Shown here: piece after piece, positions 1 through 64,000 of the stretch
How the letters are laid out: every line of letters starts with the position of its first letter
Numbering within the stretch: the first letter of the stretch is position 1
Assembly: GCA_002269645.1 (NCBI GenBank)
Contig: NIVC01000102.1
Span: 1 to 64,000, forward strand
From: Macrostomum lignano
Lineage: Eukaryota
Direction: 5' to 3'
Length of the DNA stretch: 64,000 nucleotides
Position numbers and translations under genes: made by a program
Notes under the pieces: generated by a model
Databases searched by the model: none
Seen by the model: only the letters and a program-made list of their open reading frames with translations
Told to the model about the DNA's origin: nothing

Positions 1-587
1 AATGTTTCATTATGCTTTTTGTCTTTCTTATTATTCAAAATCTTTTTAGTTGTTTCTAAATCAGTTTCCATCACAAAATTAAAGTATTATAGTAGTTTAA
101 TAATTTATTTGCTTTGTTTCAGCCCATTATACCAAACCACTGTTTCAGCTGGCCAACTTATTTAGCTCTCTATTTTATGATAACATGTATTCTGTAGTCC
201 TTCAACATTATTTTGGTTCGAGTGCGCCGCTCTAATCTTGAGGTGCCAATGTTTAGAGTTCATAGTCCCCAGACTGAGAGTCCCCTTTCACGACAATAAA
301 TAATTAGTTAATGATCGGAGGCTGAGCTTTACGGGCATGAATTCAAGGTAGTAGAGCACCGGCCGGGTCGCATACACGTAGCCCTAGCAACATTTAAACC
401 GTCACCAATTCGCCACTCAACATGTAGAACCAACTTCGGGCACTTCCGGCACTGCGAGTTCACTCGATTCAGTTGAAGGGTAGGCAGAGGCAGAGAGCCA
501 GCATTCTGCCTTAAACTGACTGACTGAATTCATTCTCATAGCATCGCTCTATGCAAATAAGCCTGTCAGCCTCGTCAGCTGTTATCA

Positions 588-1080
588 AACCAACAGCTCC
601 GCTGCATTCCGCCGCTCCCCCAACAGCTCCGCTGCTTTCCGCCGCTCCCTCAACAGCTCCGCTGCTTTCCGCCGCTCCCCCAACAGCTCCGCTGCTTTCC
701 GCCGCTTCCACCAACAGCTCCGCTGCTTTCCGCCTCTCCCCCCAACAGCTCCGCTGCTTTCCGCCTCTCCCCCCAACAGCTCCGCTGCTTTCCGCCGCTC
801 CCCCAACAGCTCCGCTGCTTTCCGCCGCTCCCCCAACAGCTCCGCTGCTTTCCGCCGCTTCCACCAACAGCTCCGCTGCTTTCCGCCGCTCCCCCAACAG
901 CTCCGCTGCTTTCCGCCGCTCCCCCCAACAGCTCCGCTGCTTTCCGCTGCTTCCACCAACAGCTCCGCTGCTTTCCGCCGCTCCCCCAACAGCTCCGCTG
1001 CATTCCGCCGCTCCCCCCTAACAGCTCCGCTGCTTTCCGCCGCTCCCCCAACAGCTCTGCTGCTTTCCGCGGCTCCCCCC
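588..1080. repeat. ~30-bp minisatellite (CCCAACAGCTCCGCTGCTTTCCGCCGCTCC)
   Basis: About 16 tandem copies visible. They explain the overlapping repetitive ORFs at 511-1160. Confidence 0.95.
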
Positions 1081-1663
1081 GCATGCCTCCATGCCTCCAG
1101 ATCTAGATTCCTTGATTCTATCCGTGATCCAAAGATCCAACTATACAATATCTCTATCAATCAAACACTAAGTTTGCTGCTCAATCTGCTTTCCATATAC
1201 CTTGCTTGAGGAGCATATGGATCAGTGAAGTCTAGCCAGTGTCGTTTAGATCGTCAAAAGCAATACAGCATGGCATTACAATGTATTTCAAGCGATTCAA
1301 ACGGCTATTACGCTAGTAGCATTCAACAAGATTGGTTTTGGCGCCACGCAATGTAAAATTTTTGGTACAATGTTACGTCAGTAGATACGAAGTACTATAA
1401 TAATTGTAATGCAGAACAGCGGCAGTAGCTAAATAATGACACCCGAACTTGAATTTTGCGGTAATATTACACGCAATAAATAGCATTGACATCGGAAGGC
1501 AATAAGTAAAACAGTAATAAGTATAAGCTATTGAATCGCGAGTACGCGATATGCACCATCACAGTTCGCAGCTATATAGGCAATTTGTTTTGAAGAGAAA
1601 ATAACAACAAGGCACACCCAGTATTGTTGAGTCAAAAGTAACAGTTCACAATGGGAGGCGGTG

Positions 1664-2285
1664 TCAGATCAGTTCTCTCAGTGCGAGCTCTCTAAAGGCG
1701 GCAACAGCGTGCGCCTGGCCAATCACCCCAGCGCCATCCAACAGGCAATCCGCGACGCGACTCGCCCGGCCGTAGCCCCGGCGCCAGGGGCCCTGCATCG
1801 TGAGCAGCAGGACGTCTTGCACTGGTTGAGAACAGTAGGCCTCCGCGTGGATGGTGTGGCCCGCCAGCTGATGTCTTCGCCTGCGGAGGGTCTCGCTAGG
1901 TGATCGCAGCAGTCTGGCAGCGCGGCGTTCTGCAGGACGACTCGGATGGAGCGGAAGGCCACCCAGGCCAGGCCCCTGCGTCGCGCCAAGTCCTCCTGGA
2001 CACTGGGCACAAGATCGCCGGGGTACGTGAAGCACGCGCAGCGAGGTAGAGCTGCTGCATGACCGTCGGGTGTCCCAGCAGGTGATTTTGATAGGCAGCT
2101 CCGCAGGTACAGTCATCACCTCCGTCTTCTCGATGTTCACCGCTAGCCCGACCGATGCCGCAGCTGCCACCAACCAGGCTGTCTAGCATGCGCTGAGCTC
2201 CCTCAGCCGTAGAGGGGGGCAGCGCCAAGTCGTCGGCGTAACCCATGAGTGACAGCCGCAGGTCCTCTGAAGACATTCAGAGGTG
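1664..2285 (-). mobile_element. Non-LTR retrotransposon 3' fragment (RTE-like RT), internally deleted and frameshifted
   Basis: GYADDLAL (YADD at 2229-2240), GLAVNIEKTEVM, FRYLGSL, then C-terminal LRRRRHQLAGH..QPVQDVLL, spread over three frames. Confidence 0.8.
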
Positions 2286-2289
2286 CGAG

Positions 2290-3350
2290 GACATTCTGAA
2301 GAGAGAAAAGAGAAATATTATTTTTCACTTGTGAAAAGGATAATTAAATTTTATTAGCAGAGCTACGAGAAAGGGTGAGGCTGAATAGGAAAATAGGGTG
2401 GGGCTGGAGGGGCGAAGAGGTTGAGGCTGGGGTAGGAGAGGGTGAGGCTGGAGGGGAGGAGAGGATGGGGCTGAAGAGGAGAGAGTGGGGCTGGGGGAAG
2501 AAGGGGGTGGGGCTGGAGGGGACATGAGAGCGAGGCTGAAAGAGAACAAGGGTAGGTCCTGGAGAGAAGGATAGGGGTTGGAAGGAAGGAGATGGTAGGT
2601 TTGTGGGGAGAAAAGGGTGAGGATTCAACTGGAGGACATAGTAGGGCTAGAGGAGGGGACGAGGGGGTATTGAAGGAAAGAAGAGAGTAGAGGATAGGGG
2701 GTAGGAGGACGAGGTTGGAGGAGAAAAGGTGATGTTAGAGAGGAGAAAGGGTGAGGGCTAGACAGGAGGGTGAGGCTAACGGAGAGAAGAGGGTGAGGCT
2801 GCATGGAAGGAGGGTAGGACTGAAGGCAAGGAGGGTAGGGCTAGAAGGAAGGGGGTGGGGCTACAGAAGAGAAGAGGGTGGGGCTGGAGGGTAGGAGGGT
2901 GAGGCTGGAGGGGAGAAGAGGGTGGAAGCTGGAAGGGAGGGCAGGGCTGGAGGGTAGGAGGTTGGGGCTGGAGGGGAGAAGAGGGTGGAAGCTGGAAGGG
3001 AGGGCGGGGCTAGAGGGTAGGAGGGTGGGGCTAGAGGATAGGAGGGTGGGGCTGGAGGGTAGGAGGGTGGGGCTGGAGGGTAGGAGGGTGGGGCTGGAGG
3101 GTAGGAGGGTGGGGCTGGGGGAGAAGAGGGTGGAAGCTGGAAGGAGGGCAGGGCTAGAGGGTAGGAGGGTGGGGCTGGAGGGAAGGGGTGGGGTGGGCTA
3201 CAGAAGAGAAGAGGGTGGGGCTGGAGGGAAGGAGGGTGGGGCTAGAGGGTAGGAGGGTCGGGCTAGAGGGTAGGAGGGTGGGCTGGAGGGAAGGAGGGTG
3301 GGGCTAGAGGGTAGGAGGGTAAGGCTGGAGGGAAGGAGGGTGGGTCCAGG
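2290..3350. repeat. Purine-rich degenerate ~21-bp tandem repeat (GGGTAGGAGGGTGGGGCTGGA)
   Basis: Visible G/A-rich repetition. The 2878-3252 ORF is a translation of the repeat. Confidence 0.9.
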
Positions 3351-3779
3351 TACAGAGTGGGTCACACTGCTCTGGGTCCAGGTACAGAGAGTAATAAATA
3401 AGTGCTAATTACACCTGAGCGCAAATTAATTAAGTAAAGCCAAAGTGGTACAGGTGTTAATTACACCCGCGGAAATAATAACACTCAAAGCCGACTTAGA
3501 TCAGGTGTTAATTACACCTGTTTTACGTCATAGACAATTTCAATTATCGCGGAGGCCCAACATCGGCCAGCAGGCCGGGGTCGGCGACAAGCTCTTCAAT
3601 GTCTTCAAGCTCTTCAATGTATTTGTTTAGCTTCACTTTTTCCCCATTTCAATACTTTAAAAAAGAATCAATAATACAAATAAATCGAATGCGCGCTTGG
3701 AGGAATTCAGCCGCCTAAATTTGTTTTCTGGTCTTTTTATAATAACCAAGATTATAGGTCATACTGCTCTCAATGTACC

Positions 3780-4065
3780 TGTAGATGAGCCTGAGCACAA
3801 GCTGAGAGATCCTTTCCTTTTCATGGCGTTGAGCGTGGGCCATGGTGACGCCAGCTATTCTGGAGAAGTCTTGTTTTAAATTAAGATCCTTATATCTAGA
3901 GTGACACCCAATAAGGCTGCAGAGTCAAAGCATTGTATGTCGTCCTTGCCAAGTTTAAGTGAAGGCTTTTCGGGGCCCTGTGATGTGGTCACCTAGCTTT
4001 GTGCTTAAAGAACTGGCCTTATGGTTTTTGTTGGATTAATGGTGATGCCAACGTCGTCCAGCCAT
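3780..4065 (-). mobile_element. Degraded LINE RT thumb-region fragment
   Basis: Minus-strand translation with stops: WLDDVGITINPTKT...LKLGKDDIQCFDSAALLGVTLD, resembling the W...INPxKT...YLGVxLD motif of non-LTR RTs. Confidence 0.45.
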
Positions 4066-4469
4066 TTTTTCCAAATCAAAAAAAATCAGCACTTTTTTGG
4101 AGAAAAATACATGTATATCAAAAGTTGCTAAAAAGTGGGACGTGGGAGGCCAGGTACCATTGATGGCCCCGGCCCTCCTACTTTAAAAGTAGTAGGGGCA
4201 TGGCCCCACTGCCCCCGTTCCGACGCTTGTGATTATATAGGTAAGGAGTGAATATATACCAGGCCTTGATAGGAGACAGAATCACCCTTGAGGGACGCCG
4301 CGCGGCTTGAAGGCTTCGCTGATTGCCTCACCCTCCTCGATTTGAATCACCTGTCATCAAGATTAGCTGGAGACGATCCCGACTATGCTGAGAGAAATAT
4401 AAGTATCACATTCAAAAAAACTTACTTACGCCTAGCTAATTATAGATACATGTATAGTTGTGTCAGACA

Positions 4470-6310
4470 CCCACATCTCCGCTCCAGCCTACTCAACTCC
4501 GCTCCAGCCTACTTATCTCTGCTCCAGCCTACTTATCTCCGCTCCAGCCTACTCAACTCCGCTCCAGCCTACTCATTTCCGCTCCAGCCTACTCATCTCC
4601 GCTCCAGCCTACTTATCTCCGCTCCAGCCTACTCAACTCCGCTCCAGCCTACTCATCTCCGCTCCAGCCTACTCAACTCCGCTCCAGCCTACTCATCTCC
4701 GCTCCAGCCTACTCAACTCCGCTCCAGCCTACTCATCTCTGCTCCAGCCTACTCAACTCCGCTCCAGCCTACTTATCTCTGCTCCAGCCTACTTATCTCC
4801 GCTCCAGCCTACTTATCTCTGCTCCAGCCTACTCAACTCCGCTCCAGCCTACTTATCTCTGCTCCAGCCTACTTATCTCCGCTCCAGCCTACTTATCTCT
4901 GCTCCAGCCTACTCAACTCCGCTCCAGCCTACTTATCTTTGCTCCAGCCTACTTATCTCCGCTCCAGCCTACTCATCTCTGCTCCAGCCTACTCAACTCC
5001 GCTCCAGCCTACTTATCTCTGCTCCAGCCTACTTATCTCCGCTCCAGCCTACTTATCTCTGCTCCAGCCTACTCAACTCCGCTCCAGCCTACTTATCTCT
5101 GCTCCAGCCTACTTATCTCCGCTCCAGCCTACTCAACTCCGCTCCAGCCTACTCATTTCCGCTCCAGCCTACTCAACTCCGCTCCAGCCTACTTATCTCT
5201 GCTCCAGCCTACTTATCTCCGCTCCAGCCTACTTATCTCTGCTCCAGCCTACTCAACTCCGCTCCAGCCTACTTATCTTTGCTCCAGCCTACTTATCTCC
5301 GCTCCAGCCTACTCATCTCTGCTCCAGCCTACTCAACTCCGCTCCAGCCTACTTATCTCTGCTCCAGCCTACTCAACTCCGCTCCAGCCTACTTATCTCT
5401 GCTCCAGCCTACTCAACTCCGCTCCAGCCTACTTATCTCCGCTCCAGCCTACTTATCTCCGCTCCAGCCTACTCAACTCCGCTCCAGCCTACTCATTTCC
5501 GCTCCAGCCTACTCAACTCCGCTCCAGCCTACTTATCTCTGCTCCAGCCTACTCAACTCCGCTCCAGCCTACTCATCTCTGCTCCAGCCTACTCAACTCC
5601 GCTCCAGCCTACTCAACTCCGCTCCAGCCTACTTATCTCCGCTCCAGCCTACTTATCTTTGCTCCAGCCTACTCAACTCCGCTCCAGCCTACTTATCTTT
5701 GCTCCAGCTTACTTATCTCCGCTCCAGCCTACTCAACTCCGCTCCAGCCTACTCAACTCCGCTCCAGCCTACTTATCTCTGCTCCAGCCTACTCAACTCC
5801 GCTCCAGCCTACTCATCTCCGCTCCAGCCTACTCAACTCCGCTCCAGCCTACTTATCTCTACTCCAGCCTACTCATCTCTGCTCCAGCCTACTCAACTCC
5901 GCTCCAGCCTACTTATCTCTGCTCCAGCCTACTCAACTCCGCTCCAGCCTACTTATCTCCGCTCTAGCCTACTCATCTCTGCTCCAGCCTACTCAACTCC
6001 GCTCCAGCCTACTTATCTCCGCTCCAGCCTACTTATCTCCGCTCCAGCCTACTCATCTCCGCTCCAGCCTACTCAACTCCGCTCCAGCCTACTCAACTCC
6101 GCTCCAGCCTACTCAACTCCGCTCCAGCCTACTTATCTCCGCTCCAGCCTACTTATCTTTGCTCCAGCCTACTCAACTCCGCTCCAGCCTACTCAACTCC
6201 GCTCCAGCCTACTCATCTCCGCTCCAGCCTACTCAACTCCGCTCCAGCCTACTCATCTCCGCTCCAGCCTACTCAACTCCGCTCCAGCCTACTCATTTTC
6301 GCTCCAGCCT
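4470..6310. repeat. 20-bp minisatellite (GCTCCAGCCTACT[C/T]A[A/T]CT[C/T]C), ~92 copies
   Basis: Exact 20-bp register over 1.84 kb, with variation confined to a few positions. Confidence 0.98.
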
Positions 6311-7047
6311 AAAGTTGGGTTTATAAGAAAAACGCTAATTTAATGTTACTAGAGATTGACACAGATATAGATTATGTATTATTATTATATTTATATAAAG
6401 TTAACCGTTCACAACATTTTAGCATTTAACAACATGCACCCTATAAACAACATTCACAGGAGTCCAGGACTATGACTGTGATAGAAAAGTTTAGTCAGCA
6501 AAGCAAACAAAATTAACAAAAATAAATCTGTAAGTTAATTCAATTTAATGAATGAATGAACTAATACATTATACTAGTAAACTAGTTCATTCTAGTTATT
6601 TCTAGTGACATTCAACTAGTAAATAAAGCTTTAATAACTGTGCGCTCGATAAATAATTGAATCGTGAGGGTGGTGTTTTGTTTTGTTTTTAACGGGGGTG
6701 TTTAACGCTAAACATACTATTATCAGAAAGCCGTTAACAACATTTTATACATTCATTCCTTTGGCAGGTAGATTCCTGGTTGGCAAGCGTTTTAGCTTTT
6801 CACTGTATGCAATAAAAACAATGCAAAAATGCATACAAAACGCAAAATATGCAAAATACTGAATACAAAATTTATGCATTTCACAAAATGCTGCAGTGTC
6901 AATATAAAAGATTAAGCTTACTGCAATCAAGATGGCAAACAGCCATGGAAAAGTGCAAGTTGAGCACAGATCAGAACAAAATTACCCGATTTATAAAAGT
7001 GCAAAATCAGCAGCATTGGCGGATTTGAATTGAAATGCAATTGGATA

Positions 7048-7222
7048 TTGGGCGATTCCCACAGCTATTAGGGGCGATTCTCACAGCTATTAGGGGCGAT
7101 TCTCACAGCTATTAGGGGCGATTCTCACAGCTATTAGGGGCGATTCTCACAGCTATTAGGGGCGATTCTCACAGCTATTAGGGTCGATTTCCAGCTATTA
7201 GGGGCGATTCTCACAGCTATTT
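7048..7222. repeat. 22-bp minisatellite (GGGGCGATTCTCACAGCTATTA)
   Basis: About 8 tandem copies. Confidence 0.95.
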
Positions 7223-7469
7223 ATCATTATATTTTTACATTCAAAATACAGTCAAAGTGGCAGTCAAAGTCAGAAATTCTCCAGCTAAGTCGCCAGGCTC
7301 CGCAGCTCTTCATCAGGATCTGTTCGGGTGCCGCAAGAACCTGTGAGAGCTCCGCAAGCTGCACATGTCGGTCAGATTTTGATTTCTGCGGCATGCTAAA
7401 AGTAAAGCCAAATTGCGTAAATTTTGAATTTTCAAGCTTAATAAAAACCAATATTCAGATTCTTGATGG

Positions 7470-8030
7470 AGCACTCTACCCCTCTCCTCACTCTACCCCA
7501 CTCCTCACTCTACCCCTCTCCTCACTCTACCCCTCTCCTCACTCTACCCCACTCCTCACTCTACCCCTCTCCTCACTCTACCCCTCTCCTCACTCTACCC
7601 CTCTCCTCACTCTACCCCACTCCTCACTCTACCCTCTCCCCACTCTAGCCTCCCCTCACTCTACCCCTCTTCATCAGTCTACCCCTCCCCTCACTCTACC
7701 CCTCTCCTCAGTCTACCCCTCTCCTCACTCTACCCCACTCCTCACTCTACCCTCTCCTCACTCTACCCTCTCCCCACTCTACCCTCTCCTCACTCTACCC
7801 CTCTCCTCACTCTACCCCTCTCCTCAGTCTACCCTCTCCTCAGTCTACCCCTCTCCTCACTCTACCCCTCTCCTCAGTCTACCCTCTCCTCAGTCTACCC
7901 CTCTCCTCACTCTACCCTCTCCCCACTCTACCCTCTCCTCACTCTACCCTCTCCCCACTCTACCCTCTCCTCACTCTACCCCTCTCCTTCTCACTCTACC
8001 CCTCTCCACTGTACCCCACCTCTCCATCTA
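7470..8030. repeat. CT-rich ~19-bp tandem repeat (CTCACTCTACCCCTCTC-type)
   Basis: Visible repetition. Confidence 0.92.
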
Positions 8031-8419
8031 AACGCTCTAATTGCTAAACTCATTCTCTCATTAGTTTTTCTACCATCCCCATTTAAGCTTTTAAATCGCC
8101 CTCTTGCTCTCCTAAATAAAAAGTCAAAGGCAAAATTTCATCAGGATCTTATTGAAGTATTGTGTACTTTAGTGTCAGTGAGAAAACATGCCGCAAGCAA
8201 AACTGGATAGACTTTAAAGGTGACGAATACTTGAAAAATAGGTTAGCTCTGAACACCAGAGCGCGACTGAATATCCAGGTAGATCTTACTCTGAAGCTCT
8301 GTCTGATCGTACTGATAGAGGTGTACATTGTACACGTAACAGCCAAATTTCGCGATATTCCAAGTTTATTTTTCAGTCTGAACTTTTTTGGTCTCGCTTA
8401 AATGAATGAATTTTAATGA

Positions 8420-12035
<3,616 letters not shown>

Positions 12036-12071
12036 TAGATCTTGTGTTCTTAATATACTACTACCGGCTTC

Positions 12072-12130
12072 CGGGGCCGGCGCGTCCGGGGCCGGCGCGT
12101 CCGGGGCCGGCGCGTCCGGGGCCGGCGCCA
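12072..12130. repeat. GC-rich 15-bp repeat (CCGGGGCCGGCGCGT) x~4
   Basis: Visible tandem copies. Confidence 0.9.
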
Positions 12131-12234
12131 CTGTCCCCGGACTCGTGGGCTCGGCATTGTGCGGAAATAAAGAACTAGCAATCTGAGCAATCTGACCATA
12201 TTTGCCAACATGTGGCCTCCAGAGTGACATAATG

Positions 12235-12850
12235 CACAACATAATGCACAAGTGTAGCCAGCGCTGGCCACCCCAAACATAATGCACAAGTGTAGCCAGC
12301 GCTGGCCACCCAAAACATAATGCACAAGTGTAGCCAGCGCTGGCCACCCCAAACATAATGCACAAGTGTAGCCAGCGCTGGCCACCCCAAACATAATGCA
12401 CAAGTGTAGCCAGCGCTGGCCACCCAAAACATAATGCACAAGTGTAGCCAGCGCTGGCCACCCCAAACATAATGCACAAGTGTAGCCAGCGCTGGCCACC
12501 CAAAACATAATGCACAAGTGTAGCCAGCGCTGGCTACCCCAAACATAATGCACAAGTGTAGCCAGCGCTGGCCACCCAAAACATAATGCACAAGTGTAGC
12601 CAGCGCTGGCCACCCAAAACATAATGCACAAGTGTAGCCAGCGCTGGCCACCCCAAACATAATGCACAAATGTAGCCAGCGCTGGCCACCCCAAACATAA
12701 TGCATAAATGCAGCCAGCGCTGGCCACCCCAAACATAATGCACAAATGTAGCCAGCGCTAGCCACCCAAAACATAATGCACAAATGTAGCCAGCGCTAGC
12801 CCCCCTAAACAAAATGCATAAATGCAGCCAGCGCTGGCCACCCCAAATAT
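12235..12850. repeat. 38-bp minisatellite with an internal 12-bp palindrome GCCAGCGCTGGC
   Basis: Period 38 (e.g. 12241 and 12279), about 16 copies. Confidence 0.96.
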
Positions 12851-12859
12851 AACATTGAC

Positions 12860-14510
12860 AAATGTCAAGAGCCACCATATCGAACATGAAAGAGCTATCA
12901 TGTCAAACATTAAAGAGCCACCATGTCAAACATTAAAGAGCCACCATGTCAAACATTAAAGAGCCACCATGTCAAACATTAAAGAGCCACTTTGTCGAAC
13001 ATTAAAGAGCCACCATTTCGAACATTAAAGAGCCACCATTTCGAACATTAAAGAGCCACCATTTCGAACATTAAAGAGCCACCATGTCAAACCTAAAAGA
13101 GCCACCATGTCGAACATAAATGAGCTAGTATGTTGAACATAAAAGAGCCACCATGTCAAACATTAAAGAGCCACCATGTCAAACATTAAAGAGCCACCAT
13201 GTCAAACATTAAAGAGCCACCATGTCAAACATTAAAGAGCCACCATGTCAAACATTAAAGAGGCACCATGTCAAAACATAAAAGTGTGACCATGTCAAAC
13301 CTAAAAGAGCCACCATGTCTAACATAAAAGAGCCACATTGTAAAACATTTAAGAGCCACCATGTCAAACATATAGGTGACTTTATGTCAAACATATAAGT
13401 GACTTTATGTCAAACATATAAGTGACTTTATGTCAAAAATTAAAGAGCCACCATTTCGAACATTAAAGAGCCACCATGTCAAACATTAAAGAGCCACCAT
13501 GTCAAACATAAAAGAGCCACCATTTCGAACATTGAAGAGCCGCCATTTCGAACATGAAAGAGCTATCATGTCAAACATTAAAGAGCCACCATGTCAAACA
13601 TTAAAGAGCCACTTTATCGAACATTAAAGAGCCACCATGTCAAACATAGAAGAGCCACCATGTCAAACATAGAAGAGCCACCATGTCAAACCTAAAAGAG
13701 CCACCATGTCGAACATAAATGAGCTACCATGTCGAACATAAAAGAGCCACCATGTCAAACATTAAAGAGCCACCATGTCAAACATTAAAGAGCCACCATG
13801 TAAAACATAAAAGAGCCACCATGGTAAAACATTTAAGAGCCACCATGTCAAACATATAGGTGACTTTATGTCGAACATATAAGTGACTTTATGTCAAACA
13901 TTAAAGAGCCACCATGTCAAACACTAAAGAGCCACCATGTCAAACATAAAAAAGCCACCATTTTGAACATTGCCATTTCGAACATAAAAGAGCCACCATG
14001 TCAAACATAAAAGAGCCATCATGTCAAACATTAAAGAACCACTTTGTCTAACAATAAAGAGCCACCATTTCGAACATTAAAGAGCCACCATGTCGAACAT
14101 TGAAAAGCCACCATGTGAAACATTAAAGAGCTACCATGTCAAACCTAAAAGAGCCACCATGTCGAACATAAAAGAGCCACAATTTCGAACATAAAAGAGC
14201 TACCATGTCAAACATTAAAGAGCCACCACTTCGAACATTAAAGAGCCACCATGTCAAACATAAAAGTGCCACCATGTCAAACATTAAAAAGCCACTTTGT
14301 CAAACATAGAAGAGCCACCATGTCAAACATAAAAGAGTTACCATGTAGAACATAAAAGAGCCACCATGTCAGACATTGAAAAGCCACCGTATCAAACATA
14401 AAAGAGTTACCATGTAGAACATAAAAGAGCCACCATGTCAACATAAAAGAGCCACCATGTCAAAGATTAAAGAGCCACCATGTCAAACATAAAAGATACA
14501 CAATTTCAAA
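12860..14510. repeat. 23-bp minisatellite (AAAGAGCCACCATGTCAAACATT), ~70 copies
   Basis: Visible tandem copies with point variants. Confidence 0.96.
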
Positions 14511-14599
14511 CGTAAAAGTAAGCTAATTTTAAAGGAGCCGCTATAATGCTATGGAAATTGTCGCACTAGCTACTTTTTTTCTGGTGGATGCTTGCTATC

Positions 14600-14700
14600 A
14601 TGGTGGATGCTTGCAATCTGGGGGATGCTTGCAATCTGGGGGATGCTTGCTATCTGGGGGATGCTTGCTATCTGGGGGATGCTTGCTGTCTTGGGATGAT
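14600..14700. repeat. 18-bp repeat (TGGGGGATGCTTGC[A/T]ATC) x~5
   Basis: Visible tandem copies. Confidence 0.85.
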
Positions 14701-14819
14701 TTCTTTTAGCATTGCACTTCATTTTAGTATTTTGTCTGTTTTCTTTGTGAAGGCTTTATTTCGCTATCTTTTTGTTACTTGTAGAGAACAGAGATTCAGA
14801 TGTAGAGAACAGAGAACAG

Positions 14820-14851
14820 ATGTCCCCCAACGGGGGGCGAAGATTGCTAGT
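14820..14851 (+). mobile_element. Helitron-type 3' terminus
   Basis: Hairpin CCCCC-AAC-GGGGG (14824-14836), a 10-nt spacer, then CTAG (14847-14850) followed by T. This is the canonical rolling-circle 3' end. Confidence 0.55.
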
Positions 14852-15664
14852 ATGCTCCTCATAATTGCAGTCTCGCAGACCGGTCGTATGCTACGAGCGT
14901 ACTGTAGAAGCAAAATATAAAACGCCCTGCTGCATACTGATTTGCGCAGCAGTCGATTCCAGCGCGTGTGCGTACATGTGTGCACTACCCCTACAAAAAT
15001 TGCGCTATGCGACGACAAGTGTAAACGTGAAGCTTTGAAAGTCAGAAATTAATTCGGATAGACACTACATGTATTGATGTAATGGTAGGTGGTGACTGTG
15101 AAATGATATGAATGATACATATTTCGAAACGATAAAAAGCTGCGCCGGCAATTCCGAGAGGGAGAGAGAGTTATAAACTAAGAAACGTCATTCAACAGAG
15201 TGCGAATTTTGCTGCATAAATATGCGAAATAAACGCACATTCCTTCTTCAACACAGCTGCGACGTAGTGAAGGTGCACAAATCTAGCTGTGTAAATTATC
15301 ATAGCATCTAGAAACCTTTTTTGTTACTTTTTTCTAGCAAATTAGCTTCGTGCACACGATCGTAGGCTTTATAAGTGTATTTCACAGCTTTTTAATAATT
15401 TACATGTACTTCCAAATGCAATTATTTTCATCGCGCAGGTTCTGCGCACAACTGGATCATTCCGAGCCAATCAAGTCAAAGCTCACTCAGCCAAGGTGTA
15501 CATTCCCCCCGCGACCCCACCAACCCCCATGATCAGATTTGATAGTAAAGCGGGAGTCACACCCACTCACTCTCGGCCACAAACCACAATCAGCACTAAC
15601 CTCATACAGAAAACCTACCAAACTGACAACCAGCAATAGCCCCTGACATTGTGCCGCAATCAAA

Positions 15665-17300
15665 ATGTCGACATTCAACCAGAAACTGGACAGCATGAAG
15701 GAGTCGCTCGCTTCGCTATTCAAAAGCCGTCGGACAAGCAAGTCGAGTCAGCGCACTACCAGCACCAGCAGCACTAGCTCTAACAATGCAACCGTCTGTC
15801 CGACTGAGGAAAGCGGCTCCGCCACCACGGCGAACACCATCTCGACGCCGCAGAACGTCCGTCGTGTTCTGCATATCACTTTCGACGCTGGGCGACAGTC
15901 GTTCAGTGGCATTCCGGAGCACTGGAGGTCCTACTTTGGTCCCGCTGATAGCCACTCCTTTGCAGAGACTCTCACCGAAGCTGTCGAGGCGGAGACCCCA
16001 CCTGGCGCTGTTAGAACAGACGATTCCGGCGTTTCCATGGCAACCAGTCCGAAGACGCCAACTTCAGCGGATCAGTCAGCCAACGAGAAGCCGCTAACGC
16101 CGCCCAAGGAGCTGCTGAGCCTGACCTACGACCGAAACAGCGGAAAGTTCGTCGACTTGCCGCCGCACTGGCAGGACCGACTGGAGCGCAACAACCTTCT
16201 GGAGCCCGAGTTCCAGAAGAATCCCGAGCTTCTCGTATCCGTGTTCGCCATGATGGACGAAGAGCTGAAGGCGATGAGTCTGGAAGGCATCAGTCTGGAC
16301 AAGGGCATGTACTCGAGCTCGCCAGCTTCATCCAAAAATAACGACGGACTTAAGTAAGTGCTTTGCCTTGTTGAAACTAGTTTTACACTTTGCGTATGAC
16401 ACTGTACAGTAATAGAGTTCAATCTTTTTTTGACGAGCTTGCATGCTACGACCGAGCTATTTTAGTAATATCAAAAAATAGTTTAGGCATCGCTCATGAT
16501 GTCAATTACAGCATCTTTCTGTTAGAAATCCTGCTGATCAATCTGGTGCCCTTCTAATGTCAATCTTATTCCCTTTTTATGTCACTCTGGTGTCACTCTG
16601 ATGTCAAACTAGTGTCAATATATTTTCACTCTCTGTTGGGTCCTGCTGATGTCAACCTCGTATTAATCTAGTGGGTCACTATTATCACTCTGATGTCTGA
16701 TGTACTGTATTTACTCACTTTACTGAACTTCAGGTAGGGTCCTTCCGTTGTCACTCTGAAGTCACTCTGGTGTTACTTTAATTCCTCTCTGTTGTCACTC
16801 TGGTAGCTGGTTGTGATCTTGTGTAGTGGAGTCACTCTAGTGTCACTCTTTTTGTATAAGCAATCTTCCACAGTCGCCTTTTGTCCCTTCCCTTTAATTA
16901 AAGTTCCTCTTTTCTCTAATTAAAGCTGATGATACTCAAGTGCTACTCTTTCGTCATTCCGATGTTACTCATTTCACTCTTTTATCACTCTAATGTGTGT
17001 TACTCTAGTGTCAAACTGGTGTCACTCTGGGTTCACTCTGGCCTGAATCTGACAGCATCGAATGCGTAACGCCACCATCTACCACACTCCACTCGCATTT
17101 AACACACACGAAATCCACCAACATGTAGCTACGTGTACGAAATCGCTGCGGATAGTTCGAACTCCTCTAGCGAGCAGGACTTGCAACAGCAGCAGCAGCC
17201 CGAGCAGCCGACTAACCAGCAGCCGTCCAACTCGAGCTGGAATCGTCGTAGACCCTCGCTGGTTCGAATGCGAGCGGTAGCCGCTCCATCACTGAAGTGA
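15665..17300 (+). CDS. PAK-like tandem CRIB/PBD-autoinhibitory-domain protein lacking a kinase domain (~286 aa; 230 aa if unspliced)
   Basis: Exon 1 is 15665-16353 (AA|GTAAGT). Exon 2 is 17129-17300 (TAG|C TAC), phase-compatible, stop TGA at 17298-17300. Repeat 1: ISTPQNVRRVLHITFDAGRQSFSGIPEHW. Repeat 2: LSLTYDRNSGKFVDLPPHWQDRLERNNL..EFQKNPELLVSVF, matching the PAK PBD/inhibitory switch (HVGFD..TGEFTGMPEQW..LL....EQKKNPQAVLDVL). Confidence 0.75.
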
Positions 17301-19178
17301 CAGACTGACGAACTGACGTCATGGTCAATTCTGATCAGCTGATCTTTTATTTAGCAACTCAATCTTGCCTATATAGTTCTGGTTGATTTTGGTGCAGCAG
17401 TTACGATGTTAACATGGTCTCTAAAGTACAGGAACTAATTTTGTATGTGTTTTTAGTCAGGTTTGTTCGCAGACCGAGTCCAACCATAGACAGTAGAGAT
17501 GTGGCCTCGTGCAGAAAGTATAGTAGTATACATGTATAATAGAATCTGAAATCTCAGTCTGGTAGAATTTCAAGAAAAATAGCTTTGACAAGCTTGTGAG
17601 TAGCAACCCTCGGACGAAACTGCACGCACGTGACGCACTTTATAGCTTCATTTTTAATTTGAAAGTCCAGAAGGTGAGAGAACTTAAAACCGAAAAAAGC
17701 AACAAAAAACCAACCTGAAAAACCGATTGTAAAAGCGCTAATCTACTTTATTTGTCCATGAAGTGTGCATTCACATCGTGTAGCTAACACTACTCAAAAC
17801 ACCTGAACGCAGCACCTGCTACACTCAAACATTATTCTACTTAAACTTAAATTCTAATTGACAATGACATGAATAACCTATTTTTCGCATTTTTTCATCG
17901 GTCTGACATGATGTTCTCGTAAAGCCAGTGACAAAAATGCTTTGATAATAAGCGACATGATCGAATCTAAATTATTTGTAATGAATCTCGAATTTTTTCG
18001 ACACAAATTTTTAAGGTTCTGTCGATTTTGTAAACAAAAATAGTTCTTTCCCTTTGAAAGTCAGTACTACTTATTCACTAAGTAGTGCGATGAGGTTATA
18101 AAAATTCATTATGAAATTTGTTTTCGCGGAAACTCTTTCAAAGCACTCTTAGTCTTGTGTTCAATGTTGCTTTTTAATTTTATTTTCTGGCTCTGAGTCC
18201 AGCTGTTGAGTGCATCTCAGACTGTGCGCAAATCTTTATCACCTGTCTGTTCTTATTGCCATCTTTGTTGTTTTTCTTTTGCAATTCACCACGATCCGCG
18301 AAATCCCAAGTGGACTGCTAATGTTTTTAATAACCTCGAAATGTCAGTTTACAATTTACGTGCTCAAAACTGATTTCGAAATTGCGCGAAGTTTAATTGA
18401 AGAACTTTAACAAAAAAATAATCGAATTGTTTATCTATCGCTTTGATATTTTTATTATTAGTCAGACGCCAAAAGAAGCGTTAGTTCTGTGACTGCCTTC
18501 ATTTCCTGTGAACAGTTTGCTTGGGAGCAACATTTGCTTTTAATGACAGGTGTTGTGGCAGCGTAAATCACTAAACTAAATTTATAAATTGAACGAGCAA
18601 AGAAAATCTCAAGTAATAACGTTACTTTTGTCGATTATCGATAAAACAATGAAAATATAAACAATAAAATAAATACCTAGAATTTTCTCTATGCTCTACT
18701 TACAGTAGAAATAGTAGAATATTGCAGATATTAAACTACTTCCATTGAAAATTTATTAACTACTCTACGTAAAGTCACTTTTCTGATTTTATTTCCAAAC
18801 TATGATCAGTTGATTTCTGTCTGATACAGAAACTATGAGGTGTAGAGTGCTGGACGAGATTCATAATACAGTTAGTGACACTACAAAGAAAGTCTAAAAG
18901 TACAGACATTTATCACTAAGCTTTGTGATTACGAGCGTATCATAGGAATTCTTCGTAATGCTACATAGATGAAAATTTAAAACAACAACACAGCTAAATA
19001 TAGCAGAAAACAATTAAAGTGTAGTATATCTAATTGTGCTACAAGCTAGAACAATGAAGGCAAGTACAAGTACTATAGTTTTTCAAAAAATTAGTCATGC
19101 ATTTAATTGCTATATTCAACCGCGATCAGTGGGTTCTTCATTATATGTTCCGTGCTCAGGTACTGGGTCCCTCTACTC

Positions 19179-19430
19179 ACAACCCTGATCAGTCCTCAGG
19201 TAGATAATTAGGTAATACGGTCCCTCCACTGACAACCCTGATAAGCCCTCAGGTAGATAATTAGGTAATACGGTCCCTCCACTGACAACCATGATAAGCC
19301 CTCAGGTAGATAATTAGGTAATACGGTATCTCCACTCACAACCCTAATCAGTCCCCAGGTAGATATTTAGGTAATGAGGTCTCTCCACTCACAACCGGAT
19401 CAGTTTTCAGGCAAATAATTAGATAATGAG
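19179..19430. repeat. 53-bp tandem repeat x~5
   Basis: Period 53 (ACAACCC at 19179 and 19232). Confidence 0.9.
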
Positions 19431-19613
19431 TTCCTGCGACCAATTTTTCTTATCCATAATAATAAATAATTGGTAAATGGGAACCCAAAAACGCAAACTT
19501 TCCACAACATTGAAAAATATTAGAGAAAATCGGTGAGAAGAGTTAATATTTGTTAATCTTCAACCTGAAATAGTTTGTTAAACTGACAATTCCAGTAACT
19601 ATAGGGTCCAGGC

Positions 19614-22600
19614 TTAGTCTCCAAAAATCCCAGCAAAGGTGCGCCTAAGACTCTGGATCGCATCCGGCTCTTTCGAATCTTCGTTTGTTTTGACCGGATG
19701 CTGACCATCTGCCAGGGGCGATTTGACGACTATCGGTTGAGCTGGCAGCTGATTGTCGCAATGAGCTGAGTTGGACGATGGCGCGGCCGACATTCGAGCC
19801 AGAGTCAGCTCCGCCACGCTGCGCCTGATGCTGTCAGCCTCGTCTGGACAGAATTTGGACGCCTCATCAAGCACCAGCTGCAGTGACTCTGAGCCGTGAG
19901 CCTTGGAGGATTGAATGAGACAGGCGTGGGAACAAAGAAAATTAGTTGGAGTGTAAATATCCCAATTCTTGTTTTGGTGAGATTCGTTAAATGTTCGCAG
20001 CATCCTTGAAAGAACTTCTAGAACATCCTTGAAGGAACATTTGCAAAATCATCGAAAGAACTTTTGTAAAATCATGTTTAAAAGGAATTTTTGCAACATT
20101 CTTGAAGGTAATTTGGCAAAATCCTTGAAGGCTATTTGGCAAAATCCTTGAAAGCAATTTGAGGACATCCTTGAAGGCAGTTTTGCAACATCCTTGAAGA
20201 CAATCTGGCAACATCCTTGAAAGAAAACTTTTTCAAAGTCATTGAAAGGAACTTGTGCAGCATTCTTGAAGACACACTTTCAACATCCTTGTAGCTCGTA
20301 GGAGCTTTCGCAGAATCAAGAGCATTTTTGCCCTATCATCAAAGAAACTTGTACAATCATAACATCTGTGAAGTTTTCAAACCCACGTCTCATTTTAGAA
20401 TTTTTATTAAAAAATTTCAAGCTCACTGCAGACTTTTGGGTTTTATCAGTTTGAGAATTTCAACTGTATCAAATATTTAAATAGTACAATTAAATTTTAA
20501 GAATATTTACAAGAATTGCAGTACACTATTGAAAGCGCACAACATGTCGCCAGAATTAACGGCACTTACATCAACAATTTGCACGTCATCCTCGCTCCGT
20601 TGCACGGCCTCCAACGAGCAAATGTCCAGTCCGCCAAAGTGGTCAGAAATCGCTTCAGTCCAGCTGCGCAGCCTGGATTTCCCGGAGAGAAAAGCAGTTT
20701 GATTCTTTGCTGGTAGTGATAAGAATGCTCAGTCACTCACAATTCTTACCTGTCCGTTACGGGAAGTTTCTCCACTGGACCGTCTTTTAAACCAACTTTT
20801 GATGTGCGTCGACTAAAATTAATCATAAATTTCCCAATTTGGCTAATTGCAAAAGGTTTACTAGAATGGAGAAATGAAGAAATAAGGCATACCGACAGAC
20901 ACACTATGACAGACTTAGTGTCTTCGTGTCTTCGTGCCTTGGTGTCTCAGTGTTTGAGACATTGAGATTTGCCGTCACGGCAACTACGTAAGACACTGAT
21001 ACACCAAGGAAGACACTAAAAAAGTCACTAAGACACTGCGAGACACAAAGACAATAAGACATCAAAATACTGAGACACCAAGACGCCAATTACGCTGGTA
21101 TAAGGTACTAAAACACTGATACATTAAGCATTAAGCCGAGAAAGCACGAAAACATGATGACACTATGATATTGAGATACTGAAACGATAAGACACTAAGT
21201 CGCGAAGACACCAGGACAAGAAGACACCACGACACCAAGACACTAAGATGCTGAGACACTAAGACACTAAGTCGCGAAGACACCAGGACAAGAAGACACC
21301 ACGACAAGAAGACACCACTACACCAAGACACTAAGATGCTGAGACACTAAGACACTAAGTCGCGAAGACACCAGGACAAGAAGACACCACGACACCAAGA
21401 CACTAAGATGCTGAGACACTAAGACACTAAGTCGCGAAGACACCAGGACAAGAAGACACCACGACAAGAAGACACCACGACACCAAGACACTAAGACGCT
21501 GAGACACTAAGACACTAAGTCGCGAAGACACCAGGACAAGAAGACACCACGACACCAAGACACCACGACACCAAGACACTAAGACGCTGAGACACTAAGA
21601 CACTAAGTCGCGAAGACACCAGGACAAGAAGACACCACGACACCAAGACACTAAGATGCTGAGACACTAAGACACTAAGTCGCGAAGACACCAGGACAAG
21701 AAGACACCACGACACCAAGACACTAAGACATTGAGACACTAGGACACTAAGTCGCGAAGACACCAGGACAAGAAGACACCACGACACCAAGACACTAAGA
21801 CATTGAGACACTAAGACACTAAGTCGCGAAGACACCAGGACAAGAAGACACCACGACACCAAGACACTAAGACGCTGAGACACTAAGACACTAAGTCGCG
21901 AAGACACCAGGACAAGAAAACACTCAGGACAAGAAGACACCACGACACCAAGACACTAAGACGCTGAGACACAAAGACAAGAAGATACCAGGACACAAAA
22001 CCACTTAGAGAAATTTTTAGCCACATCAAAGCCATTCATTCTTCAGCTCACGCGAACGCCCAATAGTTTTTGTCAACTTTTTGCACAATAATTTCGTTGC
22101 TCGCTCCGAGAGCAGCCTCGGCTGTGCCCCACTTATGTTCATAAGATGTTCCTCCAGCCGCAGCGAAAGCAGCAAAGTTCGACATCTCTTCCGCATTATT
22201 TGCAATGATCTGAAGTCAGTTTGATAGTTTGAATTATTTCAAAGACTGTTTCATATCTTGAAATTTAATTCCTCTTAACTGTACCTTTCCAAAGTTACCG
22301 TGACGGTTGCCAGACTTGAGCAATAACGGATAGGTGGCTTTTTGGTTGCTTAACGCCTGAAAAATTGTTTATTTTATTTTATTTTATTTTATTTTATTGA
22401 GAAAATTTTTTTTATTTTACTATTGAACAAGATGAAGAACATACAGGTAATTTTTTTCTTACCTGCTTGCGCCAATTTGAATAAAACGTCTGTTCAATTA
22501 ACGGAAAATAGTTGTCTCCCAAACGTTTTTGAATTCGCGCCAAGTTGTTATACTGCGGAGCGGGAATTTTACTTGTATGAATTAATCAAGGATAAAACAA

Positions 22601-24304
22601 TTAGGAAACCCTTTCCTCGAAAAAAAAGCCACTTAAAAGTTAAGTAGAATGGAAAAGGCTACAAAAATTCGCTTACAACCCAGCCTCTGTCTGAGAAGTT
22701 GTACACGCTCAGCGATTGGTTGATGCAGGGTACATTCGCGCGGTCTAGGCCAATCAGAATAGAACGCCATTCGGGACCCAGCGGTGGCTGCAGCAGCAGG
22801 GCGAAATTCGGACGGAAAGGCCTGCGCAGGTGAGTTGTTAGTTATCTGATGATGCAGGATTGATCAGTGAGGCTAAGAGTCGGTTTGGATCACGTGATGT
22901 GAAGCAGGCATTCAACCCTACGGCACAGAGTTTTTACATGACATACTAAATGACAGAATTGGCAACGATGCCCCTCCAAAAGGAATTGAACTTCCTTAAA
23001 AATAGTTTTGATAAACACTCGTTTCAGAGTTAAACACGCGGAAGTAACGGGGAAGTTATGAGGGGATGTAAACTTTCGTGTTCTGGATCAGCCAGAATTC
23101 CAATTAGATTTGCAGCCAAGCAACCAATTTCGTGGAACACGAAAATTGCCCTCCAATTTGCATATTTTTAATTTTCGATTCGCTGGACAGTGAGAAATTG
23201 TTGCTAGTAAGTTGGTCGAATTTAGCAGCAGACGAGTTGCAGCCAGTGTGAGGGGACAAGCGGTCCATAATTAATCACTCAAGTAGGATGCGTACACTTA
23301 CGGACACACGAAGTCATTCAGAGTGTACAGCGTACACCTACTCACTGAATCATGGAGGCAATGTCGTTCTCCGATCGCAGACTGGCAGACTGATGACGGT
23401 CCAGGATCACTTCAGCGGGACCGTTGGAGGCCACGGAAATGTTTATCTGGCTGAGTGGGGCCTGCGATTCCAGGAAATTGTGCTATATTAAGTCTTGAAA
23501 ATGGGCATTGCGGGTTTGGAGACGAAGTCAGGACGTCTTTGCATAGGGCTTTAGCACCAGGGGCTTTAGCACCAGGGGCTTTAGCACCAGGGGCTTTAGC
23601 ACCAGGGGCTTTAGCACCAGGGGCTTTAGCACCAGGGGCTTTAGCACCAGGGGCTTTAGCACCAAGGGCTTTAGCACCAGGGGCTTTGGCACCAGGGGTA
23701 CCAGCCCCCTTTGGCCCCCCTTTACCCCCTTGTCTAAGCAGACCTGTGTTCGGTCAAAGTGAAACTTCACTCACCTGTTCAACTTTGATATCCAGACCGT
23801 TGGGACACCGCTTATGGTGAAAGTATTTCGACCTGAAATTTTAAAAAGATCAGTATAAATAGAGCATTGGTATCCTCGTTAGTAGCTGATGTCCTACTGA
23901 AATGCGTGTAAATATTTTACTAGCAGAACACAAGTTATTTACCAATTAGTTTGCGAATCGTCAATCACCAGTAGCATCTTGCACCTGTCGCCATGGTGAT
24001 GCAGATTTAGATGGTGACTCCAGCTGCCGTGAAGACTGTTCTCGAGAATGTCTCTGGCGGCTGAGAGCACACTGCTGCCGCTGCCAGTGGAGAGTTTGTG
24101 TCTATGATGATGCTGCTGCAGCTGCTCTGTGCGCTGCTCGTGAGGCTGACCGCTGCAGTGACCGGCAATCCCAGCGTGGCTGCATCGCTTCTGTGGCTGC
24201 TTCGGCTGCTGCTCCTGCTGCTGTTGCTGCTGCTGCTCTCTACTAAAAGCAGCCTCGCCTTGCAGATCTCCGTGAGACAACCGGCGTTTTAAATAGCCAA
24301 GCAT
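19614..24304 (-). CDS. Syn: Synapsin-like protein, 10 coding exons, 484 aa
   Basis: Exons: 24304-23943, 23832-23775, 23461-23346, 22821-22677, 22552-22463, 22356-22285, 22209-22052, 20812-20750, 20672-20570, 19901-19614. All GT-AG, phases consistent, total 1455 nt (last acceptor least certain). Motifs: domain A LKRRLS, LLVIDDSQTNWSKYF, IKVEQ, FRPNF, VYNFSDRGWV, FPLIEQTFY, LKSGNRHGNFGK, FGGLDICSLEA, and domain E IQSLRRTFAGIFGD. Confidence 0.93.
20010..20300. repeat. Degenerate ~22-bp repeat (CATCCTTGAAGG..TTTGCAA) in synapsin intron 9
   Basis: Recurring CATCCTTGAA. Confidence 0.75.
20880..21990. repeat. Higher-order ~72-bp repeat built from 8-bp GACAC(T/C)A(A/G) subunits, in synapsin intron 7
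   Basis: GACACTAA GTCGCGAA GACACCAG GACAAGAA GACACCAC GACACCAA GACACTAA GATGCTGA recurring. Confidence 0.93.
23546..23700. repeat. 15-bp repeat (GGGCTTTAGCACCAG) x~10 in synapsin intron 2
   Basis: Visible tandem copies. Confidence 0.95.
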
Positions 24305-25191
24305 TTCCGCTGTTTAGTTTAAGGATCGCGAGTTTTTCTGGATGAGCAAACTTTCTGCTTTCGTGAGATGCACAAGCATTTCAACGTTCTGACAGATTTC
24401 TGCTTTCAGGAAAGCCAAGATTTCTGCTTCTAGAAAAGCCAAGGTTTCTGTTTTTAGGGAAGTCAAGATATCCTCAGACAAGCCAAGCTTTCTGCTTTCG
24501 GGGAAGCCAAGATTTTTGCTTTCAGTCAAGTTTTTTTACTTTTATAAAAGCCGAAACTTCTACTTCCTTAAGCAGCATTTTTAAATTTCAAAAAAATGCA
24601 GACAAACAGGGAATATTCTTCTGCAATGTAAAATTCTGACAGATAAACAGCTGGTTGATATCATACTCACCCATTTCTGGTTAGTCTTATGCTAGACTTA
24701 TTTCCTCAGTCAGTCTGACAACAGCTGTATCGATCAATACCAAAGAAATATACAGGCATAAAGTCAGATTGAATTTCCGCGATGAAGTTCCGGAGGGTGA
24801 GTTTCTAGAATTAGTTTATATTTATGTGCCTGTGAGTCCTATGCAGGCACACAGCTTCCCTAATTCCCTGTTGGCTCCCGCAGCCTCCATCCAACAGGAT
24901 ATTAGCTATGAACAGAGCTCCCCGCATTCATGGACAGCTCAACCTAGACATCTAGATCTAGGACAAGGATTCCGTGAATTTTTTTAGAAATGAGCTTGAA
25001 GGTCGCGGGATCGGGGAACTTAAGCTTGCTGTATCGTTGGGGGCATGTAGTTTTGTTCTAAGATTCTAAAAGTTCTTTTTCTATGAAATTCTTCGATCAA
25101 TAAAGAATATTCTCACCAACGTGAATCCGATTTCTTAAAAAGAAGATATGTTAGAAAAAGCGTTTTTCTGAATATCTTTAGAAACTTAATT

Positions 25192-25830
<639 letters not shown>

Positions 25831-26153
25831 GAATGAACACTGATTATAGTGCACCCGTCACATTCCCAGCCGTGACCATTTGCATAACCCAAGCATTCAT
25901 TCACAATAAAGCCGTCAGCAAACTGTCACAAACAGCACGATTCCGTCAGTTTGAGTGACAGCATGGCGTTAAATTTACAACACTTATTTGACTTTTGCCT
26001 GTCAATAACGCCTTATCGGCTTTTATCAATTTATTGTATATATTTGAATGTCAGAGAAATAAAACAAATCATGTTTTGGACATACGAATGCATTTATTAT
26101 AACACGAACGCTACATAAACATTTCCACCATCGCCATGATATACAGCGGATGG

Positions 26154-29100
26154 TTAATTTGCGGCGTAGCCCTGCAGGTTGTCATAGTAACTCTGACACC
26201 TGGCGATGTCCTCCGGAGACAGAGCGGTGTTGGATCCCAGCAGAGCCGCTCTGGCCGAAGTTTTCGGGATGTGCAACACGCCGTCGTGAATTCCGTCCTC
26301 CTGCGGATGCGCGCGGGTTTAAATGAGGGTTCAGTGAATCAGCAACTTCTCATTATGAAGGTTCAGTGAATCAGCAACTTCTCATTGTGAAGGTTCAGTG
26401 AATCAGCAACTTCTCATTGTGAAGGTTCAGTGAATCACCAACTTCTCATTGTGAAGGTTCAGTGATTCATCAACTTCTCATTGTGAAGGTTTAGTGAATC
26501 ACCAACTTCTCATTGTGAAGGTTCAGTGAATCACCAACTTCTCATTGTGAAGGTTCAGTGAATCACCAACTTCTCATTGTGAAGATTCAGTGAATCAGCA
26601 ACTTCTCATTGTGAAGGTTCAGTGAATCACCAACTTCTCATTGTGAAGGTTCAGTGAATCACCAACTTTTCATTGTGAAGGTTCAGTGAATCACCAACTT
26701 CTCATTGTGAAGGTTCAGTGATTCATCAACTTCTCATTGTGAAGGTTCAGTGATTCATCAACTTCTCATTGTGAAGGTTCAGTGATTCATCAACTTCTCA
26801 TTGTGAAGGTTCAGTGATTCATCAACTTCTCATTGTGAAGGTTCAGTGATTCATCAACTTCTCATTGTGAAGGTTCAGCGAATCACCAACGATCTCAGTG
26901 TGAGAACTCAGGATTACATTTTTTCCTTACATTTTCGGACTTACACGCATAGCAACTGAAATAATCAATCATTTTGTTTACTTAGCATGACTGTTTATTT
27001 AGATCAATATTTGCGGTTGGCAAAGCAATTACTAATATAGTACGGTATAATGAAATCGAATGTCCGATGCAATCAGTTCAATGATAGCAGGGGATTTGTC
27101 TGTGGTATTGGTGACAGGAAAATTATCTAGCTAAAGTACATTTACGAATTTTTTTTATCCTGAGGTGTGACAGCCGCACTACAAATTAAGTTAGCCTTAT
27201 TATGTAATTCTGGTCGATACACGAAAATTCCAACTGCACATCAAGAGGGCACACCTTAAATATTAGAAACCTGTTTCTTTTTAGGTATCACCTGGAGTCT
27301 ATGAGCCTCTGGTTCTTTCAGGTATCACCCCAAATGCCTCTCGGGTGCCTCTCACGTTATCTTCCAGGCACAGGTATCTCTCGCATTGTCTTCCAGGTAT
27401 CTCTCCTATTGTCTTCCAGGTATCTCTCCTATAGTCTTCCAGGTATCTCCCCGAGTCTTCCAGGTATCTCCCTGATAGTCTTCCAGGTATCTCTCCGAGT
27501 CTTCCAGGTATCTCCCCGAGTCTTTTAGGTATCTCCCCGAGTCTTCAAGGTATCTCCTCGATAGTCTTTCAGGTATCTCTCTCCTATTATATTAAAGGTA
27601 ACTCTCTCATTGTCTTCCAGGTATCTCTCCCATTATCTTCGAAGTATCTTTTCCATTGTCTTCCAGGTATCTCCCCGATAGTCTTCCAGGTATCTCCCCG
27701 ATAGTCTTCCAGGTATCTCCCTGATAGTCTTCCAGGTATCTCCCCGATAGTCTTCCAGGTATCTCCCCGATAGTCTTCCAGGCATCTCCCCGATCATCTT
27801 CCAGGTATCTCCCTGATTATCTTATTCCAGGCATCTCACCTCATTATCAGCATCCTCATAGATGACGCAAAAAGCGTGCACGAACACAAATCCGGAGATT
27901 AGAATTAGCGACAGGCCGCCACCCGTGGTCCCGACTCCAATTGGCATCATCACGCTAAAGAAAAATAAAATTCAACATTTTCTGTTATTGCTACTGTAAG
28001 TAGACAAGAAAGAACTCAGATGCACGAATTAGTTGCACCGATGACCTACTTATTGATTTTTGCCGTGTTGCTCTTGCAGTCGATTCCATCCTCAGCGTCG
28101 CAGCTAAAAAAGTAACCAAAATTAAGAATTGATTTCCAATGCGGTTATTCATGTCAGCGTAACCAGATACCGTGGTGTGAACTTACGCGTGTAAATATTT
28201 GTTAATCTGCAAGCTGATGATGCCTACAAGGAATAGCACGACACCCATCAACGTGAGAGCACCCGATAGGAACTGCGGTATCAGCCAGCTGCGGTTTTTC
28301 AATTTGTACGTGTCTCCGAAACGGAATTTTCTTAGAAAGCGAACCTGAAAATCGTCGCAATATTACATGTAGAGGAAGACAGATAGGGTGGTTAATCGCC
28401 TCAATGACCCTTCATGACATTCACCACAGTGAACCATCTTGTCGACATCACTCCAATGACCCATCATGACAATATCACCACAATGACCCATCATGATAAT
28501 CACACCAATGACCCATCATGACAATATCACCACAATGACCCATCATGATAATCACACCAATGACCCATCATGACAATATCACCACAATGACCCATCATGA
28601 TAATCACACCAATGACCCATCATGACAATATCACCACAATGACCCATCATGATAATCACATCAATGACCCATCATGATAATCACATCAATGACCCATCAT
28701 GACAATCGTCCCATTGACCCATCATGATAATATCACCCAATGACCCCTCATGACAATTATTCGAAATGGCCCACCATGACAATCGTTTTAATTAACGAAG
28801 ACCTATTCCCAGTGACGCATAAAAAATCCAAAAAAGAAATCATAAGATAAAAGTACATGTTTTCTAAGAAATCGCATCTTTAAAAAGCCACTGAAAAAAT
28901 TACTCACCTGTTCACCCCGAGACATGGCTGGAGTTTCTCGAACGCAGAATCTAATCCGCTGTCTCGTCAATGAAAATCGTTTTGGCGTCTCAGTCCTAGG
29001 TGGGGCAGTTGCAGCTGCTGCAGCTGATGAATTCGCCCCATCAATCTGGGTCTCAGATGAGGCCAGCTGTTGCAGTTCGAACTCGTTGTTCAACTCGACA

Positions 29101-29321
29101 GTTGGAAATGGAGACAAACCCGCCTGACTGCTCAGAGCTTCGGGCTGAACATCTTGCGCCAAGCAGGTGCTAATGTCTTGCTCAACGTCACGGACGTGAG
29201 CTTCTTTGCTTTCTGCAGCTGCCGTCTCATCAGTGATCTTGCTGAAATTTGCACTGCTGCAAGTGACCACAAGAATAGCCGGCGGAGGCTGATGTGACTG
29301 TTCAGAGTCATCGGCCTCCAT
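26154..29321 (-). CDS. Uncharacterised two-transmembrane protein, 5 exons, 295 aa
   Basis: Exons: 29321-28908, 28344-28187, 28103-28050, 27954-27840, 26300-26154. All GT-AG and phase-consistent, 888 nt. Acidic disordered N-terminus, TM1 (LIPQFLSGALTLMGVVLFLVGIISLQI), a loop with CDAEDGIDC, TM2 (MPIGVGTTGGGLSLILISGFVFVHAFCVIY). AATAAA at 26093-26098 on the minus strand. Confidence 0.82.
26325..26890. repeat. 32-bp minisatellite (TGAAGGTTCAGTGAATCACCAACTTCTCATTG) x~17, intronic
   Basis: Period 32 (26341 and 26373). Confidence 0.96.
27285..27835. repeat. ~23-bp minisatellite (TCTTCCAGGTATCTCCCCGATAG), intronic
   Basis: Visible tandem copies ending at the exon-4 donor. Confidence 0.92.
28400..28790. 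repeat. 25/27-bp alternating repeat (AATGACCCATCATGA[C/T]AAT..CAC), intronic
   Basis: Visible. Confidence 0.92.
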
Positions 29322-30281
29322 TTTAATTGAATTTCTTCCCTAGTTAAAGCTATTCCGCTTCAGTCAGTGGCCGTTTGTTAAATCCAGCCCCCATGGGGCA
29401 AGCAAGTCCTTTTACAATGTTCTGCAATTCTGTACTCGTAAATAAAACACAGGGTGATCTGTCAAACGAGCAGAGAAGCTCCGCAAACTGTGCCTGAGAA
29501 AATATACAGTTTGTTTGGCCACACACAACTACCAAAGCATGATTGGCTGAAGGAAGAATTGGGTGCCACGAAATGCCTGCGTTCCCTAGCTTTGACTCTC
29601 TGTGTATCTAGCAGAACTGCCGCATAGAAGTTTTATGGATTAATATGTGTAGAACGTCTGCCCAGAAGGATAGCGGAAGCGCGGGCTAGAGGCAGCTTAG
29701 AGAGAGGAGAGGGGAAGAGAGAGCGAGAGGAGGGAAGAGGGAAAAGGAAAAGGGCTTATTTGGGGAGGGGAGAGAAGCAGTTTCCCAGGCGTCATCGCCT
29801 TAGGCTCGAAACTCTTATCTGAAAGTCTCCACGATCAGTCAGACATCAAGCTGGATAAGGGCATGTGTGTTGGGAATAAGTTTCTTCGCTTTGGGGAGGG
29901 GGTGGCTGCTAGAGTTTAAGAGGCCGGGGTGGCTGTCTGCTGCTGCTGCTACTGCGGCGCTTGCACTGTTCTGCAAAGATAAGTATCAATAACTTCGAGG
30001 GACTGCAGCCATCTGCAACTCATCTGGAACTGCAATTTGGAACAGATGCATCGGTTGGGGCTGTCCTGGGGGGAAAGGAAATTTCTACATTAGCTTAATT
30101 TGGCATGATAGAGAAATTAAAACGGAATTAACAATTTTTTTATATCGAAGCAGAGTGCCGCATTGGTGACGTGTGCTCGCGCTGCATCGCCCTGCTATTC
30201 GAGCGAGTCTGTCAGGGTCCAGTAGAGTACATGCCTGAAGATGAGACAGTCAAGCCGCTGTGCACCCTGCGTCAGCATTGG

Positions 30282-30633
30282 TATTGCTTTTGTCAGCCTA
30301 ACTGAGAATAAAGCCATCCAAAGTGAGAATCCTGCCTACGCTGACTGCGAAGGGCCTGGCTGCGTGCAGCCTTAGTCTATGGGCCATAGACAATAAAGGA
30401 CAAGCAAAGTGATAAAAAGCCATCCAATGTGAGAATCGATTGGTCTATGCGTCGTATTCTTTTATTTTTATACCTTCTGAGCTTCTGAGCCATATGACTA
30501 GCAAATCCTAGCTTATCCTTTATAGTCTATGGCTCATAGACTAGGCTGGACGCAGCCAGGCCCTTCGCAGTCAGCGTAGGCAGGATTCTCACTTTGAATG
30601 GCTTTATTCTCAGTTAGGCTGACAAAACCAATA
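30282..30633. mobile_element. Foldback element / MITE with ~125-bp near-perfect inverted arms
   Basis: Left arm TATTGCTTTTGTCAGCCTAACTGAGAATAAAGCCATCCAAAGTGAGAATCCTGCCTACGCTGACTGCGAAGGGCC... is the reverse complement of the right arm ...GGCCCTTCGCAGTCAGCGTAGGCAGGATTCTCACTTTGAATGGCTTTATTCTCAGTTAGGCTGACAAAACCAATA. Possible TA TSD. Confidence 0.85.
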
Positions 30634-31479
30634 ATAGTCATTCAAAAATGTCCCTCAGTTACATATAAGTGTAGTAAAGAGAGACAAAGAGTAGAGAAAG
30701 CTTCAAAGCAAAGTCACTATTACTACAGCTTCAAATAGCACTACTCAGCCGAAAAGCATGTCCTAGAAGTTTCCAATCCAAAATCAAGGACTACTCAAGA
30801 AGAGGGAAGAGAAACTACGTTTTAGGGCAGGTTTTACCAAAAATCACATTACCGAAAGATCTTTTACGGGAATAGGACCTGCCCCGAACTAGCCAATAAG
30901 TACGCCTAAAGTAATATCATAATATCATAAAATATAAAAGTCAGCACTCTTGGCGTGTACACATAAAAAATAACTATAATGATAATAACAGACGAGGGAT
31001 AACTTAGCCTTAGCCTTAGAAAGCGGAAACACTGCAGCTTCGAAATGCCAGCTGTTAAATGTTTATCTTTCAAACCGACACTGCAGTTCTCGCTAGAGAA
31101 AAAAATCACAAGATAGGCAAAGGAGCACTGGGCCTCTCCAGATTTGATTGATACGATTCGAGGGCGGCATGAAAGTTTCAAAAATCTCGTCCAGATTGAC
31201 TGGAAGGCTGTGGGCAGCAGCTCTCCCTGTCAGTCAGACGTGACCCGTGCCGACAGAAATTGTGATGTAGTCTGTCGTTTTGAAGAGCCGTGCAGCACGC
31301 TAAAAAGTAAAAAGTAATCCTTTGCGCTTGCACTTTCAACTCTGCGATTTAAGTAAAAAAAACACTTTGCAAACGAAACCTTTTTAAGTGGTAACTGAAA
31401 AACATAACTGCAGAAAAGGGCTTTTGTGTGATACTTGATCTCCTGAAAAGGGCAATTGACTGCTGCTGATTGGAAAAAA

Positions 31480-33115
31480 GGGAGATTCTTCGATGGGAGA
31501 TTCTTCGATTGGCGATTCTTCGATGGGCGATTCTTCGATGGGCGATTCTTCGATGGGCGATTCTTCGATGGGCGATTCTTCGATGGGTAATTCTTTGATG
31601 GGCGATTTTTTATGGGCCATTCTTTGATGGGCGATGCTTCGATGGGCGATTCTTTTATAGGCGATTCTTTGATGGGCGATTGTTCGTTGGGCGATTCTTC
31701 GATGGGCGATTCATTGATGGGCAATTCTTCGATGGGCGATTCTTCGATGGGCGATTCTTCGATGGGCGATTTTTTATGGGCCATTCTTTGATGGGCGATT
31801 CATTGATGGGCAATTCTTCGATGGGCGATTCTTCGATGGGCGATTCTTCGATGGGCGATTCTTCGATGGGCGATTCTTCGATGGGCGATTCTTCGATGGG
31901 CGATTCTTCGATGGGCGATTCTTCGATGGGTAATTCTTTGATGGGTGATTCTTCGATAGGCGATTTTTTTATGGGCCATTCTTTGATGGGCGATGCTTCG
32001 ATGGGCGATTCTTTTATGGGTCATTCCTTGATGGGCGATTCTTCGATGGGCGATTCTTTTATAGGCGATTCTTTGATGGGCAATTCTTCGATGGGCGATT
32101 CTTCGATGGGCGATTCTTTGATGGGCGATTCTTCGATGGGCGATTCTTTTACGGGCGATTCTTTTATGGGTCATTCTTTTATGGGCGATTCTTCGATGGG
32201 CGATTCTTGGACGGGCGATTCTTCGATGGGCGATTCTTTTATAGGCGATTCTTTTATAGGCGATTCTTTGATGGGCGATTCTTCGATGGGCGATTCTTTT
32301 ATAGGCGATTCTTTGATGGGCGATTCTTTGATGGGCGATTGTTCGTTGGGCGATTCTTCAATGGGCGATTCATTGATGGGCAATTCTTCGATGGGCGATT
32401 CTTCGATGGGCGATTCTTCGATGGGCGATTCTTCGATGGGCGATTCTTCGATGGGCGATTCTTTGATGGGCAATTCTTCGATGGGCGATTCTTCGATGGG
32501 CGATTCTTCGATGGGCGATTCTTCGATGGGCGATTTTTTTATGGGCCATTCTTTGATGGGCGATGCTTCGATGGGCGATTCTTTTATGGGTCATTCCTTG
32601 ATGGGCGATTCTTCGATGGGCGATTCTTTTATGGGTCATTCCTTGATGGGCGATTCTTCGATGGGTAATTCTTTGATGGGTGATTCTTCGATGGGCGATT
32701 TTTTTATGGGCCATTCTTTGATGGGCGATGCTTCGATGGGCGATTCTTTTATGGGTCATTCCTTGATGGGCGATTCTTTGATGGGCGATTCTTTTATAGG
32801 CGATTCTTTGATGGGCGATTCTTCGATGGGCGATTCTTCGATGGGCGATTCTTCGATGGGCGATTCTTCGATGGGCGATTCTTCGATGGGCGATTCTTCG
32901 ATGGGCGATTCTTCGATGAGCGATTCTTCGATGGGTAATTCTTTGATGGGTGATTCTTCGATGGGCGATTTTTTTATGGGCCATTCCTTGATGGGCGATT
33001 CTTCGATGGGCGATTCTTTTATAGGCGATTCTTTGATGGGCGATTCTTCAATGGGCGATTCTTCGATGAGTGATTCTTTGATGGGCGATTCTTCGATGGG
33101 CGATTTTTTATGGGC
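31480..33115. repeat. 15-bp minisatellite (GATGGGCGATTCTTC), ~108 copies
   Basis: Visible. It explains the MGDSS, IEESP and RRIAH ORFs. Confidence 0.98.
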
Positions 33116-33944
33116 GATACTTGTAACTACTTCTCATTAGGCGGTACACAATATAAGCGTAAATCTAGCAACACAGATTGACCCAATTAGGGAAAAAACT
33201 TAGCAGCCTGCCAGCATTTGAATCTGTGAGGAAACTCTATCTCACTCAGTGCCACCTGCGCAAAATCCTCTTGTTTATGGCTGAGAAACACAAGTTCCTA
33301 TCATCACATGGAAAGCTGTTCGATCATACTGATTTTTTATGGCTGGCAAGACTCGGAAGCTCTGCTCAATGCATGGCAACACCGGACAGTTGCATGGAGT
33401 TCGACATGCCAGATTAAGTGTCGAGTCCTTATTCCGTGCCGCGTGAGTAATGGCATAAATCGGCCGGAACTCCTGTGTGCTCAAGGGGCAGAATGATCAA
33501 TTGACTGACTCTCGCACCAGGAGTACCCTGGGATCGATTCCGGGGCTTGCCTATCTCCTCTGCAACCTCTATGGGCTACTCGGTGGTGCGAGCAATAGCA
33601 TGACGACTTGCCTCCTGGATGTCCTCTGGATCTGCGGCAGTGTCCCAAAGCCCCTTTGAAGCTTACTAATCAACAGTCGAAAACGATATACTCGTGTTTC
33701 GTGTCAGTCTACGAGTCTTTCAGTTTCACCATGCTGTTAATTTAGGATTGACCAAGCTCAGGATTGATCAATCTGCATTTTTTATCAATTTCACTCTGCC
33801 AAGATAGAAGTTGTAATCGATCCCGGAGTAGGAAAACATAGCGCATTTCCGTTTCTCGGTTTCACATTTCTAATTCTATACGGAGTCTCCCTGAAAGCAG
33901 CGGGTACTAATTCACCAATATTCACTCTATAGCTGCACCGGCCT

Positions 33945-34165
33945 GTCCCGTCCCAGAGAACTGTTGCGCCGTCGGTGACTCCAGCTGGCAGCCCTCATCA
34001 TCCGAGCCGAGTCCTACTGCCCGCAGCCGGTGCAGGAGGTGCCGCAGCTGACGCTACAGGCGGGGACAGGCGCGCACTCGGCGTTTCGTCGACTGCCGGC
34101 TGGCTGATGCGGTGCGATCTACGTTTGCGCCCACGCTCGGAAACGCGCCCTCTGACGTTGTCTTT
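33945..34165 (+). mobile_element. Second 3' fragment of the RTE-like LINE family seen at 1664-2285
   Basis: Translation ELLRRR*LQLAALIIRAESYCPQPVQEV aligns with ETLRRRRHQLAGHTIHAEAYCSQPVQDV from the first copy. Confidence 0.7.
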
Positions 34166-34425
34166 GCATCTCTTTTGACTCGCTTGACAACGTATTTTGC
34201 TGTTGTTATCGTTGTTGGGTGACTCTTCTGCAGATTTTTCCACGATCGAATCGAACCCTGCTGGCAAAACTGACTATGCTCATGTGTCTGAGTGCCCATG
34301 ACTCGGATAATCATGCAGAAGATGGGTGGGTTGTTCTTTACCAATTAATGACCCGCTAGGGGCATGAGGGCCGAACACTTCAGATGCTTGGAAACTTCAA
34401 GCCATAACTAGGGGTGCCTCCTGGA

Positions 34426-35169
34426 CAGGGGCGTAGCCAGGAATTTTGATTGGGGGGGGCGTGAGTTAGGGGGCGCCAGCTTCTTATAGGGGAGCGCCAG
34501 TTTCTTTTAGGGGGGGGCGCCAGTTTCTTTTAGGGGGGGGGGTGGGGCACCAGTTTCTTAGGGGGGGGCGCCAGTTTCTTTTAGGAGGGGCCGGGGCACC
34601 AGTTTCTTTTAGGGGGGGCCGGGGCACCAGTTTCTTTTAGGGGGGGGGGCGCCAGTTTCTTATAAGGGGGGGGGGCGCCAGTTTCTTTTAGGAGGGGCCG
34701 GGGGCACCAGTTTCTTTTAGGGGGAGGGCGCCAGTTTCTTATAGGGGGTGGGGGCGCCAGTTTCTTTTAGGAGGGGCCGGGGCACCAGTTTTTTTTAGGG
34801 GGGGCCGGGGGCACCAGTTTCTTATAGGGGGGGGGGGGCGCCAGTTTCTTATAAGGGGGGCACCAGTTTCTTTTAGGAGGGGCCGGGGGCACCAGTTTCT
34901 TTTAGGGGGGGGGCGCCAGTTTCTTATAGGGGGGGGGGGCGCCAGTTTCTTTTAGGAGGGGCCGGGGCACCAGTTTCTTTTAGGGGGGGCCGGGGCACCA
35001 GTTTCTTTTAGGGGGGGGGGCGCCAGTTTCTTATAAGGGGGGGGCGCCAGTTTCTTTTAGGAGGGGCCGGGGGCACCAGTTTCTTTTAGGGGGGGGGGCC
35101 AAGGCCAGAGTTGGTGATTAGGGGGGGGGGGGGCCACGGCCCCCTTGCCCCCCTCTGGCTACGCCCCTG
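34426..35169. mobile_element. hAT-type non-autonomous element (MITE) with a G-rich internal minisatellite
   Basis: 15-bp perfect TIR CAGGGGCGTAGCCAG / CTGGCTACGCCCCTG. 8-bp TSD CTCCTGGA at 34418-34425 and 35170-35177. Interior is about 23 copies of GG[C/G]GC[A/G]CCAGTTTCTT(T/A)TAG(G)n. Confidence 0.92.
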
Positions 35170-35448
35170 CTCCTGGATGTGGTGAAAGGGGAATGAACTC
35201 CCGTTGTTTCCTTGGTTGGAAACCCGGCGAAACTCTGCGGACTGAAGTACTGAACTACAATATAATTTTGCAATAAATCCATAGCTACGAATCAGTTTAT
35301 AGGATCGAATAAAACAGAACTAAAGTTTGCAGCTCCGACTTGACTAATTCCGAATCTAGTGGTATATTAGTCGCCTTTTAGTGGTATTTTTCTATTATAT
35401 ATTTTATAATAGTGGAACAGTTCAAAGTTCGCAAGAATTTAAGCTTGC

Positions 35449-37608
35449 TGATGTAACCACGCTCTGGTCGCGGGATAGGGCATGGGAACTTTTTCGAAAG
35501 TGCCTCCTATGCCGTGCACCCTCTGCACAGAGCTGTCGAGACTCGGCCAGGTCTCCGAACGGGCCTGGAGACTCCCGCTCTGCTGCACCCCTCCTGCTGC
35601 CTTGGTCCCGTCTCCCCTGCCGCCACACCTGCCTTTCCGGAGCCCCCTACCCCTTTCTGTACCTCCCCCTCTACCCTATCTCTTCTGTTTTCCGCCCTAT
35701 TCTTCCTGTACTTTCCCTATCTCCCCTCTTTTTGTCTCCCTCTGCACTCTTTTCCTGCGCTGTCCCCTCTTTCCCTGTGTCTACTTACAGTATTTTGTGT
35801 GCTCACCGTCTCCCCATCCCCTCTCAAACTCCCAAACGGTGACGCAAGTCGTGTGACCCCCTCTCCCCCTCGGTGACTCATCGATGACTCATCCCCCTCT
35901 CTTGCGCAACCTTTTCTCACGCCATTGTTCTCCTCCCCAAATTTCTCATGCGACACCCACCCCACCTCCGCTTCTATTGTTCTCGTTTTTGCTTCTTTTG
36001 TTCTCTCGACCCCCACCAATTATCACATTTTCTCCGATTTTCTCTTTTCCATTGTTCTCAGTTCTCCCCAATTATCCCCGTTTTCCAATTCCTTTGTTCT
36101 CGACCCCAGCCCTATTGTTCTCAATGTTTGCTTGCGCAATACTTTCGCGACCACCCGCTGCGCCAATTATCCCCCCACCCCACCTCCGGATTGCGCAATT
36201 TCCCGATTTCTCATGTTGCTATGCCGGTCTCATGCTTCTCATCATGACTCATTCTGACGTCATTCTGCCGGCAGCCAATCAGAGAGAGGGAGCCATGGTA
36301 ACGACCTTGAGGAGGCGGCTGTGAGGTCTAAAAAAAAGCGATTTCGGCATGAGAATCCTCAAACTCTTCCTCTCCTCGTCCTTCTTTGGACTTGCTGTCA
36401 GATTGAGTTCTGACCCATTCGTCTATAAGACGAATCCCTGCCGGTCCGCGGTCTGTTACCGCTAAGTTATCTTCAGCTCCCCAAGTGAGCTCGCCTATCG
36501 GCCCGCGGTCTGAAACCGCCCAGCATCATCAGCATCGCCTGATCTACATCAGCGCCTCGTCGCTTCAGCGCACCGCCGCTTCACTGTCTGCTTGACTGCA
36601 GCCTACAGCCGCCCTCGGTCACTCCGCCTCTCTCTCTCTCTCTGTGCAGCTGCCGGTAAGTTCCTGTTACTAATTTGTGCTCTAATTGCCTTTGCTTATC
36701 CGGGGTTTGCCTATTTTCCATTGTCTGATTAGAGAGCTGAGCCAATTGTGATACCGTAACTTTTTGCTGTATTTTACTCAAAAGTGAAGCCGCCTAATTG
36801 CCTGATTATTCGCCTAAGGGCCTAATTATTAACTACTAACTAACTTCATCATTATTCAATCTTTCACCATCATTTAACTCATGGCTTGCTAAGCCTTTCT
36901 CCCGGGGTGGCAAAGCATAAGGAAGTTTGGGTAAGCTAATGGCCTCTCCCCGTGCAAAGCCCGCCTGTGTGAGTGCGTGCGGCGGGGCCGTGCGTGCGTG
37001 CAGTGGAGGGTGATTAGCGAGTCTTGGCACAGAATGGCAGTAGGAAGGTTGCAACCCCATGCTAACGCGTCCCTTCGCCCTGAGCAATCTAAACTAGAGA
37101 CAGTACATGTTCGCCTCATACTACTCTTAGTAATCAAAGTCGCAAGTCAGCCTCGCTCACAGCCACAAAGGATCCCCTGCTGAGAAATCCTCCAGGATTG
37201 AGCCCAGAGTTCCCGATCATGCCCCAAGCAGAGTCCCTGTACTCGGCTGCATGCGTCTCCCCTGTTAGCCTAAATCCCCTGGTAACCAATCCAGGCGGGG
37301 CTCTAGCCTCGAGAGGTCTGGTAGAAAGATCCAGGTGCGCCAGGTCACATAGAGTGGTGGCAGCCACTCGGTCATACCATGACCGAGTGACCAACTATTG
37401 CACCTTGGCTACAGGTGGGGTCCATGTGGGTCCTTGGCCCTCTGGTCACGAAGCGCCACCAAAGCTACTAATCATGTGGGCGGGACAGTCTGGTGCTGGA
37501 GGTCCGTCAGGTCATTGCCCGGTCATAGGCAGCCTACGGTCATTGCCCCCTCTAGCCAAGCGTTCGTCTCTCAATAGGAGCGGACAGGCGACAAGGGCGG
37601 TTACATCA
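35449..37608. mobile_element. Solo-LTR-like element, 2160 bp
   Basis: Ends TGATGTAACC...GGTTACATCA (10-bp inverted, TG..CA), flanked by the 4-bp direct repeat TTGC (35445-35448 and 37609-37612). No coding capacity. Contains a CT-rich tract, a CCAAT box and a perfect hairpin at 37365-37389. Confidence 0.72.
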
Positions 37609-37634
37609 TTGCAATGTTTTATTTTGTAAGTCCG

Positions 37635-38381
37635 TTAAACCAAGCCGAACTTGACCCAATCAGAGCTCGTCTCAATCGACTGTTCCACCTGAGCGTCTGT
37701 GAACTGCAGCAAACGGCAGGTTCTGAGCTTGCTGTTGTACAGCACCTGCTTGCTGATGCCGGACCTCACAGCTGCAGCAGTGCACTGCAGTGGAATTGCC
37801 ACGTCATTCAAATCCTGGTAGCAGTAAATATTTTGAAGATTTTAGTTGGTCTGCTTGAACGGAGTCACCTTCCAGGTGGCACTGCCGACGAACTCAGTCG
37901 GGGCGTACAGCTCGCAAGCGAATCCTCGGAATAATGAGCAGCTCGAGTCGATCAGTAGAGCGTCGCTTGTGGCTGAAGTTATCAGGCAGTCCTGATTTCC
38001 GAAACTATTGGGCATTCCGGGGTACCAGAGCGAGTCATTTAGTGGCAAAAAGCCGCGTCCATGGACCCTGTGCCAGCCAGAGCGGCTGGTCTGCCTCTCG
38101 TCCGGCAGGTCGGTGATGCCGAGCCACAGCTTGCAGAGGCAAACCACGCTTGGCATGTTTCTGACCAGCTTCAAGGAGTCATAAGAGTTGATGAGCTCAC
38201 CTCCTAGAGCGGCGCAGTGCCTGTTGGCGTCGCACCAGGTGAAATTCTGCGACGTGTTCACGAAGATGCACCTGCCGGCCTCGAGCTGGAATGGAGGAGG
38301 GCAGGCGGTGGCACAGACTTGTAGCAGCAAGAGATGAAGCTGTACGTACAGAAGCAGCTGCATCAGTCGGTGAGTTCTCAT
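37635..38381 (-). CDS. Secreted C-type lectin with a C-terminal PAN/Apple-like domain; in-frame TAA at 37842-37844 (premature stop, or inside a 54-nt intron at 37815-37868)
   Basis: Signal peptide (MRTHRLMQLLLYVQLHLLLLQVCATA). CTLD motifs CPPPF..GRC, TWCDANRHCAALGGEL, LWLGI, WYPGMPN..GNQDC, SC....FACE. The same frame continues past the TAA as IYC...QC....VLYNSKLRTCRLLQF to TAA at 37635-37637. AATAAA at 37618-37623; TATA-like sequence near 38445. Confidence 0.85.
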
Positions 38382-39738
38382 GCTTGTCTGCAACAATAGT
38401 GGTTTCCGGAGGCGCGGTTGGCATCTTTGAGGGTACCGCGGTATATTTATGCACCAGCTAGGGCAGTTTCTAAAACTGAAGGACTTTTTTGCAGCCAATT
38501 GTTTTTTCACAAAAGATTTGATTTGTTAGTGAAGCTTAAAAGCAATCTATTTTTGAGTAGTTCGAGTCTCTTTTGTCTCTTTTCAAGACTCCCAGATATT
38601 CAATCGCTATGACTTCAAAGCAGTTTCGATTGCTGACTTTAATGCGGCGTTTTACTTTGATGTACTATAAAAACACCAGCACTCTTTACTTCTCATTGCC
38701 TGTTTCTAAATATGTACAGTACCCATGGCAGTCGAAACAATGAAATATTGTTCAAATCTATATTTAGAGGTAAAAAAGGCAATGAACAGAGCAAAGCAAG
38801 CAGTTTTTTATTTATGAGGATTTTCTGCTTTCTGCTCTTTTTATGTCAACCAAGTCCTATTTTCACAATGAAAGAGAACAGATTCAACCATTTCCCGCTT
38901 GCAATTTTCCACTATTCTATAAATAAGCATCACAAGAGTTAGTGATTGCTTTTCTGATGGTGTACGAGATAGCGCTTTCGTATGCGGTACGTAATCCAAA
39001 CAGACGTCATTTAAGTCCATTTTCACCCAGGTTTCATAAAAAATTGTCCTAATTTCCGGGCTGGAAACTTTAATATGTCACTAACTGTTAGATTCAGAGA
39101 GTTTTTTTTAAATAAAAATGCGTGCAACATGTGTGTGAATACCGTTATTTTTAAACAGAGAGTGGATTTAAACAAAATCTAGTGCTTGGTAAATAACTTC
39201 ATAAATTTCATTGAAATGACCCTAATATCTGTCAATTAGTTTATGTTTTTGCATTACAGATACTCTTTCTGGTGCACAGTATTCATTTAGCTACAAAAAT
39301 AGAAACAAGAGTTCACATTGCACTCACTGGGTAATATAGCAGATTTCTCCAACCAATCATAAGCGAGAACCAGAGGTTAAAGTGGGGGTGGGGGTCGGTG
39401 GGTTAGGGGTGGGGTTGGTGGTGACTGACTCATTTTAGATGCGCCTTATCTTCTTACCCTGTGCCCCTTTTTCTAACTCAAAATGTACGATATAGGCACG
39501 TGACTGGACAAGAGTGTACAAAACTCACGCCTTAGCAGCCTTCAGTCAAAGCCTCCGTGGAATTAGAGGGCACAATAGAAAGAGCGAGAGAAACAAATGA
39601 AAAAATACGAGTATATAAGTTAGTTCAATTTGCCTGCAACCAGTCAGACATCACAAGCGCCAATTGAAACACGTTAAAAGTGTTGTTACTTCTGCAAGTC
39701 CTATTTTCATCCGTCCAGACAAACAAGCAGAGCTCGTC

Positions 39739-39960
39739 ATGTCCGATGACAAGTACCGCGAAGCCTTCCAGCAGTTCGACGAGGATGGCAACGGCGCCAT
39801 CAGCTCCGACGAGCTGCGGACAGCTCTGCGCAGCGCCTTCGGTGAGATGGACGACTCCGAGATGGAGAATCTGCTAACGATGAAAGGCGACAAGGAGTGC
39901 CTGGACATGGACGAGTTCGTGGCCTTCATGCAATCTGTCGAGGCATCCCGCAGCGAGTAG
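39739..39960 (+). CDS. Calmodulin-like half-protein A (73 aa, intronless; one canonical and one degenerate EF-hand)
   Basis: EF loop DEDGNGAISSDE; second loop degenerate (..KECLDMDEF). TATATAA near 39613; AATAAA near 40096. Confidence 0.85.
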   Translation: MSDDKYREAFQQFDEDGNGAISSDELRTALRSAFGEMDDSEMENLLTMKGDKECLDMDEFVAFMQSVEASRSE

Positions 39961-40589
39961 AGACCTCTGGCCCTGGAGAGCCGCTAGTCTTCTGTTGAAC
40001 AACTTTTGTCTTGCCGTCAGATCCTTCAAATCAGTGTTTTTATACCCCTAAATATTAATTTCTTGCGCTTGAACTGTTAAATCGTAGTAGCTGAAATAAA
40101 AGTTGGCATTTCGAATTAGTCGACTCAAATCTCTTTTTAAACTGCGTCGGTTGTATTTGGGACTTTATTATTTTCAGTTCCATGAAAAATGTATCTCTCA
40201 CAAATTGATTCAAAATGAAGCAATTAAGTCGTCGAAATTTGCAAAACTACGCTAAACAAGCTTTATAAAAGTTAAATATTATTCCATCGTAATTTTCAAA
40301 GATGTAGCTGACGTAAGGTATTGTATGTTTGTACGAGCTAAATTTAAATATAGAAACGTTTTGTATTTCTGCAACAGCTAACAAAACTGGGATCACGCGA
40401 CAGAAACTATGTATCGAAAGTATCAGTATCTATATCATTATCTGTTTCAGTATCAGGTGTAGGAACCGCAACAGTTCAGCCATTCTGCTGGGCAATTGAT
40501 ACTTGCGATGCTGGGGTTCATGTCTGGAGCGACTTTAACGGCAAGCTCAATGTAGACATTCTGAAAGTGTCTGCAGTCGAAATGTTTCG

Positions 40590-41640
40590 AAAAGGCGCCA
40601 AGGCTATACTATAAGGGGCGCCAAGGCTATACTATAAGGGGCGCCAAGGCTATACTATAAGAGGCGCCAAGGCTATACTATAAGGGGCGCCAAGGCTATA
40701 CTATAAGGGGCGCCAAGGCTATACTATAAGGGGCGCCAAGGCTATACTATAAGGGGCGCCAAGGCTATACTATAAGGGGCGCCAAGGCTATACTATAAGA
40801 GGCGCCAAGGCTATACTATAAGGGGCGCCAAGGCTATACTATAAGGGGCGCCAAGGCTACACTATAAGGGGCGCCAAGGCTACACTATAAGAGGCGCCAA
40901 GGCTACACTATAAGGGGCGCCAAGGCTATACTATAAGGGGCGCCAAGGCTATACTATAAGGGGCGCCGCCAAGGCTGTACTATAAGGGGCGCCAAGGCTA
41001 TACTATAAGGGGCGCCAAGGCTATACTATAAGGGGCGCCAAGGCTATACTATAAGGGGCGCCAGGCTATACTATAAGGGGCGCCAAGGCTATACTATAAG
41101 GGGCGCCAAGGCTACACTATAAGGGGCGCCAAGACTATACTATAAGGGGTGCCAAGATACTATAAGGGGCGCGAAGATACTATAAGGGGCGCCAAGGCTA
41201 CACTATAAGGGGCGCCAAGGCTATACTATAAGGGGCGCCAAGGCTGTACTATAAGAGGCGCCAAGACACTATAAGGGGCGCCAAGGCTGTACTATAAGAG
41301 GCGCCAAGACACTATAAGGGGCGCCAAGGCTGTACTATAAGAGGCGCCAAGACACTATAAGGGGCGCCAAGGCTACACTATAAGAGGCGCCAAGACACTA
41401 TAAGGGGAGCCAAGGCTATACTATAAGCGGCACCAGGGCTATACTATAGGCGGCGCCAAGGCTATACTATAAGCGGCACCAGGGCTATACTATAGGTGGC
41501 GCCAAGGCTATACTATAAGGGGCGCCAGGCTATACTATAAGGGGCGCCAGGCTATACTATAAGGGGCGCCAGGCTATACTATAAGGGGCGCCAAGGCTAT
41601 ACTATAAGGGGCGCCAGGCTATACTATAAGGGGTGCCATA
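40590..41640. repeat. 23-bp minisatellite (GGGGCGCCAAGGCTATACTATAA), ~45 copies
   Basis: Visible. Confidence 0.96.
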
Positions 41641-42252
41641 TTTTTTAAAACCAAGGACAGAGCGCCCCAGGCTGCGCCCTACGAGTCATCCTGATCGCCA
41701 ACCAATTGATGGAAGTCCTTTGGCAGCCGAGTCACAAATGACATAGCATCATATAATGCATGAAGCTTGAACAATACAAACACCTGAATGATAAATAAAG
41801 TAAAATTATAATAAGTGTTACAATAACTTTTGTTGACAAAGTTCAGCTAGCAGGTTAATACACTGAAACGTGATGAGCGGAGATAAAAATTCCCCCGCGT
41901 CTGTAATTTTTTTAGCCCCACCCCTAAGTCTCAGCCATACACTGGAATAGTCAAGTCTCACTTGTGCTTTGACTTTGGTTGCATTTTGTAAAGTCAACTT
42001 CTATATAAGGCTGTCTGTGACGGCACCCAAAACTTCTGGCCACCCAATTAGAAAACTTCGTCGGAGTGGCTTAAGGGGGGGGGGTGAAAATCAAATCCAT
42101 CTGACCGTCTCTGTGAGTAGTAGCCATTGATATTTTTGCTCTATAAATAGTGGCACCCCTACTCAAGACTGCAAGCCACTCAAGTGCCAACAAGCCATTC
42201 TGATCAACTTTTCAACTGTCTCGTAGTCAACCAAGTGTCTCGTCACTGCATC

Positions 42253-43661
42253 ATGTCCGACGACAAGTATATCGAAGTTTTCCAGAAGCTTGACGAAGAC
42301 CGCGACGGATCCATCAGTCCGGACGAGATGGCCTCGGCTCTGCGAACAAGTTTTCCAGACATGGGCGACTCTGAGTTTGAGGTAAGAGTTTGAGTTAGTC
42401 TATTTTTTAATCCTTTTTTAGCGCCAGACTAGCTATCAACGCTCCCATAAGCCCTTGCGTCTCGGCAATACCTTACTCTCGCCGTGACATCTTAGCAACC
42501 CATCCGTAAGCCGTGACATCTTAGCAACCCATCCGTAAGCCGTGACATCTTAGTCAGCAACCCATCCGTAAGCCGTGACATCTTAGCAACCCATCCGTAA
42601 GCCGTGACATCTTAGCAACCCCTCCGTAAGCCGTGACATCTTAGCAACCCCTCCGTAAGCCGTGACATCTTAGCAACCCATCCGTAAGCCGTGACATCTT
42701 AGCAACCCCTCCGTAAGCCGTGACATCTTAGCAACCCCTCCGTTAGCCGTGACATCTTAGCAACCCATCCGTAAGCCGTGACATCTTAGTTAGCAACCCA
42801 TCCGTAAGCCGTGACATCTTAGCAACCCATCCGTAAGCCGTGACATCTTAGCAACCCCTCCGTAAGCCGTGACATCTTAGCAACCCCTCCGTAAGTCGTG
42901 ACATCTTAGTTAGCAACCCATCCGTAAGCCGTGACATCTTAGCAACCCATCCGTAAGCCGTGACATCTTAGCAACCCATCCGTAAGCCGTGACATCTTAG
43001 CAACCCATCCGTAAGCCGTGACATCTTAGCAACCCATCCGTAAGCCTTGACATCTTAGCAACCCCTCCGTAAGCCGTGACATCTTAGCAACCCCTCCGTA
43101 AGCCGTGACATCTTAGCAGCCCCTCCATAAGCCGTGACATCTTAGCAACCCCTCCATAAGCCGTGACATCTTAGCAACCCCTCCGTAAGCCGTGACATCT
43201 TAGCAACCCCTCCGTTAGCCGTGACATCTTAGCTACCCCTCCGTTAGCCGTGAAATCTCTGCAATTCCCCGCAAGCCTTATAACCCTGCAATTCACATTT
43301 GCTCCCGACTCTCACTCTAAATTCGCAGAACATGCACAAGCTCGCCACCATGGGAGGAAGTCGCAGTCTGGGCCAGAACGATTTCGTCTCGTTCATGAAA
43401 ATCATGGAGATCAACGCCACCACGGACAAGGACCTCCTGCCAACCAGAGCGGTCCAGCTGTTCTATCTGGTTCACGACGAGTCCGAGGCTGTTGGCTGCG
43501 AGGAGCTTGCCAAGCTCAACCCGGCAGAGCACAACCTGACACCCGAGGAGGTTAACATTCTGGCGGTCATTTCCAAGCGTCTGCAGGATCGCGGTCTAGA
43601 AATGATCGGCTTTGCCAAACTCTGGCGTGACGTTCAGGCTGAGCTGCAGAAGAAGGAGTGA
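42253..43661 (+). CDS. Calmodulin-like protein B (153 aa, 2 exons; one canonical EF-hand)
   Basis: Exons 42253-42381 and 43329-43661 (phase 0, GAG|GTAAGA...CGCAG|AAC). EF1 is DEDRDGSISPDE. TATAAATA near 42142. Confidence 0.85.
42480..43250. repeat. 29-bp minisatellite (GCCGTGACATCTTAGCAACCC[A/C]TCCGTAA) filling the intron of CaM-like B
   Basis: Period 29 (42481 and 42510), about 26 copies. Confidence 0.96.
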
Positions 43662-44362
43662 TAAATAATCTGTGTAGCTGGGACGGTGTGCGCGCGCCCT
43701 CTAAGAAAAAATAAGCTTTTTTATAATTCCAATTGTTGATTTCAATAGTCAAGTTAATTAAATAAATCGGCATTTTTTCGGTTCGATTAAAAGCTTTACT
43801 ATTATATCTGGCTTTCTTTTTCTTTGTTTTTCTCCTGAGAATGTACATGACTACATAGCTGAAGCCATTAACGCTCTAATAGGGCAGGTAATACATAAGA
43901 ACTTTCTTATTTTTATTCTAGTCTAGTTGCAAGCGTTACAATACACAATACTTAAGTATACATCTCTAATAAACCCCTCTGGCTTGTCTCTACATTCTAC
44001 TTTCTTCCGCAAGACTTTGAGCCTTTGTGAGTACACTCTCTATAGTTCTCTCTCTGATATTATATTCAACGTGCAGCTTAGCTAGGGTGAGAACTGGCCA
44101 TATTGTACCCGTCTTCTGCTGTCTCTTATTGAGCTCGATCTGGTCCAGAAACAACCGCGTACACACTTCGTAGGGTTATGAAAACTGAAACTAAACTATT
44201 TACTGATATTCTTTCTACCCCCGCCCCCTACCTAGCTAGACTTAATTTTCGTGTATACATCCGTGGACCAGGTGTGCTTTCTAGTGAGCTTGCGACTTCA
44301 AGTTTCCTCTGTCGTTTTCAGCGGTTGCAAAAGCAAAAAAAAACAAACAAAAGCCAATTGAC

Positions 44363-46924
44363 ATGGACGACAACAGGAAGTACAGAGATGTGTTTAAGCA
44401 GTTCGACCTAAACGGTGACGGTCACATCACCATCAATGAGCTGACAGTGGCTGTGCAAACTGCGGGAGTGAATATCAGCAAGGAGAGCCTACAGGTGAAC
44501 AACTCTTGAATTTAAGCACTGGTATGGGCGACTGTGCAAGGAGACTTCAGTGACTTCTTTTAGGCAAAATCACCCCGACTGAATAGCACTTGATCACAGA
44601 ATGACAGAATCACAGAATCACAGAGCTAGAGTCACAGAATCACAGAGCTAGAGTCACAGAATCACAGAGCTAGAGTCACAGAATCACAGAGCTAGAGTCA
44701 CAGAATCACAGAGCTAGAGTCACAGAATCACAGAGCTAGAGTCACAGAATCACAGAGCTAGAGTCACAGAATCACAGAGCTAGAGTCAGAGAATCACAGA
44801 GCTAGAGTCAGAGAATCACAGAGCTAGAGTCAGAGAATCACAGAGCTAGAGTCAGAGAATCACAGAGCTAGAGTCACAGAATCACAGAGCTAGAGTCACA
44901 GAATCACAGAGCCAGAGTCACAGAATCACAGAATCACAGAATCACAGAGCCAGAATCACAGAAACACAGAAACACAGAGCCAGAGTCACAGAATCACAGA
45001 AACACAGAGCCAGAGTCACAGAGTTACAGAATCACAGAGCCAGAATCACAGAGCCAGAGTCACAGAATCACAGAATCACAGAGCTAGAGTCACAGAATCA
45101 CAGAGCTAGAGTCACAGAATCACAGAATCACAGAGCCAGAGTCACAGAATCACAGAATCACAGAGCCAGAGTCACAGAATCACATAGCCAGAGTCACAGA
45201 ATCACAGAAACACAGAGCTAGAGTCACAGAATCACAGAATCACAGAATCACGAATTCACAAGTTTTGCTAAAATCGATCACATACCGACATAGACACAGA
45301 CAAACCATTTTTAGCATATGGAAAAATCACAAAATCACAGAATCTTAGAACCATATAAGAATCACAGAATCAAATAAGAATCACAGAATCATAGAATCAC
45401 GAGTTAGTCAAAGAGTCACAGAGCCAGAGTAACAGAATCACAGAATCACAGAGCCAGAGTCACAGAATCACAGAAACACAGAATCACAGAGCCAGAGTCA
45501 CAGAATCACAGAATCACAGCATCACAGAGCCAGAGTCACAGAGTCACAGAGCCAGAGTCACAGAATCACAGAATCACAGAATCACAGATCCAGAGTAACA
45601 GAATCACAGAAACACAGAGCCAGAGTCACAGAATCACAGAATCACAGAAACACAGAGCCAGAGTCACAGAATCACAGAATCACAGAGCCAGAGTCACAGA
45701 ATCACAGAATCACAGAATCACAGAGCCAGAATCACAGAAACACAGAAACACAGAGCCAGAGTCACATAATCATAGAATCACGAATTCACAAGTTTTGCTA
45801 AAATCGATCACATACCGACGTAGACACAGACAAACCATTTTTAGCATATGGAAAAATCACAAAATCACAGAATCTTAGAACCATATAAGAATCACAGAAT
45901 CAAATAAGAATCACAGAATCATAGAATCACGAGTTAGTCAAAGAGTCACATTATCACATGATCACAGAATCACGAGTTAGTCACAGAATCACAGAGCCAG
46001 AGTAACAGAATCACAGAAACACAGAGCCAGAGTCACAGAATCACAGAATCACAGAATCACAGAGCCAGAGTCACAGAATCACAGAATCACAGCATCACAG
46101 AGCCAGAGTCACAGAGTCACAGAGCTAGAGTCACAGAATCACAGAATCACAGAATCACGAGTTAGTCAAAGAGTCACAGAGCCAGAGTAACAGAATCACA
46201 GAATCACAGAATCACAGAATCACAGAGCCAGAGTCACAGAATCACAGAATCACAGCATCACAGAGCCAGAGTCACAGAGTCACAGAGCTAGAGTCACAGA
46301 ATCACAGAATCACAGAATCACGAGTTAGTCAAAGAGTCACATTATCACATGATCACAGAATCACGAGTTAGTCACAGAATCACAGAGCCAGAGTAACAGA
46401 ATCACAGAATCACAGAGCCAGAGTCACAGAATCACAGAAACACGAATTCACAATTTTTGCTAAAATCGATCACATACCGACTTAGACACAGACAAACCAT
46501 TTTTAGCATATGGAAAAATCAGAGTCAGAGCCAGAGTCACAGAATCACAGAAACACAGAACCTGAAAACATTGAACATCCATCCTCATCGTAATTGTCTT
46601 CAGTCGATTCTCAAAAGCGCAGACATTGACTGCAGCGGCGGCTTGGACTATGAAGAATTCGTTGCATTCCTGAAACTGGCCTCAAAGACAGCAGCCCAGG
46701 ACAGCGTTGAGACATCACCGCGACTTCAGCAGCTCTTCGATGTCGCATCTGATGGATTCGATCTGGTGGGCCCTGACGAACTCAAAGCTCTTTCACCTGA
46801 CGATCACGGACTGACCAGTCAGGAGTCCAAAGTCCTGACTGCTGTGATTGAGCTGCTCCAGGGTCGCAGCGTGGATCTCGCAGAGTTCGCTGACCTGTGG
46901 CGCAAAGCCGAGGCAGCCAGTTAG
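44363..46924 (+). CDS. Calmodulin-like protein C (150 aa, 2 exons; two canonical N-lobe EF-hands)
   Basis: Exons 44363-44494 and 46604-46924 (phase 0). EF1 DLNGDGHITINE, EF2 DIDCSGGLDYEE. The C-lobe is degenerate and aligns with that of B. Confidence 0.87.
44600..46560. repeat. CACAGAAT / CACAGAGC(C/T)AGAGT satellite with interspersed duplicated spacers, in the intron of CaM-like C
   Basis: Visible. The spacer GAATTCACAAGTTTTGCTAAAATCGATCACATACCGAC.. recurs at ~45252, ~45782 and ~46444. Confidence 0.95.
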
Positions 46925-48192
46925 TGACTACAGGCGCCAAAATGATTCATCTGAACCACCTGGATAAATCTGATTTAATCAATAATTTTAGCAGCTGAAA
47001 ACTTCATGATAGATTCATAATCTTTGGTTCGTTTCTATAAATTTAAAAATTTTTAAAAAGTGCATTCGTGTTCAGCAAAAAATTATAATTTTTTAAGCCA
47101 AGCAAGAACTTTTCCACTATTTCATTCATTATTTTGCTTTGTTTTTCATTAAATTTTAACGTTTTTACCATGTTCAGCAGCATGAAAACGATACTTATTC
47201 AATTTGTTTAAATTCGTGCTTCAGTATACTCTCGGCCTACTCGGAAATGTCGATTTTTTGTTTAACTGGCTAGCAAATGGTATTTAAATTTTCTATAGTG
47301 AAACTATAAACTATAAATATAAAAAGACGGCATCAAGATTTTGAGTTTTTGAGTCGACAGTCCTATACTTAAGCCCTTAATCAACTTACAGTGGACCCCA
47401 CATATAGCCATGTACGTCGGGTGAACATCACAGAGAAAAAAGGCAAGCAAAGGAACGAAGGTAAATTAAGCTTCGAGGTCGAGTGGGGGTTAGGTCTTTT
47501 GAGAGTCTAACTTTTTTTAATGCGTTGCTTTGCCAAAAACCAAAAAAATAATAGAACCTGCGGAGATGTGCAATGGTTTTTAGCCTGAAATGAATCTAAT
47601 AAATATACACTGCCGTACAGGCAGAGATGTTTGTAGAGACAGTTGAAAAATGACAATAGAAACTCTCTCTTAGCTGAGACACTCTTGAGCAGACACTGCC
47701 CAGTTACAGTAAGAACTATAGGCGACAGAGAAATATGAACCTATACGAAGGAATTTGATCGATGATAGGGGAGAGATGGTATAAAGACATTAGAGATATC
47801 GGCAGTTGAAGAGGCTCACTTAGAAAAAAATGTGAATAAGGCGTTAAACAGCGCATAAAAAATTTCATTCGTTGGGTAAGAGAGCCATTGCAGTTTAGCA
47901 GTATTAACAATTTCACCCACCCATCTTTTTGTGCGTTTACAAAGATGAAAGCAAACTTTTCTTTTGCTGGCTGTACTCAGAGAAACTTATAAAAAACAGC
48001 CGTACCCTCTAGCTGTGGCACACAATGAAAAGCACACGGGGGTGGCTGTTGGACTGAGTGCCGTGCTCAAATATGCGCGCCCAAATTGATATTCAGAGCA
48101 TATTTAAATAGTTTCGAAAATTTGATGCAGACAGAGTAGAGTAAATATTTAGCTGGGCAAGCAGAGACAATTAAAGCCTGATAAAAAGGCAC

Positions 48193-50036
48193 ATGGCAAA
48201 AATGTTCAAGCCGTCTACTTCTCACGACAGCATGTCGTCGCTGGATGCGGCTCTGCTCGCGCAATACCGCGAGGCCTTCGACTCGTTCGACTCGAATCGG
48301 GACGGCCGGATCAGCATCAGGGAGCTGTCAGCGGTGATGGAGAATCTGGGCGAGTCACCGAGCAAAAAAGAGCTCAAGGTAGGTGAGGTGTTTCACTTGA
48401 GTAAGGCGCCATTTTTATGTGAGGATTGGCGCCATTTCAATTCAGGAGGCGCCATTTCATTTTATAGGGGCGCCATTTCATTTGATTGTGGGCGCCATTT
48501 CATTTGATTGTGGGCGCCATTTCATTTGATTGGGGTGCCATTTCATTTTATTTGGGCGCCATTTCATTTTATTTGGGCGCCATTTCATTTTATAGGGGCG
48601 CCATTTCATTTGATTGGGGTGCCATTTCATTTTATTTGGGCGCCATTTCATTTGATTGTGGGCGCCATTTCATTTGATTGTGGGCGCCATTTCATTTGAT
48701 TGGGGTGCCATTTCATTTTATTTGGGCGCCATTTCATTTTATAGGGGCGCCATTTCATTTGATTGGGGTGCCATTTCATTTTATTTGGGCGCCATTTCAT
48801 TTTATTTGGGCGCCATTTCATTTGATTGTGGGCGCCATTTCATTTGATTGTGGGCGCCATTTCGTTTGATTGTGGCACCATTTCATTAGATTGGGGCGCC
48901 ATTTCATTAAATAGGGGCGCTACTTCATTTAAGAGGTTGCCATTTTATTTGAGGGGCGCCACTTTACTTGCGGTGGCGCCATTTCGTTTGATTGTGGCAC
49001 CATTTCATTAGATTGGGGCGCCATTTCATTAAATAGGGGCGCTACTTCATTTAAGAGGTTGCCATTTTATTTGAGGGGCGCCACTTTACTTGCGGTGGCG
49101 CCATTTCATTTGAAGGGCGCCGTTTCACTTTGAGGGGCGCCATTTTATTTGAAGTGATGTCATTTTAATTGAAGTGGTGCCATTTTAATTGAGGTGGCGC
49201 CATTTTAATTGAGGTGGCGCCATTTTAATTGAGGTGGCGCCATTTTATTTGAGGTGGCGCCATTTTAATTGAGGTGGCGCCATTTTATTTGAGGTGGCGC
49301 CATTTTATTTGAGGTGGCGCCATTTTAATTGAGGTGGTGCCATTTTAATTGAAGTGGTGCCATTTTATTTGAGGTGGTGCCGTTTTATTTGAGGTGGCGC
49401 CATTTTATTTGAGGTGGTGCCATTTTAATTGAGGTGGCGCCATTTTAATTGAGGTGGCGCCATTTTATTTGAGGTGGTGCCATTTTAATTGAGGTGGCGC
49501 CATTTTATTTGAGGGGTGCCATTTTAATTGAGGTGGCGCCATTTTAATTGAGGTGGTGCCATTTTAATTGAGGTGGCGCCATTTTAATTGAGGTGGCGCC
49601 ATTTTATTTGAGGGGCCTTAATAAATGAAGCCTTGCCTCCACTGTCGTCCCACGCCCCTCGGCGTATGTTTTATTAACTCAGTAAACCAGGGTAACAAAA
49701 TAATAAATTTTGAAATATTTTCATTTCCAGGAAATGATCAAATCGGTCGACGGCGACGGCAGCGGCAAGATCGACTTCGACGAATTCATTCGCATGATGG
49801 AGGCCCGCACCGCCCAACGGATGAGTGACGCCGAGATGGCGGCAATATTTCGCGTCATGGACAAAAACAAAGACGGCATCATCACGCTGGACGAGCTTCG
49901 GATCGCCATGGACAACCTGGGCGAGGACATCACCGAGTCTGAGCTGCGCAAGATGCTGCGCCTGGCTGACAGCAACCGCGACGGCTGCATCGACTTTGCC
50001 GAGTTCAAAAAGTTGATGCAGTCGCTCGGAATGTGA
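48193..50036 (+). CDS. Calmodulin-like protein D (163 aa, 2 exons; four canonical EF-hands)
   Basis: Exons 48193-48378 and 49731-50036 (phase 0). Loops DSNRDGRISIRE, DGDGSGKIDFDE, DKNKDGIITLDE, DSNRDGCIDFAE. Too divergent to be canonical calmodulin. Confidence 0.92.
48400..49620. repeat. GGCGCCATTT-core minisatellites (~22-bp then 20-bp units) filling the intron of CaM-like D
   Basis: Visible. Confidence 0.95.
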
Positions 50037-53000
50037 ACTCCGCGGCCTGCTGCAGATCTCATGTAACCGTATTTTATTAAACCGTAAATTTATTACGAAT
50101 ACAAATACAGCTTCGGAAATGTATTAGACTTAACGACATATTGTCTTAAATCTATAGTTTGCTCTAGAATATTCCAAGGGACAATTATGTTTTGCGTTGC
50201 GATGCCTGCATATGCCCAACAAATTTAATCAGAACTATAAGCCTTACACCGGCGGCTATTTGCACTGCAGCTCAAGGTTTGTGCATGCACGCACGCACGT
50301 CTTTCCTCAGCTCTTCTCCCGATTTCCTTACGAGCTATATATTTACATGCATCGATCATCACATATACGGTATATATATCCTCTCCATCTTCTCGATCCC
50401 TTCTGATCTCCACTCTCTCAAGATCTCTTCTCATCCCATGTCTCATCACATCGATCTTGTGTTATCTCATATAGTTGTCGCTTCTAAAACGCTCGCAGCA
50501 AAAGCCTCCAAGTATTTCTTTGTGTCTGCGCGTTTTTCTTGTTGAATCCGGATCCCTTTCCCTTTAATCCCCGATTCCCATTTATTTAACTCCCCAACCT
50601 ATTTTTTATTCCTCAATCCGATTTTCATAATCCTCAAGCCAATTTCCTTAGTTCCCCATCTTTTTAAAAAATCCCCTATTAAAAAATAGGGGATTATTCC
50701 TATCCCCTGTCCCTCCGGTGGTGACGCCCCTGCTAATTGAATCTATACACTGTAAACATGCCAGCCGCAGTTATATGAATTTTTATTAATTTAATGCACC
50801 TCTGATTCGTACATTTGCCACTAGTTTTGACCTAAAGCGGCTAAAGCCTCTAGCCCTTCATGCCTAGCTGCCATAAGCTCAAATTTCTCAAATTTTTTAT
50901 TTTTTTAGTGTATTAAAACAAAGTTCGGCATATCTACTCCCACTTTGTTATGTAACCTGCTAAAATTATAGCAATGAGCTGCTTGGTTTAATATTTTATA
51001 CGTATTTTTAGAGTTAAGAAAATTAAGTAACATTTTATCATCAAAAGAGACCAATTTCAAGCTGCAACTTTTTAAGAAATTTGCAGGTCCGCCACGATGA
51101 CAGGTGCGTTCGGCGTTGCCGCGTTGCGGTCCAAGACCAAGTGACAGTTTACACTGACTGACTGTTGAAGCTCTAGGCTTTAGATATAAGGCTCTAGGCC
51201 TAGTATTTAGATCTGTAACTCACCATGCATAGCCCTAGTCCCTGTTTAGATACTAATAGTAAATTACAAGCATACAAACCTTAGAGATTTAGTATATTTA
51301 GATAATAGATAGACCCCACCCTAATCCCCATATATCAACATCTGGATGTGCGTGTTCCTATTTTGTTGCCTTAATAATTTTAGACCATTGAAACTTTAGT
51401 CATTCTTTGGTAATTTTATTCCATATGATAGATCTCACTTGCCTAAGCAAAATACACTTGTGATTTGTATTGTGAATTTACAAGTGCAAACTGTTGAACA
51501 TTACTAGGCCTACTTGTTGAATACTCATCAAAACAATAATAAATGAGTACTAAGTACCAAGTATGAAAAAAACTTCAGACAAGTATCCTAAGTACCAAGT
51601 ACTTGCCTAGGCCTGGTTAGGATCTTACCTTAAGAACAAGTTGGCACAGTGGCAGCGCAGTATCTATAAGACTATAATTATTATGGAGGATAGTATAGTA
51701 TAGATTGTCACCCCTCCCCTAGCAAATTTTTTATAGAATTATAGCAGTGCCAGTGCATTACACTAAAATCTCATAAAATGCATATTATAAGGGCTATCCT
51801 ATAAAATCATTTGTTAAATTACTTTTTCGCTTGAATTAAATTCCTTTCAGTTTTATAAAAGTCAAAATCTAAAACAGGTTAATGAATTAACCATTTAACA
51901 TAATGTATTGCAGCAAAAATTTGGCAGCAAAAGCACCAAAATTGTTTGTTTTACTTATAGTCTATTGCTATATCATGACATAACTATGTTATGAGGGTAC
52001 TATAGTACTTTGATGTTGAGTAATATCTAATATGCCTACCCAGTGCGCAAGCCACCAATGGCCTACCGTCGGCCAGCCACTAGTGGGCCATCGGAGGTTT
52101 TGTCTCGGGGAGCCGAGGGTGGCCCAACGGTGGCCAGCCACCATTCAGCCACTGCAGTGCCACCGTTCAGCCACTGCAGTGCCACCGTTCAGCCACTGCA
52201 GTGCCACTGTTAAGCCACTGCAGTGCCACTGTTAAGCCACCACTTTAATGTGAATTTAGTAATCTGCTGTGCCATTGTGCATACACATTTCTAACATGAC
52301 ATGACAATAGTATAATTTATAATTTAGATTATAATTCATCTCTAGTTTCTATCGTCACATGCAATCATGTATTAATTATAAGGCAATTAAGGCGAAGTAT
52401 TTTAATATATAATATACGAGTACTGCAAGCTGTAAATAAGAAACACAGTCAGAAGTAAGCTTGATTTTCTGCACAATAGACACTATGATATTTTTTTAAT
52501 TGGCCAATGATCTCACAGGTATCATTAAATTTATTATTCTTGTTACATTTCAAAAATAGCACAGTAAGATAGATACCCATAGTTACAAATGAGTTAAATA
52601 ATAATAAACGAATAGAATCATTAGACGATCCACATGCAATCATATAAAATTACTAGTTAACCCTGTAACGATATTAGTGCGTAATTGGGAAAGCTGTTAG
52701 GAAGAAAATAAGATACCAAGGCTATATAGGGTAAATGCAAAATCATACTAAAATGCCCTATTTATGATGCATGTCAGCTTATATAGCGATAAAATATATA
52801 ATTAAGATATATAGCAATTCCTATCTTAACTAGGCTTGTCATTTAATGTCTAAAGTAGTTGCGAGTAGTCTAATACCAGTAGAAACCAGAAAGAAATATT
52901 TTCATTGGGTTCCTATTTTGATCTAGCATTAAGCTATTCATATGTTATTCCAGCTTTCCGTTATAAGATTATATGCATAACAAGCACAACTAAAAAACGG

Positions 53001-53261
53001 ATTTTTCATTTTAAGCACAAAGTAACTTTTTGGGTATATGCAGCAATTGAATCTACTTGACTACTGAAAAATTATTGTTACAATTAATAGGTTATTACTA
53101 GTAATGAAAAAACTACTGCTTCAGTAGATTTAGAGAAAAACGGATGCTAATAGTTCATATTAATCGCTTTCTGATGATACAACGTATGCGTTTGTTCTGG
53201 GCTGTTTCGGATTTTTACGATTTTTTCGAGACTCGGACTCGGTCTCAGACTGGTGCTGGCG

Positions 53262-54983
53262 CTAGTGCCGGCCCATAACACCAGTTTGCTTATTCGAAGA
53301 CCGATCTCGACGCTGTTGGCGACCTCCGTAGCGGTCGATGCTGCCCTTCAACACGCGAATAGCAGCCTGCTCTAGTTCGTAGTTGGATGGGCTGTTCTCG
53401 GGGTACATTGCCTTTGCAGCCTCTAAAGGTGAAAAATAACAATGAAATGAATACAACATTCTGTATTTTATCCAGCAGTTGCTTAAAAATATGAACTAAC
53501 CCTTAAATACAGGCATTAGCTTGGTGGCAAACGCTAATTCTGTGTCACTTTGTGACAATCCAGACTTTTGCTGCAAATCTCGGCCCGAGTAGTTTATAGC
53601 GCGTTGCATCTCAACTGTTAGCGTCTTATCCATCATGCGCCGAACAGTTTCGGCGACTGTTGGGCCACGGCATGAACGCAGAGCTGGTAGCTGTAAATAA
53701 TAGCATAATTACGCGTGTGCTTATTAAATCTAGCAACTATCAAATAGTATGGTAATCTAAATCTTACCAGAAACTGATTAGTATCTGCTCGAAAACCTGC
53801 GTATTCCTGCCATGACGCGATTGGCTCCCAACTGAAACCCGGTTGAGCCATAGGAGCAGAGCTTGAATGCAACTCATGGAAGCCAGCTTCAATTTTCTTG
53901 TCGAGCCTCTGCAGATGCTCTCGTATAGCACCTAACTGTCTCATGTTTGATAAGGCCAGATATATCTGACCTTCAGGGGTAGTTAAGCTCACACCTAGCT
54001 TTCTCTCAACTGCAGCACGCATTTGAGTCAATGAATTGGAACCAAAATTAAAGCAGGCAGTTTCCACCTCAGGCCCTCTGGCTTGCGGTTCCTTGAATAT
54101 TATGCCAGAGGCTGCATCAGCAGCTTCGTTAGAGGCAGCTAAAAGATGAGCTGCTGGACTGGCATTTGCAGCGACCATGCTTGATGAGGTCAGCCGGCTT
54201 GCTGCTGGACTAGAACTTGCAACGAACACAGCGCCTATCTGCTGTTGAGAAGAGCCTGCTAGGCTTGGACTACAGGGGCTACAAGAGGCCACAGGAAGAG
54301 GCAACAGTGATGGGCGTATGCTTGATATGCAGGCGCTAGATGCGGCATCACAGTCTCTAGATGCATTGGCAGGTTGGTGCACTTCAGATTCCGACTCGGT
54401 TGCGAGCAGCTGCAAAGACTCATTTAACAAAGCAAGCTTGCATTAAATGGTTTTTATAGTGCCACTGTCATAACAAAAATTACAGAGCCTGAGTATAGTA
54501 ATAAAAATTCTTGCAATGCAATAAACACAAGCTGTTAGGATAAAAATAAGTAGCACTCACATGCACTCCTGCCATACGCTGTCGTTTACCACTGTGAACA
54601 CGACACACCAACTTTAAAAGTGAGGCGATAGAGCACTTTTTTGAACTCCTGCACCTTCTTAAATAAGCCACTATTTCCTGCCCATTGTCATTCTCATTCA
54701 GCAGTACCTAAGATATGGATAAAAGTGTAAAATGTAAATTCACTTGCATTGTTTAATAAACAGAACTACATGGCATCAGTATCTAAATGTAAAGTCTCTT
54801 TGCCTGCAGAATAGTTGCCTCCCAATATTCGCCATCATATAGGGCCGTCACAACTAAATGCTCATCTTGGTCCACATTCTTCCAATCTTCAGGAGTAAAT
54901 AGTTGAAATGAGCCAAGTCTTACATCTTTATCTTCAATCTCCACAATTTCCTTATCGATATTGAAGATTATAACAAATCTCAT
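53262..54983 (-). CDS. Transposon accessory protein with a C-terminal DUF4806-like domain, 5 exons, ~448 aa
   Basis: Exons 54983-54804 (needs a GC donor), 54707-54561, 54436-53768, 53690-53501, 53422-53262; phases consistent, 1347 nt. Motifs GPTVAETVRRMMDKTL..INYSGR and LKGSIDRYGGR resemble DUF4806 proteins of animal EnSpm-like elements. Confidence 0.68.
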
Positions 54984-55400
54984 TTTGGGCTGAAACAAGT
55001 ACAATAGCACTTTTTTTAACTATTTGCTTTCCTGGCAAAGCTGGAAATAGCAAGCATTTTTATAAAAGGCAATACACACCTACAATACACTACAATACAT
55101 CAGCATATTATATTAGACTCAGCACATTTTGAGTCTGAAAAAATACAATTAGTGATTAATCTTAGTCTGAATAATACCTATGAAGAAATTCACTTATGGA
55201 ACACCAAAAAGTATTTTTGAATAAATATTATTCTATGCTTTAACAATTAACTTGTGATTCCAAGTTATAGTATATTATTATGGACAAGCAAGCAAGCATA
55301 CAAATATCAGAGATTTAGTATATTTAGATTTAGTATAGTATGATTTTATGATTGAACAATTAACGTAAGATTCCAAGTAACAAAACAAAAGCATGCCTCA

Positions 55401-57353
55401 TTAATATGTGGATGAACAATATGGGATTACAATGTGTTGATTGCTGGATGAGCATGGAAGCAAAAAAGACTTACCAGATGGCTTTCCTGAAACAGTATTG
55501 CGAGAAACATCATAGTAGCCAATGTTCAGAACTTTAGATGAATAAGGATATGTGTACAAGGGTTCAGAAAAACGCAAATACTTGCCAGTAACAATTTCAT
55601 TATTTACAGATGTTATCAAAATAGGACGCCCATTAACTATTGCACAGTTATTTGGTGACTTATTTGAAAAAAACAATGCATCTTCAGGATTACAAGTAAC
55701 ATTTGTCCGTACATTTAAAAACTGATTCAAAACATGCTTTAAAGCAAACCGTGTAACTGATACCCTTCTTTTAACATGGCCTAAAAAATTCTCAAATTCA
55801 AAAGCAGAAAAATTGTTCAGGTTGCCATAAAGGCAAATAAACTCATAAAAGTGAAGTAAAATGTGTACATTATATGATACAGATGCCTCACCATACAGCT
55901 CTGGCATATCATGAACAAACAATTCAATGCAGCGATGAGCATTAGGCCAAAGATGTTTAGAAGCATTGGAACAGAATACATACAAAGAAAAATGAAAAAG
56001 CAGAAAATGATTATAATATTTTTCTGGCAAGTAGCGCTTAAAAGTAAAAGGTCCAAAATAAAGCAAAAACAAACAAAATTCAGTTGCTTTAAAATGAGCT
56101 AAATTACTATCAATGCGACGTGGTCGGCGCTGAAATTCTTTTGGGGTAAAACAAGCATACATTTCAATAGAATCAGAAAGTTGCTTAATCATGGTATTAG
56201 AAAGTTTGCAACGAGAACCAAAATTTGTAGAAAAAAGATAATGAAACAATTTACGACACACACCTAAGCAAGCAGCATGTTGATAATCAGGAGGGAAATT
56301 GCTATACAGACCAATATTTCCAACATCAAGCAAGGGGGTCTTAAAATCAGGTTTTTGGTTATTTTCAAGCATCTCCAAATAACAACCATCAGTTCGAGGG
56401 GGGCCAACAGTAGTAGTAAAGACAATACGGTTTGAAAAATATCTACCTTCTGCCCTACAAAATGGGCAACCAAAACGCGCATTATGGCTCAAAATTCCAC
56501 AAACATGTGCACGAGCAGGTGCATCACAAACAAAGTTTATGGAAGAAAATTTAAATATATAATTACCAACATGCAAGCCTTGATTTAAAACCTTAAGTTC
56601 TTCACAAAAGTCTGTTAGCAACACATTCAAAGAGGGTTTCCCTTCACCAACAAAAATACCAACTGGCAAAGGTCGAAAGCATCCTGATATTTTAATAAGT
56701 ATTGGCCAGGCAGAAAGTTGAGAAGACTTATAGAGGGGCAAGCCATCAATATTAACAATGCAATTTAAAAGAACAGCACCAGTAGCAGCTTCAACACAGC
56801 ATTCAGAAAAGTCAAGCAATTTATTTTCTAAACAAAATGCAAGATTTTTGGCAATAGACAGATAAAAGAATGATCCTATATCCATGGAAACAGATTGAAC
56901 CACTAGAGAAGAACATAGTCTTCGTAGAGTATGTAGAGATGGAACATTCGGAAGGCCTTTACGTTTAAAAAAATTGAGTAAAAAGCTCATTGCAGAATGG
57001 GATATATTAAAAAGGACAAAGAAATGCAATAGTTCCATTTCTGTGCTCAAACAAGGAATAGGGGAACTTGGCCTAGCTTCAAGTGATACTGGTTCAAAAT
57101 CAGCACAGTTTGGTTGTTCTTGAGCATCTTGAAATATTTCTCCTTCTGATTCTATATCACTTACTTCAGAAGCAAATTGTTGATCATAAACTTCGCAAGA
57201 TAAATCTAACTCAGTTGCTTGATCTTCAGGATTTTCATAAGAACCACTCTGTTGCTCAGATTGATTATTAGTTACATCTTCAGAATTGGCTACAGAAGGT
57301 AGATCCTCAAGAACTTTCTGGCAAACAACACGATCAAATGATCTTTTTGACAT
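55401..57353 (-). CDS. EnSpm/CMC-type DDE transposase (650 aa from the first ATG; upstream exons not excluded)
   Basis: Uninterrupted ORF with NIDGLPLYKSS..WPIL, GEGKP, FVCDAPARA, FGCPFC, DYQHAACLGV, FKATEF.LFLLY.GP, YNVH.LLH, FSAFEFENFLG. Candidate catalytic D, D and E are present. Confidence 0.9.
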   Translation of the reverse strand: MSKRSFDRVVCQKVLEDLPSVANSEDVTNNQSEQQSGSYENPEDQATELDLSCEVYDQQFASEVSDIESEGEIFQDAQEQPNCADFEPVSLEARPSSPIPCLSTEMELLHFFVLFNISHSAMSFLLNFFKRKGLPNVPSLHTLRRLCSSLVVQSVSMDIGSFFYLSIAKNLAFCLENKLLDFSECCVEAATGAVLLNCIVNIDGLPLYKSSQLSAWPILIKISGCFRPLPVGIFVGEGKPSLNVLLTDFCEELKVLNQGLHVGNYIFKFSSINFVCDAPARAHVCGILSHNARFGCPFCRAEGRYFSNRIVFTTTVGPPRTDGCYLEMLENNQKPDFKTPLLDVGNIGLYSNFPPDYQHAACLGVCRKLFHYLFSTNFGSRCKLSNTMIKQLSDSIEMYACFTPKEFQRRPRRIDSNLAHFKATEFCLFLLYFGPFTFKRYLPEKYYNHFLLFHFSLYVFCSNASKHLWPNAHRCIELFVHDMPELYGEASVSYNVHILLHFYEFICLYGNLNNFSAFEFENFLGHVKRRVSVTRFALKHVLNQFLNVRTNVTCNPEDALFFSNKSPNNCAIVNGRPILITSVNNEIVTGKYLRFSEPLYTYPYSSKVLNIGYYDVSRNTVSGKPSGKSFLLPCSSSNQHIVIPYCSSTY

Positions 57354-60300
57354 TAGGTAAAATGAACGAAAGTAAGAATAAAATAGAAAATAATATTTTT
57401 CTAGGAGTACCTTTGATTTAAATAGTGGATAGTGGATATTCAAAGATAGCAATACAGTAAAGTAATTAAAAGAACCAATTAATAATTATGAATCAGGGAA
57501 ATAGCTTTGAAAATATGAAAGTATAAAAAGATATAGACTTTAAAAATAGCTAACAATTTTTGTAGCAAAAAAGAATGGCTACAAAAATGACTAAAATATA
57601 AGGATTTATTTAATATAAAATAGCTTGTTATTAATTTGTGCTAATGATTACAACTAAGGATTTTAATGAAGGTCCTTGCTATGTTTTGCAAAGTAGTATA
57701 AATAAGAAACAAAAAAGTAAAATTGCACAAAAAAGTTTTTATAAATAAGTAACTTTGCAATGCAATGATTTAAAAAAGCAAATATAAACTAAATAGAAAA
57801 GAAGAAATTGTAGTCTTTAACAAATTTTGTATTATTATAAATCTGGGTATCTCCTTTAATATATAGATACCAATTCTTGGTCTTAGTCTCAGTCACAGTA
57901 AAAGGCTAGCAAGTTAATATATCTTTGATTCAAATTTGAGATTTAGTTACTCAAATAAAAAGACTTGGTAGCAGATAGCTGCAAAGATGGTTTGACAGGT
58001 ATTAGTTTATTTTAGTATTAATATTAGTTTATCCATTATTGATTAGTCTAACAAGTAACAAAATTTTTTAAGTTCAAAAACCTAAAATGAAGTATTAGGC
58101 TAGGTTTTCACTTTTTTAAATCTAATAAACAAAAAGCATATATCTTGAACTTTAGAAAATGGTTGGCATATGCCATGGATAATAGATAGTTTATATAGTT
58201 TTTTGAAGAAAGGGTAGGCCTATAATTTCAATATAGTTTTAGAAACTTTTTCTCCTTTTATGCCTTATTTAGATTGTCCTAATAAAATAGAAAAATTAGA
58301 CCTGACTCCTATAACATATTCTTTGGAGCTAAGAAAAAATATAATAAATATAGATTAATAGATTATCGATTTAATTTTTTAAGCAGGCTAAGAGAAATTC
58401 CACCCTGAGGCTTAATTGTACCCTGAATTAAGCATAAGGTACTAGTTTGCACTTGTCCCTAGCAAACAACCTAAGTTAATAGGCTACCTTTTTTACCACA
58501 ATAGGCCTCTAGCTAGTTGCTTTATATGAGATCTTGCATGAAAAAATAGGCCTTGACTTTCTAACTAGGCCTAGCTAGAAAAAAAGATTTTAAGTCAGAA
58601 AAAATGTTCTGCCCTGCAGGTGCTGTGCATATAATATACTGACAGTGACAAAAATCTGTTAAGACGCTGGCTGGTCTGGTCGGTTCTAGCCAGCTATATA
58701 GGCCTAGTGATACAATATAGGCCTATTTATACCTAGATTGCATGCAAGTGCTGCATGGTTCTGGTTCTGTCGACTATCACTAATGCACGAAAAATGACAA
58801 AAGCAAAATAAGCATAATGAATTTGTAAATGAATGTCGTAGTCAGTTAGAGACATCGAGCCATGCCATTTAATTTAAGGGTTTATTGAACCTGAAGTAAG
58901 TATAAGTATAGGCCTAATTAACTCATAAAAGTAAAGTAAAGACAGTGGGGTCGTACTATAAAGCTGTCGTAGCGAAGTTCGATCGTACGTCAGAACTTTT
59001 ACACTGCGGAGATAGGAGCTAAGAACGACCATATCTTACAATGGCTTTATAGAACGGGACCAGTGTGAAAAATAATTCTTTTGTTTACATAATTTAAATT
59101 GTTGAGTTTCTTTTGTAATAGTTAAACACATTTTGACAAATAAACTGTCCGCAACAGAGATTTTCTGAATAATCTAGAAACGTTTTAGTTGACAAAAAGT
59201 TTGTATTTCATTAACTTAAGCAACTTTTTGAGGTTGGCATCGTTTTATTGCCACCATCACAATTAATAGTAATTCCAAACTTAGAGAAAAAACTACTGGG
59301 GAAGTTTTTTCTACTAATTATGACACAATAAAATACTATGGATCACAGTAACAGCAGTTTTTAGTTACATCAATGGCCAACTAAATGCCACCTCGATGCC
59401 AACTCGTCTATTTTGCCACCTTAATGCCACCCCTATGCCAACCATGCTTGGATCATGTAAAAAAAGAAGTAAGTTGCACTAAAAACAATATTCCACCATT
59501 TTTAACTGTTTTTGCAAGCATCTGGTAAAAAATTATCTGTTACCCTTGGCCACCGCACCACCGGTGGCCCGCCAGTGGCCCAACGGTGGCTCACGCACTG
59601 GGTAGTAGGCCTATGATTAGGTAATTTTATCCAGGACATATATCCACTAAGTCTACATTTGAATTTGTATGCTAATGTATCAAAAATTCTTTTAAAAAGT
59701 AACAGTTTTATACATAGTAAGCATAAAAATATATTTATGGTCAAAAGGTTATAATAGTATGAGGAGACCTTTAAAAAGAATGTGATTGAGATTGAAAAAA
59801 TTATTTGCTTACTTTTCTGATTTTGGACTAGGGGGCCCATTACTCTCTGGATGGCTAGTTAACCAGTAGTCTCAAGTTGGATTGTGCCACTTATGAAGTT
59901 ATAGTTAGCTTTAGACTAGTGATTGACTATAATATAATTTTGTTGCCAGTACATATTAAGCTATTAATTTATTAACTTGTTTTATATTTTTAGACTATAA
60001 AACAAGAAAATCAAATTCAAGAGAAAAAATAATTTAATTTACAATTCTATATAAGATAGTTATTATAAGCTTATACTAAAAATTTTGAGGGTGGGTTATC
60101 TCATAGAGAGATAGGAGGATAATCACCTTGTAGGGACAAGAGATTAAGAGGGTGGTCACCTAGGGATAGCAACATCTACTGTCCCCCTGTGCCAGTGCCA
60201 CTGCTACCACTAAGTTGGCAAACTACTGTATCAATAATTGGCTATTTTTTAATATACACTTCTCAATACATATATAGTTCAATATGCCATATTGCTAGCC

Positions 60301-60714
60301 TGTCTGTTGCTAGGCCTATATAAATCTTAATTAGGCCTATGTATTATTTGAAGCAATATAAAAGGTAGGACACTATTAATTTTCTTAATAATTCTTTCTT
60401 GGTCATATTAGTATAAGACTTTTAGAGGTAATGTTTTTTTTGTAACAGGGGTATTCCCATACGATACAAAATCTCACCGCTGTCACCAAGTTGTAACAGG
60501 CCTTTTGGCTCTATAAAATTCTACCATTATGCCACCAAAGTTGTCACAGGGCTGATTCTTCCTTCTAAATAATATCTCACTAATTCTACTGCTGACACCA
60601 AAGTTGTCGTAGGTTTTCAATTTCCCTCTATTAAACTTATACTGCTGAAACTAAATCTTGCCTTAATGTTTCTAACTGTTTCTTATAATTTAATTTGAGT
60701 ATACTGGTAGCGTT

Positions 60715-60790
60715 TTATGTATTAGTCTGGTAGCATCTTATGTATTAGTCTGGTAGCGTCTTATGTATTAGTCTGGTAGCGTTCTTAGTA
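60715..60790. repeat. 23-bp repeat (TATTAGTCTGGTAGCGTCTTATG) x~3
   Basis: Visible. Confidence 0.8.
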
Positions 60791-61784
60791 TATGGCCTGA
60801 GTGGTCTTATTGGTATATGTACTTTCTCTCTCCAGTCTGGGCGTTACTGAGATTAGAGGGTCACGGCGATTACTCTTGGTACTTCTCTTTACATGAATCC
60901 TAAGTGCAACCTTCAACCTTCTTCACAATACTCTTAGAAATGAACAATGATCTGAGAAAGATTTATTGAACACGTTTTGAGCTTATAGCTAGCAAACGAA
61001 TTGTCTCTTCTTCCTCTCAGCCTTCTCCTATTTATACTATTTGAACGTGTGTATTTTTTAACAAACATCAAATATTGAGAATATATAGAATATTTTGTAG
61101 AATAAAACTAATTATTAGCGCAGATTCAAACTGTAATATTCCTAGAAACTATTAACCACTTCTACATTTTCTAACAATAAAAAGCTTGTCTTTAGTTTAA
61201 ATTATAATAACTATTTTAGCTTTTCAATTAAGGCTATGTATATTCTATTTAATAAACACATTTTAAAACTAGAAAATGTTTTCAAATTTTGCATATTAGG
61301 TTGTAGATCAGTCAAAATCCTAGACTTTTCCTAATCTCAATAATTTGGCTTATTTGACTTAGCTACAGAGGGCATTGTCTAGCAGATAAAATGTGAGTAA
61401 AGTCTCGATAGTTTAGAATATTAAAAATAAAAAAATTGTAAGCTAAATCCAAAACTTCAAGGTTTTAGCAGCAAGGAATTGACTTTCTTAGTAGGTACCT
61501 TGACTATAAACTAGATCATAAATAGCATTAGTTGTATTTACAAATTATAATTTATATAGTATAGTGGTCAATAGTTTGGTCAATTATTATTCTTATTAAC
61601 TTATTCCTTTATTTTTGCTGCTTGTTCAACATCTATTTAGACCATAAGGATAATTATTACTAAGGGCAATTTGAATAAAGCTCTTATAGTTTATTAATAT
61701 CCTTGAATTCAACAACACTGCAAATCACCATGCAGGAGTCTGGTAAGCAGAAATCTTTGTTTTAATTTTTAATGCTGAACATTA

Positions 61785-62465
61785 TCTCTACATATAAAAA
61801 TCAAAACTCTGTCTGTCTGTGTGTCTGTGTGTGGACAATTTTGATCGCTATGGACTCCCAAACCGCTCAACCAAATTACACCAAACTTTACACCCACCCT
61901 AAACTTACTACGGAGAATGTCTTAGGCTACCTTTTAATTTCCTAAATTTGAGTCTTCCTACCTAAAAGTACAAAAAACTGCTCAAAATGCGCGATTTTTT
62001 CACTTAATCCTCCATAGCGCCGCTCCACTTCTACCGATTCTCTTCAAATTTGACACAGACAATTTTCAACTATTTTGACACAATCGTGTAAAATTTCAAT
62101 TCTCAAAGTTAATCCTGAACGGCGCTGTGCACTTTTAAAGTTGGGCTGTTTTTTGTCAGCGAGACAGCCACCCCAACCTCCGCCCGCCTGCCTCTCTTTC
62201 CCGATCTGGGCGGCCCAGATGTGTAAAAGGGTTTCAAAATGGACTAACTTTCGGCTGCCATAAGTTTGCTCCACGTAAAGCGATTAACTTCAAACTTGAC
62301 ACAATTCTTCATTGACCCATTCTCTGTCTAAATGTAAAGTTTCAACTCTGTAACTCAACCGAAAAAGAAACTGTAAGCATGTGAAGTTTGTCTGCTTTTT
62401 CTGTTGTTTGCCGCTCATCCAACTCATTCCCCCAGAGCCAGACGAAGGGTCAGGCGATAGGACTG
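61785..62465 (+). mobile_element. Non-autonomous Helitron/Helentron-like element
   Basis: Starts A|TCTCTACATATAAAAATC, then a (TCTG/TGTG) microsatellite and AAACCGCTCAACCAAATT..CCAAACTT. It ends in a degenerate GCCAGACGAAG..GGC..ACTG. This layout matches known non-autonomous rolling-circle elements. Confidence 0.5.
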
Positions 62466-62999
62466 AATGTACATAGCAAATGTACAGTGTTTTGGAATAA
62501 CTTTATTTATAGCCTTCTCTGCACCCCGAGAGTGGAGAGGCTACGTTTAGCCATAACAGTTTAGTGAGAAATTCAACCACTGCCCTCCCCTCTGTATTGG
62601 CAAACTCTGCAGCAGTTTAACAGTGGATGGCAATTGGCAAATCGAGGCAATCCAGAATGGTTTGTAAAAGCGAAATATTTATGAAAAGGTGATGCGATGC
62701 AATGAAATACAACCCTACTAAATTAGGCACACCATGGAAATTTTAAGTTTCTCTTAAAAGTACTTTGAAATTTAAATGGCCTAAGAAATGCGTATTTCCT
62801 TGGTTGTTAGACTGATGCAGACTGCAGTGGAGCTGAAGATACACAAATTCCTTTCAGGGCTGCAAATTGGCAAGAAAGATGACGTGATCAAAGCATGAGA
62901 ATAACGATGAGAGTAGTACGTCCCACAAACTGGCTTTCGAAGCAGTGATCGGCAGACTTTTACTTCAAAAGCCAGATAAAGAATCCAGCTTATGTGCGG

Positions 63000-63691
63000 G
63001 CCAGATGAGAGTGGAAAGGAGAAGGAATAGACTATTAGAAGAGAGGAGAGGCGGGACGGGGATAAGAGAAAACATGGAAGATAAGAGAAGAGACAAGTGG
63101 TGAGGAGAGAGCAGAGAAGAAGGGAGGAAGAAGCGAGAGGAGGGGAGAAAGGAGGGAGAGGAAAGAGTAAAGGTGAGAAGAGGGGAGAGATGAGACAGAG
63201 GATCGATGAGAGGAGAGTAGAGAAGAGTGAGAAAAGAGTAGAGATGAGAGAGCAGAAAGAAGATGACAGAGGGTCAAGAGGAGAGGAGAGAGTAGAAAGG
63301 ATAGAGAAGAGAGAAGATAAGAGGGGGAGAGAAGAGTGAGAAGAGAAGAGATAGAGATAATAGAGATAAGAGAGGGATGTAAGAAGAGGGGAGAAAGGAG
63401 AGATGAGATTGTAGAGATGAGACAAATGAAAGGAGAGATGAGAGAGTAAAGATAAGAGATGAAAAAGGTGAGAGGAGAGTGCAGAGAGATGAGAGAAGAT
63501 ATTAAAGGAGAGAGAGTATAGAAGAGAGGAGTAAGGAAAGAGAGGAGTCAGAAGAGGTGAAAGAGAAGAGTACAGAGGAGATAAGTGAGAGAACGTATTA
63601 GAGAGTAAAGATGACAGATGAGAGAGCAGAGATGAGGGTGAACAGACGAGAGATGGGAGAGTAGAGAGTAGAAGAGGGATGGGAGAGGAGA

Positions 63692-63771
<80 letters not shown>

Positions 63772-64000
63772 CGCAGAGCAGAGAGAAATGAGAAGAGATA
63801 AGAGAGAAAAGATAAAAGAAGAGAAAGGAGAGATAAAAACGCAGACAAGAGAGAAGAGAGGTGAGGGAAGAGACGAGTGACGAGGGGAGAGAGAAGAGAT
63901 AAAACAAGAAAAGAGATGAGAGGAAAGAGAGAGAGGAAAGAGGTGAAAGAAGAGACGAGAGAAGAGGGGAGAGAGGAGAGAGAGAGGAAAGAGGAGAGAA
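63000..64000. repeat. GA-rich low-complexity tract including (GA)n
   Basis: Visible. Confidence 0.95.

Follow-up and report, generated by a model that had tools for sequence, protein, structure and literature searches.

The window, i.e., the whole 64 kb stretch of Macrostomum lignano DNA that was analyzed, harbors on its plus strand a kinase-less PAK-like gene (15665-16353 joined to 17129-17300), whose spliced product is 286 amino acids long, and, further downstream on the minus strand, a synapsin gene. The features considered here are the following:

15665..16353, plus strand: exon 1, codons 1-229 and two bases of codon 230, as in the deposited model
15671..15730, plus strand: N-terminal amphipathic helix, residues 3-22, KLDSMKESLASLFK, modeled as a helix by AF2 with a pLDDT of about 66
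15839..15937, plus strand: module 1, residues 59-91, with a one-histidine CRIB ISTPQNVRRVLHITFD, a beta-hairpin and a short helix FSGIPEHWRSYF
16091..16108, plus strand: PLTPPK motif, residues 143-148, matching the class II SH3-ligand consensus PxxPx[RK]
16109..16318, plus strand: module 2, residues 149-218, with a hairpin LSLTYDRNSGKFVDLPPHW, three switch-like helices and a family extension, and with no CRIB
16354..17128, plus strand: intron of 775 nt, GTAAGT...TGTAG, phase 2
17129..17300, plus strand: exon 2, running from the third base of codon 230 to codon 286, with the stop codon at 17298-17300
17130..17180, plus strand: acidic/serine block, residues 231-247, YVYEIAADSSNSSSEQD
17244..17279, plus strand: basic-serine motif, residues 269-280, RRRPSLVRMRAV, with the family consensus R-(x)-S-[LF]-V
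19614..24304, minus strand: convergent synapsin gene, with the domain A exon at 23939-24304, Synapsin_C exons at 22415-22585 and 20510-20728, and a C-terminal exon ending at 19614

The start codon lies in the context CAAAATG, with an in-frame stop six codons upstream, and the splice joins the donor AA/GTAAGT at 16354 to the acceptor tgtag/C at 17129 (the slash marks the exon boundary), keeping the frame open across the junction. Without splicing, the ORF 15665..16357 on the plus strand would encode 230 amino acids. A previous reading made from the sequence only had offered a splice to 17129-17300 as an alternative gene end, and it is this alternative that corresponds to the deposited model, since the 286-aa protein matches NCBI BOX15_Mlig019290g2 / UniRef A0A1I8GUM9 from end to end with 100% identity. 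The deposited name is “CRIB domain-containing protein” and the gene is Mlig019290, the sequence of which is already known as that of a deposited, uncharacterized protein. In the model of the A2 paralog the intron is absent at this site; the residues of exon 2 are kept in the paralog, whose corresponding stretch codes without interruption, and within the acidic/serine block Y231, V232, I235, A237, D238, S240-E245 and D247 are the same in A2. The intron itself is rich in arrays of the 11-nt unit TGTCACTCTGG. The Mlig_3_7 gene models were built from RNA-seq transcript assemblies, and the M. lignano assembly is highly redundant (PMC5730564). The suffix “g2” was considered as a mark of the second gene of a polycistronic unit and rejected, as it distinguishes by number the near-identical copies that fall into one 95% transcript cluster (PMC5730564). 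The first canonical AATAAA is found 1.36 kb past the stop codon, and neither Mlig019290 nor Mlig032438 was found in the M. lignano literature full texts and expression supplements searched.

The sequence-only reading had described the protein as lacking kinase motifs, which the searches upheld: a Pfam scan of the 286-aa protein gave no Pkinase match, and tblastn with four PAK-type kinases against the whole 64 kb window recovered the PBD region and no kinase sequence. The same four kinases gave no kinase match in the 10 kb flanking each of the two other near-identical copies, nor at two paralog loci. As no STE20-type kinase domain was found by Pfam or tblastn, the 286-aa protein is not a PAK. 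The neighborhood also agreed with the proposed convergent synapsin gene 2.3 kb downstream, since Pfam Synapsin_C matches two collinear minus-strand exons (the terminal synapsin ORFs alone gave no Pfam match) and the synapsin C-terminus, ...IQSLRRTFAGIFGD followed by its stop, ends at 19614, 2313 nt from the Mlig019290 stop at 17300. The gap between the two genes, expected to be AT-rich and non-coding, has a GC content of 0.32-0.42 and contains no ORF of 70 aa or more. The same pairing of a PBD gene with a synapsin gene was observed at a paralog locus, and an Rfam scan of the 64 kb window returned no RNA family at its gathering score.

Mlig019290 belongs to a family comprising two subfamilies and at least eight gene copies in M. 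lignano, which the searches run here found only in this species and in one transcript from another sample, i.e., a 990-nt contig, taken as a transcript, with a complete kinase-less ORF, a stop codon, a 3' UTR and the same layout. The family looks lineage-restricted. Its members have in common both modules, the N-terminal helix (followed by a basic patch), PxxPx[RK] and the C-terminal R-S-[LF]-V, while the linkers drift, the inter-module one ranging from about 55 to about 130 residues across the family and being unalignable. The PxxPx[RK] motif occurs once per family member, always in the inter-module linker and with a shared P[PL]TPP core, against a chance occurrence per protein of 0.14-0.28; the R-(x)-S-[LF]-V motif could be a candidate phosphorylation or docking site. 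The second-best phmmer match, P0003 (1624 aa, 29 matched stretches), was discarded, being an unrelated repeat whose similarity is confined to the word QKNPELL.

Three gene copies differ from each other by 1-3 substitutions in the 861 nt of coding sequence, all of them synonymous. Their divergence is 0.12-0.35% in the coding sequence and 1.2-2.2% in the intron, the former being about 6-10 times less diverged than the latter, and in the flanks it reaches 2.0-2.5% over 2 kb downstream and 4.5% upstream, where the sequence is otherwise unalignable. Compared to an old paralog, pN in the modules is about 0.23 and pS 0.64-0.96, and the stop codon and the C-terminal motifs are kept between paralogs with saturated synonymous sites. 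Purifying selection on the gene is clear, and Mlig019290 is an expressed gene, kept by selection.

On the whole 286-aa protein, the Pfam PBD profile (PF00786, gathering cut-off 21.3 bits) scored 45.6 bits (E 9e-12) in two stretches, so that the HMMER comparison suggested along with the sequence-only reading yielded a PBD and no Pkinase. When scored alone, module 1 reached 31.6 bits over profile positions 2-34 of 59 and module 2 reached 23.2 bits over positions 16-55 of 59; the cut-off was also passed by the paralogs P0002, P0004 and P0017. With the threshold relaxed to E up to 10, Pfam gave only PBD and one spurious Ctr match, and no BORG_CEP or other effector family. The PDB sequence matches of the protein were all PAK1/2/4/6 regulatory regions, except one weak unrelated match (E 0.25). 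Two tandem copies of the PBD/autoinhibitory unit had been proposed: the presence of two PBD-derived modules stands, but they are not full copies. Judged by profile range, they are complementary halves, the first consisting of CRIB and hairpin without helices and the second of hairpin and helices without CRIB. Overall, the 286-aa protein is largely disordered; it is a free-standing copy of the regulatory N-terminus of a group I PAK that lacks the kinase.

The inhibitory-switch tail predicted for the second repeat was recovered in the alignments, residues 151-199 of module 2 pairing with PAK1 85-133 (PDB 1f3m chain A, phmmer) and the alignment to PAK2 running further. L173, which by alignment is the equivalent of PAK1 L107, is invariant in the family. 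Both CRIB histidines are absent from module 2, where S152 aligns with PAK1 H86, the H83 position is deleted and only a P-P remnant is left. AF2 predicted strands at residues 154-156 and 161-163 and helices at 167-175, 181-185 and 187-212, and the family-specific extension reads MMDEEL[KR]xM ... [YH]SS. In our reading of the phmmer alignment, PAK1 D126 stands opposite a position that varies in the family (S/S/A/T). The kinase-inhibitory segment of PAK1 (residues about 136-149, with K141) occupies the catalytic cleft and is part of the 83-149 fragment. This segment has no secure counterpart in module 2: the phmmer alignment to PAK2 sets the PAK lysine opposite M204, and the register matching EL[KR]xM with QKYM needs a 5-residue deletion, with AF2 placing EL[KR]xM within a continuous helix.

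The trans activity of the isolated PAK1 autoinhibitory domain, to which the sequence-only reading had appealed, is documented for residues 83-149: this fragment inhibits group I PAKs in trans, an effect that is lost with L107F (PMC6110733). By analogy, the reading we lean to, and hold tentatively, is that Mlig019290 may encode a non-catalytic modulator of Rho-GTPase/PAK signaling in which the catalytic domain of a group I PAK of the worm itself would be bound in trans by module 2, in the manner of PAK1 83-149, and kept inactive or sequestered. Because module 2 is devoid of a CRIB, this contact would not be directly released by Rac/Cdc42. Localization or regulation may come from the PxxP motif, the terminal motifs and module 1, whose CRIB is weakened or re-specified. 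In favor of this reading are the PAK identity of both modules, the invariant L107 equivalent, the score of the module 2 tail with human PAK1/2, the missing kinase, the transcript-derived gene model, the purifying selection and the single PxxPx[RK] of each member. Against it stand the lack of a secure counterpart to the kinase-inhibitory segment, the variable position opposite D126, the low confidence of the AF2 models with the weak fold matches, and the strong conservation of module 1. The role of PAK trans-inhibitor or GTPase decoy put forward previously is plausible. A stronger version, that the protein would be a natural, genetically separate PAK autoinhibitory subunit, i.e., the endogenous equivalent of the laboratory PID, regulating group I PAK in trans, appears improbable. 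Release would then not be set by Rac/Cdc42 binding at the inhibitory module, and control could be exerted via the one-histidine CRIB, SH3 partners or phosphorylation of R-S-[LF]-V; at its extreme, the regulatory and catalytic halves of PAK would be partly separate genes in this lineage. If trans-inhibition of PAK were true, this would be the first stand-alone PAK autoinhibitory protein known to us that is encoded in nature, and an example of a kinase regulatory region becoming an independent regulator after duplication. M. lignano has working transgenesis (PMC5730564), and over-expression and knock-down are therefore practical.

The CRIB of module 1 bears on a different role. The region was modeled by AF2 with strands at residues 72-74 and 79-81 and a helix at 85-91 (pLDDT 76-79), without inhibitory-switch helices, and its PDB matches are PAK1/4/6 CRIB peptides. 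The CRIB consensus is I-S-x-P-x(2-4)-F-x-H-x-x-H-V-G. Module 1 reads I-S-T-P-Q-N-V-R-R-V-L-H-I-T, thus keeping I, S, P and the second H and changing F to V, the first H to R and G to T, and as aligned it is a partial CRIB. The statement that the CRIB histidines were eroded is right in so far as module 1 keeps one and module 2 none, but the term is too strong for the highly conserved module 1, whose core ISTPQ.V.R..H is invariant across old paralogs and subfamilies. A one-histidine CRIB was also found as the first PBD of eight protist PAKs, and given this recurrence the variant is likely functional. From how strongly module 1 is conserved, whatever it binds would seem no less important than the partner of module 2.

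These observations favor the view that the protein acts purely as an effector or adaptor of Rho-family GTPases, as the kinase-less CRIB proteins BORG/CEP, SPEC, RICs and Gic1/2 do, with no action on PAK. Module 1 would then bind an active Rho-family GTPase, perhaps a specific one in view of the R-for-H change, and the N-terminal helix, the PxxP motif, module 2 and the C-tail would recruit other partners. Module 1 is the better-scoring of the two modules and scores against the human PAK1/2 CRIBs (72.0) on a par with the protist PBD1s (74.4), and the conserved PxxPx[RK] suggests putative binding of an SH3 adaptor. However, module 1 has R in place of H83 and V in place of F81, and the H83/H86 double mutant of PAK1 is the standard GTPase-binding-deficient form; a PAK1 H83L H86L construct is listed in PMC6703428. 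Moreover, this explanation is at odds with the lack of any effector family among the Pfam matches, and it leaves unaccounted for the strong conservation of a PAK-specific switch unit with its L107 equivalent. We consider it only slightly less likely than docking on PAK in trans. Even as a CRIB adaptor, the protein would be informative, as a PBD split into complementary modules bears on the CRIB features needed for GTPase recognition, and the conserved one-histidine CRIB, recurring in protist PAKs, informs which of them are needed.

Another view is that of a self-contained, GTPase-gated switch, where module 2 would fold back within the protein on the N-terminal helix or on motifs at the C-terminus, which would be clamped in place of the missing kinase, and a GTPase bound at module 1 would open the protein and expose docking motifs. 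With the CRIB in module 1 and the switch helices in module 2, a single chain does retain the two parts of the PAK switch, and the N-terminal amphipathic helix and the C-terminal motifs are conserved with no assigned role. Nonetheless, this view is wholly inferential, the inter-module linker is of very variable length, and the full-length AF2 model showed no confident inter-module packing (pTM 0.20); we judge it an improbable explanation. The AF2 models of the full-length protein and of module 2 only were both of low confidence (pLDDT 51 and 58). Foldseek placed PAK structures first for both models (E 0.1-0.6), with the PAK4/6 CRIB, the PAK1 autoinhibitory chain 1f3m_A and PAK2 as top fold matches and with E 0.4-0.6 for 1f3m_A and 9m41_B, matches that are too weak to serve as independent proof. 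Finally, the idea that the gene is either a real PAK with a truncated gene model and kinase exons elsewhere, or what is left of a duplicated PAK gene in decay, could draw on the redundancy of the assembly, the distant AATAAA and the absence from the expression tables searched, but it is largely refuted, and very improbable, in view of the transcript-derived gene models, the lack of kinase-like sequence in the window and at four other loci with synapsin converging just downstream, the complete ORF, stop and 3' UTR of the contig from another sample, the exclusively synonymous differences in a coding sequence far less diverged than its intron, and the stop codon and C-terminal motifs conserved between distant paralogs.

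Regarding the relationship of a modulator of this kind to known systems, the module 2 tail scored 26.2 against human PAK1/2 and 7.3 against protist PBD2 (shuffles -3.9 +/- 1.0), while module 1 scored 71.8 against protist PBD1, compared to the 72.0 obtained with the human CRIBs and to the 74.4 of protist PBD1s against the latter. On these scores, the modules are most like metazoan group I PAK. Descent from protist two-PBD PAKs and horizontal transfer were rejected, the modules being no closer to protist PBD1/PBD2 than to human PAK1/2. The protein shares with the N-terminus of group I PAK1-3 a PAK-type CRIB and hairpin with F-x-G-[IM]-P-E-x-W, with PAK1 the switch helices that keep the equivalents of W103, L107, N111, N120-P121 and V127, and with group I PAKs in general a PxxP SH3-type motif. 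In group I PAKs, the CRIB/PBD overlaps the inhibitory-switch domain, whereas the flatworm family has, instead of one PBD, two partial modules that complement each other, with about 55-130 residues of disordered linker between them; the kinase is absent, the first CRIB histidine of module 1 is R and module 2 has no CRIB, and the family has its own N-terminal helix, MMDEEL[KR]xM extension and C-terminal R-S-[LF]-V.

Two-PBD STE20/PAK proteins occur in protists (e.g., Pharyngomonas kirbyi EP00761_P003036 and Baffinella frigidus KAJ1473287.1, and also P0006-P0014), and in these the first PBD similarly has one histidine and no helical tail and the second has a helical tail, the flatworm modules and the protist proteins being collinear in one tblastn segment. 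In contrast to the flatworm protein, the protist PAKs carry a kinase and have a complete CRIB, with both histidines, in the second PBD. Since the module scores are not closer to protist than to human sequences, the shared layout is probably convergent. The literature searched described no kinase-less PAK-PBD protein or endogenous PID. Tandem CRIBs on a Dictyostelium gelsolin-related protein were the nearest case in that literature. BORG/CDC42EP, SPEC/CDC42SE, plant RICs and yeast Gic1/2 resemble the flatworm protein in being small, mostly disordered, non-catalytic and CRIB/PBD-based, but they have no sequence match to it (Pfam E up to 10; exhaustive phmmer), and we know of no PAK-type inhibitory-switch unit in the BORG/CDC42EP, SPEC, RIC and Gic families. 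Kinase-less tandem PBD proteins do exist elsewhere, as shown by the metagenome proteins P0005 and P0009 with 6-8 PBD matches each; these consist of many full PBD repeats, unlike the two complementary halves that make up the flatworm protein.

The gene under study, which represents subfamily A1 of a kinase-less PAK-like family (Mlig019290), had been suggested either to end at 16357 or to splice to 17129-17300, and the spliced version proved to be the deposited model, as the protein encoded by 15665-17300 is 100% identical to BOX15_Mlig019290g2 over 286/286 residues and carries the UniRef name "CRIB domain-containing protein" (A0A1I8GUM9). Its encoding contig is NIVC01000102.1 of GCA_002269645.1 (Mlig_3_7), the window corresponding to bases 1-64000; the host is a free-living flatworm, and the gene has previously been deposited only as an uncharacterised protein. 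An in-frame stop lies six codons upstream of the open reading frame 15665..16357 (230 aa), which opens with the earliest start codon available after it. Exon 1 is terminated by the donor AA/GTAAGT at 16354, and the acceptor tgtag/C at 17129 keeps the frame open until the stop at 17298-17300, this pair being the sole GT..AG solution giving the deposited protein, likewise in the two other genomic copies. Exon 2 reads clearly as coding, because its stretches YVYEIAADSSNSSSEQD and SLVRMRAV are kept in a paralog whose corresponding region codes without interruption. Mlig_3_7 gene models were built from RNA-seq transcript assemblies and their boundaries are experimentally supported (PMC5730564), which implies that the gene is expressed and its intron transcript-supported. 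Mlig019290 was listed in no table found in the M. lignano papers searched.

The intron (16354-17128) is crowded with same-strand 11-nt TGTCACTCTGG units, in two TRF arrays plus scattered copies, and 8/8 plus-strand occurrences of GTCACTCT in the 64 kb fall within it. The model of the paralogous subfamily A2 has no intron at this site and reads through with ~12 extra codons, and the intron of A2 and of subfamily B sits in the inter-module linker, which suggests that an intron was gained, perhaps via repeat insertion, or lost.

Two tandem PAK modules had been recognized in the protein. Both are PBD-derived, but they are complementary parts of a single PAK p21-binding domain and not full copies:

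Residues 59-91, module 1: CRIB, beta-hairpin and short helix (ISTPQNVRRVLHITFDAGRQSFSGIPEHWRSYF), with nothing helical afterwards
Residues 149-218, module 2: hairpin and inhibitory-switch helices (LSLTYDRNSGKFVDLPPHWQDRLERNNLLEPEFQKNPELLVSVFAMM) kept, CRIB absent

Against Pfam PBD (PF00786, cut-off 21.3 bits, 59 profile positions) the whole protein scored 45.6 bits, and each module exceeded the cut-off when scored alone, with 31.6 bits for module 1 (profile positions 2-34 of 59) and 23.2 bits for residues 155-194 of module 2 (positions 16-55). In membership tests the protein is a Pfam PBD family member and does not fully carry the CRIB consensus; it matched none of the named kinase-less CRIB effector families in Pfam (BORG/CEP, SPEC, others). 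A PDB sequence search returned the regulatory regions of PAK1, PAK2, PAK4 and PAK6, together with one weak unrelated match (E 0.25), and residues 151-199 aligned with PAK1 85-133 in the autoinhibited structure 1f3m, confirming that module 2 keeps the inhibitory-switch tail. The CRIB histidines had been described as eroded, and indeed module 1 keeps one and module 2 none, the position of PAK1 H86 being S152 and that of H83 deleted; nonetheless, the recurrence of a one-histidine CRIB in protists and its strict conservation in the flatworm family argue for module 1 as a working variant and not an eroded relic.

The full-length AlphaFold2 model had low overall confidence (pLDDT 51, pTM 0.20), with order only in a helix at 3-22, a hairpin at 72-81 with a helix at 85-91, and a hairpin at 154-163 with helices at 167-175, 181-185 and 187-212; the elements of module 2 recurred when it was modeled alone. 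Top Foldseek matches of both models were PAK4/PAK6 CRIB complexes, PAK1 (1f3m_A) and PAK2, which at E 0.1-0.6 may be taken as corroboration only. About 57% of the residues fall below pLDDT 50 and correspond to S-, T-, P- and Q-rich linkers. Two conserved short motifs of the gene are possible phosphorylation and adaptor-docking sites, respectively:

17244-17279, plus strand: C-terminal basic-serine site RRRPSLVR (family consensus R-(x)-S-[LF]-V)
16091-16108, plus strand: lone PxxPx[RK] SH3-ligand consensus, present once in each family member

As had been noted, kinase motifs are missing: Pfam gave no Pkinase match in the protein, and tblastn with four PAK-type kinases, covering both strands of the 64 kb window and ≤10 kb around the other copies and paralogs, found nothing kinase-like. 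Since a kinase was tested for and is absent, the protein is not a PAK. Its downstream surroundings comprise the following:

19166-19427: 53-nt tandem repeat (5 copies, 87% matches), shortly beyond the synapsin stop
19614-24304, minus strand: convergent synapsin gene, two collinear exons with a Pfam Synapsin_C match
20001-20291: 23/46-nt tandem repeat (~12 and 4.5 copies), immediately upstream of the synapsin last exon

The synapsin C-terminus IQSLRRTFAGIFGD* terminates at 19614, 2313 nt from the A1 stop, consistent with the 2.3 kb previously estimated, and 23939-24304 encodes the domain A motif YLKRRLSHGDL. The gap, earlier thought AT-rich and non-coding, has a GC of 0.32-0.42 and no ORF ≥70 aa. 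The sequence-only reading was thus borne out in every checkable respect. A1 and A2 loci are collinear, each with the PBD gene followed by a convergent synapsin gene, and the pair was therefore duplicated as one block. At the A2 locus (L001 15021-18508) a TIMP/NTR-domain gene was called close to the synapsin exons, ~9 kb downstream of the PBD gene, and no TIMP gene was found in the window. An association of TIMP with synapsin is known in flies and mammals, which this arrangement recalls.

Elsewhere in the window we observed:

500-8000, 12000-14700, 21100-22000, 25100-25900 and 31200-33200: tandem/microsatellite arrays with very long, coding-looking ORFs in multiple frames (e.g., GACA-type at 25.1-25.9 kb)
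8940-11938, plus strand: degraded non-LTR retrotransposon, successive frame-shifted ORFs matching RVT_1 (103 bits) and RNase H
39664-39960 and 46457-46924, plus strand: EF-hand ORFs (EF-hand_6 40.6 bits, EF-hand_1 23.4 bits), which are probably exons from genes for calcium-binding proteins
55401-57452, minus strand: 683-aa ORF, uninterrupted and without a Pfam match, where the DNA is very AT-rich (GC ~0.3)

The arrays, which swamp tblastx comparisons, fit the 15% of simple and tandem repeats reported for the M. lignano genome. The 683-aa ORF looks transposase-like (e.g., NIDGLPLYKSS...WPILIK) and may be a DNA-transposon-derived gene.

Relatives sharing the two-PBD, kinase-less architecture were found. 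An exhaustive phmmer search with the A1 protein gave 14 hits at E ≤0.001 among 1.84 billion representative proteins, and a profile search of a 5.8-billion-protein collection added one further family member. The true relatives, all kinase-less, are:

A1: Mlig019290, three genomic copies encoding an identical protein
A2: Mlig032438 g1-g3, 351-352 aa, 48% identity to A1
B: Mlig011799g1 and Mlig018897g1, plus older UniRef models
B-like: P0004, 259 aa, a complete ORF on a 990-nt contig of run SRR28338165

No kinase lies within 10 kb of the subfamily B locus. All full-length members share an N-terminal helix (..ASLF/ASWL), an invariant ISTPQ.V.R..H in module 1, an invariant FV.LPPHW..RL.RNNL....F..NP..L..VF..MD.EL..M in module 2 followed by a [YH]SS motif, the C-terminal R-(x)-S-[LF]-V, and a single PxxPx[RK] with core P[PL]TPP, always in the otherwise unalignable inter-module linker. 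Mlig018897g1 (P0022, 223 aa) has module 2 only and starts inside the linker, and is not counted among the full-length members; P0018 (UniRef A0A1I8GLP4), an older subfamily B gene model, is without module 2. These variants may be prediction artefacts or real isoforms separating the modules.

Two further A1 copies, with identical protein, are located as follows:

NIVC01000102.1:116648-138290, reversed (L002), inverted ~111 kb away on the same contig
NIVC01000886.1:2319-23943 (L004), its 2 kb upstream unalignable with the other two copies, its downstream flank ~2% diverged

Among the three copies, 1-3 substitutions separate the 861-nt coding sequences, each of them synonymous and at a third position, with introns 1.2-2.2% and 2 kb downstream flanks 2.0-2.5% diverged. 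Upstream, the flanks of two copies show 4.5% divergence, and neither aligns with that of the third. The additional copies could represent genuine subgenome copies or redundancy of the assembly, which is documented (PMC5730564) and with which the near-identical triplicates are consistent. In the A1-A2 comparison synonymous sites have reached saturation (pS 0.64-0.96), and pN is ~0.23 in the modules vs. 0.39-0.43 in linker and tail; P0004 and subfamily B share 48% protein identity overall, yet 81-91% DNA identity across the modules. The synonymous-only differences, the low module pN and the module-focused identity mark a functional protein built from short conserved modules joined by unconstrained linkers, rather than a fragment in decay.

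As the sequence-only reading had stated, the PAK1 autoinhibitory domain acts in trans, fragment 83-149 inhibiting all group I PAKs unless abolished by L107F (PMC6110733). The L107 equivalent in module 2, L173, is invariant in the family, and the equivalents of W103, N111, N120-P121 and V127 are also kept. Counting against trans inhibition, the PAK1 kinase-inhibitory segment (~K141) has no secure counterpart in the A1 protein and, by our reading of the PDB alignment, the D126 position is variable in the flatworm family. The reading we rank first, tentatively, is that the protein might modulate the worm's own group I PAK in trans, probably as an inhibitor, with targeting or regulation supplied by module 1, the termini and the PxxP motif. 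Ranked second, and slightly less probable, it might act purely as a GTPase effector or adaptor; that it is a self-contained GTPase-gated switch seems distinctly unlikely. An artefact or pseudogene is very improbable. The protein's function is a conjecture; it is seemingly lineage-restricted and had been deposited before.

Among the remaining phmmer hits, eight were STE20/PAK kinases of protists, Pharyngomonas and a cryptophyte among them, that carry two PBDs in tandem; two more, from metagenomes, are proteins without a kinase that have 6-8 PBD matches apiece. The protist layout resembles that of the flatworm proteins, the first PBD always being a one-histidine CRIB without helices and the second a canonical two-histidine one with helices. 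Common descent was unsupported by module scoring: for the module 1 core the scores were 72.0 (human PAK1/2), 71.8 (protist PBD1) and 57.5 (protist PBD2), and for the module 2 tail 26.2 (human PAK1/2) vs. 7.3 (protist PBD2), with shuffles at -3.9 ± 1.0. The most economical reading of these sequences is that the flatworm proteins began as a copied N-terminus of a metazoan group I PAK and lost the kinase, after which the hairpin region would have been partly duplicated and the CRIB and switch functions split between the copies. On such an origin, the one-histidine CRIB of module 1 would be convergent with the protist first PBD. No natural stand-alone protein with a PAK-type partial CRIB and a PAK-type inhibitory-switch unit was encountered in the literature searched, although CRIB proteins without catalytic activity are familiar and the autoinhibitory fragment of PAK is an established laboratory inhibitor. 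The A1 architecture is real and conserved, and a transgenic model is available in which it can be tested.
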